Of a DNA stretch of 64,000 bases, positions 1-64,000 are shown in pieces. Source of the stretch: Candidatus Omnitrophota bacterium (GTDB taxonomy: Bacteria; Omnitrophota; Gorgyraeia; Gygaellales; JAQTUX01); assembly GCA_028707125.1 (NCBI GenBank), contig JAQTUX010000002.1, positions 208,355 to 272,354 on the forward strand, read 5' to 3'. The first letter of the stretch is position 1. Every line of letters starts with the position of its first letter. Below the pieces are notes generated by a model. That model had not been told where the DNA came from, did not search any database, and saw nothing but the letters and a program-made list of their open reading frames with translations. The translations under genes were made by a program, and so were the position numbers.

Positions 1-2068
1 GTTCGGCAAATTCCTTTGTATGCGTGCTGGCAAATTGGTAACGCTCATAAACGCTGAATTTCCATTTCGGGTTTATTCTATGGGTAAATTGGGTGGTTAA
101 CTCCTTTGACCCTTTTCTCTGATAACGATGCCCTATACCAAAAGAAGTATATTTGCTTACCTTCGCGTAAAGGTCTAAATTCGCGTTTTCAAATTCGTCG
201 GATATATGGTCAAAGGTAGTGTCCGCCTCAAAGCGCAGCCAGCTGTAAGGGATAACCTCCAGGTCAAAAAGGAAGTCGGAAAATTTGCTCCCCGCGCCGG
301 TTGAGGGATGATAGTCGTAGGATGAACTGACCTCTATTGTAGCCAGGTCCACCGACTTTTCTTTATTCTTTTCCCCTCTCTTGGTCTGCAGTTTATTGGT
401 TAATCCGATAGAAATGCTGTTTCCCCCCGCTATTGAGTCGATGCCGTCAAACGAACGCAATTTTTCTGAAGAGATCGTGGGGTCATGCGTATACGCGTAA
501 GAGGCGGTGGGGGTTATTACGTGCCTGAGCCTGTTGATATCAAGGCCAAAGGCATTAGTATTGACCTCAAATATCCTGAAAAACTTCGTGCTTAGATCGC
601 CTCCGGCGGAAAATACGGTGCGGGGAGAGATATCCTCTTCGTCATCACGGGTCCTGCTATAATAGGTCTGCTGCGAAGAAACAAAGGGCTTAAACTCAAG
701 AAACGCTACTTTGCTCGGCATGGAAAACCTGTTGAACTCATCTAATCTATTAACGGTATAATCCACATCGGAAGGCGCCGCGTCTTTGCTGTTTAAACTG
801 GAAAATGTGGACCTGTTATTAAAGAGGAGCGGGGTTGACCCTATCTTGTGCTCCGTGCTCTGAAAGGCAATCTCCGGAAGCTGCTCTGTCATTGATTGAA
901 AACGATTCACCCGGCTCTTTATCAGGAAACTTAACGTGCCGTTGGTCATACTACGCGTGCCTAAGAAGTACGTTTGCGGATTGGAATCCTTCTCATATTC
1001 CCTGTAGATATAATCCTTAATGATATTCGCGTCGCTTAATTTATGGTACTCAAACAATAAATTCGTATTGTCGTCCACTTCCCATTTATGCCGCCACTGT
1101 ACGCGGAAACGCTCGCTCTCTTTGGTCTTCCTCTTTTCGGCGTAATTCTTCTTATCCGGCCTTACAATGCGTTTTGTGGCGATACTGCGCTCACGCATAT
1201 AATATGTTGACAGATTTCCTTTGCCGAAAGGGGTATCGCCGTAATTGAGGTCCGGGCCCCAGGCAAGGTCTTTTCTTTCGCGATAATCAAGATGGAATCT
1301 TCCCTTTATGTTCTCGTTGACATAATACCTCCACGCGCTCAAGACAAAGATCCCCCAGTCCTTTGACATACCCGGGGTCACCGTAACGCGCGGCCTTTTA
1401 TCGTCAAGCCAATGAAGATAGCGCGGCATATACATAAGGGTCCGCTCGCCTACCTTCATCCTGATCTTCTGAAGCCGCATCCTGTCTTTGGGATAGAAGT
1501 CCACCTTATCGGCGGTGACCCTGTAATGCGGCTGGTCAAAACTGCAGGAGGTCATATATCCGTTGTCTACTATAAAATGATTCTCCGAAGCCCTCTGTAT
1601 CTCCTGGCCCTTGCCGAACATAAAATCGGATTTTATCCTGGCGGAAAGCATAGTCCCCATCATTGAGTCAAAATTATATATTACTACCGAGCTCTTTATC
1701 ACGCTATCTGTGCTCTTATCCGTTATTGTCACGTTGCCGTCGGCTATGCAGTCATTTGTCATTCTATTTACCATCAAATTATCGCAGGTGAGCACCGTAT
1801 TCTTATAGATCGCGACGACATTCCCCTTTGCTTTTATCTCCGAGCTTGCCGCCTGATATTCAATCATATCCGCGTTAACTTCAACCGCCTCTTTTTCGAC
1901 CTGGGCGGGCTGCGTTTCTTTTGCCGCGGATGCGGCTTCCGCGCCCTGTCCTTGCGCGGCCTCCGGCTGCGCGGCCTCTGTTTCAGCGGCGCGTATACCG
2001 CGGAGTAAAACAAAAGGCGAAACAAGGCACAATATGATTAACGGGTAACTAAACTTTGGCAAGCTCAT
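1..2068 (-). CDS. LptD/OstA-like LPS-assembly outer membrane protein, partial (C-terminus lies beyond the window start)
   Basis: I translated the minus strand by hand. It gives one continuous ORF of more than 680 codons running off the window edge. The N-terminus is a signal peptide (MSLPKFSYPLIILCLVSPFVLLRG...). An OstA-like N-terminal domain follows (IEYQAASSEIKAKGNVVAIYKNTVLTCDNLM...DGNVTITD), then a long beta-rich region. This ORF is not in the supplied track because no stop falls inside the window. Its start overlaps the ROK gene stop by about 20 nt. Confidence 0.55.
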   Translation of the reverse strand, partial: MSLPKFSYPLIILCLVSPFVLLRGIRAAETEAAQPEAAQGQGAEAASAAKETQPAQVEKEAVEVNADMIEYQAASSEIKAKGNVVAIYKNTVLTCDNLMVNRMTNDCIADGNVTITDKSTDSVIKSSVVIYNFDSMMGTMLSARIKSDFMFGKGQEIQRASENHFIVDNGYMTSCSFDQPHYRVTADKVDFYPKDRMRLQKIRMKVGERTLMYMPRYLHWLDDKRPRVTVTPGMSKDWGIFVLSAWRYYVNENIKGRFHLDYRERKDLAWGPDLNYGDTPFGKGNLSTYYMRERSIATKRIVRPDKKNYAEKRKTKESERFRVQWRHKWEVDDNTNLLFEYHKLSDANIIKDYIYREYEKDSNPQTYFLGTRSMTNGTLSFLIKSRVNRFQSMTEQLPEIAFQSTEHKIGSTPLLFNNRSTFSSLNSKDAAPSDVDYTVNRLDEFNRFSMPSKVAFLEFKPFVSSQQTYYSRTRDDEEDISPRTVFSAGGDLSTKFFRIFEVNTNAFGLDINRLRHVITPTASYAYTHDPTISSEKLRSFDGIDSIAGGNSISIGLTNKLQTKRGEKNKEKSVDLATIEVSSSYDYHPSTGAGSKFSDFLFDLEVIPYSWLRFEADTTFDHISDEFENANLDLYAKVSKYTSFGIGHRYQRKGSKELTTQFTHRINPKWKFSVYERYQFASTHTKEFAE

Positions 2069-2978
2069 CTTTGACTAATAGTGCGGCGCCTTTAAGGCCG
2101 GCATCGCTGCCTAATTCGGCCCTGACCACCCTTACCGCCTTTGCCGAATCAGGCATTGCCCTTTCCGCGATGATCCTTCTTACCTGCTTGAACAAAACCT
2201 CTCCCGCCTCTGCTACACCGCCGCCTATGACAATTGTGTCCGGATTAAGAAGGTTTACCGCGCTGCTGAGAGCAACGCCCAGATATTCTCCGATACCGCG
2301 CCAGACCCTGATCGCTTTTTTGTCGCCCTTCCTCCCCAGGACACTCAATTCCTCAAGGGAGACCTGCCTGCCAAAGGCCTTTCTGGCATACAGGGCTATA
2401 TACCTGTTGCCTACGTAGCGCTCAAGGCAGGCCCTGCCGCCGCAGTTGCATCTGGGCCCGTCTAAATTCAGCGGCATATGGCCGATCTCTCCCGCCAGGT
2501 AACTGCTGCCCCTGTAAAGCCTGCCGCCTATCAGGATCCCGCCGCCAACGCCCGTGCCTAATGTAATACATAAGGCGTTCCTTGCGGAAGCAGCGGCGCC
2601 AAACCGGCCTTCAGCAAGACACATCAAATTCACGTCATTATCTATGATCACCGGCAGCCCTGTCTTCCTGCTGAGTAATTTCGCGAGAGGGACATCTTTC
2701 CACCCGGGTATGTTAGGGAAAAAATGCACCACTCCCTTTTCGTAATCGACTGGCCCGGGCACCCCCAGCCCCACACCCAAAAGAGAACCCTTTGATAATC
2801 CGCTCTTTGATATAAAACTGTTAATGGTTTCAATTATTATATTTATCAACCTGGCCTTGCTGCGGTATCTGGAAGTAGAATAGACGGTCTTTACCAGCAG
2901 TTTGAGGCGTTCATCAAAAAGCGCCGACTTTAAATTGGTGCCGCCAAGGTCAACCGAAAAGATGAATTTCTTAGGCAT
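2049..2978 (-). CDS. ROK family sugar kinase (glucokinase-like)
   Basis: DLGGTN N-terminal ATPase motif, the ROK zinc motif GHMPLNLDGPRCNCGGRGCLE, and a 309-aa length typical of GlcK. Confidence 0.8.
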   Translation of the reverse strand: MPKKFIFSVDLGGTNLKSALFDERLKLLVKTVYSTSRYRSKARLINIIIETINSFISKSGLSKGSLLGVGLGVPGPVDYEKGVVHFFPNIPGWKDVPLAKLLSRKTGLPVIIDNDVNLMCLAEGRFGAAASARNALCITLGTGVGGGILIGGRLYRGSSYLAGEIGHMPLNLDGPRCNCGGRACLERYVGNRYIALYARKAFGRQVSLEELSVLGRKGDKKAIRVWRGIGEYLGVALSSAVNLLNPDTIVIGGGVAEAGEVLFKQVRRIIAERAMPDSAKAVRVVRAELGSDAGLKGAALLVKDELAKV

Positions 2979-3021
2979 CCTAACTTTATATTTTAAGATA
3001 AAACCCCAATATTTTCAAGAG

Positions 3022-4029
3022 TTATCGTTGATCCTGCCCGAATATGCGGACTATGTTCCTGCCGGACCTCTTGGCGTCATACAAGGCAGAATCAGCCCTG
3101 TCTATCAGATCATGGAGATTATCCGCGTCCTCCGGAAATATGCTGGCGCCTATACTTATGGTGATCTTGAGCTTTTCATCGTAGGCCTTGAATGCCGTGG
3201 ACTCAACGGCCTTTCTTATACGTTCTGAGACCATCCTTGTCTTTTCGGTAGCGGTCTCCGTAAGCATGATCACAAACTCCTCGCCTCCGAACCTGCCTAT
3301 AAGGTCTACCTGACGAAGGTTATCCTTTATGATCCTGGCGCATTCTTTCAGGGCCGCGTCTCCGGCCAGGTGCCCGTAAGTATCGTTTATCTGTTTAAAA
3401 TTATCCAGGTCGGCCATAAGCAGGGAAAAACTCAGTTGAAATTTCTTTGAACGCGACAACTCGCCCTCCATCCTCTCCAGCGCGTACCTTCTGCTGAATA
3501 TACCGCAAAGCGCGTCGGTGATCGCCAGCCGCTGGACCTCTTCGTAAAGGTAGGCGCGCCTCAAGCCCAGGACCAGCTGATTTTTAAGGATAGAGCAGGC
3601 CTCCCTGCTTTTCGGGTCCATGCCGCTTACAACCAGCGCCTGTTTCTCCGTACCCAACTCAAGCTCAAACACCTCATGGGCCTGAGGGTATTTTTCAGGC
3701 GAATATTCTTTGACAAACTCGCAAGCGCCGTAATCAACATGCCTCTTCAACAGCTCTTTAAATGTATCCTGGACCTCCTGCGGCTTAAGGGACTTATTTA
3801 TCTCCCTGGCCAGGTCATAAAGAGCTATTATGGAGGAAAGCCGTTCCTCCTGACGCGCGCTGTCCCGCTTGAGCTCTTCTATGCTGGATCCTGTCTCATC
3901 GCAGGATACCCGCAGATCATTTATCTCGCTTTTGATCTTAATGCCGCGCGACTGCCGGTATCTCCGGAATAATATTACCAGCCACGCTCCGGACAGCGAT
4001 ACTATTAACAGCAATATAAAGTTACGCAC
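3022..4029 (-). CDS. GGDEF-domain diguanylate cyclase, membrane-anchored
   Basis: N-terminal TM helix and coiled coil. C-terminal GGDEF domain carries an intact RFGGEEF active-site motif. Confidence 0.8.
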   Translation of the reverse strand: MRNFILLLIVSLSGAWLVILFRRYRQSRGIKIKSEINDLRVSCDETGSSIEELKRDSARQEERLSSIIALYDLAREINKSLKPQEVQDTFKELLKRHVDYGACEFVKEYSPEKYPQAHEVFELELGTEKQALVVSGMDPKSREACSILKNQLVLGLRRAYLYEEVQRLAITDALCGIFSRRYALERMEGELSRSKKFQLSFSLLMADLDNFKQINDTYGHLAGDAALKECARIIKDNLRQVDLIGRFGGEEFVIMLTETATEKTRMVSERIRKAVESTAFKAYDEKLKITISIGASIFPEDADNLHDLIDRADSALYDAKRSGRNIVRIFGQDQR

Positions 4030-5338
4030 TACACACCCTGTCCCTGCCCTGTTCTTTTGCCCTGTAAAGGGCGCGGTCAGCGGCCTCTATTATGCCTTCC
4101 ACGCTTTCCGCGTCGTCGGGAAAACAAGCCACGCCCGCGGACACCCTTACTCTCGTAGGTACCCTTCTTAAGATTACCTCCTCTGAAGATATCTTTTCTC
4201 TCAGGCCTTCGGCAAATCTTACGGCTTCGTCTTTGGAGGAACCGGGCAAAACAACGGCGAATTCCTCCCCTCCAAAGCGCGATACGACCGCCTGGGTTTG
4301 TGGACAGGCGCTCAGAAGTATCTCGGACAGCCGCCTGAGGACTATATCGCCGGCTGTATGGCCGTACCTGTCGTTATATTCCTTGAAGTGATCTATATCC
4401 ATCATAAGAAAGGAGAAGGCGCTTTTTCCTCTCGCGGCCTTATCTACTTCCTCTTGCAGGCGCTCGGACAAATACCGCCTTAAGTAAAGCCCTGTAAGCC
4501 CGTCGCGCACCGCAAGCTGCAATGTCTGCTGATAAAACTGGGCGTCTTCGATCGCCACCGCCCCAAGGTCGGCTATCGCCTTTAACAGGCGCAGATCATC
4601 AAGAGAAAAAGCGCTTTCGGCCGCGCTGTCCATCCTCAATACGCCGACTACGTTGCTGTCGCTTATAAACGGAGCGGCAATAAGCGAGGTGACGCCGCGC
4701 CGTTCTTCCTGCCCCATGCCCTCTATGTCAAAACGGAAATCGTTATTTATGTCTTCCACTATAAGGGCGGAGGTATGCTTCAATACCCAGCGGTCAAAGA
4801 CGTCCCCTTTCTTGGCCTTTATAACTACGGCTGATTCCTTGCGCGAGGCAACCAATTCCAATTGCTGATTCCGTATATCCGTAAGGTACAAAAGACAATT
4901 TCCCCTGCCGCCGGTCATCCGGTAAGTGCTGTCCACAATAATGGAAATGACTTCATCGACATCCGTGCTGCCGCCTAACTTTTCAGCAAGCATCCTCAGC
5001 GATCCATAGCTTGCCACCCTGGAATAAAGCGATGTATTTACGGCTGTGAGGTTATTGAATTCAGAGGCCAGATAATTCTTCTTTTCCTGAAATTTCTCCA
5101 GCTCTACCTTAAGATGGCTGTCTTTATCGGATTCTCTTCTGTGGATGGTATAGCATAACGCGAGGAATGCCGCGTAGATCAAAAGAATATACGGCGAGAG
5201 GCCCGGTTTATTGTTCGCGGCACGCAGGGGATAGAAGAAAAAAAGGAAGGCCAGACTTACTGCCAGGATTACCCTTACGGCGCGGGGGGTTCTGCCGTAA
5301 AGCAGATCAACAAATGGTTTCTTCGGTATATTTATCAA
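4022..5338 (-). CDS. GAF-GGDEF diguanylate cyclase, membrane-anchored
   Basis: TM N-terminus, a central GAF-like region, and a C-terminal GGDEF domain with RFGGEEF. Overlaps the downstream diguanylate cyclase by 8 nt. Confidence 0.8.
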   Translation of the reverse strand: MINIPKKPFVDLLYGRTPRAVRVILAVSLAFLFFFYPLRAANNKPGLSPYILLIYAAFLALCYTIHRRESDKDSHLKVELEKFQEKKNYLASEFNNLTAVNTSLYSRVASYGSLRMLAEKLGGSTDVDEVISIIVDSTYRMTGGRGNCLLYLTDIRNQQLELVASRKESAVVIKAKKGDVFDRWVLKHTSALIVEDINNDFRFDIEGMGQEERRGVTSLIAAPFISDSNVVGVLRMDSAAESAFSLDDLRLLKAIADLGAVAIEDAQFYQQTLQLAVRDGLTGLYLRRYLSERLQEEVDKAARGKSAFSFLMMDIDHFKEYNDRYGHTAGDIVLRRLSEILLSACPQTQAVVSRFGGEEFAVVLPGSSKDEAVRFAEGLREKISSEEVILRRVPTRVRVSAGVACFPDDAESVEGIIEAADRALYRAKEQGRDRVCSA

Positions 5339-6410
5339 AAAAGTGCGCCTTGCTCATATCGAAAACCACATCCATATCCTGGTTGACCTTGGGGCGGTCA
5401 TGGGCGCCGACGCGCGCGATAAAGGTATGGACGCCGGTATTGAGGTAAAGGTATACCTCGGAGCCCATGGGTTCGACCACCTCGCAGTTCACCCTGACGA
5501 TATTCTCAGGTGCCGCCTCCGAAACGAACAACTTATCGTATATGTCTTCCGAACGTATGCCGAAAATCACCTGCTTGCCTGTATACGGCGTTAACTTCTT
5601 ATGCATATCCTCAACGAGTTTGACCTGAAGCTTTCCCTCGTCAAAATAGATCTTGCCGTCTTTCTGGATTATACGGCCGTTCATAAAATTCATGGGGGGA
5701 GAACCTATAAATCCCGCCACGAACTTATTCCTGGGGAAATCGTATATGGATACGGGGTCGTCTATCTGCTGTATTACCCCGTCCTTCATTACGGCTATCC
5801 TGTCGCCCATGGTCATCGCCTCAACCTGGTCGTGCGTGACATAGATCATGGTGGTCTGCAGGCGTATGTGCAGTTTATGGATCTCGGTGCGCATCTGCAC
5901 CCTCATTTTGGCGTCAAGATTGCTTAATGGTTCGTCAAAAAGAAAAACAAGGGGCTTCCTTACAATGGCCCTGCCCACGGCAACCCTCTGGCGCTCTCCG
6001 CCTGAGAGCTCCCTCGGCCGCCTGTCCAGAAGCTTCTTTATGCCGAGGATCTCCGCCGCGTCATTGACCCTCTGTTTTATCTCCTGCTTAGGGTAACGCT
6101 TCAGCCGCAGGCCGAAAGACATATTTTCAAAAACAGTCATATGGGGGTAGAGGGCGTAGTTCTGGAAAACCATAGCTATGTTCCTATCCTTGGCCGGCAT
6201 ATTATTGACTATCTTATCGCCGAGAAAGATATCCCCCTCTGTCGCCTCTTCAAGCCCCGCTATCATCCGCAAGATAGTTGATTTGCCGCACCCGGAGGGA
6301 CCGACCAGGATCATAAACTGCTTGTTGTCCACGCCCAGATTCACCTTGTCTACGGCAACTATGTTCCCCGGATAGACCTTGGTCAGATTTCTTAAGCTTA
6401 CCTGCGCCAT
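5307..6410 (-). CDS. ABC transporter ATP-binding protein, MalK/UgpC family (with C-terminal TOBE-like domain)
   Basis: Walker A GPSGCGKST, ABC signature LSGGERQRVA, Walker B FLFDEPLSNLD. Its 367-aa length and C-terminal extension match sugar-importer ATPases. Confidence 0.85.
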   Translation of the reverse strand: MAQVSLRNLTKVYPGNIVAVDKVNLGVDNKQFMILVGPSGCGKSTILRMIAGLEEATEGDIFLGDKIVNNMPAKDRNIAMVFQNYALYPHMTVFENMSFGLRLKRYPKQEIKQRVNDAAEILGIKKLLDRRPRELSGGERQRVAVGRAIVRKPLVFLFDEPLSNLDAKMRVQMRTEIHKLHIRLQTTMIYVTHDQVEAMTMGDRIAVMKDGVIQQIDDPVSIYDFPRNKFVAGFIGSPPMNFMNGRIIQKDGKIYFDEGKLQVKLVEDMHKKLTPYTGKQVIFGIRSEDIYDKLFVSEAAPENIVRVNCEVVEPMGSEVYLYLNTGVHTFIARVGAHDRPKVNQDMDVVFDMSKAHFFDKYTEETIC

Positions 6411-6411
6411 A

Positions 6412-7251
6412 TCAACTTAAATAATCTATCAGCCGAGAGACCGTGTCCTTAAGGTTCTTCCTGTGCACGATCATATCTATAAGCCCGTGTTCAAGAAGGA
6501 ACTCGGAGCGCTGGAAACCCTCGGGGAGCTTCTGGCGTATTGTCTGTTCTATCACGCGCGGCCCGGTAAAACCTATCAGCGCCTTCGGCTCAGCCATTAT
6601 GCAATCGCCTATACCGGCAAAAGACGCCATGATCCCCGCCATGGTCGGGTCGGTGAGCAAAGATATATAAAGCAGCCCCGCCTTATTGTGCCGGGCAAGG
6701 GCGGCCGTTGTCTTTGCCATCTGCATAAGCGAATACATCCCTTCATACATACGGGCTCCTCCGCCTGAACCGGACACGATCAACATGGGCAGCTTCATCT
6801 GCGTCGCCCTTTCTATGGCGCGGGTTATTTTCTCGCCTACGACAGAACCCATGGAGCCCATTATAAAACGCGAATCGGTCACCGCGATCACGGCAGGCCT
6901 GTCATTGATCCTGCCCTCGCCCGTAACCACGGCCTCTTTCAAGCCCGTCGCCTGGACATCCTGCTCCAGCTTATCTTTATATGTCTTGGGCCCCTTAAAA
7001 TCCAGGGGGTCTTGCGAGACCATATCCCTGTCGCATTCTTTGAAAGACCCCGCGTCTAAGATCTGTTCAATACGTTCGTAGGCGCCCAGCTGAAAATGAT
7101 AGCCGCATTTGGGGCAGACCATCAGATTCTCCTTCAATTCCTTATTATATATGGCCTGCTGGCACTCCTCGCACTTGGTCCATAACCCGTCGGGAATACC
7201 CTTCTTTTTGAATCTTACTATGGTATATTTCGGTTTACCGAATAGAGCCAT
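6412..7251 (-). CDS. accD: acetyl-CoA carboxylase carboxyltransferase subunit beta
   Basis: N-terminal Cys4 zinc ribbon (CEECQQ...CPKCGYH) followed by a carboxyltransferase domain. Confidence 0.85.
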   Translation of the reverse strand: MALFGKPKYTIVRFKKKGIPDGLWTKCEECQQAIYNKELKENLMVCPKCGYHFQLGAYERIEQILDAGSFKECDRDMVSQDPLDFKGPKTYKDKLEQDVQATGLKEAVVTGEGRINDRPAVIAVTDSRFIMGSMGSVVGEKITRAIERATQMKLPMLIVSGSGGGARMYEGMYSLMQMAKTTAALARHNKAGLLYISLLTDPTMAGIMASFAGIGDCIMAEPKALIGFTGPRVIEQTIRQKLPEGFQRSEFLLEHGLIDMIVHRKNLKDTVSRLIDYLS

Positions 7252-7253
7252 GC

Positions 7254-8531
7254 CTAATCGAATTTATGGATAGTCAACCCGGTCAGGATCTTCGGATAGA
7301 AGAAGGTTGACTTAGGGGGCATCTTCTCCAGTTTTGACGCCACCTTTAATAACTGATTTATCTTAATGGGATTCAGGATAAAAACCAATTCCGCGTCATC
7401 CCTGTCCACGGCGTTTATCGCCTCATCCGCGCTATGCATATAAGATATCTTATCGTAATCTGTAAATTCAATGCCCAGCGCCCCCTTCAATATCAGGTAA
7501 TTAAATACGGTGACGTCCAGGCCCTTGAATTCCTTCGGTTTATCGATCTCAATTATTCTATCTAAAATAACCCCGTCCTTCAAGCGAATATAGGAGAATT
7601 TATTCTTTCTATACAGCACAAACGCGCAGCAATTATCGCGTGATCTTCTAAGGAGCGAGAACGCCGACTGCCTGCTCACGCCGGACTCTATATCAAAGTA
7701 ACGCGAAAGCGCCCCCTCCAGACCGGAAACGGTATTCCTGTCCAGGCCCCTGATAAGCCGGTGAATAGGCAGTATAACCAGCCCGTCTGAATCAGCGGCG
7801 GTAAAATAAGACATTATATAATTAACGGGGGCATCGTCTCCCAGCCCCGGGTCGGCCTTCTTTTGTTCCATCAGATAGTTACATGCCACCTCAAAGCGAT
7901 GGTGGCCATCGGCAATAAACACCGGCTTCTTTCTCATCTTTCTGGTTACAAGACCGATCGATTCCTTATCCTCAAGCCGCCAGAGTTGGCTCTCTATGCC
8001 CTCTCTGTCTTTGATCTTCAAAAGCGGCTTGCCCTTTCTAACGCATTTATTAAATACCCGCTCTATGATCTTTTCCTTGTCCTTGAACAGGATAAATATG
8101 GGGCTTAAGTTCGCCCGCACCTTTCTCAGCAGCTGAAGGCGGTCCTCCTTCGGGGCGAGATTTGTGTGCTCGTGCGGCAGTATGCCCCGTTCCTGCGAAA
8201 GCTTGAGCAGCGCGATAAAACCGACGCGCATTACCTTCCTGCCCTCAAACAAAAATGTCTGCCTTAAAAAGTATATCCCTTCGGAATCGTCCTTGAGGAG
8301 CACCCGGCCCCTTAACCATTCGCTGAATTGTCCGGCGGCGGCGGAATATTTATCTCCGGCAGCGTTGTCCCCGGGGAGGATAAGATTTATTATATTATAT
8401 TGGCTTTGGCCACGGTAGGTATCGGTGTCCTCCGGGCCGATAACATCGTAAGGCGGGCAGACGACCGTGGCGGCGTCTTTTACCTTAGATCGATTATAAC
8501 GGACAGCGCTAAAGGGCTTTACGTCGGCCAT
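7254..8531 (-). CDS. DUF1015 family protein
   Basis: N-terminus M-x-x-V-K-P-F-x-A-V-RYN and a length near 425 aa are typical of DUF1015. Abuts the radical SAM gene upstream with a 0-nt gap. Confidence 0.5.
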   Translation of the reverse strand: MADVKPFSAVRYNRSKVKDAATVVCPPYDVIGPEDTDTYRGQSQYNIINLILPGDNAAGDKYSAAAGQFSEWLRGRVLLKDDSEGIYFLRQTFLFEGRKVMRVGFIALLKLSQERGILPHEHTNLAPKEDRLQLLRKVRANLSPIFILFKDKEKIIERVFNKCVRKGKPLLKIKDREGIESQLWRLEDKESIGLVTRKMRKKPVFIADGHHRFEVACNYLMEQKKADPGLGDDAPVNYIMSYFTAADSDGLVILPIHRLIRGLDRNTVSGLEGALSRYFDIESGVSRQSAFSLLRRSRDNCCAFVLYRKNKFSYIRLKDGVILDRIIEIDKPKEFKGLDVTVFNYLILKGALGIEFTDYDKISYMHSADEAINAVDRDDAELVFILNPIKINQLLKVASKLEKMPPKSTFFYPKILTGLTIHKFD

Positions 8532-9590
8532 CTAAAGAAAGTTCTTATGTTCTCTGGGTTGAGATATATTCCATAATATCTGATTAAAGGTGTTATCGCG
8601 GCAAAGCGGGATACAATCGGCAAAATCAATGCGCCCCACCGCCTTCATCCTTTGCTCCGAATTCCAGATATCCTTGAAGGCGCTCTTGTTCAGGTCGCCT
8701 ATGCAATATTTCCGGTTTCCCCTCATATGGCAGCACAGGTACATTTTGCCGTCCGCGCCCACTACGGTCGCGAATTGGTGGCCGAAGCACCTGCCGTAAT
8801 TGCGGCCGTAATCCTTATGTTTCATCATCTCGTATTTATGCCGGGAAAATAAAACGCTGAAATCTTCACAGTCCTCTTTGAGCGCCTCATTCAGCTCTTT
8901 TTCTATGTCCAGCAGATCGTAGTAAAACCTGCCGTTATTATGGATCTGCATCGGCCGGAATTGAAGATAGTCCACGCCTATCTCTTTAAACAATTCCGCG
9001 GCCCTGCGCATGTCCTTTCTGGTGTACCTGCTGGTAAGAAAGCCCACGCCGACCGTGACAGAGGCGGCAAATTGCCGTTTTTTCTCTACCAGCATTCTTA
9101 TCTTCTTCAGCAGCTTGTTAAAGGCCTCCCTGCCGGACCCGTGCGTCTTTTTATACACGGAGGCGCTCGCGGCATCAACCGACACGCGTATCCAGAGGCA
9201 ATTCTGTATTAAGATCTCGGCTATGCGCTCTGTTATCAGGGCGCCGTTTGTTATAAAGCCGACATCCATGCCCAGCTTCCTGGACAACACTACCATGGCG
9301 GCTGTCTTCGGGTTGCATAACGGCTCTCCTCCGCCGGTAAATATCAGGCCTCTCACCGCCGCTTTTGCAAGCTGCCTCAATATCTTCTTTGCCAGCCCTT
9401 CAGGAAGTAAGTCGTTTTTGCTGTCCCGGAAATACATTCCGCTGCATTGCGGGCATCTATGGTTGCATATGTTGGACATATCAAATTCAACTGTAATAGG
9501 AGGGGGGTTCTCCCCTCTCGTCCAGGCGGACACCCTGTCCAGATGTTTCAATATCTTATCGGAACTGAATTGTTTTACGTCAAAATTCAT
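8532..9590 (-). CDS. radical SAM/SPASM-domain protein (paralog 1 of 3)
   Basis: CNHRCPQC CX3CX2C motif about 40 aa from the N-terminus, a GGGEP SAM motif, and a C-terminal Cys-rich SPASM-like region (...C...GDL...FKDIW...C..LC). Clearly paralogous to the ORFs at 55495-56625 and 59401-60465. Confidence 0.75.
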   Translation of the reverse strand: MNFDVKQFSSDKILKHLDRVSAWTRGENPPPITVEFDMSNICNHRCPQCSGMYFRDSKNDLLPEGLAKKILRQLAKAAVRGLIFTGGGEPLCNPKTAAMVVLSRKLGMDVGFITNGALITERIAEILIQNCLWIRVSVDAASASVYKKTHGSGREAFNKLLKKIRMLVEKKRQFAASVTVGVGFLTSRYTRKDMRRAAELFKEIGVDYLQFRPMQIHNNGRFYYDLLDIEKELNEALKEDCEDFSVLFSRHKYEMMKHKDYGRNYGRCFGHQFATVVGADGKMYLCCHMRGNRKYCIGDLNKSAFKDIWNSEQRMKAVGRIDFADCIPLCRDNTFNQILWNISQPREHKNFL

Positions 9591-9952
9591 TTAAAGTGAA
9601 AGAATAGGACCGCTAAAAAACCGCCGAGCGCGTCAAAGCAGACGTCTAAGAAAGAAGGGTCCCTCAGGGGGACGAATGCCTGGTGTAACTCGTCGGTTAT
9701 GCCATAAAATAATACCAGAATAAAACTGAATAAGTATTTCTTTTGATCTGATAAAGACGGCGCGGCCTTATAGAATGCCCTCAGCAGCAATATGCCCAAA
9801 ATCAGATAAACCAGGGTATGAAGCACCTTGTCCTGAAAAACAAACCACGGCTTAATATCCGCGCCCGGTATAGAAGAGCCGCAGAATATAAGGGCCGCCC
9901 ATATTAATGCCGGCAGCCAGGGAAGAAACCTGCCGTATGTATTCTCAGGCAT
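9587..9952 (-). CDS. VanZ-like family membrane protein
   Basis: Small polytopic membrane protein with a DKVLH...Y and TDELHQAFVPLRD pattern typical of VanZ-like proteins. 4-nt overlap with the radical SAM gene. Confidence 0.6.
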   Translation of the reverse strand: MPENTYGRFLPWLPALIWAALIFCGSSIPGADIKPWFVFQDKVLHTLVYLILGILLLRAFYKAAPSLSDQKKYLFSFILVLFYGITDELHQAFVPLRDPSFLDVCFDALGGFLAVLFFHFK

Positions 9953-10202
9953 TGGGGCAATTTGAGCAGGAAGGCGAAGACGAAGGGCATTTACCGGGCG
10001 CCCCTTCTTTTTGGGGCGCGGGCTTTCTGTAATCAGTAGCGTAGAATCCGCTGCCCTTAAAGATTATACCCCCTCCCGCGCTTATCAGGCGCCTGGCGCT
10101 CTTGCCGCATTTAGAACAGGACTCGATCGGTTTATCATTTATGTTCTGAAAAACCTCAAATTTGTGCTTACAACTTGCGCATTCATATTCGTATGTAGGC
10201 AT
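9945..10202 (-). CDS. FmdB family zinc-ribbon protein
   Basis: MPTYEYEC..C...C..CG N-terminal zinc ribbon. The track ORF is trimmed to the Met preceded by AATTGGAGGAACA (GGAGG RBS). Confidence 0.6.
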   Translation of the reverse strand: MPTYEYECASCKHKFEVFQNINDKPIESCSKCGKSARRLISAGGGIIFKGSGFYATDYRKPAPQKEGAPGKCPSSSPSCSNCPNA

Positions 10203-10215
10203 TGTTCCTCCAATT

Positions 10216-10235
10216 CCCCACACGTAAGTGTGGGG
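10216..10235 (-). repeat. intercistronic hairpin CCCCACACGTAAGTGTGGGG (copy 1 of a motif also found at 61029-61044)
   Basis: Perfect 8-bp stem with a 4-nt loop between the dnaJ stop and the fmdB RBS. The core ACACGTAAGTG..GGGG recurs in the same stop-hairpin-RBS-ATG arrangement upstream of the SIS gene. Confidence 0.5.
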
Positions 10236-10243
10236 TCCATCAG

Positions 10244-11398
10244 TTACCGAAACACTTTCTTTACCTTATCTGTAAAACTCTCTTTTGTATCCACGCTCTC
10301 GCCCGAGGCGCGGGCAAATTCTTCCATCAACCGCCTTTGCTCTGAATTAAGCTGCGCGGGTATTTCAACCGTCACCCGGACCAGTTCATCTCCCGTCGAG
10401 CCGCCGTGGACATCGGGCATACCCTTGCCTTTCAACCTGAAGACCTTTCCGCTCTGCGTGCCGGGAGGGATTCTCATATTGACCATGCCGCTTAAAGTGG
10501 GTACTTCTATTTCGCCTCCCAGCACTGCCTTGGACAAAGTCAATGCCGCCTCGTAGAAAAGGTCGTTATCGTCACGTTTGAATACGGGGTGCTCTTTTAT
10601 CCTTACCAGCACATAAAGGTCCCCGCTGCCTGCCTCACCCGCCTCGCCTTCGCCTCTTAATCTTAAGTGAGAACCGTCGCTTATTCCCGCGGGGATCTTG
10701 ACTTTGATCTTACGCTGCTGCTTTACGCGGCCTTCTCCGTAACATTTTGAACAGGGAGTAGAAATAACCTTGCCTTCTCCCCGGCAGTTGGGGCAGGTCT
10801 GCGTCAGTTGAAAAAAGCCGCTTGAGACGCTGACGCGGCCGCTGCCCCTGCATTTCGGGCAATTCGCCTTCTTAGTGCCGGGTTTGGCGCCGCTTCCGGA
10901 ACAATTGCCGCAGAGCTCATAGCGGCTGATCTCCAGCGCCTTCTCAACCCCCTCGTATGCCTCCTCTAAAGTGACATCTGCCGCGAACTCTAAGTCCCTT
11001 CCGCGCCTGCTGCGGCGGCCTGACGGCCGGCCCCTGCCGGCGCCGAAAATATCAAAACCCAGATCTCCGAATATCCCTTCAAAAATACTGCCTCCGGCGC
11101 CAAGCCCTTCAAAGATACTGGAGAAATCAGCCCCTCTGAATATGTCCTCATAGGAATATTTCTGGTCAACTCCCGCGTGGCCGTACTGGTCGTAAAGCAA
11201 GCGCTTATTAGGGTCGGAAAGCACGGCGTAGGCCTCTGATATTTCCTTGAACTTCTCTTCGGCGCCTTTTTTCTGTTCCGCGGGCACCCTGTCAGGATGA
11301 TGCTTCAAGGCGAGATTCCTATACGCCTTCTTTATCTCATCGGTAGAGGCGCCCTTGTTTATGCCCAGCACTTCATAATAGTCACGCTTGGTAGACAT
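10244..11398 (-). CDS. dnaJ: molecular chaperone DnaJ
   Basis: J domain with HPD motif, a G/F-rich region, four CxxCxGxG zinc-finger repeats, and a C-terminal substrate-binding domain. Confidence 0.95.
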
Positions 11399-13296
11399 TA
11401 CTTTTTGTCGTCTTCTTCCTTATACTCCGCGTCGATCACATCATCTTTTTTCTTGTCCTGCCTCGGCTCTTCCCTGCCGGCCTCTTCCGGCTGCCCCTGC
11501 GCTTGCGCCTGGCCCTGCTGCTTGGCTTGAGCCTGCTTGTATACCTCCTCGGCAAGCTTATGAGAGGCCTGCATCAGTTCTTCCGTGCCCTTCTTTATCT
11601 TATCAACATCCGTCCCTTTCAACGCCTCTTTCAGGGCATCGGACTTCTTTTGAATATCTTCTTTATCCGAAGCAGAGACCTTATCGCCGAAATCCTTTAA
11701 AGATTTTTCCGTGGCATACACCAGGGAATCCGCCTGATTCCTTATCTCTACCTCTTCTTTCTTCCTGGTATCATCCGCGGCGAATTTTTCCGCTTCTTTG
11801 ACCATCTTTTCGATCTCTTCCTTGGAAAGCTTTTTAGGAGCGGTTATGCGCATGCTCTGCTCCTTGCCTGTGCCAAGGTCTTTGGCGCTTACATGCACAA
11901 TACCATCCCTGTCAATGTCAAAGGCAACCTCTATCTGGGGCACGCCGCGGGGAGCCGCGGGTATACCTATCAGATCAAACCTCCCCAGCTCAGTATTATC
12001 GTTGGCCATCTGGCGCTCACCCTGAAGAACCCGCACCGTAACCGCTGTTTGATTATCCGCGGCCGTAGAAAACACCTGGCTTTTCCTCGTGGGTATGGTT
12101 GTGTTGCGCTCGATCAACTTTGTAAATACTCCCCCCAAGGTCTCTATGCCTAAGGATAAAGGCGTAACATCAAGCAGGAGAACCTCTTTCGCGTCTCCCT
12201 TGATAATGGCGGCCTGGATTGCCGCGCCCAGAGCAACGCATTCCATCGGGTCTATGCCGCGCTCTATTTTCTTGCCCACTAAATCCTCAAGGAACTTCTG
12301 CACAACAGGCATCCTTGTGGGGCCGCCTACCATTATTATCTTATCTATATCATTAGGCGTAAGGTTGGCATCTTTTAGCGCCTGCTCTACGGGGTGCCTG
12401 CAGCGGTCGATTATAGGGCCGACCAGTTCTTCCAGCTTTGACCGCGTCATTGACATGGTCAGATGCTTGGGGCCGGACGCGTCGGCGGTAATAAAGGGAA
12501 GGTTTATATCCGTCGTAAGCGTGCTGGAGAGCTCAACCTTCGCTTTTTCCGCCCCTTCCCTTACTCTCTGGAGGGCCATCTTGTCATTCCTTATATCAAT
12601 GCCGCTTTCCTTCTTGAATTTATCGGCAATATAGTCGATCAGCACATTGTCCATATCCGTGCCGCCGAGACGCGTGTCGCCGTTGGTGGCCTTGACTTCA
12701 AATCCGCCGGCGCCATGCTCCTTATCGTGCCACATATCCATAACGGTGACATCCAGCGTTCCACCGCCGAAATCAAACACCATGATCTTCATTTCCTTGC
12801 CGACCTTATCAAGGCCGTACGCGAGGCAGGCGGCGGTCGGCTCATTGATTATCCTCAGGACCTTCAGGCCCGCGATCTCTCCGGCGTCCTTCGTTGCCTG
12901 GCGCTGGTTATCGTCAAAGTAAGCCGGGCAGGTGATCACCGCCTCTTCCACTTTATCGCCAAGATAGCTTTCAGCATCCTGCTTTATCTTCTGAAGGATG
13001 AACGCGGATATCTGCTGCGGCGTGTATTCCCTGCCGAATACCTTATAATGGAAATCCTCCCCCATCTTTCGCTTGGCCGCCTGAATAGTGCCTTCCGCGT
13101 TTATGGCTGCCTGCCTTCTCGCCGGCTCGCCTACCAGCCGCTGCCCGTCTTTGGTAAAGGCAACGACTGAAGGGAACGCCTTGCCCGAGGCAATGCCCGC
13201 GCCTTCAGCAGAAGGGATGATCACAGGCCTGCCTGCCTCCATTACAGCCGCCGCTGAGTTTGATGTTCCTAAATCGATACCGATTACACGCGCCAT
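11398..13296 (-). CDS. dnaK: molecular chaperone DnaK (Hsp70)
   Basis: [11 protein letters not shown]-terminus and Hsp70 signatures throughout. Acidic, Q/A-rich C-terminal tail. Confidence 0.95.
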
Positions 13297-13339
13297 TTCT
13301 TATACCTCCTTGAGCACCTTAAGTTTTTATTTAGCGAAA

Positions 13340-13399
13340 CTTCGACGAGTGCATTAAAATTTTGCTCTTTAAAATTTTAATGCTTCTTACGAGTCGAAG
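13340..13399 (-). promoter_or_regulatory. compound inverted repeat in the grpE-dnaK intergenic region (CIRCE-like or intercistronic hairpin)
   Basis: CTTCGAC...GCATTAAAATTTT-gctcttt-AAAATTTTAATGC...GTCGAAG: a 13-bp inner stem plus a 7-bp outer stem. The arms resemble CIRCE half-sites (GAGTGC-AT-TAA). Confidence 0.4.
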
Positions 13400-13409
13400 C
13401 ACAACACTC

Positions 13410-13910
13410 TCAGGGTTTCTTTGATACCTTGACCTTGGCAGTGCGGATAACCTTGCCGTTAAGCATATATCCTTTTTGCAATTCCTCGATCACGACACCC
13501 TCGTCCACGTCTTTAGATTCCTGCTGCATAAGCGCTTCCTGGGTATTGGGGTCAAAGGGCCTGCCTTTTGTGTTTATAGGGGCCAGGCCGTGGCCGCGGA
13601 GCAGTTCATAAAGCTGGGCAAGCACCATTTCCATACCCTTCAAAAAACCCTGAAAATCCTCATGCTTTGATTCGGCCAGCTCTATCGCCCGCTCAAGGTT
13701 ATCCACGGTGCTGAGCAGATTTAAAACTATCTCTTCGCAGGCGTATTTGGCAAACTCCACCTTCTCCTTCTCCCAGCGCTTTCGCGCGTTGTCAAATTCG
13801 GCGTGAAGGCGCAAAAATTTATCGTAATGCTCTTCCGCTTTAGACGCGGCCTCTTTAAGTTTGTTGAGCTCTTCCTCTTTCAGGGTGACCGTCTTTTCTA
13901 CGGGCTCCAT
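13410..13910 (-). CDS. grpE: nucleotide exchange factor GrpE
   Basis: GrpE coiled coil and C-terminal beta domain (FDPN..A). Sits in the hrcA-grpE-dnaK-dnaJ order. Confidence 0.9.
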   Translation of the reverse strand: MEPVEKTVTLKEEELNKLKEAASKAEEHYDKFLRLHAEFDNARKRWEKEKVEFAKYACEEIVLNLLSTVDNLERAIELAESKHEDFQGFLKGMEMVLAQLYELLRGHGLAPINTKGRPFDPNTQEALMQQESKDVDEGVVIEELQKGYMLNGKVIRTAKVKVSKKP

Positions 13911-13925
13911 AACTTATGTCCTCAC

Positions 13926-14669
13926 TTAAAATTGGCTTAATATCTCAGACACCCTCTCGGATAAGTATCCAAGCGTGGGTATGAGCCGCTCGTAATCCAT
14001 GCGCCGCGGCCCGAACACCGCCATCCTTCCCGACGGCTTGTCCTTGACGTTGTATTTTGACACGATTATCGCGCATTCATCCATATCCGGCCAATTAAGT
14101 TCACTGCCGATATATATCTTCACGTTCTCCTCTATCTCGCGGTTAAGTATGTCTATGAGGCGCTGCTTTTCCTCCAATATTCTCAAGATGCCCCTTAAGC
14201 GCTCAATATTCCTGAATTCCGGCTGTTCAGCGAAACAGCTGAAGCCCGTAAAAAACAGATGCTCGCTGTCGTCAACTGAAGAAACGATCCCGGTAGTATG
14301 CGTTATATGAAATATGGCCTCTGAAGTGGTCTCCAGGGCGTCTTCAAGCCGCTTGATACGCCTGTCTATCCTGTCTATTTCGCTTGAAACCTTTTCCTTC
14401 TCCTCATTAAGGATGTCCATCTGGGAACGCAGGAAATCAACATAGTAACGATAGCCTTTATCGGTAGGAACCCTGCCTGCTGAAGTATGAGGATGGGTCA
14501 GATAGCCGTCTTCCTCAAGTTGGGAAAGCACATTTCTTATGGTAGCGGGGCTATAGTCAAAATTCCGGCAGATAGAGTCCGAACTTACAGGTATGGCTGT
14601 CCTTATGTAAGAATTGATAACCGCGGCCAGCACCCTCCATTTACGCGTGTCAGAATCATATTTATGCAT
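13926..14669 (-). CDS. hrcA: heat-inducible transcription repressor HrcA (short form)
   Basis: N-terminal winged HTH conserved in HrcA (SSATIRN..LEE.GYL..PHTSAGRVPT.KGYRYYVD). Lies upstream of grpE with CIRCE in its promoter. At 247 aa it is shorter than the usual roughly 340 aa. Confidence 0.7.
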   Translation of the reverse strand: MHKYDSDTRKWRVLAAVINSYIRTAIPVSSDSICRNFDYSPATIRNVLSQLEEDGYLTHPHTSAGRVPTDKGYRYYVDFLRSQMDILNEEKEKVSSEIDRIDRRIKRLEDALETTSEAIFHITHTTGIVSSVDDSEHLFFTGFSCFAEQPEFRNIERLRGILRILEEKQRLIDILNREIEENVKIYIGSELNWPDMDECAIIVSKYNVKDKPSGRMAVFGPRRMDYERLIPTLGYLSERVSEILSQF

Positions 14670-14693
14670 TCTCGCCTCCCCTGTAAGGGAATT

Positions 14694-14720
14694 TTAGCAC
14701 TCTCGGGTTGAGAATGCTAA
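14694..14720 (-). promoter_or_regulatory. CIRCE operator (HrcA binding site)
   Basis: TTAGCACTC-N9-GAATGCTAA. One mismatch to the consensus TTAGCACTC-N9-GAGTGCTAA. Located 6 nt downstream of the -10 box. Confidence 0.75.
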
Positions 14721-14726
14721 AATTTG

Positions 14727-14754
14727 ATTTTAGCATAAATCAATGCTTTGTCAA
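14727..14754 (-). promoter_or_regulatory. sigma70-like promoter of the hrcA operon
   Basis: Minus strand reads TTGACA-16 nt-TAAAAT, immediately upstream of CIRCE. Confidence 0.5.
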
Positions 14755-14768
14755 ACTTAATTTTAAGC

Positions 14769-15104
14769 TTATTGTCTCTTAAAATGGGCCAGCTTTTTCT
14801 TGTCCTGCCGCCCCCTGGATTTCAATTTCTCGGCCCGCCTGATCAGGCCCTCAAAGGCGAATTTTGTCGCCGTGAACAGGTCCGCGGCATTTTCACTGCA
14901 CTTAAGCACTGTCTGCGGCATGCTTAAATTGAGATGAGCGGTATATTCCTCCTTATGAGGGTTTCTCTCCAGCGATACCTTAAGACGCAGCAGGTCTTCG
15001 GGAAAATGCGCGAGATGGCAACTTAACTTACCGCTTTTTTCTTCTATGAACGATCTCACGTCAGGCGTGACTTCCAGGCGCTTGGTTATGACATCAGTCC
15101 GCAT
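14769..15104 (-). CDS. hpf: ribosome hibernation-promoting factor (HPF/RaiA family)
   Basis: 111-aa protein with the HPF/YfiA fold signature (MRTDVITKRLEVTPDVRSFIEEK...). Confidence 0.8.
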   Translation of the reverse strand: MRTDVITKRLEVTPDVRSFIEEKSGKLSCHLAHFPEDLLRLKVSLERNPHKEEYTAHLNLSMPQTVLKCSENAADLFTATKFAFEGLIRRAEKLKSRGRQDKKKLAHFKRQ

Positions 15105-15115
15105 ATACCCTCCAA

Positions 15116-16450
15116 TCAGTTAATGACCCTCACCCCTGCCCGGCCTTTTATTTTGTCGGCATCCACGGCAGGGATCACGCAGTCCACGATCGCTTCTTCA
15201 GGGCCGTATTCAACACTGAGCACTTTGCCCTCCTTGTAGATCATATCCAATACGGACAACCTGTTCATAGGTATGCTTAATTTGATCCGCGCGAGGATAA
15301 AAGACAGTTTTTCTTCGATCTTATGCAGCAGCCCTTCCAGATTTTCCCCTGTCTTTGCCGATATGGCCACGGAATCGGGAAACTCCACTTTAAAACGCTC
15401 TATCCAGGAACGGTCGTCTAATTTATCTATCTTGTTCAGCGCCGTGATCATCGGCTTGGCCGCGCAGCCAAGAAGGCCCAGGACCTCAAGGACCGCCTTT
15501 CTGTGCTCCGGCGCCTGACGGTGGGAAATATCCAGCACGTTTATAAGCAGGTCTGCCTCTATTACTTCCTCAAGCGTTGCCTTGAACGCTTCTATTAAGC
15601 CGTGCGGAAGCTGGTGCAAAAAACCCACTGTGTCGGAAATGACTATATGCTGGCCGTTAGGCAGGGTAAGCGCCCTGGAAAGAGGGTCAAGCGTGGTAAA
15701 CAAAAGCCCCTTTACCTCCTGCGCGGCGGATGTAAGTGAGTTTATCAAGGTGGACTTACCCGCGTTGGTGTAGCCGACCAGCGCGGCAGAGGCAAGGGTG
15801 GATGCATGCCTCTTTTTCCTCATCAAGGCGCGTTGATCGCGCATATGGCCTAATTCGTCCCTTAATTTTTCTATGCGCTTCCTTATCCTCCTTCTGTCAA
15901 CTTCAAGCTTCTTCTCGCCCGGCCCGCGCGTGCCTATGCCGCCTCCCAGCCGCGAAAGCATTATGCCCTTGCCTGTCAGCCGCGGGATCAGGTATTCAAG
16001 CTGCGCCAGTTCAACCTGCGCCTTGCCCTCCTGAGAGCGGGCATGCCTGGCGAATATATCCAGGATCAACTGCGTCCTGTCAATGACCTTTTTACCTATC
16101 AGCTCCTCGAGGTTCCTCTGCTGAGTCCCTCCCAGGTTATGGCTGAAGATAACGGTATCGATCTCCCCGCTCAGGCAGGCCTCGCGTATCTCCTCAACCT
16201 TGCCCTTGCCTATAAAGAAATTCGGCGTGGGCTTATCCCTCACCACTATCATCTCTCCCGCCGCCAGGCAGCCGGTCGTGCGGGTAAGCTCCTTAAGCTC
16301 ATCCAGGTAATCCTCCGGCTGCCATTGGTCCCTGTCAGTATCAACCCTTCGACTACGCTCAGGGTTGATACTGAGCGCAGTCGAAGTATCAAAACGCACT
16401 ACGACAAGCAACGCCCTTTCCTTCTTCCTGAGCTCAATTGTTTCTTTCAT
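15116..16450 (-). CDS. hflX: GTPase HflX
   Basis: HflX N-terminal domain plus G1 GYTNAGKST, DTVGF and NKIDK motifs. Confidence 0.9.
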   Translation of the reverse strand: MKETIELRKKERALLVVVRFDTSTALSINPERSRRVDTDRDQWQPEDYLDELKELTRTTGCLAAGEMIVVRDKPTPNFFIGKGKVEEIREACLSGEIDTVIFSHNLGGTQQRNLEELIGKKVIDRTQLILDIFARHARSQEGKAQVELAQLEYLIPRLTGKGIMLSRLGGGIGTRGPGEKKLEVDRRRIRKRIEKLRDELGHMRDQRALMRKKRHASTLASAALVGYTNAGKSTLINSLTSAAQEVKGLLFTTLDPLSRALTLPNGQHIVISDTVGFLHQLPHGLIEAFKATLEEVIEADLLINVLDISHRQAPEHRKAVLEVLGLLGCAAKPMITALNKIDKLDDRSWIERFKVEFPDSVAISAKTGENLEGLLHKIEEKLSFILARIKLSIPMNRLSVLDMIYKEGKVLSVEYGPEEAIVDCVIPAVDADKIKGRAGVRVIN

Positions 16451-17387
16451 TATTCTTCTCCGCCAACCTTAAAATACCGCTCACAATCCGGCCGGCTGGC
16501 TGCCGCCTTTTTATTGTAAGCCATTTGATCCTCTTATCCTTCCTGAAATAAGTCATCTGGCGCTTCGCGTATCTTCTTGTGTTCTTCTTGATAAGTTCTA
16601 TCGCCTCGTCAAGAGTAAGCGCGCCTTCAAGATACGCCTTTATCTCTGTAATGCCTATTGCCGCCCCTGATGTACGGCTGAGCCCCTTTCCCAAAAGGCG
16701 CTTTACCTCTTCAACCAGGCCCGATCTGATCATTGAATCCACTCTTTTGTTTATCCTCTCATAGATCAGGCCTCTATCCGCGGCCAGTCCGATCACCTTT
16801 ACATCATAGTCGCCGTAAATGCCCTTGCGCTGTTTCTGCCAGTAAGATATGGGCCTGCCTGTCTTCTCATAGACCTCCAGCGCCCTGACAACGCGCCGCA
16901 GGTCATTGGGGTGGATCTTTTGGGCGGCAGAAGGGTCAACGGACTTTAGCCTGTTATAAAGAAAATCGCCGCCTCTTTTCTCCGCCGACTTGAGCAATTC
17001 CTGCCTTATATCCTGTCCCCCGCCTCCCGCCTCTTTGAATATCCCGTCTAAAAGTATGCTCATATATAACCCTGTGCCGCCCACGAAAAGGGGTATCTTG
17101 CCGCGGGAATGTATCTCCTTTATCTTCTTAAGCGCCATTTTCCTGTAATCGGAAACGCTGAATGCGCGCCGCGCGGGAACAACATCGATCAGATGATGGG
17201 GAAACGCCTTTCTGTCATGAGGCGAAGGTTTGGAGCTTATTATGTCAAAGCCCTTATACACCTGCATTGAATCGCAGGAGACGATCTCCGCGCCAAGCTT
17301 CCCGGCAAGCGGCAGGGCCAAATGAGATTTGCCTATTGCCGTGGGGCCGATCAAAAATATTACTTTTTTTATAATGTCTTTTACCAA
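16434..17387 (-). CDS. miaA: tRNA dimethylallyltransferase
   Basis: P-loop GPTAIGKS, the SCDSMQVYKG.DI motif, and a full-length IPP-transferase. Confidence 0.9.
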   Translation of the reverse strand: MVKDIIKKVIFLIGPTAIGKSHLALPLAGKLGAEIVSCDSMQVYKGFDIISSKPSPHDRKAFPHHLIDVVPARRAFSVSDYRKMALKKIKEIHSRGKIPLFVGGTGLYMSILLDGIFKEAGGGGQDIRQELLKSAEKRGGDFLYNRLKSVDPSAAQKIHPNDLRRVVRALEVYEKTGRPISYWQKQRKGIYGDYDVKVIGLAADRGLIYERINKRVDSMIRSGLVEEVKRLLGKGLSRTSGAAIGITEIKAYLEGALTLDEAIELIKKNTRRYAKRQMTYFRKDKRIKWLTIKRRQPAGRIVSGILRLAEKNNERNN

Positions 17388-17394
17388 TTAAGGG

Positions 17395-18183
17395 TCAGGG
17401 ATAGATCCTGGTAGGATACCCGAGTCCGGCGAGCTGGCGCTCCAGTTTCAAGGCTTCGCTGCGGCTTTTTACCTTGCCTACCCTTACCTTATAAAATTTT
17501 CCCGAACCGCCGTTCTCCTCTACCACGTAACTGGAGAACCCTTTCTTCTTAAGCGCGCCCTTCAGCTTCTCCGCGTTGGCGCTGCCTTGAAAAGCGCCGA
17601 CCTGGACCGTAAAAAAATCATTGCCCTCCTGAACGCTCCTGGAAAGGCGCGATTCTAAACTCAAAGGAAAATCCCGGCTTAGGGCGTCAAAATACGTCCT
17701 GGATCCCTGCCAGTCCCCTTGTTTCATACAGGCCTGCGCCAGCTTATAATAAGCAAGCGGCTTGATGTCCGAGCCCGAGCGGTCCTTGACTATATAAGCG
17801 TAACTCTCCCTTGCCTTCCGCAGGTCGCCGGCCAGCATATGCACATCTCCTCTTGAAACACAGGCATCAGCGACTAATTCGCTCTGGGGATACTCGTTTA
17901 TTATGATATCAAAGATATCTCCCGCCCGGAGAAGGTTGCCCGCCTTCATATAGCTTATACCTAAAATATAATAGAGCCGGTCCAGCTCGCGGTGGTCCTT
18001 ATACCGGGCGAGCAATGCCTCACACTCATCTATCGCGGAAAAATAGTCCTCGCTTAAGAAATATACTTCCGCCTTGTCAAGGTTCAGAGCATAAGAAGAA
18101 AAGGTAAAAGTAAAAAGTAAAAAGGTAAAACTTAGAAACATAAGACAGATTTTTTTAAACCGCCTTGAATTACTTTTCATCAC
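17395..18183 (-). CDS. TPR-repeat protein with C-terminal SPOR domain (signal or anchor at N-terminus)
   Basis: Hydrophobic N-terminus, TPR-like repeats, and a C-terminal SPOR signature (FTVQVGAF...A..L...L...G....YKVRVG). Confidence 0.7.
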   Translation of the reverse strand: MMKSNSRRFKKICLMFLSFTFLLFTFTFSSYALNLDKAEVYFLSEDYFSAIDECEALLARYKDHRELDRLYYILGISYMKAGNLLRAGDIFDIIINEYPQSELVADACVSRGDVHMLAGDLRKARESYAYIVKDRSGSDIKPLAYYKLAQACMKQGDWQGSRTYFDALSRDFPLSLESRLSRSVQEGNDFFTVQVGAFQGSANAEKLKGALKKKGFSSYVVEENGGSGKFYKVRVGKVKSRSEALKLERQLAGLGYPTRIYP

Positions 18184-19367
18184 TTTTGACTTTCTACTTT
18201 TAACTTTTTACTTTCTTTTGATATTTCTTTCTGCAATTCAAGGATCATTCTATGGCGCCTTTCTTTCTCTAACCTCGGCAGATCATCGGGAAACCGCGAC
18301 GCCTTCGCGTGAGGCCGCGCTGAATACTTGAATATATACGCCTTATCAAATCTTACCTTCTTTACGAGATCAAATGTTTCCTGAAAATCCGCCTCGGCCT
18401 CACCGGGAAAACCGACGATGATATCGGTTGTCAGTTCGCCGCCGAGAACGATCTCCCTGTATTTTGTTATTATATCCAAATAACGCTCTTTTGTATAGCC
18501 CCTATTCATAAGCTTCAGGATCCTGTTAGAGGCGGACTGAAGCGGCAGGTGCAGGTATTTCTTGAGCTTATCGCAGTCCCGCATCGCCAGGAACAGGTCA
18601 TCGCCGGCGTCCTTTGGGTGGCTGGTAATGAATGAAAATTGTTTGAGCCCCTTTACATCATTTACTAACCGTAATAACTGAGGAAAATTTATTGGCTCGG
18701 TTTTCAAATTATCTTTCCATTGATTCACATTCTGCCCTAGCAGCGTAATTTTAGTAATGCCGGCCTTAATATCTCCTTCTATCTCCTTAATGATATCCCG
18801 CGGGTTCCTATGCGTAAGTTTCCCGCGCGTATATGGCACAACGCAATAAGAGCAGAAATTCTCGCAGCCCTCGCTGATGACAACAAAGGCATGGTCTTTG
18901 TCCAGATGGAAACCGGTATGGTAGATCTCGTTGCCGCGCGATTCTCCGTCCAATTCATAGCGCTTCTTCTCAAGCAATCCTCTGTGTTTGTTTAAATCCT
19001 TAAGGATCTGCGGGATCTTCGCGATGTCGCGCGTTCCGGCTATAAAATCCACATTCGGCGCGCGGTTGAATATACCCTCGCGGTAACAATTCGCCATGCA
19101 GCCGACCACCCCGATGATCTTTTTGCCGCCCTTGGCCAAACTCCCCACCGCGCTCCAGACCTTATCCTCGGCGTGCTGACGCACGGAGCAGGTGTTAAAG
19201 ATTACGACGTCAGCGTCGGCTTCGTCTTCAACCAGCCGATATCCTGCCTGTATCAGGAGTCCGGAGATCACTTCAGAGTCTCTCGCATTCATCTGGCACC
19301 CGAACGTGCGTACGTACACTCTAAGGCCCTTATGTGCATCTTGGGTTTTACTTGGCTTAACAGACAT
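18180..19367 (-). CDS. miaB: MiaB-family radical SAM methylthiotransferase, apparently lacking a C-terminal TRAM domain
   Basis: UPF0004 N-domain with FGCQMN and a radical SAM core (CxxxCxxC, seen as CENFCSYC). Ends right after the linker helix at 395 aa. Adjacent to miaA. Confidence 0.8.
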   Translation of the reverse strand: MSVKPSKTQDAHKGLRVYVRTFGCQMNARDSEVISGLLIQAGYRLVEDEADADVVIFNTCSVRQHAEDKVWSAVGSLAKGGKKIIGVVGCMANCYREGIFNRAPNVDFIAGTRDIAKIPQILKDLNKHRGLLEKKRYELDGESRGNEIYHTGFHLDKDHAFVVISEGCENFCSYCVVPYTRGKLTHRNPRDIIKEIEGDIKAGITKITLLGQNVNQWKDNLKTEPINFPQLLRLVNDVKGLKQFSFITSHPKDAGDDLFLAMRDCDKLKKYLHLPLQSASNRILKLMNRGYTKERYLDIITKYREIVLGGELTTDIIVGFPGEAEADFQETFDLVKKVRFDKAYIFKYSARPHAKASRFPDDLPRLEKERRHRMILELQKEISKESKKLKVESQK

Positions 19368-20932
19368 TCTATATCTTCCTTTGGCAATAGTGTTCTGAAC
19401 GGTTCATACAAATCAACTTCTGTTATAACTCCTTCTTTCACAACGATTTTCTTAAACACCAATCTCAGGAGTGCCTTCTTCTCAAAGATGGATAGATTAG
19501 TCCGAGCTTTGGCGGGGTTATTCAATACAGAAGTCAGGAGGTTATTATATTCCTGAGAGGCTTCTTTTTCAATCAATTTCATTTCCAAACCCCTGATTTG
19601 CCGTTTTAATTTATCGTCCTCGTCCTTTAAGGGCTGCTGCGACCCCTTGTAAATCTCCTGACTGATACCACCGTCCAGATAAATCGCAGTAAGTTTCTTT
19701 TGTTTTTCGTGGTTATCATTAAGGGCCTTGCGGGCATTGTAAAAGGCCGCAATAATTTCATCGGACGGGTCTCCGGCCACTTTAAGCAGCTCAGTGTAAC
19801 GCTTTTCTTTTACGGCATTGTGGGCTGCTGCCTTTTCTAATACCTCAAGAGCAAATTCATCGTACGAAGCCGCCACTATATTTCTGTTATTACATTCAAT
19901 GCCTCTTGTTTCGCCTTTAAGCCGGCACCTGTACCATTTCTTTCTTTCCCCTGTCTTTCGGTTCGCGGTATTCGTCATCCCCAGATAGCTGCTTCCGCAA
20001 ATTCCGCATCTTAAAATCCCCGTTAACAGATGTTCGTACTTGTTGAAAATTCTACGAATTGGTTTTCTGTTGTTTGCCAAACGCAACTGCACCTTCTTAA
20101 AGTCCTCATCGGTTATTATGGGCGTATGCGCGCCTTGGGCTTCAACAGTATCCGAGACCTTTCCGGGTAGATAACGGTAACCTTTACCATAACCGCCTTT
20201 TGTCTTTTCCTTCTTACTGTAATGCCGGCGGTTCCATATCAACTTGCCCGTATAAACCTTGTTCTTGAGAATGTCGCAGATTAACTTGCTGTGGAATTTT
20301 ATCCCTGTTCTGGTTTTGTAACCCATGTGATATAAATGGGCCGTAATCTCTGAGGTTGTTTTGCCCAACAGATACATGGAATAGATAGTTTTGACAATCT
20401 CTGCCTGTTCAGGCACAACTTCCAACAGCTTCTTTTCCTTATTATAGTGATAACCGTACGGTGCAAATCGTGCACCTTGCCAATGACCGGCCTTTACGCC
20501 TTTAATCATACCGGGAAAAACTCGTTCCTTGATTCTGTTCCGTTCAAATTCAGCAAAGCTGCCCAACTGCTGAAACATTAAATTGCCAGCCGAGGTTGAA
20601 GTATCAAATGGCTCAGTGGCTGACTTAAAAGCAACCTCTTTTTCTGCAAGTTCCTCTACCAATGAAATCAAATCTTTTAACCGTCTGCTAAATCTATCAA
20701 TCTTATATACTATTACCAAACCAAATTTTCCGTTTTTAACATCTGAAAGAAGCTGCTGAAGCGCAGGCCGCTCTTTTGTATATCCGCTTATACCCTCGTC
20801 TTTGTATATTTTATACACTTGATATTGTTCACGCTTAGCATACCCACACAGGTATTCCTCCTGTACTTCAAGGGAATAGCCTTCTCTTGCCTGGTCTTCA
20901 GTACTAACTCGTATGTAAATCGCAACTTTCAT
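19289..20932 (-). CDS. large serine recombinase (phage/ICE-type integrase)
   Basis: N-terminal resolvase catalytic domain (IYIRVSTEDQ), a recombinase domain, and a Cys zinc-ribbon region (CGICGSSY...C). 547 aa. Confidence 0.85.
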   Translation of the reverse strand: MKVAIYIRVSTEDQAREGYSLEVQEEYLCGYAKREQYQVYKIYKDEGISGYTKERPALQQLLSDVKNGKFGLVIVYKIDRFSRRLKDLISLVEELAEKEVAFKSATEPFDTSTSAGNLMFQQLGSFAEFERNRIKERVFPGMIKGVKAGHWQGARFAPYGYHYNKEKKLLEVVPEQAEIVKTIYSMYLLGKTTSEITAHLYHMGYKTRTGIKFHSKLICDILKNKVYTGKLIWNRRHYSKKEKTKGGYGKGYRYLPGKVSDTVEAQGAHTPIITDEDFKKVQLRLANNRKPIRRIFNKYEHLLTGILRCGICGSSYLGMTNTANRKTGERKKWYRCRLKGETRGIECNNRNIVAASYDEFALEVLEKAAAHNAVKEKRYTELLKVAGDPSDEIIAAFYNARKALNDNHEKQKKLTAIYLDGGISQEIYKGSQQPLKDEDDKLKRQIRGLEMKLIEKEASQEYNNLLTSVLNNPAKARTNLSIFEKKALLRLVFKKIVVKEGVITEVDLYEPFRTLLPKEDIECLLSQVKPKMHIRALECTYARSGAR

Positions 20933-21780
20933 TCTTGGCCTGTTTAGTGTCTTTCTTTCGCATCTTTTCTAATAGTAAATTGAGGAACCGTACGTCTGCC
21001 TGATGCAGAATATGCACCAACTCATCAAGCCGGTATTCCGTATCGTTAATTTCAACACCTTGTTCTGTATCAATGGTAGCTTGCATTTCATACCTTAATT
21101 AGTATTCATCCGGAAACAGTACGCAAGTTGAAGAACGGTCTGCCTCCGTAATAATCCATATCTTTTTGTCACGATAATTGTACGAGGAAAACAGGCGCAA
21201 GTATTTGCCAATGGCGAATTCATTTTCTCTTTTGTCCTGTTCGTCCATATCACCCCAATCACCCGAAACATGCCGCTTCAGACAGCCGGTAACAAACTTT
21301 GCGAAGCTTGCGTTGTCGGCCAACGCATCATTAATCCCTCTTGTACAAACTACGCGCCCCAGCACAAACAATCCCATTTTGCCCTCCCTCTTGAATCCCT
21401 CTTACAAATGAGCCAAAATTGACCACAGTAGCCCACACGTGACCACAAAAATCTGTAGCCGAGGCCTTCCCCCCGCCCTCCACCTGTATTCAATTTGTCG
21501 CGCTCCTCGTTAGTGATTACTATCAGTAAGTTACGATAGAATTGTAGATTTCTTTATTTTGCCAGCTTTTTATCGACTCCTCTTCCAAGGCCTCTGCATA
21601 CCCTCTTCAATCTTTAAGTTTTTAAGCCAAATTAGCTTAACTCTCTTTTATATAGCAAGTTAGGTTGACTCAACCTGTCTTAAATCTTCAAGACAGCGCG
21701 GACAACTTTAAGACACTGTAAATATTTCAAAAAACATAGGTTACGGAATAACGGCTTAAAGACTTAAAAAATTAACCGGG

Positions 21781-23496
21781 TTAAGGCTGTGGCACTTGAT
21801 ACCGTTCAATCCAATTTCTAAGATTGTCCAAATTAAAAATGTAAACTCTCTGCCGGCCCTCGTCCTTAAACCTCCTTTGGGTAGAAACTATACCGATTTG
21901 TTTCAGCATATGAGTTAATTTGTTTTGCAACAATGCAAAACTAAACTCCTTAGATTTGGAAAAATAGCTCAAAACATAGCTCGCCCTATATCCGCGGAGA
22001 TTTGGTTTAAGAAAAAATGGTTCTTTATCTTTTAATAGGTTTTTTAATACAATCAATGTTTTGGTTAATTCATCCTGTACAATATCGTCATCCGCCTTAG
22101 ACTCTATAGCTTTATAACTAAATTCTGTCATCTGTTTAGTAATGAGGTCTTTAGAATTAGACAAATCATCAATAAGGTTTGCAAGGATAAAGATAGGCTC
22201 CCATATATCAAGGTCGCGATTGCCTAAATGCTCAATGCCGCGAATCAGCTTCTCTTCGTTATACCTTTTATAGATTTCATCGGCATGAGTAAGGACAAAC
22301 TGATACATCTGGTCTCTGGTGTCCTTTTGTAATTTTTGGATTTCTTCGCTCTGTTTATATCTTTTAATACTCTCCTCTTTCTTCTTTCTTATCATTGTAA
22401 TTTTTGTGACCCTGTCTTCTAATACGGGGTCGAGTTGTGATATTCCTCCAAGGCATTTTGGGCAATACGCAGAGAATGTCTCAGGGATAAAATTTCCATA
22501 TTTATCTTTTGCTAATCTTTTAATTTCGCCTGAACATGAAAAACCACTATTTAGAAGCGAAATAAAATCTCCGCTTAATTCCCTGTTTGCTTTTGTAAAA
22601 CTTTCTGCTTCATCAATAAATAATGTTCTTAAGTTAGCGTGGACATCGCGAAAAAGAGCTGCCATAGTTATGTTTGCAAGAGAACACCCGTTAAAGGATA
22701 GTGGAGCCATAATATCCATGAGTAGTGATTTCCCGCTACGCTTTGGTGCTGTAATCCAAAGGTATGGATAATATCGGAACATCTTGAAGCAGTAAGTTCC
22801 CATTAACCAAAGTGCCAAAAAAGCTGCCTGTTGGTCATTTTGGAATAAAATATACGTTCTTAAATAATCTACTATGGAAACAAAAAGCCGATGGGCATCC
22901 GGCCCTCCCTCTCTCTCAATAAATTCAATTACGCCTTTACTTGAAAAATTAGACACCTCTGTGCCTTCGGGCTCTAGTTTAAACCCTAATTCCTGTGCAG
23001 CCTTATAATAGGTAAGGATTTCCTTGCGCGATGTTAAAAGATACTTTCCGTCCTTTGACTTAAACATATAAAACATCCTCCCCTTCTTATAGTCTTGGCA
23101 TGGGTGTATTATTGTCTGCTCTTTTTCTTCTCCGAGATTTTTCTTTATTTTATCGATGTTGATTTCTTCAGGGACGGTATCGACCTGCTCCTGCGACTCC
23201 TCTTTTAACTTCATTACCCGTTTGAATATTTGTTCAACCTCCTTACCCGATATATTTATTGAGGAATCTTTACACTGAAAATGCTTTTTAAATTCCGTTT
23301 TAATGTATAACCTAGACGCCTCTTCCGGGATTTTAGATAAATAGAGCAATAATGGCATTGATTCTTCGATTAATGCTGTGGAGTGTATATTCTTGGGTAT
23401 GCGGCCCAATAGATAGTCGGGATATAATTGGGCTTTATCGACTAACTTTTCGAATCCCTGCTTTTTATGCACGATGAAGAAGTCATCTAGTTTCAT
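21781..23496 (-). CDS. P-loop NTPase, primase/helicase-associated (DUF3987-like)
   Basis: Walker A TAPKRSGKS and Walker B-like LFIDEAE. Its 571-aa size and its position next to a toprim-like gene fit mobile-element replication modules. Confidence 0.5.
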   Translation of the reverse strand: MKLDDFFIVHKKQGFEKLVDKAQLYPDYLLGRIPKNIHSTALIEESMPLLLYLSKIPEEASRLYIKTEFKKHFQCKDSSINISGKEVEQIFKRVMKLKEESQEQVDTVPEEINIDKIKKNLGEEKEQTIIHPCQDYKKGRMFYMFKSKDGKYLLTSRKEILTYYKAAQELGFKLEPEGTEVSNFSSKGVIEFIEREGGPDAHRLFVSIVDYLRTYILFQNDQQAAFLALWLMGTYCFKMFRYYPYLWITAPKRSGKSLLMDIMAPLSFNGCSLANITMAALFRDVHANLRTLFIDEAESFTKANRELSGDFISLLNSGFSCSGEIKRLAKDKYGNFIPETFSAYCPKCLGGISQLDPVLEDRVTKITMIRKKKEESIKRYKQSEEIQKLQKDTRDQMYQFVLTHADEIYKRYNEEKLIRGIEHLGNRDLDIWEPIFILANLIDDLSNSKDLITKQMTEFSYKAIESKADDDIVQDELTKTLIVLKNLLKDKEPFFLKPNLRGYRASYVLSYFSKSKEFSFALLQNKLTHMLKQIGIVSTQRRFKDEGRQRVYIFNLDNLRNWIERYQVPQP

Positions 23497-23498
23497 TG

Positions 23499-24143
23499 TT
23501 ATTTCTCCGGTAAATTAATTATTTTCACTATGGCCCCTTTGCCTATAAGCATCTCGGCAAGACACCTCTCGGCCAAAAAAACATTCTTATTGGTAAATTT
23601 ATCCGAATCGAAGACAATCTGAACTACGCGCCCCTTCAAGGCTATGTTGTCAAAATCCTCTACTGGCTCATGTCCACTCGACCAATTCCAAACCCCTGAA
23701 ATAGCGATTGCAAAGAAGCCTTCTTGGCAGGCCTTTAGTGCCTTTTTTTCGCCTTCCGTTAGGAAAATCGGGACATTCACATCATCAATAATCGGCCAAA
23801 CTTTCGGCGGAATGTAAAGACGGGATTTAACTCCTATAGGCCGTATATATTTACGGGACTTTTTACCTGCCACATCTTCCGGCAAAGGTATATCTAGCTT
23901 AAAATTTAAATCCTTTTCCAAGAAACCATCTTTACCTATATATGGTATAACGTAGCCGCCACCGACCCCTTGTTGCCGATTAAGTAAAGTTTTACTCTCT
24001 TCCGCTGAAGCTGAATATATACGCACCGCGAGAATCATTTCATCTAAAAGTTTAGATCTACGTAAGTCCGCCAAATGCTGTGGTAGCAAGACTTCCTTAA
24101 CGTGTTTCGGCCATTCCTTATTTAAGTGCTTAGGTTTAAACAT
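23499..24143 (-). CDS. toprim-like protein (DUF3854-like)
   Basis: IFLTEGEKKALKA (toprim E-G-x-x-K-A) followed by DSD acidic residues. Immediately downstream of the P-loop gene. Confidence 0.45.
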   Translation of the reverse strand: MFKPKHLNKEWPKHVKEVLLPQHLADLRRSKLLDEMILAVRIYSASAEESKTLLNRQQGVGGGYVIPYIGKDGFLEKDLNFKLDIPLPEDVAGKKSRKYIRPIGVKSRLYIPPKVWPIIDDVNVPIFLTEGEKKALKACQEGFFAIAISGVWNWSSGHEPVEDFDNIALKGRVVQIVFDSDKFTNKNVFLAERCLAEMLIGKGAIVKIINLPEK

Positions 24144-24202
24144 TTTATCCTCCTATTTACTGTATGCTTTGCGTGTCTTGCGCATATTAAGGTAAAAAAA
24201 TA

Positions 24203-24760
24203 TTATTTCCCGGTATCGGCCCTATTCTTTCTTTGGATTTTTACTTTTACGGTACGAGTCTCCTTAATTGTTTCTTCAATGAACTTATTTTTATCAATGC
24301 CGTGTGGGTCTTCTGCTCTTCCAAGAACTGATGCTAATTTTTCGATAATCCGTTTGGCAACCCGGTCATTTTCTACCTGAAATATGAAAGCTTGAGTCTT
24401 CCTGTTCTTGCAGAAACTATCGTAATAATGTTTTAAGAAGTCGCGGAAAACCTTTACTACTTCTGTCAGGTTTAGCGTATTCGTCAATGACATGGTAATA
24501 TCTTCAAGATCGAAATGAAGCATATTCTTCAATATAAATAAAGAGCAGAGCTGATCAATAATGCTTCCTTCAAAGTAAGCATTACGCCCGATATGAATAG
24601 GTTTTGGGATTACTCCTATTTCGCAATAATACTGTATAGTCCTCCGCGTTATCGCAATGCCTTTCTTCTTCAGAATGGCTACCACTTCATCAAGAGTAAG
24701 CCGGTTCTCTAATGGGGGTAATAAATCCGATATGGCTTCCTTAAGTCTATTGTCTGTCAT
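24203..24760 (-). CDS. MerR-family HTH transcriptional regulator
   Basis: N-terminal MerR HTH (LTLDEVVAILKKKGIAITRRTIQYY...IGVI). Confidence 0.6.
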   Translation of the reverse strand: MTDNRLKEAISDLLPPLENRLTLDEVVAILKKKGIAITRRTIQYYCEIGVIPKPIHIGRNAYFEGSIIDQLCSLFILKNMLHFDLEDITMSLTNTLNLTEVVKVFRDFLKHYYDSFCKNRKTQAFIFQVENDRVAKRIIEKLASVLGRAEDPHGIDKNKFIEETIKETRTVKVKIQRKNRADTGK

Positions 24761-25108
24761 TTTCTCCTCTGAACATATATTTAAACCTATGCAAAATACG
24801 CAATACTTACAGTAAGTTTACCATTTAATTCTTAGTTGTCAAGTATTTTTTCAAAGATTTCTTTGTGGCTAAGAAACTCCCATTTAAATAGGTTTCAAGC
24901 CTTCTCGTTATCAAAGGCACATTTAATCGCTGTCGTAATAACCACACGGAATAAATATACACATCCTAGGGTTAATATACATAACCCCGCGTATACTAAT
25001 GTATCACTGAAGGCCCCATCTTTTCTTACTTTCATTTTTGCACTCTCCTTTTTTAAATTCTATTCTCTAACAAACAACCGAACATTATTTTGTCCTTCAA
25101 TTCCACCC

Positions 25109-25657
25109 TTAGAAAACCCCCAATTTCTGGGGGGAGGATTTTTTGTCCTTAACGTAGCGCAAGAAATAACCTGACTTAGTCCTCTGCCCCTTATCCTTGC
25201 TTCCTGCGGGCCTTCCCAGCCTCTTTCCTTGCCTTAATGCCCTTGCTAGGCCGTCCATTGTCCTTGATACGATGAGTTCGCGCTCGTACTCGGCCAAAAC
25301 CATGAGCATCTTTAGAAACATCCGGCCCTCTGGCGTACTGGTGTTAATGTTCTGGGAAAGAGAAATAAAGTGAACGCCGCGATTTTTGAATTCTTCAAAC
25401 AGATTAAGCAAGTGCTTTAAGCTGCGGCCCACTCGGTCTAGCTTGTAGCAAACAACACAATCAATCTTGCCGGCGCGAATATCACCTAACAACTCTTCAA
25501 AAGCTGGTCGGTTATTGTCTTTGCCGCTAAAACCATGGTCGACGTATTCGCGAGTAATCTGATAGTTCATGCGGGTGCAGTAATCTTTTAACGGGATAAT
25601 CTGTGTATCCGTTCTTTGGTCTGAACTGCTAACTCTTGCATAAATTCCGACTTTCAT
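25109..25657 (-). CDS. small serine recombinase (resolvase/invertase family)
   Basis: MKVGIYARVSSSDQ catalytic Ser motif, a resolvase core, and a C-terminal HTH. Start trimmed to the internal Met of the track ORF 25109..25699. Confidence 0.85.
   Translation of the reverse strand: MKVGIYARVSSSDQRTDTQIIPLKDYCTRMNYQITREYVDHGFSGKDNNRPAFEELLGDIRAGKIDCVVCYKLDRVGRSLKHLLNLFEEFKNRGVHFISLSQNINTSTPEGRMFLKMLMVLAEYERELIVSRTMDGLARALRQGKRLGRPAGSKDKGQRTKSGYFLRYVKDKKSSPQKLGVF
25117..25147 (-). terminator. hairpin plus U-tract overlapping the resolvase stop (bidirectional terminator-like)
   Basis: CCCCCA-atttc-TGGGGG stem, flanked by T-runs on both strands (TTTTTTG on plus, TTTTCT on minus). Confidence 0.4.
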
Positions 25658-25677
25658 ATGGGATGCCCACCTTTCGT

Positions 25678-25727
25678 AAAATAAAACGGGCGAGGCCAAT
25701 CCTGTGGGGGATTTTGTGACCTCGCCC
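25678..25727 (-). terminator. Rho-independent terminator-like hairpin downstream of ORF 25882..26478
   Basis: On the minus strand, a GGGCGAGG...CCTCGCCC 8-bp GC-rich stem is followed by GTTTTATTTT. Confidence 0.45.
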
Positions 25728-25881
25728 TAATTCGTGCACGAATGTTAAATTTCTATATCCCCCACATTATCAATGGCTTACAACAATTATTATAACAAAA
25801 AAATGGGGGAATTGCAAAAGGTTTTTTAAAATAAATTGGCAGAAATTATTTTGATGTTACATCTTTAGAGGGGAGTATAAG

Positions 25882-26478
25882 TTACGGTATCGTCGTTTCC
25901 CGGTATTTGTCAGGGGTGACCTGCTCGCACAGTTTTAAAACTTGCTGGAACCGGTTACTTTCGCTCGTTATAAACGACGTGTCATCTTTATTCTTTTTTA
26001 TCGACAGAAGCTCTTTTAGTATTTCGCCCATACTTTTTACTATAACCCCATTCGCTTTAAACGATTTGAGCTGCATCGCTTCGTCTTTCAGACGTCCGTA
26101 AATAAACATTTTATCGTATTTCTTACCGAGGAAAAATTCAGCTTTTTGTTTGACGGATAAATCGTCGTATTTCTTCTTAATATAGTCTTTGACGGTTTCG
26201 CCGATTTGCTGTTGGTTTTTCTTACCGGGATCTCGGTCAAGATAGGCCATAGGGTCGCTGCTACACTGAACTTCCACATGCACGCTACCTTCTATTTTGC
26301 CGTTTCTGACTTTAACCGCGAGAATGTCGAGCTCCTTCCGACCGGATTTTAAGCCTTGCACGGCGAAGTAGCCTTGGGAAGCTAACCAGCCCGTTATTAT
26401 GTCCTCGAATAAATCTGCCATGTCTTTAAGCATAGCATAATAACCGGGAAGCGTAAAGAACAAAACACGAAGTGCCAC
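25882..26478 (-). CDS. hypothetical protein with a possible PD-(D/E)xK nuclease-like motif
   Basis: ELDILAVK...GSVHVEVQCS resembles a D...E.Q/K nuclease core (Mrr-like). Divergent from an XRE/C-protein-like gene with a palindrome between them. Weak call. The track start is a GTG; the true start is probably an internal Met. Confidence 0.3.
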   Translation of the reverse strand: MALRVLFFTLPGYYAMLKDMADLFEDIITGWLASQGYFAVQGLKSGRKELDILAVKVRNGKIEGSVHVEVQCSSDPMAYLDRDPGKKNQQQIGETVKDYIKKKYDDLSVKQKAEFFLGKKYDKMFIYGRLKDEAMQLKSFKANGVIVKSMGEILKELLSIKKNKDDTSFITSESNRFQQVLKLCEQVTPDKYRETTIP

Positions 26479-26482
26479 TTCG
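26468..26482. promoter_or_regulatory. 15-bp palindrome CGAAGTG-C-CACTTCG between divergent genes (candidate operator or C-box)
   Basis: Perfect 7-bp arms around a single central base, sitting between the nuclease-like ORF and the XRE HTH ORF. Confidence 0.4.
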
Positions 26483-26736
26483 TGGTAAAAACGACAATTT
26501 GGCGAGATAATTACTTTATGGCTATACCTACAATTAGGCTTAAATTTGCTCAGAAATTACGTGAGGCGCGCAGGAAGGCTAAATTGACTCAAGAAGAAAT
26601 GGCCGACCGCATCGAGTTCAGCGTCCGATATTATCAGATGTTAGAATCGAAAACTCCACCTGCGATTAAAATTGATAGCATAGAAAAAATCGCAGACGTG
26701 CTAAAAATAAATCCTGCCGAGCTGTTGAAGTTTTAA
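26482..26736 (+). CDS. XRE-family helix-turn-helix regulator (controller-protein-like, about 75-84 aa)
   Basis: AQKLREARRKAKLTQEEMADRIEFSVRYYQMLE is a Cro/C1-type HTH. The track start is a GTG at 26482. An ATG at 26518 is an alternative start. Confidence 0.7.
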   Translation: MVKTTIWRDNYFMAIPTIRLKFAQKLREARRKAKLTQEEMADRIEFSVRYYQMLESKTPPAIKIDSIEKIADVLKINPAELLKF

Positions 26737-27179
26737 TTCAACCCAAACTTTTTAGTAAAAGCAGAAGACATAATAGCTACTATTATACCAATAGCAATAC
26801 CAATGAAGAGCGTCCATATTCTATCTGATCTTCGTTGCCGTTCTTCTTCTAAATAGAGATCAGCTTTTGTTGTACAAAAGAAAAGCTGTTTATTAAAATC
26901 ATCCCTATTTATAATCTTTTGTCCGATATATTCGAATTCTCCTTTTCCAAATGATGCAGTGTATAACGTAATAGCTAATTCTCTATTCTTAGAATTGTAA
27001 ATATCTTTGCCATTCTGACTCATTATAGAATCAATATAACCACCTGTTATTAAATTAACGAAAGGATAAGCATCCCGGTGATCATTATATCTCTTAGGTA
27101 AGATTTTAATAATTTGACCTAAGTTCATTTCCTTTTTATCTCTAAGCTCTTTTAATATATTATGAGAAATGTTCTCCAT
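26733..27179 (-). CDS. hypothetical protein with C-terminal transmembrane helix
   Basis: 148-aa ORF in AT-rich island DNA, with a C-terminal hydrophobic segment (WTLFIGIAIGIIVAIMSSAF). No recognised domain. Confidence 0.3.
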   Translation of the reverse strand: MENISHNILKELRDKKEMNLGQIIKILPKRYNDHRDAYPFVNLITGGYIDSIMSQNGKDIYNSKNRELAITLYTASFGKGEFEYIGQKIINRDDFNKQLFFCTTKADLYLEEERQRRSDRIWTLFIGIAIGIIVAIMSSAFTKKFGLN

Positions 27180-27317
27180 AGATAAAACCCCACCAGATTT
27201 GTAATTTTTGTCTATCTGTCTACCGTAAAGCTCAGACCAGCCTTTTGTTTGTTCTTATTTGACCAAAAGGAACTTTTCTTTGCAGAGAATTCTTTTATTT
27301 ATTGTTTTTGCTAAGCC

Positions 27318-27524
27318 TTATCTTCTATGGCATTCCGGACAACAATACGCACAACCATCTGCCCTTGAATACCTTCTCTTAGCTTCTTGAACGGCACCGT
27401 GACAACTTGCAAAATTTCCTAAAGGTTCCCTGTTTTCAGGCTCAGGTAGCCAGTTACAGCTATAGTTATGGACCTCGTGATCACCGTTTGCTTGTGCTTG
27501 TTTATTTACGCAATATTGCGCCAT
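27318..27524 (-). CDS. small Cys/His-rich hypothetical protein (putative metal-binding)
   Basis: 68 aa with a C..C...H...C...GC.YCC.ECH pattern. Last gene of the lexA-like gene string. Confidence 0.35.
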   Translation of the reverse strand: MAQYCVNKQAQANGDHEVHNYSCNWLPEPENREPLGNFASCHGAVQEAKRRYSRADGCAYCCPECHRR

Positions 27525-27561
27525 AATTGACCTCCTTTTGATATGATTAATTTTGGTTAAG

Positions 27562-27780
27562 CTATATTAAAGGCTGACTATCAATATTATCACCTTCTCT
27601 CTTGTCCGGATTATCGCGTAGATAGTTTACACCATTAATTTTAACCGTATGATAACCGGGCAGATTACCATTTTTAACCATTTTGACTGCCTCTGTTCGC
27701 CGAACAACCCTGTCTCCAATCTTATAATGAGTGTTGCCGCCTGTATCATTTTCCTTTCTTCCTGTTATTCTTCTAGCCAT
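27562..27780 (-). CDS. DUF3892-like small protein
   Basis: YKIGDRVV...NGNLPGYHTV.ING..YLRDNPD pattern resembles DUF3892. Confidence 0.45.
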   Translation of the reverse strand: MARRITGRKENDTGGNTHYKIGDRVVRRTEAVKMVKNGNLPGYHTVKINGVNYLRDNPDKREGDNIDSQPLI

Positions 27781-27818
27781 AAATCCTCCTTTTCATGTTT
27801 TAGCATTCATTGTTAGTT

Positions 27819-28316
27819 TTATTCACTCTTCTCGTTCTGTTCATCTTTTCCAGGTGGCATACATACCTTACAAGGCACATAGCCTTTGCTTTTTGCTTCT
27901 TTAACAGAACTGAAAACTATTAAATTTTGAGGTTTGATTTTCTTAGCCCATCTGCACCATGTATAATGATATTTATTAGAATTAATGCTGCCTACGTAGA
28001 CAGATTCCTTTCTCTCTGTTTCAATGGCTTCTTTATTCTCTTGAGACCTCTGTGAGATAGCCTCATATTTTTGAGTATAATTCTGTTTTGGATAAGTTGG
28101 CTGTGAATCACTACAATTTGGATAATATGGCGCACATTTTGCGGAAAGGGGCGTCCCATCACAACATCTGCATCCACATACCCCACCATGATGAGAACAA
28201 CACCCACTTCTGGCTTCGGCAAATGGAGTATTATAAAACGACAAAAGAAATAAGATAAGGATGAATAATACGCTACTTTTCGATATTTTAATTTGGCTCA
28301 AAGCTATATTCTCCAA
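27819..28316 (-). CDS. secreted Cys-rich protein with C-terminal Ada-type zinc-binding-like motif
   Basis: Signal peptide (VLFILILFLLSFYNTPFAEA), a Cys cluster (CCSHHGGVCGCRCCDG), and a C-terminal KYHYTWCRWAKKI...FSS..EA...GYVPCKVCMP motif resembling the Ada_Zn_binding fold. Confidence 0.45.
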   Translation of the reverse strand: MENIALSQIKISKSSVLFILILFLLSFYNTPFAEARSGCCSHHGGVCGCRCCDGTPLSAKCAPYYPNCSDSQPTYPKQNYTQKYEAISQRSQENKEAIETERKESVYVGSINSNKYHYTWCRWAKKIKPQNLIVFSSVKEAKSKGYVPCKVCMPPGKDEQNEKSE

Positions 28317-28327
28317 ATTGATTATAT

Positions 28328-28966
28328 CTATTCTTTATGGCTCTCTTTGGGTATAACTGCTATAACAACACCTTGAATTTGAAAATCATCAGTTAAAATA
28401 ATCGGTTTGTGTCCTTCATTAGAAGATTTTGGTCTTAAAATAATCATATTTTGCGTACGGTGAAATTCTTTAATGGTCGCTTCCTCATTAATCAATGCTA
28501 CGACCCTATCTCCTTCATTGGCTGTTGACTGTTGTCTAACCAAAACAAGATCCCCATCGTTAATCCCTGCTTTATCCATAGAATCTCCCTGGGCATGTAA
28601 TAGATAATATTTTGACCCTGGCTTTGCAAGTGCAGTGGATACAGGAATAAATCCTTCTATATTTTCTTCTGCCAATATTGGCGTGCCGCAGGCTACGGTT
28701 CCAACTATTGGGATGTTCGTAGTTTGGGCATGCATCGAACCGAAATCCAAATCTCTAATAAGCTGGTAATCCCCATTTTTAAATTTCTTTATGACACCCT
28801 TTTCTTGAAGCTGCTCAAGTATATCCTGTACTGATCGCGGAGATTTGTAACTTAAATCAGCCATTAACTCCCTTATGGATGGAGCATATCCCTTGTGCAT
28901 AAGCCAGTTTCTAATATGACGAATAGCCTCTAACTGTTTCTTTGTTAAGCAATTCTCGTTCTTCAT
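28328..28966 (-). CDS. LexA-like repressor (S24 peptidase family)
   Basis: N-terminal winged HTH (PSIRELMADLSYKSPRSVQDILEQLQEKGVI). C-terminal S24 domain with Ser (GDSM) and Lys (KEF) catalytic-dyad context, plus the AQGDSM...GDLVLV pattern. Confidence 0.8.
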   Translation of the reverse strand: MKNENCLTKKQLEAIRHIRNWLMHKGYAPSIRELMADLSYKSPRSVQDILEQLQEKGVIKKFKNGDYQLIRDLDFGSMHAQTTNIPIVGTVACGTPILAEENIEGFIPVSTALAKPGSKYYLLHAQGDSMDKAGINDGDLVLVRQQSTANEGDRVVALINEEATIKEFHRTQNMIILRPKSSNEGHKPIILTDDFQIQGVVIAVIPKESHKE

Positions 28967-28982
28967 ACATACAATTGTATGT
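28967..28982. promoter_or_regulatory. perfect 16-bp palindrome ACATACAATTGTATGT (candidate operator of the LexA-like repressor)
   Basis: Abuts the lexA-like ATG, within the divergent region shared with the putative restriction endonuclease gene. Confidence 0.45.
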
Positions 28983-29075
28983 TACTGTATGGTTTTTGTC
29001 AATAGAAATCTGCTAGGAATTAATCTGTGGACTTATAGATATTGACCTGATATAATTCAACTGGAAGGGCTTTAT

Positions 29076-30062
29076 ATGGCACTAAAACCACAGAATAAAA
29101 AACACGAAGCACAAATTCTAGCAGGCACCATTGGAAGAAAAAAAGGGCACAATTTTGAAAAGGATTTGACTTGTGCTCTCAATTTGATAGACGTCAGACA
29201 AATCTTCCCCTACCCGAATATTCCGCACCATATCGTCATGGGAAAACCTTCCTTGCTGCTTTTATATTATGTAGCTCAAAAGAAGGAATTAAAAAATATT
29301 AAAAAGATTAAAGCTTGGTGGCTTGGAGGACTCGCAACCTCAGGGGAAGGAGATAAATTAACCGATAAAGACGGTCAACCAATTGCAAAAAGCAAAAGCG
29401 ATGTCCTAATTGAAATTCAACACGGAGACAAGGTAGACATTGCGGGGATTTCTGTAAAAACTTGTGATAAGGAAACTCCGACTAACGACCAGCTTTATTT
29501 CACTACAGCTTCAGCTTTTTGTGGCTTATTAAGAGCGAACAATATACCTATCTCAAAGGATGCTGAAATTGCTTTAAAAATGTTCTGTGGTGACGCGGGA
29601 TTTAGACCAACCGATTCTTTAGCAACCATCAAAGAAAGAAAATCTGACCCGGACAGATGGTTTTGGGAAGAATTGCCAAAGAAATTACGTTTAGAACTAG
29701 AGGCAGCTTTCATTAAATACCAAAAAGAAATAAGCACGGTTTTGTTACAAAAAGCTTACCCAAATGACCCGTATCCTCCAGAATTTTTACTTCATCAAAC
29801 AAAGAAATACTCTAATATTAATAATTGCGAGGTCGCTTTATTTACAATAGACGAATTAATCGACTTGTCTTGCAAAGCCTGCCGATTTACTTTAAAACCT
29901 TATTTTGTAAGAAAAGGAAGGTTTAAAGGAGATCCGAGTAAACATTTAGCTCCTCGATTTGGTTTTATACAGATGCAGCGAGGAGGTCAAAAGCAACATC
30001 CAACGCAATTACAATTTAATCTTCAGGCCGGTTATTTCTATAAGATTGGAGAAAATGCTTAA
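29076..30062 (+). CDS. putative Type II restriction endonuclease (cognate of the adjacent C5-MTase)
   Basis: 328-aa ORF convergent with, and overlapping by 4 nt, a C5-cytosine methyltransferase. A Vsr gene sits next to the pair. Possible PD-(D/E)xK core (SDVLIEIQHGDKVDIAGISVKT). No recognisable family. Confidence 0.4.
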   Translation: MALKPQNKKHEAQILAGTIGRKKGHNFEKDLTCALNLIDVRQIFPYPNIPHHIVMGKPSLLLLYYVAQKKELKNIKKIKAWWLGGLATSGEGDKLTDKDGQPIAKSKSDVLIEIQHGDKVDIAGISVKTCDKETPTNDQLYFTTASAFCGLLRANNIPISKDAEIALKMFCGDAGFRPTDSLATIKERKSDPDRWFWEELPKKLRLELEAAFIKYQKEISTVLLQKAYPNDPYPPEFLLHQTKKYSNINNCEVALFTIDELIDLSCKACRFTLKPYFVRKGRFKGDPSKHLAPRFGFIQMQRGGQKQHPTQLQFNLQAGYFYKIGENA

Positions 30063-31435
30063 TAAAACTTCTTCAATAGATACTCTGCTATTGTCTTAGC
30101 AAGTAACGGCGGCACTGCATTACCTATCCCCTTCCTGACATCTCCATAATTACCAAGAAATATAAAATTGTCTGGAAATGTTTGACATCTAGCGGCCTCT
30201 CTAATCGTCAATGATCTTGTGCTGGAAGGATGCACGTTTCGACATCCAGAAATCATGCTGAAATTCGTACCAATAGTTGAGCAAGGCTCATTCCATTTTA
30301 TTCGCTTGTAAGTCGTATTGTAGCCGCTCGGCGGTCTCAGGGCTGGGTTTGTATTATCGTGCGCGCTCATTCCTTCAGGAACATTTTTTAACCATTTTAT
30401 TACATGATCTGGATGAGCAATTGCAAAATGCCACCGATCATTTTTAGATTCTTCGCCCGATTCAAGACATTCCAAGTCTTTAGTAGCATCTCTAAATGTT
30501 TTATACGGCTTTAATCCAATTCCGGGCAGCATATTCTGGTTCTTGCCGTGAGTAGGTACAGGGAAAGCTGGCACGATGTTGATATCTTTTCTAATCCCAA
30601 CAAATAAAACTCGTTCCCGCGATTGTGGTACCCCATAATTTTGAGCATTAATTTCTTGATATAAACATTTATACCCGGCTTTGTCAAATTTTTCAACCAT
30701 ATCATCTTTAACAAAACCTCCGCTTGGGGTCATCATAGACAATAGCGTTCTGACATTTTCTAAAACAACAAACTTTGGTTTTAAAATAGATGAAATTCTA
30801 GCAAATTCGTTATAAAGTTGATTTCGTGGATCATACACGTCTCGCTTACCAGCAAGGCTGAAGCCTTGGCATGGCGGCCCTCCGACTATCCCATCTAATG
30901 CTTTAATTTGTTCATGCCAATGTAATAACTTATCATTCGTTATATCTTTAACGTCATTCCCAAGATTTATTGCCTCTGGAAAATTAGCTTTAAACATATC
31001 TCTTGCGGATTTTTCTTTTTCCGCAAATCCCAATATGCTAAACCCGGCTTGTTTGAAGCCAAGTGCCAAACCTCCTATACCAGAGAAAAGTGCAATAACA
31101 GCTCTTTCTTTCGGGAATAGGTCACCCGCAATTTCGCCAACACCATCTTTGTGGTCGCGCGCCTCTGCTTCTTTTCTTCGTCCGTTGCGACCATTTGATG
31201 TTTGTGCAGAAAGCTTATACTGATGCTTAACATATCGTTTTTTAAAAGAGATTTTCCCTTTTTTATACTCTACGTCAAATTTGCTAAAAAAGTTTTTTAT
31301 ATTCTCTCCCTCTGCTTTTGTTGGAGTTTTTGTACCCAATTCCCACTGAGAAAGAATATATTGCTGAAGTCCCATTAAGCCTGCCATCTTAGCCTGACTC
31401 AATTTCCGCCTCAGTCGTTCAGTTCTAATCCACAT
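30059..31435 (-). CDS. DNA (cytosine-5)-methyltransferase with N-terminal HTH
   Basis: Motif I FSGIGGLALG, motif IV GGPPCQGFS, motif VI ENV. N-terminal XRE-like HTH (RRKLSQAKMAGLMGLQQYILSQWE). Confidence 0.9.
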   Translation of the reverse strand: MWIRTERLRRKLSQAKMAGLMGLQQYILSQWELGTKTPTKAEGENIKNFFSKFDVEYKKGKISFKKRYVKHQYKLSAQTSNGRNGRRKEAEARDHKDGVGEIAGDLFPKERAVIALFSGIGGLALGFKQAGFSILGFAEKEKSARDMFKANFPEAINLGNDVKDITNDKLLHWHEQIKALDGIVGGPPCQGFSLAGKRDVYDPRNQLYNEFARISSILKPKFVVLENVRTLLSMMTPSGGFVKDDMVEKFDKAGYKCLYQEINAQNYGVPQSRERVLFVGIRKDINIVPAFPVPTHGKNQNMLPGIGLKPYKTFRDATKDLECLESGEESKNDRWHFAIAHPDHVIKWLKNVPEGMSAHDNTNPALRPPSGYNTTYKRIKWNEPCSTIGTNFSMISGCRNVHPSSTRSLTIREAARCQTFPDNFIFLGNYGDVRKGIGNAVPPLLAKTIAEYLLKKFY

Positions 31436-31444
31436 ATGCTTACC

Positions 31445-31849
31445 CTATTTTATTTTTCTTAGAAATTGTGTTTGACATTTTTGTAAGATCTTTTTTATCT
31501 GACATTCCCATAAAATTACAACCTTCCATTTTCGCTTTTCTAGCTCTTCTTGTACAATTTTATCTCTTATTCTATTCTTGCTAATTTTATCATTCCAAAA
31601 GACTGCATTTCTAATTGGTTTCAGTCTTCCCTTCCTGCAATGTTTATGCCCATGCCAAAAACAACCGTGGACAAAAATGGCTACTTTATTCTTTGGTATG
31701 ATTATATCCGGCTTTCCCGGTAGTTGATTTGTTCTCAGGCTATATTTTATTCCTTGCCCCCTTAATACCATTCTTACTTCTTTTTCAATTGAAGTATTTT
31801 TCTGGCCGACTTTTTTCATTCTAAAAGAAGTAGCTTTGTCTGTTTTCAT
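31445..31849 (-). CDS. vsr: very-short-patch repair endonuclease
   Basis: VAIFVHGCFWHGH motif, 134 aa, adjacent to the C5-MTase. Confidence 0.85.
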   Translation of the reverse strand: MKTDKATSFRMKKVGQKNTSIEKEVRMVLRGQGIKYSLRTNQLPGKPDIIIPKNKVAIFVHGCFWHGHKHCRKGRLKPIRNAVFWNDKISKNRIRDKIVQEELEKRKWKVVILWECQIKKILQKCQTQFLRKIK

Positions 31850-31938
31850 ATTTATATACGATTGTTACCTACGCTCGGTTCCTATTTTCTTTTTTTATAA
31901 TTCACTATTTCACAACGAGTTAGACCTTCATATACACA

Positions 31939-32397
31939 TCACCCAACAATTGTAAAATCGGTATGTAACATTGCCGCCATCTTGCAGCCAAATGTTTTGA
32001 TGTAAACTCGAGAACATTTGGCTGCCGTGTCTGCGCCGCCGCGGGGTAAATCTTGCTGCGCAACATTTACCCCGCACGCTTGGCGGCCAGACGCCTCAGC
32101 CAGTACCTTATCCAATCTCTTGCCGCCTACTAACTTCTCTTTCTGCTCCCTCGTCAACCCCTTTATCCTCTTCTCCATCAAAAACGCCTTCTTAAAATAC
32201 TTATATTCCTTAGACCACACCAGCTCTACCGGCCTTCTATCCCTGGTATATTTAGCGCCTTTGCCATTATTGTGAAGCTCAAGCCGTTTTTCGACATTCG
32301 GAGTATAACCAGTATAGAATGTCCCATCACAGCACTCCACGATATAAACCCAGAACTTTCCTGCGCGTTTAAACTTCCTCCTCTTGCGCTGCTTCAT
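31939..32397 (-). CDS. GIY-YIG nuclease-superfamily protein (UPF0213-like) with atypical C-terminal extension
   Basis: FWVYIVECCDGTFYTGYTPNVEKRLELHN is a GIY-YIG core. The last roughly 50 codons run through two GC-rich perfect palindromes, so the true CDS may be shorter. Confidence 0.65.
   Translation of the reverse strand: MKQRKRRKFKRAGKFWVYIVECCDGTFYTGYTPNVEKRLELHNNGKGAKYTRDRRPVELVWSKEYKYFKKAFLMEKRIKGLTREQKEKLVGGKRLDKVLAEASGRQACGVNVAQQDLPRGGADTAAKCSRVYIKTFGCKMAAMLHTDFTIVG
31985..32076. repeat. two adjacent GC-rich perfect palindromes (13-bp and 11-bp stems)
   Basis: GCAGCCAAATGTT-16nt-AACATTTGGCTGC at 31985-32026 and GCGGGGTAAAT-13nt-ATTTACCCCGC at 32042-32076. This is an island of GC in AT-rich DNA. 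Confidence 0.6.
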
Positions 32398-32471
32398 GAC
32401 ATTCGCTTAAAAATATCACTTACGTTCATCGGCTCTTACAACATTAATAATGCACATTACAAAATTGTAAA

Positions 32472-33524
32472 TTAGCCTAGTCTAACTTTTGAGCAATATT
32501 CTGAAAACTTATCATATTTATACAATTTTCCTTGTGGTCCTAAAATTGGCGTTAATAATTTAATAAACTTATCTAAGACTTCCCTGCTAGGATCTACCAA
32601 ATACAATTCATCTAAATATAGTGGCTTTTTCTTAGAAAGACGAGACCGAACAACTTCATTTAATAATGAGTGAGCCATAAAATCAGTCTCTGGCAATGAA
32701 TACCCAACTATTATTAGAGCCTCACACTTTTCTAATGAACTTCTTGCTAAAGACCATATTGATGAATATGGCTCATCTGCGATATCTTTCGCAATCCCAG
32801 GTGGAAGTATTGAGATTCTCTCTGGCCTCGGATGCCCACTTCGTGATTTTTCAACATGTAACGGACGATCTTTTAACGCTATTCTTTTGTTATATTTATG
32901 AATAAGCCAATTTAAACTTCCATGCATTTTCAGTAGCATTACTTTACATTCGGGAAAATCATCTGGGGTTTGCGTAGTACCAAGCCATTTCTTTACCCAC
33001 CGACCAGATAGGCCTCCAATTCCGCTAACTCCATAACCGAATTTAGGATTCCAGATATTATGATTTTTCTTATTAAAAGATTCTTCGATAACTAAATCAT
33101 AATTGAATGTTATGATAACATCGCCTTTTTTTAAATTATCCAAAAGTTTTACATGACATTTACTCTGCACTGAATGTAAATGATTATTCTTAAGTTTACA
33201 GGTTGTTTGGATGTAAACCCTACGAATCAATTCCGTTAAATCTCCTAGTCGCATTGACCATTTGAATGGTTGCCCAATAGATTTTGATACAGCACAAATA
33301 CCTTCTCGAGCCTCAATATCTCTAAAATAATATTCTAAACTTACTTCAGATGTTTTTTTATATAAATCCCAAACTTGTTTAAGAACTCTACGTGCTAACT
33401 CCTGAGTGCCTCTGCCTTTAATAAGATGGGCTATATCAAAAAAATCTTTGTCTACGGGTGGAGGGATTCCTTCTTGATCGAAACCCGCCTTGGTTGCGCC
33501 AGCACCTAAAATAAATACGCGCAT
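32472..33524 (-). CDS. SIR2-like domain protein (SIR2_2/DUF4020-type, stand-alone)
   Basis: All four SIR2_2 motifs are present: FILGAGAT, VIITFNYDLVIEE, KMHGSLNW, IIVGYSLPETD. 350 aa with no fused effector or sensor domain recognised. Confidence 0.7.
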   Translation of the reverse strand: MRVFILGAGATKAGFDQEGIPPPVDKDFFDIAHLIKGRGTQELARRVLKQVWDLYKKTSEVSLEYYFRDIEAREGICAVSKSIGQPFKWSMRLGDLTELIRRVYIQTTCKLKNNHLHSVQSKCHVKLLDNLKKGDVIITFNYDLVIEESFNKKNHNIWNPKFGYGVSGIGGLSGRWVKKWLGTTQTPDDFPECKVMLLKMHGSLNWLIHKYNKRIALKDRPLHVEKSRSGHPRPERISILPPGIAKDIADEPYSSIWSLARSSLEKCEALIIVGYSLPETDFMAHSLLNEVVRSRLSKKKPLYLDELYLVDPSREVLDKFIKLLTPILGPQGKLYKYDKFSEYCSKVRLG

Positions 33525-33785
33525 TTCCCCTCCTTCTCATACAATTAGATCTATTCTTTCTATCAGTTTTACAACTTTCTTATTCTAAATTACTTAATTT
33601 CTTTATTATTCCCAGAATCATCTCTCGGTACTTGCACCAACGGTCAACCATAGGTGGATAGGTAGACTTTTTTATTTTTTAGTTCGTTGTCTTCCATAAT
33701 GTTACGCAAATATCCTTTACTCATTCATCGGTGTTCGAAATGAATGAGTGTGATCATTCTTCGAATCAATGTATTGCCTAAGTCG

Positions 33786-34883
33786 CTATTTTAGAATTCG
33801 ACATACTTCCGATAACAAAACGTCTAAATCATTTGAGAAATCAACCTGCGTCACAGTCGGAAGAACTTCTCTTTTTCTAACTTGAGAATGTAAACAACTA
33901 TCCGCAATTTTTCGTGAAGAATTTTCGAGATGCAGCATGGACTCTTTAAAGCTTTTTGTACCGTTGTAATTATTTGCCACTTCCGTAAAATTTTTAACGT
34001 TAAGTAGTGGCGGAACATGGTCAATAATTGCACGCGTTAATAAAATGACTGAAAAGTATGCCTCATTCTCAAACGCCATATTAAGCTCTTCACAAAATTT
34101 AATTAATTTGCTCAAATCAAACTCCTTTGAATTTATAGATTGTAATTCTTTAATCCTGTCTTCATTGACAAATTTTACTCCAAGCTTGCATTTGTTTTTA
34201 TTGCTTTGGGTTGGGTGCTTTAGACTTAAACGTTTGTAAAGTTTTATTGAAAGTTCAATGAAATCTTTGATTTGGTTGAATAAATAAATGCCTTCTTGAG
34301 CAACGCATTCATAATATATATGGCTTGGCAACAGCATTCCTTGGCTTAGAGCATTTGAATCCCGCGTCATAATACTTTTGGGCATTCGACTTTGAATAAA
34401 TGCTTGCTTTTTTCCCTTTTCAAAGACAAAATTCTTAATTTGATAAAAAACTTTCCGCTCTTCTTTTGTATCGCTGTCGAATTTATAATTTAAAAAAATG
34501 AGTTCGATTTCGTCCTTAACCTCAACTATCCTTCGAAATAACTCTTTAAGTTTGCTCTCAAATTTATCAATGGAGAAATTGCTACCACTTAATTTTTCTA
34601 TCATAGTTTTTACTTCGTCAGCGCTTTTTTCTCCCCACCCATTAGGTAAACCGTGAATATCTCCCCATTCTACGCTGAATCTTTTATTTAGCGGTGGGGA
34701 ATCGAAATCTCCAAAATACATGCGCCCATGCCAACCCGCAAAGGATCCACTCCATGAATTAGCAATTTTATTACAAGCATCTAACATGTTTTCTGCAGAA
34801 TGCAGCGTTTTATCGAGTTCCAAATTGTTTTGTCTCTTATAATCCTCAAGGAGAGAATTTAATTGACTTAAATTTATCGTCAT
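33786..34883 (-). CDS. hypothetical protein (possible HEPN-like Rx4H motif near C-terminus)
   Basis: 365-aa AT-rich ORF upstream of the SIR2 gene on the same strand. LTRAIIDH could be an Rx4H HEPN motif. No confident family. Confidence 0.3.
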   Translation of the reverse strand: MTINLSQLNSLLEDYKRQNNLELDKTLHSAENMLDACNKIANSWSGSFAGWHGRMYFGDFDSPPLNKRFSVEWGDIHGLPNGWGEKSADEVKTMIEKLSGSNFSIDKFESKLKELFRRIVEVKDEIELIFLNYKFDSDTKEERKVFYQIKNFVFEKGKKQAFIQSRMPKSIMTRDSNALSQGMLLPSHIYYECVAQEGIYLFNQIKDFIELSIKLYKRLSLKHPTQSNKNKCKLGVKFVNEDRIKELQSINSKEFDLSKLIKFCEELNMAFENEAYFSVILLTRAIIDHVPPLLNVKNFTEVANNYNGTKSFKESMLHLENSSRKIADSCLHSQVRKREVLPTVTQVDFSNDLDVLLSEVCRILK

Positions 34884-35013
34884 AATTTACCCCTCATTAA
34901 TCATTTTTCAAATTCCAACCGATTAAGGTGATGGCCATTTCTTCCATCACCTTCCTGTAGCGCTCCCATCTCCCAGCCAAAAGTTCGCAGTAAAACCCTT
35001 TTCTTGTCTTCTC

Positions 35014-35796
35014 TCATTTTTCCGCGACGACAAGCATTTCAAAATCTTCCGGAGTCAATCTATCCTTCCTTGAGAAAACCCCCAGTTTCGCTCCAAAAAT
35101 ATCTATTTTCTTATACCCAAGCGTCTTTAAAAGCCACGTTATCTCGCTGGGCACGTAATAACGTTCGTTACACTTAAGCTCCCTTTTATTGCCGGAATCA
35201 TCTTCAAAAACAACAGTGTTATGATCACGGAAGGTCATCAGATCAAAGGAGCACTCTTTACACTGGGACTGGCCTTCTTTCTGCGCCGACTTATAGAATT
35301 CACTGACCGAATGAAACAGCGGGAACAATCCGTTTAATGCGGTGAAAATGAGATTGCCTTTACTTTTAAGCGCTTTTGTCGCGCTCTTGAGGATCTCAAA
35401 ATTCATCTCATCCGTTTCCATAAGAGAAAACCCGCCTTCGCATAGCATAATTGCCAGATCAAATTCACCGTCAAACGGAAGATTTCGGGCATCTTGTGTT
35501 TGGAAGTCGGTGCTCACCCCTGCCTCTTGCGCCTTTTCCCTTGCCCTTTTGATCTGATTCTCGGAAAGATCAACACCGGTCACCTTATACCCTCTTTTCG
35601 TAAGCTCAATAGCGTGGCGGCCAGTGCCGCAGCCGATATCAATAATTCTTAAGGATTTATCATGCGCTATTTCGCGTTCGATGAAATCACATTCACCTAT
35701 CGTCCCTCGCACATAAACCTCTTTATCATATTTATTCGCGTAATTCTCAAATAATGACTCGTACCATTGTTTCATGATCTTCCTCCGTCTTTTCAA
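35014..35796 (-). CDS. class I SAM-dependent methyltransferase
   Basis: Motif I IIDIGCGTGRH plus acidic motif II (TGVDLSE). Confidence 0.8.
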   Translation of the reverse strand: MKRRRKIMKQWYESLFENYANKYDKEVYVRGTIGECDFIEREIAHDKSLRIIDIGCGTGRHAIELTKRGYKVTGVDLSENQIKRAREKAQEAGVSTDFQTQDARNLPFDGEFDLAIMLCEGGFSLMETDEMNFEILKSATKALKSKGNLIFTALNGLFPLFHSVSEFYKSAQKEGQSQCKECSFDLMTFRDHNTVVFEDDSGNKRELKCNERYYVPSEITWLLKTLGYKKIDIFGAKLGVFSRKDRLTPEDFEMLVVAEK

Positions 35797-35840
35797 TATG
35801 TTGAATCGATCAATAAATCAAGTTTATAAATACCCCGCGG

Positions 35841-37316
35841 TTATTCATCTCGCGGGCTGCTAAGGTCTGACAATATTCCTTGTAATGCCCTGAGGTCCTC
35901 GTCATTGGCGAGCACCAATAAGACGTCGCCCCCCTCTAATACCGTAGAGCCATTCGGCACGATAAACTTATCTTCGCGCGAAATGAGGACGACCAGGGCC
36001 TTGGCAGGGATATTGATCGCGGCGATGGTCTTTCCAACGATATCCGAATCATACGGCACGATCATATCTACAAGCGAGGCATCGATGGCGTCTGAATGCT
36101 CAAATTCAATAGGATATTTCTTCTTCGCGTCGGGCGGGGTGGCAACCTTGAGGATCTTTGATACAGCCGGAATGGATGTCCCTTGAATAAGGACCGACGC
36201 GAAAACGACAAAGAACACAATATGAAAGATGGTATCCGCCTGCGGAATGCCGGCCATGAAAGGGAATGTCGCCAGGATGATCGGGACCGACCCCCTGAGG
36301 CCGACCCAGGCGACCATGACTTTTTTGCGTATATTCATTTTAAACGGCGACAGGCAGAGCAATACGCTGACCGGGCGGGCGACCGCCATAAGAAGAAGCG
36401 TAAGCAATAATCCCGCCCCCATTAACGGAACAATGCGCGGGGGAAAAACCAACAGGCCCAGCGTCACGAACATGGCGATCTGCATAAGCCACGCTAAACC
36501 GTCGTGGAACCTCATGATCATTCTTTTATTCGGGAACTCCGCCTGCCCCAATACCAGGCCCGCCAGATATACCGCGAGGAATCCATTGCCTTTCAGAAAG
36601 ACAGCGATCACGTACGTTAACAGGACGAGCGAGATCATTATCACCGGATAAAGCCCTTCATGCCCCAGCTTCAGGCGGTTAATGAGGAACACGATAAACC
36701 TCGCCATTAAATATCCTACGAGCGCGCCCATGCCCATATCCAGCATGAATCTGGGGATCAACGCGGCGATGCCCATGTCTTTTACCGTCAGAAGGCTGAT
36801 AAAACTTATAGTCAAAAAAACAGCCATCGGGTCATTGCTGCCGGATTCAAACTCAAGCAGCGGCTTCAAGGGCTTTTTTAATCCTATCCGTTTCGACCTT
36901 AAGATCGTGAATACCGCGGCGGCATCGGTAGAAGAAACGATAGAACCCAGAAGCATCCCTTCCAGAAAAGAGAACTTTAAAATATAAACGGCAAAACACC
37001 CTGTTATGAGCGCGGTCATTAAGACCCCGAGCGTGGAAAGCATGATCCCCGGCCCGGCAACTGATCTTGTGTCCTTCCAATTAGTATCAAAACCTCCGGA
37101 GAAGATGATAAAAATAAGGGCGACAACGCCGATGGATTTCGCCAACTGCGCGTTGTCAAAATAGATCTTGCCTATCCCTTCTGAGCCGGCAAGCATACCG
37201 ATCCCTAAAAACAGCAATAAAACAGGTATGGCGAAGCGGTCCGAGAGCTTACTTGAGACAACGCTCACGAAGATCAATACCGCCACCCATAATAAAATAG
37301 TATCAATTGGTATCAT
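35841..37316 (-). CDS. K+/H+ antiporter (CPA1/NhaP-type) with C-terminal TrkA-C domain
   Basis: About 12 TM helices, followed by a cytoplasmic TrkA_C-like domain (GKTI..INIP..A.VV.I.R....IVP.G.T.LE.GDVLLV). Confidence 0.8.
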   Translation of the reverse strand: MIPIDTILLWVAVLIFVSVVSSKLSDRFAIPVLLLFLGIGMLAGSEGIGKIYFDNAQLAKSIGVVALIFIIFSGGFDTNWKDTRSVAGPGIMLSTLGVLMTALITGCFAVYILKFSFLEGMLLGSIVSSTDAAAVFTILRSKRIGLKKPLKPLLEFESGSNDPMAVFLTISFISLLTVKDMGIAALIPRFMLDMGMGALVGYLMARFIVFLINRLKLGHEGLYPVIMISLVLLTYVIAVFLKGNGFLAVYLAGLVLGQAEFPNKRMIMRFHDGLAWLMQIAMFVTLGLLVFPPRIVPLMGAGLLLTLLLMAVARPVSVLLCLSPFKMNIRKKVMVAWVGLRGSVPIILATFPFMAGIPQADTIFHIVFFVVFASVLIQGTSIPAVSKILKVATPPDAKKKYPIEFEHSDAIDASLVDMIVPYDSDIVGKTIAAINIPAKALVVLISREDKFIVPNGSTVLEGGDVLLVLANDEDLRALQGILSDLSSPRDE

Positions 37317-37331
37317 AATAATGCCGGCTCC

Positions 37332-37700
37332 TTAATTGCTCCTGCCCCTGATCTTGATGCCCCTGCGCCTGAGTTCGTCGGTCCTTTGCTTGGAGCATTT
37401 CATGCAGAAGAATTTTGCCTCGGCGTTCCTTTTGTCATAATTTGGCGCCAGCACCAGCCGCCACAGCGCCGTCTCCGCGCCGCAGTTGTCGCAGATGCCC
37501 TTTTCCTTGAAATGCCACATCTCAACCGCCTTAGAGGTGAATATGAACCTGTCCACCCAGAAGAATATGGCGCCGCCTATCAAGTTCGCGATAACGGTGG
37601 AAGCTATGCCTACGCCTAAATGCCTCACCACCAGCCAAAGTATGGGCGTGCTGAGCTGCCACCTCAACAAGTACAATAAAAACTTCCTTACAGTGACCAT
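37332..37700 (-). CDS. small membrane protein, GtrA-like N-terminus with C-terminal Cys4 zinc ribbon
   Basis: Two to three TM helices (GGAIFFWVDRFIFT), then CDNCG...CMKC. Confidence 0.3.
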   Translation of the reverse strand: MVTVRKFLLYLLRWQLSTPILWLVVRHLGVGIASTVIANLIGGAIFFWVDRFIFTSKAVEMWHFKEKGICDNCGAETALWRLVLAPNYDKRNAEAKFFCMKCSKQRTDELRRRGIKIRGRSN

Positions 37701-37709
37701 GCCTCTCCT

Positions 37710-38612
37710 TTAATTTAATGTTTTTATTTCTGCTCCGGGAAATCCCTTAATTAACTCCCCGCCTTTCTCTTTGCCTGAAATAAAGATCGCCGTGGAAAGG
37801 GCATCCGCGGTCAAACCATCGGCAGCGGCCACTGTCACAGAGATTATGCCCGAATCAGCGGGATAACCCGTCTTGGGATCGATAATATGCGCGTAACGCG
37901 CGTTATCTTTAAGAAAGAATTGTTCGTAATCTCCGGAGGTGGAAGCCGACTCATCCTCCAGCTCCAAATAGCCCGCGGGCTTATTCGCGCGGGGGCTCCT
38001 GACGGCTATCTTCCAAGGCCTGCCGGACCTGTTTCCCAAAGCGTATATCTGCCCGCCGGCATTTAGCAGGCAGCTTTTTATCCCCGCCTCTTTTAACTTC
38101 TCCTTCGCGCGATCAAGGGCATAACCCTTGGCTATCGCCCCCAGGTCCACCTTCATTCCGGCAGCTTTAAATGTTATGGTATTGCCTTCCTCCCGCAAAA
38201 TAATTTTATCTGAGCCGACAAGTTTAAGCGTATCTTCAATATCTTTCTTCGCGGGTACTTTATATTTTTTGTCCGTAAACCCCCAAAGGTCCACCAAAGG
38301 GGCAACGGTAATATCAAACGCCCCGCCGCTTGCCTGCCAGAATTCCTTTGATCTCTTTACCAGAAAAAATGTCTCCGGGCTTGCCTCTAACGCGCCGGAT
38401 CTATTCAACCTGGAGACCTCGCTTTCCGGGTCATATTTACTTAACAGGGCTTCCACCCTTTTTATCTCTTTAAAGGCGATGTCCGCCGCTTCTTTATGCG
38501 CGGAGGTTATCTCCACAAATGTCCCCATGGCAACGCGAACCTCTCTGTAGAGATGATCATTCCGGCAGCCGGCCAACAGTAAGGCGAACAGCAGACAGTA
38601 CAGGCTATTCAT
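37710..38612 (-). CDS. apbE: FAD:protein FMN transferase (ApbE family lipoprotein)
   Basis: Lipoprotein signal (LLLAGC) and ApbE signatures (DLGAIAKGYALD...SGDYEQF). Confidence 0.8.
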   Translation of the reverse strand: MNSLYCLLFALLLAGCRNDHLYREVRVAMGTFVEITSAHKEAADIAFKEIKRVEALLSKYDPESEVSRLNRSGALEASPETFFLVKRSKEFWQASGGAFDITVAPLVDLWGFTDKKYKVPAKKDIEDTLKLVGSDKIILREEGNTITFKAAGMKVDLGAIAKGYALDRAKEKLKEAGIKSCLLNAGGQIYALGNRSGRPWKIAVRSPRANKPAGYLELEDESASTSGDYEQFFLKDNARYAHIIDPKTGYPADSGIISVTVAAADGLTADALSTAIFISGKEKGGELIKGFPGAEIKTLN

Positions 38613-40569
38613 ATCTTAAGGCCTCGATCGGGTCAAGTTTAGAGGCCTGTTTAGCCGGCCAGATACCAAATATCACGCCCACCATCAGCGAAAAGGTCGT
38701 CGCCAGTGTCACTGAAAACGCCGAGATCCTTACTGCCCAACCCGCGAAAGAAGTTATCAACGCCGATATGCCCGTTCCCAGCGCGATGCCTCCTATCCCT
38801 CCCAGAAAAGACATCAATACCGCCTCAATAAGGAACTGCGTCATAATATCATGGTTGTTCGCCCCCAGGGCCTTGCGTAAACCTATCTCGCGCGTCCGTT
38901 CCGTCACAGAGACAAGCATGATGTTCATGATCCCTATTCCGCCGACCAGAAGAGAGATCGCCGCGATAGCGCCTAATAACATGGACATTGTCTTTGTGGT
39001 AGATTCCAGCGTGCTCCTGATATCGGCCATATTCCTGATCTGGAAAGAATCCTCTTCGTTTTTATTAAGGCGGTGCTGCTGCCTGATGAGCCGGCTTATC
39101 GCTTCAGTGAGCGGCTCCAGGTCTTGCGCTGTCTCTGCCTCCACGTAAATGGTATCTATATAATCTTTGCCCAGCAGCCTGTACATGGCGGTTGTAACCG
39201 GTAAAAGGACAATGTCATCCTGGTCGCGAAAACCAGCCGCTCCTTTGGAGGGTAGAACCCCGATCACCCTGAAATTAATGAGATTGATCTTTATGGTCTC
39301 TCCCACGGGATTGGAATCCCCGAAAAGTTCCCGTGCCACGGTCGTGCCTAAAATAGCCGTTTTCTCCCTCATCTTGATATCATGTTCGCCGAAAAATCTC
39401 CCCGCGGCCGGCACTGAGGCGCGCATTTCGGCGTAATCCACATCCACGCCTTCGATCTGCGTATTCCAGTTTTTGTCTTCGTAAACCAGCTGGCCGCGCC
39501 CGGATACCGAAGAACTTACCCTGTTTACCGCGCTGCCAAGTTTTTTTATCTCTTCGGCGTCCTGAAAAGTAAAACGCGTAACCGTGCCCGACTCAAGGGC
39601 AACTCCGTGAAGCCGGGAAGAACCCGGCCGGACAACCAGCAGGTTTGAGCCAAGCGACACCAGCTGTTGTTCTATCGACTCCTTCGCGCCCTGTCCCAGG
39701 GCAAGCATGGCGATAACGGCCGCGACGCCGATCAATATACCCAGGATCGAAAGAAAAGAGCGGACTTTATGCGAGAGCATGGCGAATACCGCCTGACGCA
39801 GGAAATCTCCAAATTCCGCCCTGCCGACTTTGTGATGCGGGCTCGGGATAGAGGCGCATATATCCTCCGCGTCTTCAACGGCCGCGGGGACGGGGGCGGC
39901 TTCATTACGTTTGTCGGAAATGACCCGTCCGTCGCGCATAAAAATGATCCGTTTCGCGCGCTCCGCTATCTCGTTTTCATGAGTCACTATTATAATGGTC
40001 TTGCCTTTTTTATTCAGGCCCTCCAGCATTGAAAGGATCTCTTCCCTGCTTTTAGAATCAAGGTTGCCGGTCGGCTCATCCGCGAGGATGACCAGGGGGT
40101 CGTTGACTAACGCCCGCGCTATGGCAACACGCTGCTGCTGGCCGCCTGAGAGCTCATTGGGGTGATGGAACATACGGTCCTCTAACCCCACCTCTACGAT
40201 CTTCTCTTTTGCCTTCTCTTTGAGATTTTTCTTGCCGGCATAAATAAGCGGCAGTTCCGCGTTCTCCAGCGCGCTTACGCGCGGCAGCAGATGGAACTGC
40301 TGAAAGATAAAGCCGGCGAACCTGTTTCTCATAACAGCCAGCTGCTCATCCGATAATGCCGTGACCGGCCGGCCGCATAAACGATACTCGCCGGTATCAG
40401 GCCTGTCAAGCAGCCCGGCTATGTGCATCAAAGTTGACTTTCCTGATCCGGACGGCCCCATAATTGCCACAAATTCTCCGGCTGAGATCTTTAAGGAGAC
40501 ATCATTAAGGGCCCTTACCTGGACCTTGCCCATCTGATAGGTCTTGGAAATATTCTTTAATTCGATCAT
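38605..40569 (-). CDS. macB: MacB-type ABC transporter, fused ATPase-permease (FtsX domain)
   Basis: N-terminal ABC domain ([24 protein letters not shown]). Periplasmic domain and a four-TM FtsX-like C-terminus. Confidence 0.85.
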
Positions 40570-40572
40570 CTT

Positions 40573-41535
40573 TTATCTTTTTCTTTGGCGGCCGGGCGGC
40601 AGAAAAGGGTTGGTTCCTACGCTGTTATTTACGGGAAGCGCGTATTTTTTTGCCTCTGAAATAACCGTGTCGTCCGCGCTTATGCCGGAGACAACCTCAA
40701 CATTCCTGCCGTCGGAAATGCCCGTTTCGACCGCCCGCCTCATCGCGGCGCCGTTCCCGGGCTCCCTTACCAGCACATACGACAGCCCTTTCTCTTTTAT
40801 TACCGCTTCAGCCGGAAGCAGCAGGGCGCTTTCTTTGCTCTCTACTATAAAATCGATCGCCGCGTTCATTCCCGAACGGAAGAACTCAGGCGCCTCTTCG
40901 GGTAAAAGGTCCACTTCGTATATGGTAACGTTATTAACGGTCTTTGATTCATAGTAGATATGGCTTACCGCGGCTTTTATTTCCGCGTCCTGATAAGCGT
41001 CAAGCGCTATCTCCGCGATCTGCCCCGGCTTTATCTTGCCGATATCCGTCTCATCAACCTGCGCCCTTACGATCAAGCGGTCGGATAAGACAATAATGGG
41101 GTCGCTGGTAGTCACGGTCTGCCCGGGCTGGGTTTTCGCTACGATGACCTCTCCGTCAATAGGGGCGATCAGAGGGATCGGCTTATATACGTCTTTCCAG
41201 TATTCCAGCGCCTCCTGGTTTTGGCCGCGGGCTGAATCAAGCAGGGCCGCCCTTTCCGTTGAACTCATCCACGCCAGTGTCTGTCCCGCCTTTATTCGTT
41301 CGCCCTCCTCAACGAGGACCTCATCTATCCTGCCGTTAACAGAAGGCCGTACCTCAAGCCTGTTCCTGGGCAAAACCGTTCCGGTGGTAGAGATGACATT
41401 CTGGATAGCCCCGATCGCCGGCTTTATCTCTTTGATCACTTCGCCATCCGGCTGGGAACGTTTAAATTTATAATAAAACAGGGATGCCGCGGCTATCAAG
41501 ATCAGGACTGCGGATATCATTTTTTTATTGAACAT
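40573..41535 (-). CDS. macA: efflux periplasmic adaptor subunit (HlyD/MacA family)
   Basis: N-terminal anchor, then a coiled-coil/lipoyl/beta-barrel architecture. Sits upstream of macB. Confidence 0.8.
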   Translation of the reverse strand: MFNKKMISAVLILIAAASLFYYKFKRSQPDGEVIKEIKPAIGAIQNVISTTGTVLPRNRLEVRPSVNGRIDEVLVEEGERIKAGQTLAWMSSTERAALLDSARGQNQEALEYWKDVYKPIPLIAPIDGEVIVAKTQPGQTVTTSDPIIVLSDRLIVRAQVDETDIGKIKPGQIAEIALDAYQDAEIKAAVSHIYYESKTVNNVTIYEVDLLPEEAPEFFRSGMNAAIDFIVESKESALLLPAEAVIKEKGLSYVLVREPGNGAAMRRAVETGISDGRNVEVVSGISADDTVISEAKKYALPVNNSVGTNPFLPPGRQRKR

Positions 41536-42817
41536 ATTCTAACGTCTCTCCTTTCGCCTGGACCCAATTTGCCTCGGCCAGCAAGGCGTTGGCCCGGGCT
41601 TCCAGGTAAGCCTTCTTGGCTTGCACAAGATCGTTCTCAATAATGATCCAGTTATCAAAAGAAATGAATCCCGTGGAATACTGCGCCTCTGCTATTTTCG
41701 AGCGCTCCTCCGAGGCCTCCAGGGTCTTACGCCGGACCTCCGCCGTCTCTATGGCATCCTGCAGGGCTGCCCATGCCTGCTCAAGGGCCACGATCGCCGT
41801 ATCTCTTATATCGCGTTCATCCGCCACCGCCTGATTATACGCGGCAAAGGCCTTGGATAATTCAGCGGCCTTCAAGCCGCCTTCAAATAACGGCAAGGTC
41901 AAACCCAGGCCCACGCTCCACTGGTCGTTTTCCGGCGGCCACTTGGGGCTTTTCTTATTCGCGCTTGCAGTGCCTGAAATCTGGGGGGCAAAATTACCAT
42001 AAGCGGACCTGATCCCCAGCAAACTTGAGTTTTTCTCGGCCGCGGCCTGTAAAATTGAAGGGTTGGTCTTTACCAATGCCTCGAAATCCGGCTTCTCCCT
42101 GACCGTCTCATTAACGATAAATCCTCCCTCAACCGACAGCGGTTCAAATTCTTTGCGCCCCATCTCTTTGGAAAGCCGCCTCTGGCTGAAATCAACATTT
42201 CTTCTCGCCTGAGAGAGTTCGGAATCCGCGTCGGCCACATTTGCCTCTGCCGTCAACAAGGCGCCTCGATGCTCCAGCCCGGATTGATATTGTAATGTGA
42301 TCAATACTAAATTGTCCCTTCTGATCTGGACGATCTCTTCCGCCACCCGTATGAGTTCCTGGGCCCTTAATAAATTGATAAAAGCTGAGCGCAGATTCAG
42401 CCGGACCTCGGAAGAAGTAAAACGATACGCCTGCTGCGCGGCCTTTACATTCTCAGAGGCGGCCTTCAGGTCATTAATGCTCTTAAAACCGTCAAAGATC
42501 AGCTGGGAGCCGCTAATGCCGTAGGAATAGGAATCGTTTGTCGCGCTGGTAGTGATCCCTGAACTGCTGGTAGTGCTGGTCTTTGAAGTAGAGGCATCTA
42601 CATCCGCGCTAAATTGAGGATACAGGCCGCTGGCAGTTATATCCTTTTCAGATCTCTGTAACTTGATACCCTCCGCGGCAGAAATTAATTCCGGATTGTT
42701 TTCTTTGGCCTGCGCCAGGCAATCCTCCCACGTAAAAACCTCCTGTGCCCGCGCGATCTCAGGCGCGCCGCATACAAAGGCCAAAATTATCGTAAAAATC
42801 TTTACGCCGTCTGCCAT
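41525..42817 (-). CDS. TolC-family outer membrane efflux protein
   Basis: Signal peptide and two repeated TolC helical/beta repeats. In operon with macAB. Confidence 0.8.
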   Translation of the reverse strand: MADGVKIFTIILAFVCGAPEIARAQEVFTWEDCLAQAKENNPELISAAEGIKLQRSEKDITASGLYPQFSADVDASTSKTSTTSSSGITTSATNDSYSYGISGSQLIFDGFKSINDLKAASENVKAAQQAYRFTSSEVRLNLRSAFINLLRAQELIRVAEEIVQIRRDNLVLITLQYQSGLEHRGALLTAEANVADADSELSQARRNVDFSQRRLSKEMGRKEFEPLSVEGGFIVNETVREKPDFEALVKTNPSILQAAAEKNSSLLGIRSAYGNFAPQISGTASANKKSPKWPPENDQWSVGLGLTLPLFEGGLKAAELSKAFAAYNQAVADERDIRDTAIVALEQAWAALQDAIETAEVRRKTLEASEERSKIAEAQYSTGFISFDNWIIIENDLVQAKKAYLEARANALLAEANWVQAKGETLEYVQ

Positions 42818-44043
42818 TTCACCGCTTCTTTGCGCATTGCCCAGAATAAGGCCAGCGCCGCTATCTGTAATGCTACTGCCCCGCCGATAAGCAGAGACAG
42901 GTAGTCCTCGTAAAGTATGCCCATAAGCGCGCTGCCGGCAAGAACGGCCAGGCCGTAAGAGGTGTTTAGAATACCGTAGCCGGTCCCTCTTTTCTTAAGC
43001 GGGGTGAGGTCCGCTATCGCGGATTTCATGATCGTCTCATGGGCGCCCATCACTATGCCCCAAAGCAGCATACTTGTTACCGCCAGAATAAAGCTGCCGG
43101 AAAAAGCGCAAAGCACGACGAGTATGGAGAGAAACGGAATGATAACAAGCGTATTCAATCCCGCCGTATCGCTCTTACGCCTCCGCTTTAAGATATCGTA
43201 TGCCTTGCCTATGATCAGCGCCGCTAACGCGTCTACGCCCATAGCCACGGCATACATAAACGGGATCATAGCGTCTGAAAATACCTGCCTTGCCTTAAAA
43301 TGATAGCCCAATAATAGAAAATTCACAAAACCGGCTGTCGCTAAAAAGCTGAAGGCGGTATAGAGCCAGAAAAGTTTTGAGAGCTTATCCGAGGCGGTAT
43401 TTTTGCCGTCCTGGACCTCCAGCTCCTGGGGGCGCGGGGCCTTCCGGTAGGCGACAAAGATACAGGCGGCCAGAATGAAAAACGGGATCCACAACAGCCC
43501 GTATCCCTGCTGGTAGTCGCGCGCGCCTTTTTCCACAGCGGCGCCAAAGAGAAATAATCCGGTAAAAATAAGCGGCCCCGTAACCGCGCCTATCTGATCC
43601 AACGCCTCCGTAATGCCGAAGCCAAAGCCGGTTCCCACATGCTTCGTAGCCATGGAAACGATGGTGTCCCGCGCGGGGCCGCGTAACGCCTTGCCTATCC
43701 TCTCGGCAACTATCAAGAATGCCGCTAACTGCCAGACCCCCGATAAAGACAAAAGCGGCACCGAAACAAGCATCCCGTAGCCGATAAAGACGAAAAACCA
43801 GTATGACTTAGTCCTGTCGGAGAGATATCCCGAGATAAGGCGTATGGCATATCCCAGGAATTCACCCAGGCCGGCGATTATGCCCACAACCGCCGCGTTG
43901 GCTCCCAGCGTCTTAAGATATGGGCCGTTAACGCTGCGCGCCCCTTCGTAGATAATGTCCCCGAACAAACTGACCAATCCAAAAAGGATTATTACCTGGA
44001 ATGCCTTCTTGCGGCTGTTTGGTTCCATTTTTAACTCCAGCAA
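42802..44043 (-). CDS. MFS transporter
   Basis: 12 predicted TM segments with MFS motifs (GxLSDRxGRR-like: GYLSDRTKSY). Confidence 0.75.
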   Translation of the reverse strand: MLELKMEPNSRKKAFQVIILFGLVSLFGDIIYEGARSVNGPYLKTLGANAAVVGIIAGLGEFLGYAIRLISGYLSDRTKSYWFFVFIGYGMLVSVPLLSLSGVWQLAAFLIVAERIGKALRGPARDTIVSMATKHVGTGFGFGITEALDQIGAVTGPLIFTGLFLFGAAVEKGARDYQQGYGLLWIPFFILAACIFVAYRKAPRPQELEVQDGKNTASDKLSKLFWLYTAFSFLATAGFVNFLLLGYHFKARQVFSDAMIPFMYAVAMGVDALAALIIGKAYDILKRRRKSDTAGLNTLVIIPFLSILVVLCAFSGSFILAVTSMLLWGIVMGAHETIMKSAIADLTPLKKRGTGYGILNTSYGLAVLAGSALMGILYEDYLSLLIGGAVALQIAALALFWAMRKEAVKWQTA

Positions 44044-44046
44044 TAT

Positions 44047-44622
44047 CTAAAAAATATCTACTTTGACTTTATCCAGTATGGCGGCAAGTTTTGAGAGCGG
44101 CAGGCCGACAACATTATAAAAACAGCCCTCTACGCGTTCTATAAAAATACTGCCTGGCCCCTGTATGTCAAAGGCGCCTGCCTTATCCAAAGGCGATACC
44201 TTCCTGAAGTACCTTCTGATCTCATTGTCGCTCAGACGCCGCATATAAACCCTGGTCTTCTCGTATGCGGCAAATGCCTTATCTTTATCAATATCTATGA
44301 CCGCCAGGCCCGTATAAACCCACTGCGGCCTTCTGGAAAGCAGTTTAAGGATCTTAAATGCCTCATCTTTATCCTTCGGCTTGCCGATTATCTTCCTGCC
44401 GGCCAAAACTACCGTATCCGCGCCGATGACTATTCCGGAATCAAACCTCTTAGCCGCGTCCCTGGCCTTGTTCAGGGCGTTCGCGATGACCAGATCGCCG
44501 CATCCCGCTTTTAGCGACCGGTCTTCTTTTACGTTCGAAACCGCCACCTGAAATTTAAGGCCGAGCTGCCTTAAAAGTTTCTGCCGCGCCTTTGACCTGG
44601 AAGCCAGTATTATCTTACGCAT
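44047..44622 (-). CDS. maf: Maf-like nucleotide pyrophosphatase
   Basis: ILASRSKARQKLL N-terminus, 191 aa, Maf family. Confidence 0.85.
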   Translation of the reverse strand: MRKIILASRSKARQKLLRQLGLKFQVAVSNVKEDRSLKAGCGDLVIANALNKARDAAKRFDSGIVIGADTVVLAGRKIIGKPKDKDEAFKILKLLSRRPQWVYTGLAVIDIDKDKAFAAYEKTRVYMRRLSDNEIRRYFRKVSPLDKAGAFDIQGPGSIFIERVEGCFYNVVGLPLSKLAAILDKVKVDIF

Positions 44623-45862
44623 ACGCGGCGCTCTCTCCCGCCAGAAAGCCGGTTGAAAATGCCTGCTGTAAATTGTAGCCGCCGCTGTAAGCGCAGCCGT
44701 CTATTATCTCGCCGGCAAAATACAGCCCGGGGACGATCCTTGACTCCATAGTCCTGGGGTTGATCTCCTTGACCGGGATCCCGCCGTTGGTGACCATCGC
44801 CTCTTCAACAGGCAAAGAGCCGTTAACGGTCAAGGGAAAGGCCTTCAATAAATCCGCGATCGCGCGGCGTTCATTACGATTTACCTGATTCGCCTTTTTT
44901 TCAGGCTGTATGCCGCCTATGCCCAGGAATACGGGGATCAGGCTATGCGGCAATAAATTTTTCATAACGTTTTTTATCTGGCTGTTTTTGTTGAGGCCGA
45001 ACTCCCTCAACAACCTGCCCTCTATCTGTTCGGGGCTTAATCCCGGCTTGAGGTCAATGTAAAGCATAGCCTCCTTGTATTCCTGAAGCGCGCAAACAAC
45101 GCGGCCGCTTAGATCCAGGACTAACGGGCCGGAAACCCCGAAATGCGTGAACATGACCTCGCCTACCCCGGAGGAGATCTTTTTATTGCCGTATTTGAAA
45201 ATGGCCCGCACATTTTTTAGCGGAAGCCCCTGTAACTGTTTGACCCATTTCTCTTTGGTTTTTAACGGCACCAGAGCCGGTTTCAATGCCGCTATGGTAT
45301 GCCCTGACTTTTGCGCGATACGAAACCCGTCTCCGGATGAACCGGTCGCGCTGAAAGAAGCGCCGCCGGTAGCCAATATTACCTTTTCCGCGTAGATCTT
45401 CCCTGCCTTATTCATAATTTCAAGTTCAAAACCGCCGTTTTTCCTGATTATGCCTGACAGGCGGCTATCGTATAAAATCTCTATCCCGCGTTCTTTCAAA
45501 CATTTTTTCAGGACATCCACTACGGAAGACGATCTATCGCTGGCAGGAAAAACGCGGCCCTGCCTTTCTGTCTTCAACTCCAGCCCTCTGTCGTTAAAAA
45601 AACTCATCAGGCCATGGTTGGAAAACGCGGAAAATGCCGACCTGAGAAAATTGCCCTGCTTCCCAAATGCCTCTATGAAGGCATCTATATCCGCGGCATT
45701 GGTAAGATTGCACCTGCCTTTTCCGGTAAGCAGGAGCTTTCTCGCGGGCGCGTTGTTTCTTTCTATCAAAATTATTTTTTTTCTAAACCGTCCGGCGCTT
45801 ATCGCGGCCATGCAGCCGGCCGCCCCGGCGCCGATAACGGCAATATCGTAAACTCTCGCCAC
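44615..45862 (-). CDS. HI0933/BaiN-family FAD-dependent oxidoreductase
   Basis: GAGAAG dinucleotide-binding motif and a 415-aa length with the HI0933-like architecture. Confidence 0.75.
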   Translation of the reverse strand: MARVYDIAVIGAGAAGCMAAISAGRFRKKIILIERNNAPARKLLLTGKGRCNLTNAADIDAFIEAFGKQGNFLRSAFSAFSNHGLMSFFNDRGLELKTERQGRVFPASDRSSSVVDVLKKCLKERGIEILYDSRLSGIIRKNGGFELEIMNKAGKIYAEKVILATGGASFSATGSSGDGFRIAQKSGHTIAALKPALVPLKTKEKWVKQLQGLPLKNVRAIFKYGNKKISSGVGEVMFTHFGVSGPLVLDLSGRVVCALQEYKEAMLYIDLKPGLSPEQIEGRLLREFGLNKNSQIKNVMKNLLPHSLIPVFLGIGGIQPEKKANQVNRNERRAIADLLKAFPLTVNGSLPVEEAMVTNGGIPVKEINPRTMESRIVPGLYFAGEIIDGCAYSGGYNLQQAFSTGFLAGESAAYA

Positions 45863-45877
45863 CTGCCGCTTCCCTGC

Positions 45878-46834
45878 CTATAAAAGCTTCTCAGACATCT
45901 TTAATAAACGGTTTATGGACGCTCTGTTATTCGGTATGCTGCAGCCGGCTATATCAAAATGCCCGCCGCCGCCGTAGGCCTCCGCCAAAGACGCCACGTT
46001 GATGGCGCCTTTTGACCTTAAACTGACCCTTAGAGATTTACCGTCCTTTTCCCTGAACAATACCGCTATTTTTACGTCGCTTATAGAGATCATCTCGCCT
46101 GCTACCGCGTCCACGTCCTCATCCCGGCCGCTGGCCTTCCGGAAATCCTCCCGCCTCACAATAGACCAGGCAACCTTATCGCCCTCTAGAAACCTGCACC
46201 TTGACAGGCATATCCCCGAAAGGATCACCGATGCCCTTCTTCTTATCCAGTAGACCATATCGGTCAATTTGGAGAAATCATCTACTATCTCAAGAAGCCT
46301 CGCGCAGATCTCAAAGGTGAGCGGCCTGACGCCGGGCAACCTGAAAGAATTCGTCTCAACTATTATTGAAGTAAGGATATTCTGTGCTACGTTGGAATTT
46401 ATATCTGTTCCCTTTATGCTGTTTAAAAGGGAATATATGATCTCGCCTACCGCGGCCGCTTTTGTGTCTATTATACTTATGTCGCCGAACGGCCTCCTGA
46501 ATTCATGATGGTCTATCTCCAGGATATTTTCAGCCCTTTTGAATATCCCGTAGGACTTACCCAGTATCTCCTTATTGCTGCAGTCAACTGATATCGCCAG
46601 ATCGCATTTTGCCTGAGTGTGTTTTATGATCCTGTCCGCGCCGGGTAAAAGCCGGTATCTGTACGGCACGCCGTCGCGGGAAACCATATATACGCGCTTG
46701 CCCAGCCCTTCCAGAGCCAGGCCCAGCGCCAGCAGCGAACCGATAGAATCTCCATCGGGATTAATGTGGCCGGCAATAACTACGCTGCCTGCCTTAAGTA
46801 TCTTTTCCCTGGACTTTAGAAAATCACGCGTCAT
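45878..46834 (-). CDS. nrnA: DHH-DHHA1 phosphoesterase (NrnA-like bifunctional oligoribonuclease/pAp phosphatase)
   Basis: DHH motifs (HINPDGDSIGS, DHH) and DHHA1 GGGH. Confidence 0.75.
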   Translation of the reverse strand: MTRDFLKSREKILKAGSVVIAGHINPDGDSIGSLLALGLALEGLGKRVYMVSRDGVPYRYRLLPGADRIIKHTQAKCDLAISVDCSNKEILGKSYGIFKRAENILEIDHHEFRRPFGDISIIDTKAAAVGEIIYSLLNSIKGTDINSNVAQNILTSIIVETNSFRLPGVRPLTFEICARLLEIVDDFSKLTDMVYWIRRRASVILSGICLSRCRFLEGDKVAWSIVRREDFRKASGRDEDVDAVAGEMISISDVKIAVLFREKDGKSLRVSLRSKGAINVASLAEAYGGGGHFDIAGCSIPNNRASINRLLKMSEKLL

Positions 46835-47103
46835 ATCCTTCCTGAGAACATCAGCAGGCCGACGATAACAAACAACGAGGCAGCCGCGTACTTTATATAT
46901 TCGGGCCTTATATACCTGCTCAGGGCCGCTCCTGAACAGACCGTTATTAAGGTGACCGCGGCAAACGCGGTAAGAGAACCCAGGAATACGGACATCCAGG
47001 AACCGGACCTGACAGACAAAGAAAGATTGGCTAATTGGGTTTTATCGCCTAATTCCGCCAAAAATATCGTTACGAAAGCCGTAATAAATATCCGCCAATC
47101 CAT
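46831..47103 (-). CDS. UPF0016 (GDT1/TMEM165-like) single-domain cation transporter
   Basis: ELGDKTQ signature. Start trimmed to MDWRIF within the track ORF 46831..47208. Confidence 0.55.
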   Translation of the reverse strand: MDWRIFITAFVTIFLAELGDKTQLANLSLSVRSGSWMSVFLGSLTAFAAVTLITVCSGAALSRYIRPEYIKYAAASLFVIVGLLMFSGRI

Positions 47104-47114
47104 CAGATCCCTCC

Positions 47115-47591
47115 TTAAGGCAGTCTGCCTCCCGCCCAGTCCCCTATATAATGAGTCACCACTATGACCAAAATCGCGATCAGCAGGTGTTCCGTCACTG
47201 CCTTCCATGGATTCTCTCCCTGCGAGCGTGCCATCTTATAACTCAATATAAACAGCATAGACAGCCCCCAGGCCGCGCTTACAAATATCGCCGTGGATAA
47301 TCTAAATAATAATACGGGGATAATAAAGGTCAGCGCGAAGAGAAACTTGGATAGAAATGTGGAGATCGTGGCTATCCATACCTCTTTCGCGGTGTGCTTA
47401 TTCTCGGACTCCTCGGAAATATGAATGCCCAGCGCGTCGGAGAACGCGTCTGCTATCGCTATGGTCAGTATACCTCCTATGACCGCTATCTCTGAGTGAG
47501 TGCTGGAGTGCAGCCCTATCATCAGGCCCAGCGTAGTGATTATCCCGGAAGTCAGGCCAAAACTAAACCCGACCGTAAATGAATGCCGCAT
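47115..47591 (-). CDS. VIT1/CCC1-family (iron/manganese transporter-like) membrane protein
   Basis: GLTSGIITTLGLMIGL...AIADAFSDALG pattern typical of VIT-family proteins. Confidence 0.5.
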   Translation of the reverse strand: MRHSFTVGFSFGLTSGIITTLGLMIGLHSSTHSEIAVIGGILTIAIADAFSDALGIHISEESENKHTAKEVWIATISTFLSKFLFALTFIIPVLLFRLSTAIFVSAAWGLSMLFILSYKMARSQGENPWKAVTEHLLIAILVIVVTHYIGDWAGGRLP

Positions 47592-47620
47592 TTTATAATA
47601 CCCCCTTTTTATAATACCCC
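47591..47620. repeat. tandem direct repeat 2 x TTTTATAATACCCC immediately upstream of the VIT-family gene start
   Basis: Read directly from the sequence as gaatgccgcaTTTTATAATACCCCcTTTTTATAATACCCCgaac. Confidence 0.6.
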
Positions 47621-49129
47621 GAACAGTTCTTTGGTGGAGAAATTCGGATCGCTGGTAAGATTTACGCCCAGCCTTCTCAACCCTGCCTCGTCTCCAGGAG
47701 TAGGCATATGCGTCATATGTAATTCACAGCCCTGCAATTCTTTCAGGCGTTCCATAGCCAATCCCGCCGCGGGATTAGATGCCGCGCTTATGGTGAGGGC
47801 TATCAACGCCTCATCAAGGTCCAAACTTACCGTCTTCGCGCTCAAGATATTCTTCTTAAAATCAGTCACGGCATCTATTATATTGGGAGGCAGCAGGTGT
47901 ATCTTATCGGGTATCCCGGCCAATTTCTTTATGGAATTGAGGATCAGGCTTGAAGCCGCGTGCATAAGCGCGGAATTCTTGCCTGTGACAATAGAACCAT
48001 CGCTCATTTCTATGGCCGCGCCGCAGAAGATGCCTTCGTTGCCTTTGCCCCTGCCCCTGGCCTCTTCAGCCGCCTTGCGCGCCGGCTCAACTACCCGCCT
48101 GTCCTGCGCCTTTACATCCATGCCCTCCATAATAACCTCTACCCTCTCCACGGTCTCCTTGTCGGCAAGGCCCATGGCGTACTCGCAGGCATACCTGAAA
48201 TACCTCCTTATGACCTCTTGTTTGGCCGCTTCCTGGACCGCGCTGTCATCCACAATGCCGGATCCAGCGCAGTTGACGCCCATATCGGTGGGGGATTTAT
48301 ACATCGGCTCGGCCCCTGTTATCTTTTCCAGTATCCTCTTGAGCACAGGGAACACCTCAATGTCGCGATTGTAATTTACGGCCGTCTTATTGTATGCCTC
48401 AAGATGAAAATTATCTATCAGATTGAAATCTTTGATATCCGCCGTGGCTGCCTCATAAGCCACATTTACGGGATGCTTAAGAGGCAGGTCCCAGATGGGG
48501 AAGGTCTCAAATTTCGCGTACCCGCTTTTATAGCCCCGCTTGTAATCGTGGTATAACTGAGAAAGGCATGTAGCCAGCTTTCCGCTGCCTGGCCCCGGGC
48601 CCGTGACGATAACTAACGGATGCCTGGTTTTAATATACTCATTCGCCCCGTAACCTTCGTCGCTGACTATGGAATCTATGTCCGTGGGATAGCCCTTTGT
48701 AAAAGGATGCGTATAGACCTTTACATTGCGCCGCTCCAGTTTATTCTTGAATATCCTGGCTGCCGGCTGATTTTCAAAACGGGTTATAACTACGGCTGAA
48801 ACCTCTATTTCCCAATCTTTAAGGTCGTCGATAAGCTTCAAAGCGTCGGCATCATAGGTTATCCCGAAATCCGCCCTGACCTTCCTTCTCTCTATATCCC
48901 CGGCATAGATACACAACAGGATATCGGCCTTATTTTTTAATTCTTTCAAAAGCCGCATCTTGACATTTGGGTCAAATCCCGGCAGGACCCGCGAGGCATG
49001 GTAATCAAAAACGATCTTGCCTCCGAATTCAAGATAGAGTTTGTTGCCAAAAAGTTTTACCCTCTCCAGTATAGCCGCCGTCTGCTCTCTCAGGTACTTA
49101 TCGTTGTCAAAACCCGTCTTCTTAGGCAT
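47609..49129 (-). CDS. DUF1846 (UPF0371) family protein
   Basis: N-terminus GFDNDKYLREQ...KLYLEFGGK..D.HASRVLPGF and a length near 500 aa match UPF0371. Confidence 0.6.
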   Translation of the reverse strand: MPKKTGFDNDKYLREQTAAILERVKLFGNKLYLEFGGKIVFDYHASRVLPGFDPNVKMRLLKELKNKADILLCIYAGDIERRKVRADFGITYDADALKLIDDLKDWEIEVSAVVITRFENQPAARIFKNKLERRNVKVYTHPFTKGYPTDIDSIVSDEGYGANEYIKTRHPLVIVTGPGPGSGKLATCLSQLYHDYKRGYKSGYAKFETFPIWDLPLKHPVNVAYEAATADIKDFNLIDNFHLEAYNKTAVNYNRDIEVFPVLKRILEKITGAEPMYKSPTDMGVNCAGSGIVDDSAVQEAAKQEVIRRYFRYACEYAMGLADKETVERVEVIMEGMDVKAQDRRVVEPARKAAEEARGRGKGNEGIFCGAAIEMSDGSIVTGKNSALMHAASSLILNSIKKLAGIPDKIHLLPPNIIDAVTDFKKNILSAKTVSLDLDEALIALTISAASNPAAGLAMERLKELQGCELHMTHMPTPGDEAGLRRLGVNLTSDPNFSTKELFGVL

Positions 49130-49161
49130 ACCCCTCTCCTCGGTAGATCACGCTGCCTGTG

Positions 49162-49572
49162 TCACCATTTGTTGTAAATAGAAAACCTGCCGGCTCCGGC
49201 CATCATCAAAAATATGGAGACAGCCAGGATAAGCATCTGGTATTCAAAGCCGCCCTGCATCATAAAAAATCCCTTGCTGGCGTGGACCTTTAGAATGGCT
49301 ACGAGCATTATAACCGCGATCGCGGCCGCGCTTATCCGCGGCAGTATGCCCAGGATCAAAAAGGCGCCGCCCGCTGCTTCAGAGATACTAAGAACCCATG
49401 CCCAGAATAACGCCGGCATAAAGTTCAGCTGCCCGGTCATTGCCGCCACTGCCTCTATACCGCCTCCCCCAAAAGCGCCGAACACTTTCTGCGTTCCGTG
49501 CGCCAGAAATATCACGCCCAACACTACCCTGAGAACCAGCACAGCAGCATCAAATATCCGTCCGCTTCCCAT
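49162..49572 (-). CDS. DoxX family membrane protein
   Basis: 136 aa, four TM helices, DoxX-like pattern (LRVVLGVIFLAHGTQK). Confidence 0.7.
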   Translation of the reverse strand: MGSGRIFDAAVLVLRVVLGVIFLAHGTQKVFGAFGGGGIEAVAAMTGQLNFMPALFWAWVLSISEAAGGAFLILGILPRISAAAIAVIMLVAILKVHASKGFFMMQGGFEYQMLILAVSIFLMMAGAGRFSIYNKW

Positions 49573-49574
49573 GA

Positions 49575-50696
49575 CTACCTCCTTCTTATCAAACTACTGA
49601 CTATGCCTGATTTATTCCTTATGCCGTATGAACGATATACGCACATCAAGTAGTGCAGAGCCGTAGGGACGACACCTGAAGTATTTATACCTAAAATTTT
49701 ACCACAAGAACGGTTATTTGCCATAGGTATTATGTAGCCCGGATCCAGAGGCAGGTAACGCTTCAAGGCGAGGCCTTTCTCGCTCCTTATGATATTCTCC
49801 GCCGCCAGCGCCCCCTGCGCGACCGCGAACTGCACAGCCATCCTTAAAGGGCTCTTCCTATGATAGAAATTCGCCGCGTCCCCCACGGCAAAACATCTTT
49901 GCGCCGCCCTCAAATACCCGTCCACGTTAAGCCGGCCCTGCGGGGTTTTATCCACGCCTGAACCCGACAGGAAATCCGCGGTCTTTACGCCTGCCGCCCA
50001 AATAAGCATGGCCTTGTCAAAGGTGCCCCGGCTTGATAAAGAGACCCTGGCGCCGTTTATATTCTCTACAACGGTATTTAAAAATACCTCTATGGAAAGT
50101 TTGTTTAAATTGGCAGAAACATAGCGCTTCATCCATTCAGGAAGGGGCCCCAAAATAGAATCCGCCCTTTCAATGATCACTATTCTCCCCCGCCTCTTGT
50201 GCCTGATGAGATATCTGCGTAAATTAGCGGCTATCTCAACTCCGGTGTATCCGCCTCCCGCGATCATAAACGTCTCAAATCCTCCCCCAGCCAGCCCCTG
50301 CAGGATCTTTTCGGCGTCGCCGACATCATCCAGCTTATGCGCGTATTTCTTTACCGCTTCATTGCCGTAGAAATTGGTCTCTGATCCGGAGGAGATAAGC
50401 AGATGATCATAATTAAGATCGCCGCCGGAAGTAAAGACCATCTGTTTTCCAAGGTCAATGCCTCTTACCTCTGCGTTTATAAACCTGCACCCGCATATCC
50501 TGCTGACATCCTCAAGCCGGTTGGCTAAGAATTCAGGCCTGATCCGTTCTCCGATAATATCGGGCAGGGCAGGCAGGAAATTGAATTCTTCCTTCTTGTC
50601 TATAAGGATAATGTCCGCGTGCCCCTTGAGCTTAGAAAGCCCGCGCAACGCGCTGATGCCCGCGAACCCGCCTCCGATGATCAGTATTCTACTCAT
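49575..50696 (-). CDS. FAD-dependent pyridine-nucleotide-disulfide oxidoreductase (type II NADH dehydrogenase/SQR-like)
   Basis: Two Rossmann GxGxxG motifs (IIGGGFAG; IAGGGYTG). Confidence 0.65.
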   Translation of the reverse strand: MSRILIIGGGFAGISALRGLSKLKGHADIILIDKKEEFNFLPALPDIIGERIRPEFLANRLEDVSRICGCRFINAEVRGIDLGKQMVFTSGGDLNYDHLLISSGSETNFYGNEAVKKYAHKLDDVGDAEKILQGLAGGGFETFMIAGGGYTGVEIAANLRRYLIRHKRRGRIVIIERADSILGPLPEWMKRYVSANLNKLSIEVFLNTVVENINGARVSLSSRGTFDKAMLIWAAGVKTADFLSGSGVDKTPQGRLNVDGYLRAAQRCFAVGDAANFYHRKSPLRMAVQFAVAQGALAAENIIRSEKGLALKRYLPLDPGYIIPMANNRSCGKILGINTSGVVPTALHYLMCVYRSYGIRNKSGIVSSLIRRR

Positions 50697-51592
50697 AGTA
50701 TTAGATCCAGGATCAAAGCGATACTAAGAAACGTATGCGCCATTATAGTGATCCTGGACGATTCAACTAATTTATTCTTATCGTTATAATAACATTTCAA
50801 AATGCCGCCTGCCTTAAGAAAAACCGGTATAAAAGCAAAACTCAACAGCGCGTAGGCGCTCAGATATCCAAAGGCGATATTGACTATTATGGAAAGAAAG
50901 ACCGCGGCTATGAGCACGCGGTATAGCAGGAACGCCCTGTCCGCTCCTGTCAGCCCTACCAGCGTCCGCTTGCCTGATCTCAGATCGTCCTGGAAATCCG
51001 GAACTTCGTTAGAGAAAAGTATCATCGCGGTCAGAAAGCCGAAAGGCAAAGACAGCATGAAAGGCATTAGATCAGGGAACGCCCCTGTCTGAAGGAAATA
51101 TCCCGCCATAACAGGTGCCGGGCCAAAAAGAAGAAATACCGTAAGTTCACCCAGCCGGCGATAAGAAAGGCGCAATGGCGGGCAGGAATAGGAGAATCCC
51201 AGAAATAACACAAGCAGATAAAAGATAACCGCCAGGCCGCTGCCGAGAAGCGCGGCCAGCGTGACAATGCAGATAGAGGCCAAAGAGAAACAAATAAGCG
51301 ACAGCCGAAGGTAGAAACGCTCGGAAAAAACTCCTTCCTGTATGAGTTTTGAGCCGCCGAATAATCCGTAGGGCCTTATATCCTGCCAGTCCGTGCCTGT
51401 CTTTGAATCGGCGTAGTCATTTATAAGATTGGCGCCTAAATGAGTCGAGATTACCGCGGCCAGCCCCAGCAAGAAAGCAGTAAACCCGAAATCTGTTCTG
51501 TCTATAAGCGACCCGGCTATAAACGGAAGGATACTTGCGGTAATGAACGGCAAACGCAAAGCCCTGACGTATTTTTCAATTACCCCCATCAA
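50693..51592 (-). CDS. UbiA-family prenyltransferase (MenA-like)
   Basis: NDYADSKTGTD and EVPDFQDDLRSGKRTL Asp-rich motifs. Eight to nine TM helices. Confidence 0.7.
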   Translation of the reverse strand: MMGVIEKYVRALRLPFITASILPFIAGSLIDRTDFGFTAFLLGLAAVISTHLGANLINDYADSKTGTDWQDIRPYGLFGGSKLIQEGVFSERFYLRLSLICFSLASICIVTLAALLGSGLAVIFYLLVLFLGFSYSCPPLRLSYRRLGELTVFLLFGPAPVMAGYFLQTGAFPDLMPFMLSLPFGFLTAMILFSNEVPDFQDDLRSGKRTLVGLTGADRAFLLYRVLIAAVFLSIIVNIAFGYLSAYALLSFAFIPVFLKAGGILKCYYNDKNKLVESSRITIMAHTFLSIALILDLIL

Positions 51593-51652
51593 TCCCTCTA
51601 CTCTCTACTCGCTGCTTGCTACTCTTTACCATATATGTTATCATAACTTGCC

Positions 51653-52693
51653 ATGATTTACAGGATAAAAAACAGGATAGAAAAAGAACTGCATGTCTTT
51701 ATCGATAAAATAGACGGGCTCTATGGGTTAAGCGGGGCATCCCCACTTCTGTTCCGATCAATAAGGGGTTTCTTCTTAAGAAAAGGCAAGAGGATCCGCC
51801 CTATCCTTTTCCTCATCGGCTACCTGGGCTTCAAAGGCAGGCAGACGAAGAACCTGTATACAAGCGCGCTATCAATTGAGCTGCTGCACGACTTTCTGCT
51901 TATCCACGACGACATCATAGACAAATCCCCCCTAAGAAGAGGCCGGCCCTCGCTGCATGAGGTATTCAACGCCTACCTGAAGAAAAAGGGCAAGGCAAAA
52001 TTCAATGGAGCGGACCTGGCGATCGTGGCCGGAGATGTAATGTACGCGGCGGCGATACACGCGTTCCTCTCCATAAAAGAAGACGCGCGGCGCAAGGAAA
52101 AGGCGTTGAGGAAGTTGATCGAGGCGGCGATCCGCACAGGGGCGGGGGAATTTATTGAATTACTGGCAGGTCTTAAAGACATCAAGGAGATAAACAAAAA
52201 CGACATCTATAAAATATACGATTACAAGACCGCCTGCTATACCTTCTCTACCCCGCTGTCGGCAGGGGCGATACTCGCCGGCGCGAAAGAGCCGCGGATA
52301 AAAAAACTGTCCGACTTCGGGATATGCGTCGGCAGGGCCTTCCAGATCAACGATGACATACTGGATATGTTCGGCGAAGAAAAGCAGACGGGCAAATCAA
52401 CGCTCACCGACCTTAAGGAATCGAAGAAGACGCTGCTTATATGGTACGCCTACAACAACTCCTCCCAGAAAGACAAGGCGTTTATCAGAAAGGCGTTCTC
52501 AAAGAAAAAAACGGGCAGATCCGACCTGTTGAAGATACGCGGGATAATAGAAGAAAGCGGCGCGCTGGATTATACGCGTAAAGAGACCAGCCGTCTTATA
52601 AAGACAGCTGAAGGCCTGCTTCTGTCTTCGGGAATGCTGCCGGAATACATCCAGGCGCTGTCGGGTTACTACAAGAACCTCCTTTGCCTATGA
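51653..52693 (+). CDS. polyprenyl diphosphate synthase (trans-IPPS family)
   Basis: FARM LIHDDIIDKS and SARM FQINDDILD motifs. Confidence 0.85.
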   Translation: MIYRIKNRIEKELHVFIDKIDGLYGLSGASPLLFRSIRGFFLRKGKRIRPILFLIGYLGFKGRQTKNLYTSALSIELLHDFLLIHDDIIDKSPLRRGRPSLHEVFNAYLKKKGKAKFNGADLAIVAGDVMYAAAIHAFLSIKEDARRKEKALRKLIEAAIRTGAGEFIELLAGLKDIKEINKNDIYKIYDYKTACYTFSTPLSAGAILAGAKEPRIKKLSDFGICVGRAFQINDDILDMFGEEKQTGKSTLTDLKESKKTLLIWYAYNNSSQKDKAFIRKAFSKKKTGRSDLLKIRGIIEESGALDYTRKETSRLIKTAEGLLLSSGMLPEYIQALSGYYKNLLCL

Positions 52694-53520
52694 AGGTCAA
52701 TATCGCCAGATCCGCGGGGTTTTGTTTCGGCGTCAAGAGGGCGCTGGCTATCGCCCTGGGCATAGCCGGAAAAAAAGGCAAGGTCTATATGCTCGGCGAC
52801 ATAGTCCATAATGAGGACGTGGTCAGGGAGATAAAAAAATCTGGCATCAAAAAGATCGGCCGCCTGGGAAAAGGCGGAGGCAAGATACTTTTGATCAGCG
52901 CGCACGGCGCGCCGGTAAAGATATTCCGTAGCGCTGCCGCGGCAGGATTCAAGGTCATGGACGCCACCTGCCCCATGGTCAAAAAGATACATAAAACCGC
53001 TCTGGACATGGAGAACAGGGGCCGCAGGATCATCATTATCGGCGACAAGAAACACAGCGAGGTCATCGGCATCCTTGGGCATCTTAAGGACAGGGCTATA
53101 GTGATCGACAACCCGGATAATATACCCGCCGGCAGGATAAAAGGTGTAAACAAGGCCGCCGTTGTCGTCCAATCTACTCAGAATATAGAAAAGGCGATCA
53201 AAATATTGAAGAGGGTAAAAAAATACGTGCCTGACCTGGTATTCTGCAATACGATCTGCAGGCCTACGACCATAAAACAGGAAGAGATAAAAAAGATGCC
53301 GCTTGAAAACGACGTGATGGTTATAATCGGTTCAAAAAACAGCGCCAATACCAGAAGATTATACGAAATATCCAAATCGCTTAATAAACGCAGCTACTGG
53401 ATACGATCAAGCGGGGATTTAAAACGGGGGTGGTTTAAAGGCGCCGGAAGCGTGGGTGTCGCCGCGGGCGCTTCAACCCCTGAATCAACCATAAACGATG
53501 TGGCAGCCGCCCTTCGCTAA
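52684..53520 (+). CDS. ispH: 4-hydroxy-3-methylbut-2-enyl diphosphate reductase
   Basis: LytB signature (ARSAGFCFGVKRA). Three conserved Cys are present. 278 aa. Confidence 0.9.
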   Translation: MPMKVNIARSAGFCFGVKRALAIALGIAGKKGKVYMLGDIVHNEDVVREIKKSGIKKIGRLGKGGGKILLISAHGAPVKIFRSAAAAGFKVMDATCPMVKKIHKTALDMENRGRRIIIIGDKKHSEVIGILGHLKDRAIVIDNPDNIPAGRIKGVNKAAVVVQSTQNIEKAIKILKRVKKYVPDLVFCNTICRPTTIKQEEIKKMPLENDVMVIIGSKNSANTRRLYEISKSLNKRSYWIRSSGDLKRGWFKGAGSVGVAAGASTPESTINDVAAALR

Positions 53521-53568
53521 CTCCTTCAGCGCCTTGCCGCCCACATATTCCCTCTCTAAATAAAACCC

Positions 53569-53757
53569 CTATTTTTCTATCTTAATAGCCTCTACAGGGC
53601 ACTGATCGGCGGCCTCCCCGCAGCTTTGTTCTGCCGAAGACGGCACAGGGTCAACATAAGCAACGGCCTTATCGCCTTCCATCTTGAATACATCGGAACA
53701 TACCTGGGTGCATAAAGAACAACCGATACAGGTATCAGCGTCAACTATCGCCTTCAT
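53569..53757 (-). CDS. 4Fe-4S ferredoxin
   Basis: CIGCSLCTQVC...CPVEAI cluster-binding motifs. 62 aa. Confidence 0.75.
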   Translation of the reverse strand: MKAIVDADTCIGCSLCTQVCSDVFKMEGDKAVAYVDPVPSSAEQSCGEAADQCPVEAIKIEK

Positions 53758-53758
53758 C

Positions 53759-54298
53759 TTATATCCCTCCTTTTTCAGGTTTATCTATATCAATTTTTCC
53801 AAAAAGTATTGTCTTTAGTAACATTATGCCATTTGCCGCGAACAGCATAAACGGAGAACCGATGTAATATTTACCGTTCTTCAGCGCTATCTGTCCGGAG
53901 CTTACCAGCCGTGAAAGCCGCCTGCCTATGATCTCTTCGGCATTATAGCGGCTGATTATCTCATCCAGGGTCAGCCCGCCGGGAGCGGAATACAGCTCTC
54001 TTAATATGCGTATCCTGCGGGCGGTCTCGCCCATATTCAGAAAATGAAAATAGGTATTCCAGAAAGCCAGGTAAATGATCGCGTTTGCCGCGAGACGGCC
54101 AAAGGTATCTATCACGGCCCCGGATGAACGGCAAATATACCCTGTCTCAAACAAGAACAGGACGAATGCCCCCGTGCCAAAACCGGTAAAAACAGACCTG
54201 AGAAGCCCGTCTCCCTTTTGGCTACGGCAGGATAATACCTGAAGAAAGGCGCCGGCCGCGAAGGCGAATACCGACGCGAAAGCACGCGCGTGTTCCAA
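53759..54298 (-). CDS. hypothetical membrane protein (tandem paralog A)
   Basis: N-terminal TM region and a C-terminal soluble domain. Shares its architecture and motifs (..GKYY/NKYKL..) with the next ORF. Confidence 0.35.
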   Translation of the reverse strand: MEHARAFASVFAFAAGAFLQVLSCRSQKGDGLLRSVFTGFGTGAFVLFLFETGYICRSSGAVIDTFGRLAANAIIYLAFWNTYFHFLNMGETARRIRILRELYSAPGGLTLDEIISRYNAEEIIGRRLSRLVSSGQIALKNGKYYIGSPFMLFAANGIMLLKTILFGKIDIDKPEKGGI

Positions 54299-54303
54299 TG
54301 GCC

Positions 54304-54825
54304 TTACCCTCCCATGCCTTTTAGCCCCAGAATACCGCGAAAGAACGTGAACAGACGGGCGACAGTTAACCCCGCTGAGCTAAGCTTATATTTATTGCCT
54401 TCCAGATAAATAAGTTTGGCCCTGAGAAGGTCTTCTATCCTTGGCTTGATCAGCGTATCGTTATTAATCTTATTTTTAAATATATTGATGTCCAGCCCCT
54501 GCTGGCGAGCCGCGGCAACGCTCAATATCATAGCGATTGAAGGGCTTTCCGCTTCTATCGCCGGATAGCTTGCTATATAGGCGCAGGACAATGATATAAA
54601 CAACAGGCAGTAGCGCAGGTATTGGTAGATACCCTGAGGCACGGCTATGCCGGATAAGGCGGCACCGGGGTTGGCCTTAAATAAAAGTATGCTGAAAGCG
54701 AAAACAACGGCGAATATATACAACAGGGCCGCGGCATGATTCTTAGGCGGGCGTGCCCTCCATATAAGAATATGAAATAGGAACGCTGCGAGAAAAAACC
54801 CCAGGCCGTAAAACAATACGCTCAT
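54304..54825 (-). CDS. hypothetical membrane protein (tandem paralog B)
   Basis: Same architecture as 53759..54298. Overlaps the upstream TIM-barrel gene by 4 nt. Confidence 0.35.
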   Translation of the reverse strand: MSVLFYGLGFFLAAFLFHILIWRARPPKNHAAALLYIFAVVFAFSILLFKANPGAALSGIAVPQGIYQYLRYCLLFISLSCAYIASYPAIEAESPSIAMILSVAAARQQGLDINIFKNKINNDTLIKPRIEDLLRAKLIYLEGNKYKLSSAGLTVARLFTFFRGILGLKGMGG

Positions 54826-55490
54826 AAACCGGAGCAGAAGTCCTTCAATTTTTTAAATTCTTCATAGGTCTGAAGCGATGCCCTGGCTTCAGAGACCACC
54901 ATCCCCCGGTAGCCGGCCCTGTTCAAGAGCCCCAACAAATACCGGCTGTGTTCCGGCGACTGATGAATGTGCGTATGCCATAGCGCCGAACCGCCGACGT
55001 AACCGGTCATATGTATATGAGAGGCCTGTTTTATCACCTTGATGAACTCTTCCTCATATATGCCGGCGCACTCCATCTCCAGGTGCTCAAGGTCCAGGCA
55101 CCTGCCGCAGCCGTACCTCCTCATAAATTTAAGCGGCTCATGCACGCTGTAAGTATTCTCAATGCAAGGCCTGACCTTGACAGCCCTAAATATAGCGGCG
55201 ATGTCCTGCCATTCATCTTCCCAGTAAATATTATGAAAAACAACGATCCCGGCGCCTATCTCTTTTGCCAGGCCGGCCAATCTACGCGGATCGTATTCAT
55301 TACTGGGGGCGTGGATGGCATACCTGAAAGAAAAATCCCCGCATAATCGCGCTATTTTATTAAAACCCTTGAGTATCTCTGAAGAGAGATACAGCTCCAC
55401 GGCCTTTATGCCGGCCTTTTGTGCAGCGGAGAGTATGCGGCGTTCAGGCGCGCATTTGACCGCGATAGTTATGTTCCGGCCTTTCGGCAT
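54822..55490 (-). CDS. sugar-phosphate isomerase/epimerase (xylose-isomerase-like TIM barrel)
   Basis: 222-aa AP-endo2/xylose-isomerase-like pattern (AVELY..., IVVFH, CIEN, H..H metal ligands). Confidence 0.5.
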   Translation of the reverse strand: MPKGRNITIAVKCAPERRILSAAQKAGIKAVELYLSSEILKGFNKIARLCGDFSFRYAIHAPSNEYDPRRLAGLAKEIGAGIVVFHNIYWEDEWQDIAAIFRAVKVRPCIENTYSVHEPLKFMRRYGCGRCLDLEHLEMECAGIYEEEFIKVIKQASHIHMTGYVGGSALWHTHIHQSPEHSRYLLGLLNRAGYRGMVVSEARASLQTYEEFKKLKDFCSGL

Positions 55491-55494
55491 AATA

Positions 55495-56625
55495 TTAAAT
55501 AAAATTGATGTGCATCGGCGCCGCGCCCTTTAGCTCCTCAAGCGAGGCATTATTGTTTTTCAGATCCCATAAAAATTCATTTACCTTATGCTGAAGGCAC
55601 AGCGTCCCGCACATTGTCCGAGGGTCGAATTTTTCCGAAGCCAGCAGATCCATCACTTCCCAATAACGCTTGCCCTGCCAGATCTCCTTAAAAGACGTAT
55701 CCGCTATGTTGCCGATATGGAATCTTTTATACTTTTCGTTGAACAGCATACCGCAGGGTGCTACCAGGCCGGAGCCGGACAGCTGCACGATAAAAGGCGG
55801 CCCATAGCAGCGCCCGTAGCCGCGTTTTCCGCCGCTTAAGACCTTGGACCACTTTACCTTGACCAGATAATCCCTGTCAGAATAACCCTCCGCCTCTTTT
55901 AAGATATCTACCAGGCCAAAGTAGGCGGGATAATCAACCTTTAAATTACCATCCTCGTCATCGCTGCAGTGCTTGATGACCGCGTAATCCACCCCTGATT
56001 CCTTTCCCAGTTTCGCGAAAGGAATGATCTGTTCGGAAAACTGGGGCAATAAAACCATCTGCAACCCCAGAGTGACTTCAAGTCCGCTCTTTTTCTTGAT
56101 CTCAACGCATTTCTTTATGGTGTTATAAACCTTGTTGAAGCATTCTTCCTTGCAGCCCATTATGCGGGCGTAAGCGGAGGGGGTGGCCGCTGAGATATTG
56201 AACCGAAGATACGTCAGGCAGGGCAGTATCTCCTCCAGGCGCTCGTCCTTTAACAAAAATCCGTTCGTGCCCAGCGCCATATCCAGGCCGTTACCTTTAC
56301 CCTTTAAAATAGCGTCATATAAATGAGGAGAGCAGGTACTTTCTCCGTCACTGACAAAGCTTACCGCCTTTACCCCGATCTCGGCGGCATCATCCAGGAA
56401 ACGGAATATGACCTCGCGCGTCATCTTTTTCTCGTCATTTTCCTGCAGCCGGCCGTAACAATAGACACATCTATAAGTGCACCTTCTGGTCAAGGCGCAG
56501 TCCACCGTAATGGGCGCGATCCTTTCCCCGCGCAGCCAGCTCTCCACCCTTTCTTTATGCCAGTTAAGCTTATGGCCGTCCAGGACCAGATCATCCATTG
56601 ATCCGCCTTGCCGATAATGAGTCAT
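55495..56625 (-). CDS. radical SAM/SPASM-domain protein (paralog 2 of 3)
   Basis: CTYRCVYC cluster motif. C-terminal Cys-rich region with PCG...GNI...FKEIW...C..LC. The N-terminal about 40 aa and the C-terminal LWDL tail are shared with the other two paralogs. Confidence 0.75.
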   Translation of the reverse strand: MTHYRQGGSMDDLVLDGHKLNWHKERVESWLRGERIAPITVDCALTRRCTYRCVYCYGRLQENDEKKMTREVIFRFLDDAAEIGVKAVSFVSDGESTCSPHLYDAILKGKGNGLDMALGTNGFLLKDERLEEILPCLTYLRFNISAATPSAYARIMGCKEECFNKVYNTIKKCVEIKKKSGLEVTLGLQMVLLPQFSEQIIPFAKLGKESGVDYAVIKHCSDDEDGNLKVDYPAYFGLVDILKEAEGYSDRDYLVKVKWSKVLSGGKRGYGRCYGPPFIVQLSGSGLVAPCGMLFNEKYKRFHIGNIADTSFKEIWQGKRYWEVMDLLASEKFDPRTMCGTLCLQHKVNEFLWDLKNNNASLEELKGAAPMHINFI

Positions 56626-57364
56626 CGCTGAACCTTCGCCTGTCTAATTTTGTTTCGGAACTGAAATAAATATCCCTGACTAATCTTAGATACCCTTTTA
56701 TTACCCGGAACAGGCTGGGAAAAGAGACCGCCTTGGAAGAGCCGGAATGCCTCATCCCCAGCCGGTAAGGGACCTCGGCAAAAAGGTAGCCCTTCGTGAC
56801 CAGCCGTATCAACATATCGGTCTGGAAGAAAAACCCGCTGCTCTGGTGCTTCAAGCCGGACAATATGGATTTTCTGTATAACACCGTTCCGTTGGTATAA
56901 TTCAACGTAACCCCGAAAGTCGTATTGATAATAAATCTGTAGATAAATGACAAGGCGTTCCTCAATACGGAGCGCACCCATTTATTATAATTAAAGGGGA
57001 TCACTATATCCACATGTTCAAGAAGCATCGCGTAGCGCATGATCTCCCAGGGGTCGTTCTCATTGTCCCCCGGCAGCATGCATACCGCGTTGCCCCGCGC
57101 CTCCCTGACCCCATCCCAGAAAGAAACGCCTATGCCTTTAGGCGCGGAGTGGTTAATGATCCGGATATTTCCGGCGTGTTCGCTTATTTTGCGTTGAACG
57201 ATCTCGGGCGTCGCGTCGCTGCTGCCGTCATTAATTACCACTATCTCTCCGTCAATACCGGAGGCCTTAAAGGCAGAAAGGGTGTTGTCAAGCGCTAAAG
57301 AAATGTTTTTCTCTTCATTAAGCGCCGGCATTATGATACTTAAGAACAATTTATTACCTTCCAT
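56591..57364 (-). CDS. family 2 glycosyltransferase (polyprenyl-phosphate sugar synthase / DPM1-ArnC-like)
   Basis: LSIIMPALNEEKNI with DxD-type motifs (VINDGSSD; LPGDNE). 257-aa soluble GT-A. 35-nt overlap with the radical SAM gene. Confidence 0.8.
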   Translation of the reverse strand: MEGNKLFLSIIMPALNEEKNISLALDNTLSAFKASGIDGEIVVINDGSSDATPEIVQRKISEHAGNIRIINHSAPKGIGVSFWDGVREARGNAVCMLPGDNENDPWEIMRYAMLLEHVDIVIPFNYNKWVRSVLRNALSFIYRFIINTTFGVTLNYTNGTVLYRKSILSGLKHQSSGFFFQTDMLIRLVTKGYLFAEVPYRLGMRHSGSSKAVSFPSLFRVIKGYLRLVRDIYFSSETKLDRRRFSDDSLSARRING

Positions 57365-57368
57365 AATA

Positions 57369-58421
57369 TTAATCCGCTCTTAAGAGTTTCTTGGCCTCAA
57401 GGACGACCCTGTCTGTATCGGGATAATAGGCCTTTTCCAGGGCGGGGCTGCAGGGGGTCGGAGTATCCGGCAGCGTAAGGCGCCGGACAGGGGACTTTAA
57501 ATATTTAAATGCCGACTCCATCAAGAAGGAAGATATCTCGGAGCTTATGCCGCCGAACTTATAACCGAAATCCAGCACCAGCGCCCTTCCCGTCTTCTTA
57601 ACGGAGGCGAGGATCAGATCATGATCCAACGGCCTTACTGTGCGCAGGTCCAGCACTTCTATGTCTATGCCGTCTTTTCCCAACCTCATAGCCGCTTCCT
57701 GAGCCAGCGTTACCATGAACGAATCGGCGATGACGGTCAGGTCCCTGCCCTCTCTCCTTAACACAGCTTTACCCAGAGGCACAAAATAAGCCTCCTTAGG
57801 CACCGCCTCCTTATGGTCGTAAAGCCAGCGGTGCTCGATAAATATCACGGGCGAATCACCGGCTATGCTGGATAAAAGCAGTCCCTTGGCGTCATAGGCG
57901 CAGGAAGGCATAACAACCTTTAAGCCGGGGACATGGGTAAATAACGCCTGGATCGGCTGAGAGTGCTGGGCTGCCGAGCCCCAGCCGCCCCCTATTATCG
58001 CCCTTACAACCATGGGTACGCTGACCTTTCCCCCAAACATATATTTCCATTTTGCCGCGTGGTTAATAAGCTGATCCATGGTCAGGAGCATAAAATCGGT
58101 GCGCATGTGGACCAGGACCGGCCTTAAACCGCCCAGTGAAGAACCGATAGCGATCCCCGTCAAGGTATTTTCGCATAGAGGCGTGTCAAAAACCCGTTCC
58201 CTCCCAAACTCTTTATGAAGATCGAGAGTTGTGCCGAATACGCCTCCGGCATCATCCACCCCTTCCCCAAAAATGAAGGCGCGCTTATCCTCTTTTAACG
58301 CCAGATATAATGCCTCACGTATCGCCTCTCTATAGGTGGCCATTCTCCCTTTTGACCGGCCGCTATCGTCATTCAAGGTCTTTATGGTGGACAGGTCTAT
58401 CGGCGCCTTATCCCACGACAT
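57369..58421 (-). CDS. thiamine-diphosphate-dependent 2-oxoacid dehydrogenase E1 component beta subunit (transketolase C-terminal-like)
   Basis: E1-beta signatures (FGEGV...GG.FG.T..L...FG..RVFDTP..E). 350 aa. Confidence 0.85.
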   Translation of the reverse strand: MSWDKAPIDLSTIKTLNDDSGRSKGRMATYREAIREALYLALKEDKRAFIFGEGVDDAGGVFGTTLDLHKEFGRERVFDTPLCENTLTGIAIGSSLGGLRPVLVHMRTDFMLLTMDQLINHAAKWKYMFGGKVSVPMVVRAIIGGGWGSAAQHSQPIQALFTHVPGLKVVMPSCAYDAKGLLLSSIAGDSPVIFIEHRWLYDHKEAVPKEAYFVPLGKAVLRREGRDLTVIADSFMVTLAQEAAMRLGKDGIDIEVLDLRTVRPLDHDLILASVKKTGRALVLDFGYKFGGISSEISSFLMESAFKYLKSPVRRLTLPDTPTPCSPALEKAYYPDTDRVVLEAKKLLRAD

Positions 58422-58423
58422 GC

Positions 58424-59443
58424 TTAGTATACCCCCTTATATAATTCCTTTTCTTCGGGATACGGACTGCCCAGGGCGAAATCAAGCGCCTCGGAGATCT
58501 CTTTATCCGCCTTCTTTTCCAGCCCTGCCAGTTCCTTCTCTTTAACCAGGCCGTTTTTCAAAACATGCTGCCGGAATTTCTTCAAAGGGCATTTCTTAAA
58601 CCACTCCTCAACTTCCTCCGCGTCCCTTAGCCCTTTTTCAATATCCGTTTCCGGCCCCACGTGCGTCTTCCATCTGTAAGTCCGCGCCTCGATCAAAGAA
58701 GGCCCCCGGCCGTCCCTGGCCCTGCCGATACACTCCTTCGCTGTTTTATAAACCTCCAGGACATCGTTGCCGTCTATGCATTTACCGGGTACGTGAAAGA
58801 AATCGGCTATTTTATAAATGTCTATATTTGCCTGCCGGTCTCTCTGAGGAGAATTCGTGGCGTAAGAATTATTTTCACATACAAAAACCACCGGCAGTTT
58901 CTTTAACGCGGAAAAATTCAGCGTCTCATAAAATACGCCTTCGTCCACCGCGCCGTCCCCGAAAAATACCGTGGTGACCCTTTTGTCTTTTTTCATCTTT
59001 GAAGACAACGCCGCGCCCGCGGCTATGGGTATGCCTCCCGCCACTATAGCGGAGGTGCCCATTATCCCATGCTCCGTTGACACCATATGCATGGAGCCGC
59101 CCTTGCCCTCAGAACAACCGGCGCTTCTTCCGTAAAGCTCCGCGAACATGGAATCAAGCTGCATACCCTTGGCAATTAAATGGCCGTGATTGCGATGATT
59201 GCTGAAAATATAATCATCCTTCCTCAGGTTGGCGCAGAAGCCCACCGCGATAGCCTCCTGCCCGATGCACAGATGGACCGGGCAGCGGATCTCCTGCCCG
59301 GGATAAAGCTCGATCACCTTCTCTTCAAACCGCCTTATCTTTACCAGGTAATAATATAGATTTTTAAGGACGGCGGGGCCGACCAGCGGATTCTTCATCT
59401 CTATATGAAATTTACGTGCTCCGGAGGGTTTTTCAGGTCCCAA
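58424..59443 (-). CDS. thiamine-diphosphate-dependent 2-oxoacid dehydrogenase E1 component alpha subunit
   Basis: TPP-binding GDG(X)n N motif (FFGDGAVDEG...ENN). 339 aa. Confidence 0.85.
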   Translation of the reverse strand: MGPEKPSGARKFHIEMKNPLVGPAVLKNLYYYLVKIRRFEEKVIELYPGQEIRCPVHLCIGQEAIAVGFCANLRKDDYIFSNHRNHGHLIAKGMQLDSMFAELYGRSAGCSEGKGGSMHMVSTEHGIMGTSAIVAGGIPIAAGAALSSKMKKDKRVTTVFFGDGAVDEGVFYETLNFSALKKLPVVFVCENNSYATNSPQRDRQANIDIYKIADFFHVPGKCIDGNDVLEVYKTAKECIGRARDGRGPSLIEARTYRWKTHVGPETDIEKGLRDAEEVEEWFKKCPLKKFRQHVLKNGLVKEKELAGLEKKADKEISEALDFALGSPYPEEKELYKGVY

Positions 59444-60465
59444 AGGTACCTGTTTATCTCATCCAGGCGGCAGACCTCGCGGCAATCCTCAATACGCCAC
59501 TTTTTATCCATCATTTCCTTTACCTTTTTTCTCTTTTCGCCCTTCCAGATATCCTCAAAGCCTTCTTTGTAAATATTGCCGTAGCGAAAACGCTCGTCGC
59601 CTAAAAAGGCGCTGCAGGCATAAAGGTCGCCTTTTGAAGAAAGGTAGGCCCAGAACGGAAGCCCGTAGCACTTACGATATGTCTTCTCCTGGTCGATCTT
59701 AAGCATGGTCCTTTTCCTGAATATAACCCTGAAATCATCATCAACGTATTTCTTAAGTTCGTTTTCCAGGAATAAGAGCTTTCCATAATCCAGGTCTGTC
59801 TTAAGGCGGTTGATGCTCGAGGGATGCTGGGAATAAGGTTTTATTGTCAAATAATCCGCCCCTATTTCTTTCAGGATGCCGGCCAGCGTTGTGACTTCAT
59901 CATAGTTCTCATTCAAAAGAAGGAATTGGACCCCCAGCGTGCACCTGTGCCCCCTGGATTCTTTCTCTCCGGCCGCCTCTTTGATGTTATCAATGACCCT
60001 GTCAAAATCCTCCGGTTTTGTCCCGTGAATAGCGGCGTATGTCTTCCTTGTCCCCGCGTTAAGGCTTATCCTGAACCAGCTGAGGTGAGGAAGTATCTTC
60101 AGCGCGATATCTTTAGACAACAAAACGCCGTTAGAGGTGATCGATATATCCAGGCCGCCGGCCTTCGCGTGCGCTATTAATTCCGCGATATCCTTATGCA
60201 GCAACGGCTCTCCCTCGCCGGCAAACATTATACTCTTAACCCCTCTCCTGGATATATCCGTTAAGAACTTCTTAAGCGCGGATGTCTCTAAAAAGACGGG
60301 CTTATATCCCAGATAATCAAGGGCGCAGAACATACAACGGTGGTTGCAGCTTCCGCAGGGCGCTATTTCAACGTAAATAGGATAAATATCCCTGCCGTTA
60401 AGCCAGTCCGCCACCCTTTCAGGATGGAAGGCAAGCTTATGGCTGTCTATGCGGTATGTGTCCAT
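59401..60465 (-). CDS. radical SAM/SPASM-domain protein (paralog 3 of 3)
   Basis: CNHRCMFC cluster motif, AGEGEP SAM motif, and a C-terminal C...GNI...FEDIW...C..VC region. Ends in YLWDLKNPPEHVNFI, almost identical to paralog 2. Confidence 0.75.
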   Translation of the reverse strand: MDTYRIDSHKLAFHPERVADWLNGRDIYPIYVEIAPCGSCNHRCMFCALDYLGYKPVFLETSALKKFLTDISRRGVKSIMFAGEGEPLLHKDIAELIAHAKAGGLDISITSNGVLLSKDIALKILPHLSWFRISLNAGTRKTYAAIHGTKPEDFDRVIDNIKEAAGEKESRGHRCTLGVQFLLLNENYDEVTTLAGILKEIGADYLTIKPYSQHPSSINRLKTDLDYGKLLFLENELKKYVDDDFRVIFRKRTMLKIDQEKTYRKCYGLPFWAYLSSKGDLYACSAFLGDERFRYGNIYKEGFEDIWKGEKRKKVKEMMDKKWRIEDCREVCRLDEINRYLWDLKNPPEHVNFI

Positions 60466-61015
60466 GATCTTGTATATTATCGGCTATAAGATGGCAGATC
60501 GCCAGATGGCTGATCTCTACGAATCCGTAAGAGCGTGAGGGGACATAGAAATTTATCTCCCCCATCTTCCTCAATGGATTATTTTTATCAAAACCTGAGA
60601 GCGTGGCTATAAAACAACCGCGCTTTTTTGCCTCTGCCGTGGCGTTCAGTATATTTTTGGACCTGCCTGAACTGCTTATAGAGAACAGGATATCGCCTCT
60701 TTTGGCAAGCATCTTAACGGGCACCTGAAAGACATGCTCATATCCCAGATCATTGCTAAGACAGGTGATAAGCGAGGTATCGTTAAAGGCCACCGCGGGT
60801 ACGCGGCAGTTCTTAAGAAAATCCGTGGATATGTGGCTTGCAATAGAGGCGCTGCCTCCGTTGCCTATCAGGATGACATTGTTGCCCTTTTTGCCCTGCT
60901 TGATGATTACGCCGACTATCTTATCTACGGCCCTGATAAAAGGAAGCGCCTTTCCCTTTCTATCTTTTACCTCTGTCTTACCAAGAGTTTCATTTAGGTC
61001 TTCAAAGTATCTCAT
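60437..61015 (-). CDS. SIS-domain sugar-phosphate isomerase (GmhA-like D-sedoheptulose-7-phosphate isomerase)
   Basis: 192 aa with ILIGNGGSASIASH...SSSG. Its size and motifs match phosphoheptose isomerase. Confidence 0.7.
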   Translation of the reverse strand: MRYFEDLNETLGKTEVKDRKGKALPFIRAVDKIVGVIIKQGKKGNNVILIGNGGSASIASHISTDFLKNCRVPAVAFNDTSLITCLSNDLGYEHVFQVPVKMLAKRGDILFSISSSGRSKNILNATAEAKKRGCFIATLSGFDKNNPLRKMGEINFYVPSRSYGFVEISHLAICHLIADNIQDHGHIPHRQP

Positions 61016-61028
61016 AGTTTTCCTCTAC

Positions 61029-61044
61029 ACACGTAAGTGCGGGG
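61029..61044 (-). repeat. intercistronic motif ACACGTAAGTGCGGGG (copy 2 of the 10216-10235 hairpin motif)
   Basis: Lies between the kinase/transferase stop and the SIS gene RBS. Same core and same position relative to RBS and ATG as copy 1. Confidence 0.45.
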
Positions 61045-61046
61045 TC

Positions 61047-62666
61047 TCATTTCAATAATGTGGTTATATACTTGAACAACGGCGCCGGCTCAACCGAGGC
61101 CTTATTACCCACGATCATCACCTTCATCGCTCCGACGGCGTTGCCTATAAAGCCGACGGCCTCTATCGGCATATTATTAAAGACGCAGGGCGCGGTTATG
61201 GAAAAATAGGCGTCGCCCGCGCCGATCCTGTCCACTACTTCCTTGGAAAATACGGGGATCTCCGTAAAGCCGTCTTTCTTAGAATAAGCCAGAGAACCCT
61301 TGTGTCCCCTGGTAATGATTATCTTGCCGCAGCTTAGCCGCCTGCTCATATCTATAATGATCTTTTCCAGGTTGGAAAACCTGTCCTGGAAAGCCAGGCG
61401 TATCTCCGGCTCGTCTATGCACACATAGTCGGCCCTGGGAAATTTCGTGATCAGGTTAAACCCTATGTTGGAGCTGTTGGTCTGGACATTGACCGCGAGA
61501 AACTTTGCCTTCCTGGAAAGAACATCAACTATAGCCGGAGTGATCAGCCCGTGGCCGAAATCCGTGGCTATTACCATATCAAATTTCCTAAGATTGGCAT
61601 TAAGGTAGCCGACTATTTTCTTCTCAATATCTTTGGAAAGGCGCGGGGTTCCGTCAAGATAGCATATCTCAAACAACTTAGTCAAAAAATTCGGGTCAAC
61701 AAACCTGCGTTTGACTATCGTATGCGCGTCCCGGCAATTATAAATGTTCGGCTTGATGTTTGGTTTTAAATGCCCGGCAATAAAATCCCGGTAATCATTC
61801 TTCGTTCCCGCGCAGCTGAGAAGCGAGGCCTGCCTGCAGAACCCCGCCAGATGATTGGATGCCGCCAGTACCCCTCCGGCAAAGATATCTTCGTTTAGAA
61901 ACCTGGCCGCGATTATGTTGTCCTTCTGCGTCTTTGCCATGCCGATGCAATAATGGTATTCATCTATGATAATATCGCCTATGACCAGGACCTTTACCTT
62001 TTCTACATCCTTAAGCGCCTTTATCAAGCCCTGCGCGCTATAGCGCTTTTTGAACCTGGAAAAGAACTCCTTTGACTCCTCCGGATGGGGGGCAAGATAG
62101 GCGTTTATAAGCGACGATGAGCTGAATGTTATCTCGTCGGTAAAATGGATAACGCCGCCTACGGCCTTGACCGCCTCCTCTTCCTCAAGGATCTTTCCCG
62201 TTACGTCATCCTGCCTCATGGCGTAGTCACTGCCCTTAACGTAAAAGCGCGGCTTTAATCTTTTTATGGTTTCTACCGCTGTAGGCCATTCATTGACAGC
62301 CACAAAATCAACGCACTCTATCGCGGCGATGCTCTCCGCGCGCAGGTTCTGATTAAATACCGGCCTGCCCGGGCCCCGGTTCACATACTCGTCCTTAGTC
62401 AGGGTAACCACCAATATATCGCCCTTTTTACTGGCGGCCTCAAAATGCTTTATGTGCCCTGGGTGCAGCAGGTCAAACACACCGTGGCAATGCACTACCT
62501 TCCTGCCCTTTTTCCTCAATGACGCCAGGATCGCGGCAAGCTCATCTATCGTCTTGATTTTATTGTGCGCGTCTCTTAACATATTCTTCACCTGGAAAGG
62601 TATCTGAACCAGTCCTTCGTGGCCTCCTCGATCTTCTCCGGAGTCCACACAGGCGCCTGCTTCCAA
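61047..62666 (-). CDS. bifunctional sugar kinase/nucleotidyltransferase (HldE/RfaE-like with reversed domain order: N-terminal cytidylyltransferase-like, C-terminal PfkB kinase)
   Basis: N-terminal domain with CHGVFDLLHPGHIKH (HxGH nucleotidyltransferase motif). C-terminal PfkB domain with GAGDAYF and GDIIIDEY. Confidence 0.75.
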   Translation of the reverse strand: MEAGACVDSGEDRGGHEGLVQIPFQVKNMLRDAHNKIKTIDELAAILASLRKKGRKVVHCHGVFDLLHPGHIKHFEAASKKGDILVVTLTKDEYVNRGPGRPVFNQNLRAESIAAIECVDFVAVNEWPTAVETIKRLKPRFYVKGSDYAMRQDDVTGKILEEEEAVKAVGGVIHFTDEITFSSSSLINAYLAPHPEESKEFFSRFKKRYSAQGLIKALKDVEKVKVLVIGDIIIDEYHYCIGMAKTQKDNIIAARFLNEDIFAGGVLAASNHLAGFCRQASLLSCAGTKNDYRDFIAGHLKPNIKPNIYNCRDAHTIVKRRFVDPNFLTKLFEICYLDGTPRLSKDIEKKIVGYLNANLRKFDMVIATDFGHGLITPAIVDVLSRKAKFLAVNVQTNSSNIGFNLITKFPRADYVCIDEPEIRLAFQDRFSNLEKIIIDMSRRLSCGKIIITRGHKGSLAYSKKDGFTEIPVFSKEVVDRIGAGDAYFSITAPCVFNNMPIEAVGFIGNAVGAMKVMIVGNKASVEPAPLFKYITTLLK

Positions 62667-63580
62667 TAGTCGATCTTATTCAACATCATCTTTACCCCCT
62701 CTTCAAAGGAAACAGAGGCCTGCCATCTTAACATTTTCTTGATCTTTAGAATATCCGCGTGCGTGCGGTCCGGCTCGCCCGGGCGCTTTGGGACATAAAC
62801 CGCTTCCCCTCCCATAAGTTTTACCAGATGGTTAACGCTCTGCGGGCTGCCTGAGCCGACATTAAAGATTTCTCCTTCTATGCCGGACGAAGCCGCCTTT
62901 ACGAAGGCATCAGCCACATCTGTGACAAAAATAAAATCCCTGGCCTGACTGCCGTCACCTACTATCGTAAAGGGCTTACCTGCCAGTTTCTGCGCCAGAA
63001 ATACCCCAAAGACAGCGCCGTAGGCGCCGGATGTCCTTGAGCGCGGCCCGTAAACATTAAACAGCCGAAGCGATACCGCGGGCAGCTTATAAAGCTTAAC
63101 CCAATGCGACAGGTACTGTTCGCCGATATATTTTGTAAGGGCGTAAGGGTACATCGGCCTTATCGCCGCTGTCTCGGAAGTGGGAAATTTATCGGGTATG
63201 CCGTAACAGGAAGAAGAGGCGGCGTAGACAAAGCGCCTGGCGCCGTTCAGGCGCGCCGCTTCTAAAACATTGACTGTGCCGTCCACGTTGGCCCTATGGT
63301 ATTTAAGCGGCTCCTGGACCGAGGGCACTATATCGGCTAATGCCGCCAGATGGAATACCCAGTCAACCCCCTCAAAGAACGGCTTGATCTCAGAGAAATC
63401 AGACACGTCTGCCCGCTGAAAAAGCAGATTCTTGTTGCCTTTAAGGTGGTTGAGGTTCTCTATCCTGCCGTTGGATAAATTATCCAGGACAACCACTTGA
63501 TGGCCGTCTGCCAACAGGCGCTCTGCCAGATGGCTGCCGATAAAACCCGCCCCTCCCGTAACCAAAGCACGCGCTTTCAT
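62588..63580 (-). CDS. NAD-dependent epimerase/dehydratase (extended SDR; UDP-sugar 4-epimerase or decarboxylase-like)
   Basis: TGGAGFIGSHL Rossmann motif and YxxxK (YALTK). 330 aa. Confidence 0.8.
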   Translation of the reverse strand: MKARALVTGGAGFIGSHLAERLLADGHQVVVLDNLSNGRIENLNHLKGNKNLLFQRADVSDFSEIKPFFEGVDWVFHLAALADIVPSVQEPLKYHRANVDGTVNVLEAARLNGARRFVYAASSSCYGIPDKFPTSETAAIRPMYPYALTKYIGEQYLSHWVKLYKLPAVSLRLFNVYGPRSRTSGAYGAVFGVFLAQKLAGKPFTIVGDGSQARDFIFVTDVADAFVKAASSGIEGEIFNVGSGSPQSVNHLVKLMGGEAVYVPKRPGEPDRTHADILKIKKMLRWQASVSFEEGVKMMLNKIDYWKQAPVWTPEKIEEATKDWFRYLSR

Positions 63581-63676
63581 AAGGATATTATTTTATATCA
63601 ATATGCCAATAATGTCAATAAAATAGGGACAACGAATTCTGCGCGCCATCCCTGTTTAGCAGAAGCTTAACTTCTT

Positions 63677-63988
63677 TTATTTTAAGCGGTTATAGAGATT
63701 GACCAGATAAACGCCTATACCGAAAGCGCTGCCCAGGGCGGCCAGCCCCACGTCGCGGACCTCCCCTACTCTGTAGGGCAGAAAGTACTGAAACGTTTCA
63801 TCTATAGATGAAACCAACAGGCAGAAAAAAAATGAGAATACAACAGAGGCAAGAACACGCTTGTTTCCTATTGTATCCCTTAAGGCAAGCCATCCTAAAA
63901 CGCCGTATTTCATAATATGCAGGCGCTCTTCAATTATATGCATCTGTGAAATGTAGATAAGCGCCGATAAAAGAATCGGAAGCAACAA
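63677..63988 (-). CDS. VanZ-like family membrane protein
   Basis: DETFQYFLPYRVGEVRDV pattern. Small 3-4 TM protein. Second VanZ-like gene in the window. Confidence 0.45.
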   Translation of the reverse strand: MLLPILLSALIYISQMHIIEERLHIMKYGVLGWLALRDTIGNKRVLASVVFSFFFCLLVSSIDETFQYFLPYRVGEVRDVGLAALGSAFGIGVYLVNLYNRLK

Positions 63989-64000
63989 TAACCTCGGGCC

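Follow-up and report, generated by a model that had tools for sequence, protein, structure and literature searches.

A widespread cassette of radical SAM, thiamine-dependent and heptose-like sugar-activating enzymes in a Candidatus Omnitrophota genome

Background

A stretch of 64,000 nucleotides from a Candidatus Omnitrophota bacterium (contig JAQTUX010000002.1; hereafter the window) carries what reads, from the spacing of its genes, as a single 11-gene operon (53759-63580, minus strand). It encodes a short-chain dehydrogenase/reductase (SDR), a fused nucleotidyltransferase and PfkB kinase, a GmhA-like SIS isomerase, two radical SAM enzymes, an orphan E1 alpha/beta pair, a family 2 glycosyltransferase (GT2), a TIM-barrel protein and two small membrane proteins. 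The probable function of the operon, in our view, is to produce a heptose-like sugar that is nucleotide-activated and tailored, and to export it for use in a surface glycan; the tailoring would be radical-assisted and involve a two-carbon unit. The combination of genes had been put forward as undescribed, and it carries no name in the family libraries or the searchable literature.

Results

Organization of the operon

The initial annotation listed twelve co-directional, mostly overlapping genes, and twelve minus-strand ORFs do lie within 53759-63988 of the window; the genes exist and most of them fit their description; the observation is partly confirmed and its interpretation partly supported. 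Neighbouring genes abut or share a few bases, and the eleven from the SDR to membrane protein B are therefore read as one operon. The twelfth ORF is a VanZ fragment (63677-63988, minus strand) that runs off the end of the window. The complete VanZ, seen in locus L001, has 165 aa and overlaps an upstream Pyr_redox_2 gene, and VanZ is missing from all 80 related loci; it is a member of the upstream redox operon and lies outside the sugar cassette of which it had been taken to be a part. At the opposite end, IspH (52684-53520, plus strand) converges on the membrane protein B gene. VanZ and the SDR are separated by 96 bases, within which lies a promoter-like site, TTGACA-17-TAAAAT (63590-63618, minus strand), which at 11/12 positions is the best sigma-70-like match in our scan. 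It is a candidate promoter of the operon, a consensus match whose support is its position, as the count of sigma-70-like sites in the region is not above the expectation from shuffled sequence. All operon features described below are on the minus strand.

The radical SAM enzymes

Radical SAM 1 (59401-60465; Pfam Radical_SAM and SPASM) has its CxxxCxxC motif at C40/C44/C47, and alignment leaves only four invariant cysteines in the C-terminal part (C266, C284, C328 and C332). It also has conserved motifs of its own at the N terminus (K10, H14, W21) and the C terminus (H350, N352, F353). Radical SAM 2 (55495-56625; Pfam Radical_SAM and SPASM, NCBIfam) is a paralogue, 32% identical in pairwise alignment, with which these terminal motifs and the four-cysteine auxiliary site are held in common; translation probably begins at the ATG at 56598, for a length of 367 aa, and orthologues (54-78% identity) occur in about 25 loci. 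The four C-terminal cysteines of both proteins suggest one auxiliary cluster of a twitch-like kind. Two radical SAM/SPASM enzymes had been reported, and both are present; the SPASM label holds at the level of the Pfam match and probably not as a full domain.

No NCBIfam model reaches its cut-off for radical SAM 1. The tungsten-enzyme maturase model is the top match of both proteins, far below its cut-off (for radical SAM 1, W_rSAM_matur at 92 bits, cut-off 380), and radical SAM 1 scores 49 bits against DesII (cut-off 450) and 43 bits against BlsE (cut-off 400). In a Foldseek search with the AF2 model (pLDDT 91.8) DesII was the best match (8hzv, TM 0.70-0.75), only slightly above the peptide maturase SuiB and followed in turn by BlsE, while sequence matches in the PDB were led by BlsE (7.6e-9) ahead of DesII (5e-6). 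DesII and BlsE act on nucleotide-linked sugars. Radical SAM 1 therefore resembles the DesII, BlsE, BtrN and AprD4 group in its best fold match, its best sequence match and the single C-terminal auxiliary cysteine set found in twitch enzymes, but differs in being only 16-19% identical to them and in having its own terminal motifs.

Conservation of the cassette

Radical SAM 1 is matched by 606 representatives (50% identity) at E<=1e-30 and is the anchor enzyme of a conserved cassette. Its orthologues (45-66% identity) were found in 80 species-representative genomes, with carriers in Omnitrophota, Planctomycetota, Desulfobacterota, Campylobacterota, Alpha-, Beta- and Gammaproteobacteria, Nitrospirota, Elusimicrobia, Bacillota and relatives of Cyanobacteria, and in six DPANN archaea. 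Candidate carriers in culture are Malaciobacter halophilus DSM 18005, Desulfobacter latus AcRS2 and Solidesulfovibrio carbinolicus DSM 3852 (on plasmid pDCAR1). Neighbours of the orthologue were counted in the 37 species-level loci with at least 5 kb on either side ("full" loci). A thiamine enzyme is present within 7 kb in 34 of these, radical SAM 2 nearby in 21, and HldE-like, SIS or GT9 (heptosyltransferase family) genes in 31, so the neighbourhood is indeed conserved in relatives, a check that the initial annotation had proposed. Radical SAM orthologues accompany thiamine enzymes and HldE-like, SIS, SDR or GT9 genes in more than 10 phyla, and GT9 directly adjoins radical SAM 1 in 17 loci.

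The same content recurs in shuffled gene order between loci (for example L013, L021, L064, L066, L076 and L085), and some of the genes are fused: SIS with radical SAM 1 in one cluster (4 proteins, from at least 5 contigs), a nucleotidyltransferase with radical SAM 1 in three separate 50% clusters, and an ALS-type thiamine enzyme with radical SAM 1 on one contig only. GT2 and the membrane proteins are absent from most proteobacterial loci. If whole glycan islands are transferred together, the co-occurrence around radical SAM 1 may look stronger than it is.

The thiamine enzyme

E1 alpha (58424-59443; Pfam E1_dh, 266 bits) has the GDG...NN motif of thiamine-diphosphate subunits, scores 343 bits against NCBIfam PDH_E1_alph_y (cut-off 394) and matches human PDH E1 alpha in the PDB at 2e-57; its orthologues (40-56% identity) adjoin radical SAM 1 in about 21 loci. 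E1 beta (57369-58421; Pfam Transket_pyr and Transketolase_C) is above the cut-off of NCBIfam PRK09212 (334 bits, cut-off 321) and comes paired with E1 alpha across the related loci. The pair is a lone one, as first described: neither the window nor the 10 kb of upstream sequence seen in L001 contains a gene for E2 or E3. We propose it as the donor of a pyruvate-derived two-carbon unit.

Across the related loci the thiamine partner of radical SAM 1 takes four non-orthologous forms: E1 alpha/beta, a split transketolase, a mini-E1 pair and an ALS/YerE type. This argues that the chemistry, and not one gene lineage, has been selected for. Two enzyme types have been described for two-carbon sugar branches, the PDH-like E1 alpha/beta (AviB1/B2) and the YerE type (PMC4425429); because both interchange beside the radical SAM 1 family, the early suggestion of a two-carbon, thiamine-dependent step gains support. 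A thiamine enzyme inside a sugar gene cluster, without E2 or E3, is likewise the arrangement of YerE (yersiniose) and of AviB1/AviB2 or Pau11/Pau12 (eurekanate, paulomycose). These known pathways differ in starting from 4-keto-6-deoxy hexoses made by 4,6-dehydratases and in having no radical SAM enzymes, whereas the operon has two of the latter, its sugar module is GmhA/HldE-like and its SDR lacks the dehydratase dyad, and the radical SAM 1 loci include transketolase-like and mini-E1 partners as well.

The sugar activation module

The first gene of the operon (62588-63580) encodes an extended SDR of the NDP-sugar 4-epimerase/oxidoreductase type (Pfam Epimerase, 216 bits) with AASSSCYG and YxxxK motifs; the dyad that it lacks is the Asp-Glu pair of 4,6-dehydratases. 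It scores higher against GalE (189 bits, cut-off 262) than against heptose_epim (125.6 bits, cut-off 274.6), and its nearest solved structures are UDP-glucose 4-epimerases (7ys8 at 7e-60). Homologues of 56-67% identity occur in about 20 related loci, and an SDR of the same cluster is nearby in 23 of the 37 full loci. The bifunctional protein that follows (61047-62666) joins an N-terminal cytidylyltransferase-like nucleotidyltransferase (Pfam CTP_transf_like, residues 61-185, HPGH motif) to a C-terminal sugar kinase (PfkB, residues 406-518, GAGD motif), the reverse of the domain order in HldE. Translation of this protein probably begins at the ATG at 62582, for a length of about 511 aa; the orthologues in L083 and L085 have 509-510 aa. 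NCBIfam scores are 141.7 bits for HldE (cut-off 521), 104 for rfaE_dom_II (181.5) and 91 for rfaE_dom_I (345), and among the PDB entries that the protein matches are 5x9q, a putative cytidylyltransferase, and 3glv, an 'LPS core biosynthesis protein'. The SIS-domain sugar-phosphate isomerase (60437-61015; Pfam SIS_2), which overlaps radical SAM 1 by 29 bases, is related to the phosphoheptose isomerase GmhA: its top PDB matches are all phosphoheptose isomerases (5ltz at 6e-24), and it scores 96.6 bits against gmhA (cut-off 209).

In its SIS isomerase, PfkB kinase, cytidylyltransferase-like nucleotidyltransferase and SDR, the module is akin to the ADP-L-glycero-beta-D-manno-heptose pathway (GmhA, HldE, GmhB, HldD) with GT9. 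It departs from that pathway in scoring below the equivalog cut-offs, in its reversed bifunctional enzyme, in having no GmhB-type phosphatase gene in the operon, and in an SDR closer to GalE than to HldD. The description of these enzymes as heptose-type thus stands for their domains, while every heptose NCBIfam score is far below its cut-off.

Glycosyltransferase, TIM barrel and membrane proteins

The GT2 (56591-57364; GT-A fold, Pfam Glycos_transf_2) has polyprenyl-phosphate glycosyltransferases as its closest relatives, with PDB matches to Dol-P-Man synthase (5mlz, 2e-10) and ArnC (4.5e-10). NCBIfam matches are all far under their cut-offs (ArnC 41 bits, cut-off 529), and a hydropathy scan predicts no transmembrane helix. 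Orthologues (49-64% identity) lie in about 14 loci, mostly just before radical SAM 2. It had been called a polyprenyl-P-sugar synthase; the GT2 assignment is borne out by Pfam, and the polyprenyl-phosphate role is weak (E about 1e-10, no transmembrane segment, GT2 missing in many loci).

The TIM-barrel protein (54822-55490) is xylose-isomerase-like, with a Pfam AP_endonuc_2 match of 23 bits, below the cut-off, and 278 homologues, some of them named 'sugar phosphate isomerase/epimerase'. Foldseek matches of its AF2 model (pLDDT 85.9) are best to D-allulose and L-ribulose 3-epimerases, UlaE, the DgpB/C C-deglycosidase and an O-glycoside beta-eliminase, and the modelled protein resembles metal-dependent enzymes that act adjacent to a sugar keto group. 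Its position is unchanged in L085, L007 and L046. The operon has only one SDR, and the second SDR epimerase/dehydratase of the initial annotation is most likely this protein, the remaining soluble gene, which the weak Pfam match, the model and the fold search all place as a TIM barrel.

Membrane protein A (54304-54825) is predicted to have three helices at its N terminus, followed by a soluble C-terminal part; membrane protein B (53759-54298), also recognized by hydropathy, is encoded by the final gene of the operon. Neither matches any Pfam or NCBIfam family. Protein A is kept after radical SAM 2 in six loci (L007, L011, L013, L021, L046 and L085), and the adjoining protein B in four of them (L007, L011, L046 and L085). 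A GT2 nearest in structure to Dol-P-Man synthase and ArnC, followed by two small membrane proteins, recalls ArnC with ArnE/ArnF. The operon GT2 differs from ArnC in having no membrane helices, the membrane proteins differ from ArnE/F in being longer, with soluble C-terminal parts, and in matching no family, and the operon has no GT-C transferase.

Discussion

The domain content of the operon is observed directly, and from it we infer the individual steps of a pathway. The SIS isomerase would convert a ketose phosphate, most simply sedoheptulose 7-phosphate, to an aldose phosphate, which the kinase and nucleotidyltransferase fusion would turn into an NDP-sugar. The epimerase-type SDR, radical SAM 1 (with its DesII/BlsE-like fold and one auxiliary cluster), or both, would then create a carbonyl or deoxy-keto position. 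E1 alpha/beta would decarboxylate pyruvate and attach the two-carbon unit (hydroxyethyl/acetyl) at this carbonyl, in the manner of AviB1/B2 and YerE, and the TIM barrel, by analogy with keto-sugar epimerases and eliminases, would complete the tailoring together with radical SAM 2. The last step, where the proposal is weakest, would have the sugar passed to a lipid carrier or the envelope by the GT2 together with the pair of small membrane proteins. The sugar may not be a heptose, because GmhB is missing and neither the SIS protein nor the kinase/nucleotidyltransferase nor the SDR comes near the cut-offs of the heptose pathway. Also counting against the proposal are the many loci, mainly in Omnitrophota, Planctomycetota and DPANN, in which both radical SAM genes and a thiamine gene are accompanied by GT9 and GT2 while SIS, HldE-like and SDR genes are lacking.

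A counterpoint to branching is that most thiamine partners are transketolase-like and could extend the chain instead. The thiamine enzyme would then lengthen a sugar phosphate by two carbons, and the resulting ketose phosphate would be isomerised by SIS and activated by the kinase/nucleotidyltransferase; the radical SAM enzymes would act later, and the product would be a C8/C9 sugar. Such logic is known from the lincosamide GDP-octose pathway (LmbR, LmbN, LmbP, LmbK, LmbO), in which a C-C bond-forming transaldolase, a GmhA-like isomerase, a kinase, a phosphatase and a nucleotidyltransferase yield a higher-carbon NDP-sugar; that route differs from the operon in using a transaldolase in place of a thiamine enzyme, in having a phosphatase and in having no radical SAM enzymes. 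Split transketolase-like pairs are the commonest partner (21/37 full loci), SIS is found fused to radical SAM 1, and the distance from GmhA and HldE, with GmhB absent, suggests a non-heptose substrate. We nevertheless regard chain extension as unlikely. The partner in the window is a PDH-type E1 and not a transketolase; with pyruvate as donor such an enzyme would give a 1-deoxy-ketose, which an SIS aldose-ketose isomerase cannot convert at C1-C2. Pyruvate is also used by the ALS/YerE-type partners, and many loci combine thiamine and radical SAM genes without SIS or a kinase.

More doubtful still is a role of the cassette in tailoring a nonulosonic-acid-type sugar or in providing a side group for one, the end product then being no heptose. 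NeuB-family, CTP_transf_3 CMP-sugar synthetase, NeuC-like, DegT and PseB-like genes do adjoin it in Campylobacterota loci, L083 (pDCAR1) and L085, but NeuB is limited to about 9 of the 80 loci, the window has no NeuB, NTP-transferase or related gene, and distinct glycan pathways often cluster without common intermediates. Least probable, and largely refuted by the present analyses, is a chance juxtaposition of ordinary LPS-core ADP-heptose genes with unrelated cofactor or peptide radical SAM maturases. The maturase model that tops the NCBIfam matches, the SPASM match typical of peptide maturases and the high fold similarity to SuiB, SkfB and anSME would fit it; against it, none of those NCBIfam matches comes near its cut-off, a precursor peptide gene would not fit into the operon, which also encodes no target enzyme, and conserved neighbourhood, shuffled order and fusions link radical SAM to sugar and thiamine genes. 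The heptose-like genes are themselves non-canonical in their scores, domain order and want of GmhB, in agreement with the initial view that they are not ordinary LPS-core genes.

We favour two-carbon, radical-assisted tailoring, probably by branching, of an activated heptose-like sugar. Many bacterial phyla, and DPANN archaea too, share this set of genes, which therefore probably makes a modified surface sugar.

Organization of the operon

The stretch originally flagged contains 12 ORFs, all co-directional on the minus strand, as established by ORF calls and by Pfam and NCBIfam scans. Eleven of them constitute the operon (53759-63580) and encode, in transcription order: an extended, epimerase-type SDR (62588-63580); a cytidylyltransferase-like nucleotidyltransferase fused to a PfkB kinase, termed here the HldE-like protein (61047-62666); a GmhA-like sugar-phosphate isomerase, SIS (60437-61015); radical SAM 1 (59401-60465); the thiamine-diphosphate subunit E1 alpha (58424-59443); E1 beta, with pyrimidine-binding and transketolase C-terminal domains (57369-58421); a family 2 glycosyltransferase, GT2 (56591-57364); radical SAM 2 (55495-56625), which like radical SAM 1 matches Pfam Radical_SAM and SPASM; a TIM barrel with a weak xylose-isomerase-like match (54822-55490); and membrane proteins A (54304-54825) and B (53759-54298), both without family. 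Neighbouring genes touch or share a few bases, and the sole gaps are at 53521-53758 and 63581-63676. The latter holds the strongest promoter-like match of the region, a consensus match only. An exact copy of radical SAM 1 occurs on a Logan metagenome contig, and a database entry with 100% identity is labelled as deriving from a Candidatus Omnitrophica MAG; an exact-protein look-up of a mid-window protein found no precomputed annotation on record. None of the family libraries names the distinctive operon proteins.

The initial annotation was largely right about this region: the co-directional genes and their domain content stand, while a second SDR, VanZ membership and full SPASM domains do not. 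There is only one SDR in the operon, and the gene read as a second is most likely the TIM barrel, as judged from Pfam, an AlphaFold model and a fold search. The twelfth ORF, a VanZ-family fragment (63677-63988) truncated at the window end, was rejected as part of the system: on contig L001 it is 165 aa long and shares bases with the thioredoxin-reductase-like gene before it, which belongs to a rubrerythrin/rubredoxin operon, and VanZ is found in none of 80 related loci.

On its other side the operon is bordered by isoprenoid/quinone-type genes (49575-53520), recognized by reading translations by eye: IspH (52684-53520) and a polyprenyl synthase (51653-52693), both on the plus strand, a UbiA-type prenyltransferase (50693-51592), and an NDH-2-like oxidoreductase (49575-50696). 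None of the four recurs in related loci. For the first three (50.7-53.5 kb) we regard the proximity as coincidence, given this lack of recurrence and the opposite orientation of the IspH-like and polyprenyl-synthase-like ORFs.

Elsewhere in the window, GC content drops from about 0.50 to about 0.38 across 19289-36000, which probably represents an integrated mobile element with a cargo of defence genes. This region contains a large serine recombinase (19289-20932) overlapping the 3' end of a MiaB-like radical SAM gene (18180-19367; TRAM domain not detected), together with DUF3631, DUF3854, a C5 DNA methylase (30059-31435) and a SIR2-like protein (32472-33524); the element may have inserted into miaB. 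No tRNA genes were found in the window.

A non-canonical heptose-like activation module

The SIS, HldE-like and SDR proteins share fold families with the ADP-heptose pathway of the LPS core, but they match it neither in equivalog scores nor in domain order, and GmhB is missing from the operon. SIS scores 96.6 bits against TIGR00441 gmhA (cut-off 209.45), below equivalog level, and its best solved relatives, the top PDB matches, are all phosphoheptose isomerases. The fusion protein reaches 141.7 bits against NF008454 HldE (cut-off 521) and carries the nucleotidyltransferase at its N-terminus (residues 46-188) and the kinase at its C-terminus (218-530), whereas canonical HldE has an N-terminal kinase and a C-terminal adenylyltransferase. 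PDB matches of the nucleotidyltransferase domain are the putative cytidylyltransferase 5x9q and the 'LPS core biosynthesis protein' 3glv. The SDR scores 125.6 bits against the heptose 6-epimerase model TIGR02197 (HldD; cut-off 274.6) and higher, 189 bits, against GalE (cut-off 262); its closest solved structures are UDP-glucose 4-epimerases, and it has AASSSCYG where 4,6-dehydratases have the TDE dyad, so that the Asp-Glu dyad is absent. No GmhB/HAD-type phosphatase was detected by Pfam or NCBIfam among the 11 operon genes; a copy may lie in another part of the genome. Given the NCBIfam cut-offs, the domain order and the absent GmhB, we reject the reading of these as ordinary LPS-core heptose genes, a possibility that the initial annotation had named as fatal to its interpretation.

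Two radical SAM paralogues with a twitch-like C-terminus

In an alignment of 36 family members including radical SAM 2, the invariant cysteines are those of the CxxxCxxC triad and, in the C-terminal part, only C266, C284, C328 and C332, in the pattern CX13GX4C ... CX3C. The seven-cysteine SPASM motif is thus not matched. Because only four C-terminal cysteines are invariant, the alignment suggests that radical SAM 1 and 2 carry one auxiliary cluster and are twitch-like rather than full SPASM enzymes. Their earlier designation as SPASM enzymes holds insofar as the Pfam SPASM model still matches both proteins (33.8 and 32.4 bits), but the cysteine motif for two clusters is absent.

Both proteins stay far below the cut-off of every NCBIfam model. 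The solved structures nearest to radical SAM 1 by sequence are BlsE and DesII, and its predicted model (pLDDT 91.8) has a fold closest to DesII (TM 0.70-0.75), followed by SuiB, BlsE, SkfB, anSME, viperin and MoaA. Despite this likeness of fold, the equivalog scores of radical SAM 1 fall far under the cut-offs: 49 bits for rSAM_desII (cut-off 450) and 42.9 bits for rSAM_BlsE (cut-off 400). The substrates of DesII and BlsE are nucleotide-linked sugars, and the modelled resemblance fits the sugar context of the operon; because DesII leads the peptide maturases by a small margin, fold by itself leaves the substrate undecided.

A third paralogue, 30% identical to radical SAM 1, lies at 8532-9590 on the minus strand of the window and has the same terminal motifs and four-cysteine C-terminal pattern. 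Immediately downstream of it lie a DUF1015 gene (7254-8531) and an AccD-like carboxyltransferase (6412-7251), which makes for a different, non-sugar-looking setting. Another member of the radical SAM 1 family, P0187 (631 aa), carries an HNH-endonuclease intein close to the beginning of its radical SAM domain.

Thiamine enzyme, glycosyltransferase and TIM barrel

The E1 alpha/beta pair sits between radical SAM 1 and GT2; E1 alpha scores 343 bits (NCBIfam cut-off 394), and E1 beta, at 334 bits, is above its subfamily cut-off of 321. In the pyruvate dehydrogenase complex, E2 and E3 are encoded with E1, whereas in the DNA examined here the E1 pair has neither: none was found by Pfam in the operon and about 20 further window ORFs, in the translations of 36-53.6 kb that were read, or in 10 kb past the window end on L001, a search that left out about 20 larger window ORFs, mostly in 24-36 kb. 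Over these parts, the pair is as solitary as first described. A study of paulomycin biosynthesis (PMC4425429) states that two-carbon sugar branches were known to arise in only two ways, through PDH-like AviB1/AviB2 or through the thiamine flavoprotein YerE. Systems of both kinds keep their thiamine enzyme inside a sugar-nucleotide gene cluster, as the operon does, but their 4-keto acceptor comes from an NDP-hexose 4,6-dehydratase, whereas the operon SDR is closest to 4-epimerases.

The GT2 domain is recognized by Pfam, and the closest structures are Dol-P-Man synthase (DPMS) and ArnC (E about 1e-10). Polyprenyl-phosphate glycosyltransferases (ArnC, GtrB, DPMS) join a GT-A domain to membrane-anchoring helices; by contrast, no hydrophobic or membrane segment is predicted in the window protein, which scores 41 bits for ArnC (NCBIfam cut-off 529). 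The AlphaFold model of the TIM barrel (pLDDT 85.9) is closest to ketose 3-epimerases, UlaE, the C-glycoside deglycosidase DgpB/C and an O-glycoside beta-eliminase, metal-dependent enzymes acting beside a sugar keto group. Membrane proteins A and B show no mutual similarity detectable by BLASTP.

Conservation of the neighbourhood and gene fusions

A scan of one genome per species yielded 80 loci with radical SAM 1 orthologues (45-66% identity), spread over Omnitrophota, Planctomycetota, Desulfobacterota, Campylobacterota, Alpha-, Beta- and Gammaproteobacteria, Nitrospirota, Elusimicrobia, Cyanobacteria relatives, Bacillota and six DPANN archaea. ORFs were called in all loci and clustered, recurrent clusters were annotated, and counts were made on the 37 loci with at least 5 kb on each side of radical SAM 1. 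Within 7 kb of that gene, a thiamine-dependent enzyme is present in 34 of the 37, an HldE-like, SIS or GT9 heptosyltransferase-family gene in 31, and radical SAM 2 in 21; the chance of a thiamine enzyme in such a span is roughly 5%, assuming about ten per genome. The radical SAM 1 family is coupled, in a conserved manner, to thiamine enzymes and to genes for heptose-type activation or transfer, and the neighbourhood proves strongly conserved on the very check that the initial annotation had asked for.

Four non-orthologous types of thiamine partner occur: full E1 alpha/beta, split transketolase, a miniature E1-like pair and an ALS/YerE-type enzyme. Of these, PDH-like E1 alpha/beta and ALS/YerE-type enzymes appear interchangeably across the cassettes. 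Gene order varies among loci of equal content. On a Nitrospirota contig (L085), the block from the HldE-like gene to membrane protein B matches the window almost gene for gene; L013 has radical SAM 1, SIS, HldE-like, E1 alpha, E1 beta and radical SAM 2, then, further on, membrane protein A and GT2 and, further still, the SDR; and the Nitrosospira and Nitrospira loci (L064 and L066) have radical SAM 1, SDR, SIS, HldE-like, E1 alpha and E1 beta, with radical SAM 2 farther along. Many loci of Omnitrophota, Planctomycetota and DPANN instead show GT9, radical SAM 1, a thiamine pair, GT2 and radical SAM 2, without the activation genes; GT2 is absent from most proteobacterial loci. Representatives of the GT9, transketolase, NeuB, NTP-transferase, NUDIX, GSU2086-family and HAD genes of related loci had no match in the window.

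Several accessory neighbours were also observed. One is a member of the 'GSU2086 family', which has no assigned function. A small radical SAM protein (~280 aa, Radical_SAM and Fer4_12), absent from the window, adjoins the GT9 gene in L016, L029, L045, L053, L060, L062, L077 and others, and comes after membrane protein B in L007 and L011. In L084 (Omnitrophota CP070780, 1130563-1151234), a TIM-barrel homologue lies within a large sugar cluster with two ALS-type thiamine enzymes, an E1 alpha/beta pair and a split transketolase—an unusual density of thiamine enzymes for one glycan locus—as well as a sulfotransferase with ATP sulfurylase, a B12-binding radical SAM enzyme and aminotransferases. The 133-kb plasmid pDCAR1 of Solidesulfovibrio carbinolicus (L083, 69846-94907) carries HldE-like, GSU2086-family, SIS and radical SAM 1 genes, interspersed with NeuB-family, PseF, transketolase, ATP-grasp and further radical SAM genes. 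It is the only close plasmid match and an annotated record with the cassette, in which the gene is named 'radical SAM protein'.

An exhaustive search of 1.84 billion representative proteins identified 606 members of the radical SAM 1 family (E<=1e-30), some of them fusions. SIS is fused to radical SAM 1 in one cluster (four proteins, at least five contigs), a cytidylyltransferase-like domain in three separate clusters (one of four members), and, tentatively, a complete ALS-type thiamine enzyme on a single contig; a methyltransferase fusion is also present. The fusions provide independent links between the radical SAM enzyme and both the isomerase and the nucleotidyltransferase, and a tentative one to the thiamine enzyme.

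Discussion

The initial annotation saw here a novel sugar-modification cluster with a possibly branched or C7+C2 product. That interpretation survives the two results most able to overturn it, as the heptose genes are non-canonical and the neighbourhood is conserved; the product itself is a proposal. Sugar-nucleotide tailoring with a two-carbon thiamine step is known, and the operon would add an uncharacterised radical SAM pair and a non-canonical heptose-like module; no description of this gene combination was found in the full-text literature, subscription-only papers being outside the search. Under the pathway we propose, a ketose phosphate would be isomerised, phosphorylated and nucleotide-activated; the SDR and/or radical SAM 1 would generate a carbonyl, to which E1 alpha/beta would transfer two carbons from pyruvate, a step with precedent in AviB1/AviB2 and YerE; the tailoring would be completed by the TIM barrel and radical SAM 2; and GT2 and the two membrane proteins would pass the sugar on. 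This export step is the weakest part of the proposal, given the distant structure matches of GT2, its lack of a membrane segment and its absence from most proteobacterial loci.

A chance juxtaposition of heptose genes with radical SAM maturases is essentially excluded. We also rejected a RiPP or cofactor maturase, for which no precursor peptide or target-enzyme gene is present in the operon or recurs across the 80 loci, the family scores being sub-threshold and the sugar and thiamine context conserved. The dominance of transketolase-like partners among the loci is the reason to consider chain extension, in which the thiamine enzyme would lengthen a sugar phosphate and SIS would then isomerise the product; a pyruvate-using E1, however, would yield a 1-deoxy-ketose that an SIS-type isomerase should not accept, and we consider this unlikely. 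Improbable to a greater degree is a link of the cassette to nonulosonic acids: NeuB-type genes adjoin it in Campylobacterota, on pDCAR1 and in L085, yet they are missing from the window and from most loci.

Returning to two-carbon addition to an activated sugar, we suggest, tentatively, that radical SAM 1 and 2 may represent an uncharacterised bacterial and DPANN family acting with thiamine-dependent carboligases, in which the radical step makes or processes the two-carbon joining site. The product might then be a new class of branched or chain-extended heptose-derived sugars in the envelopes of Omnitrophota, DPANN archaea, Nitrospira, Nitrosospira, sulfate reducers and Campylobacterota. If true, this would be a third, radical-assisted route to two-carbon-modified sugars, beside those of YerE and AviB, and would assign a role to several hundred 50%-identity clusters of radical SAM enzymes, one family now listed in databases just as 'radical SAM protein'. 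The cassette is widespread and occurs in both prokaryotic domains, and an unknown surface sugar would be common to many uncultured lineages and to some cultured bacteria, in which it could be tested; the host of pDCAR1, a cultured sulfate reducer, is tractable for this. Such sugars shape antigenicity as well as recognition by phages and hosts, and they may also influence how ultra-small Omnitrophota and DPANN cells attach to other cells.
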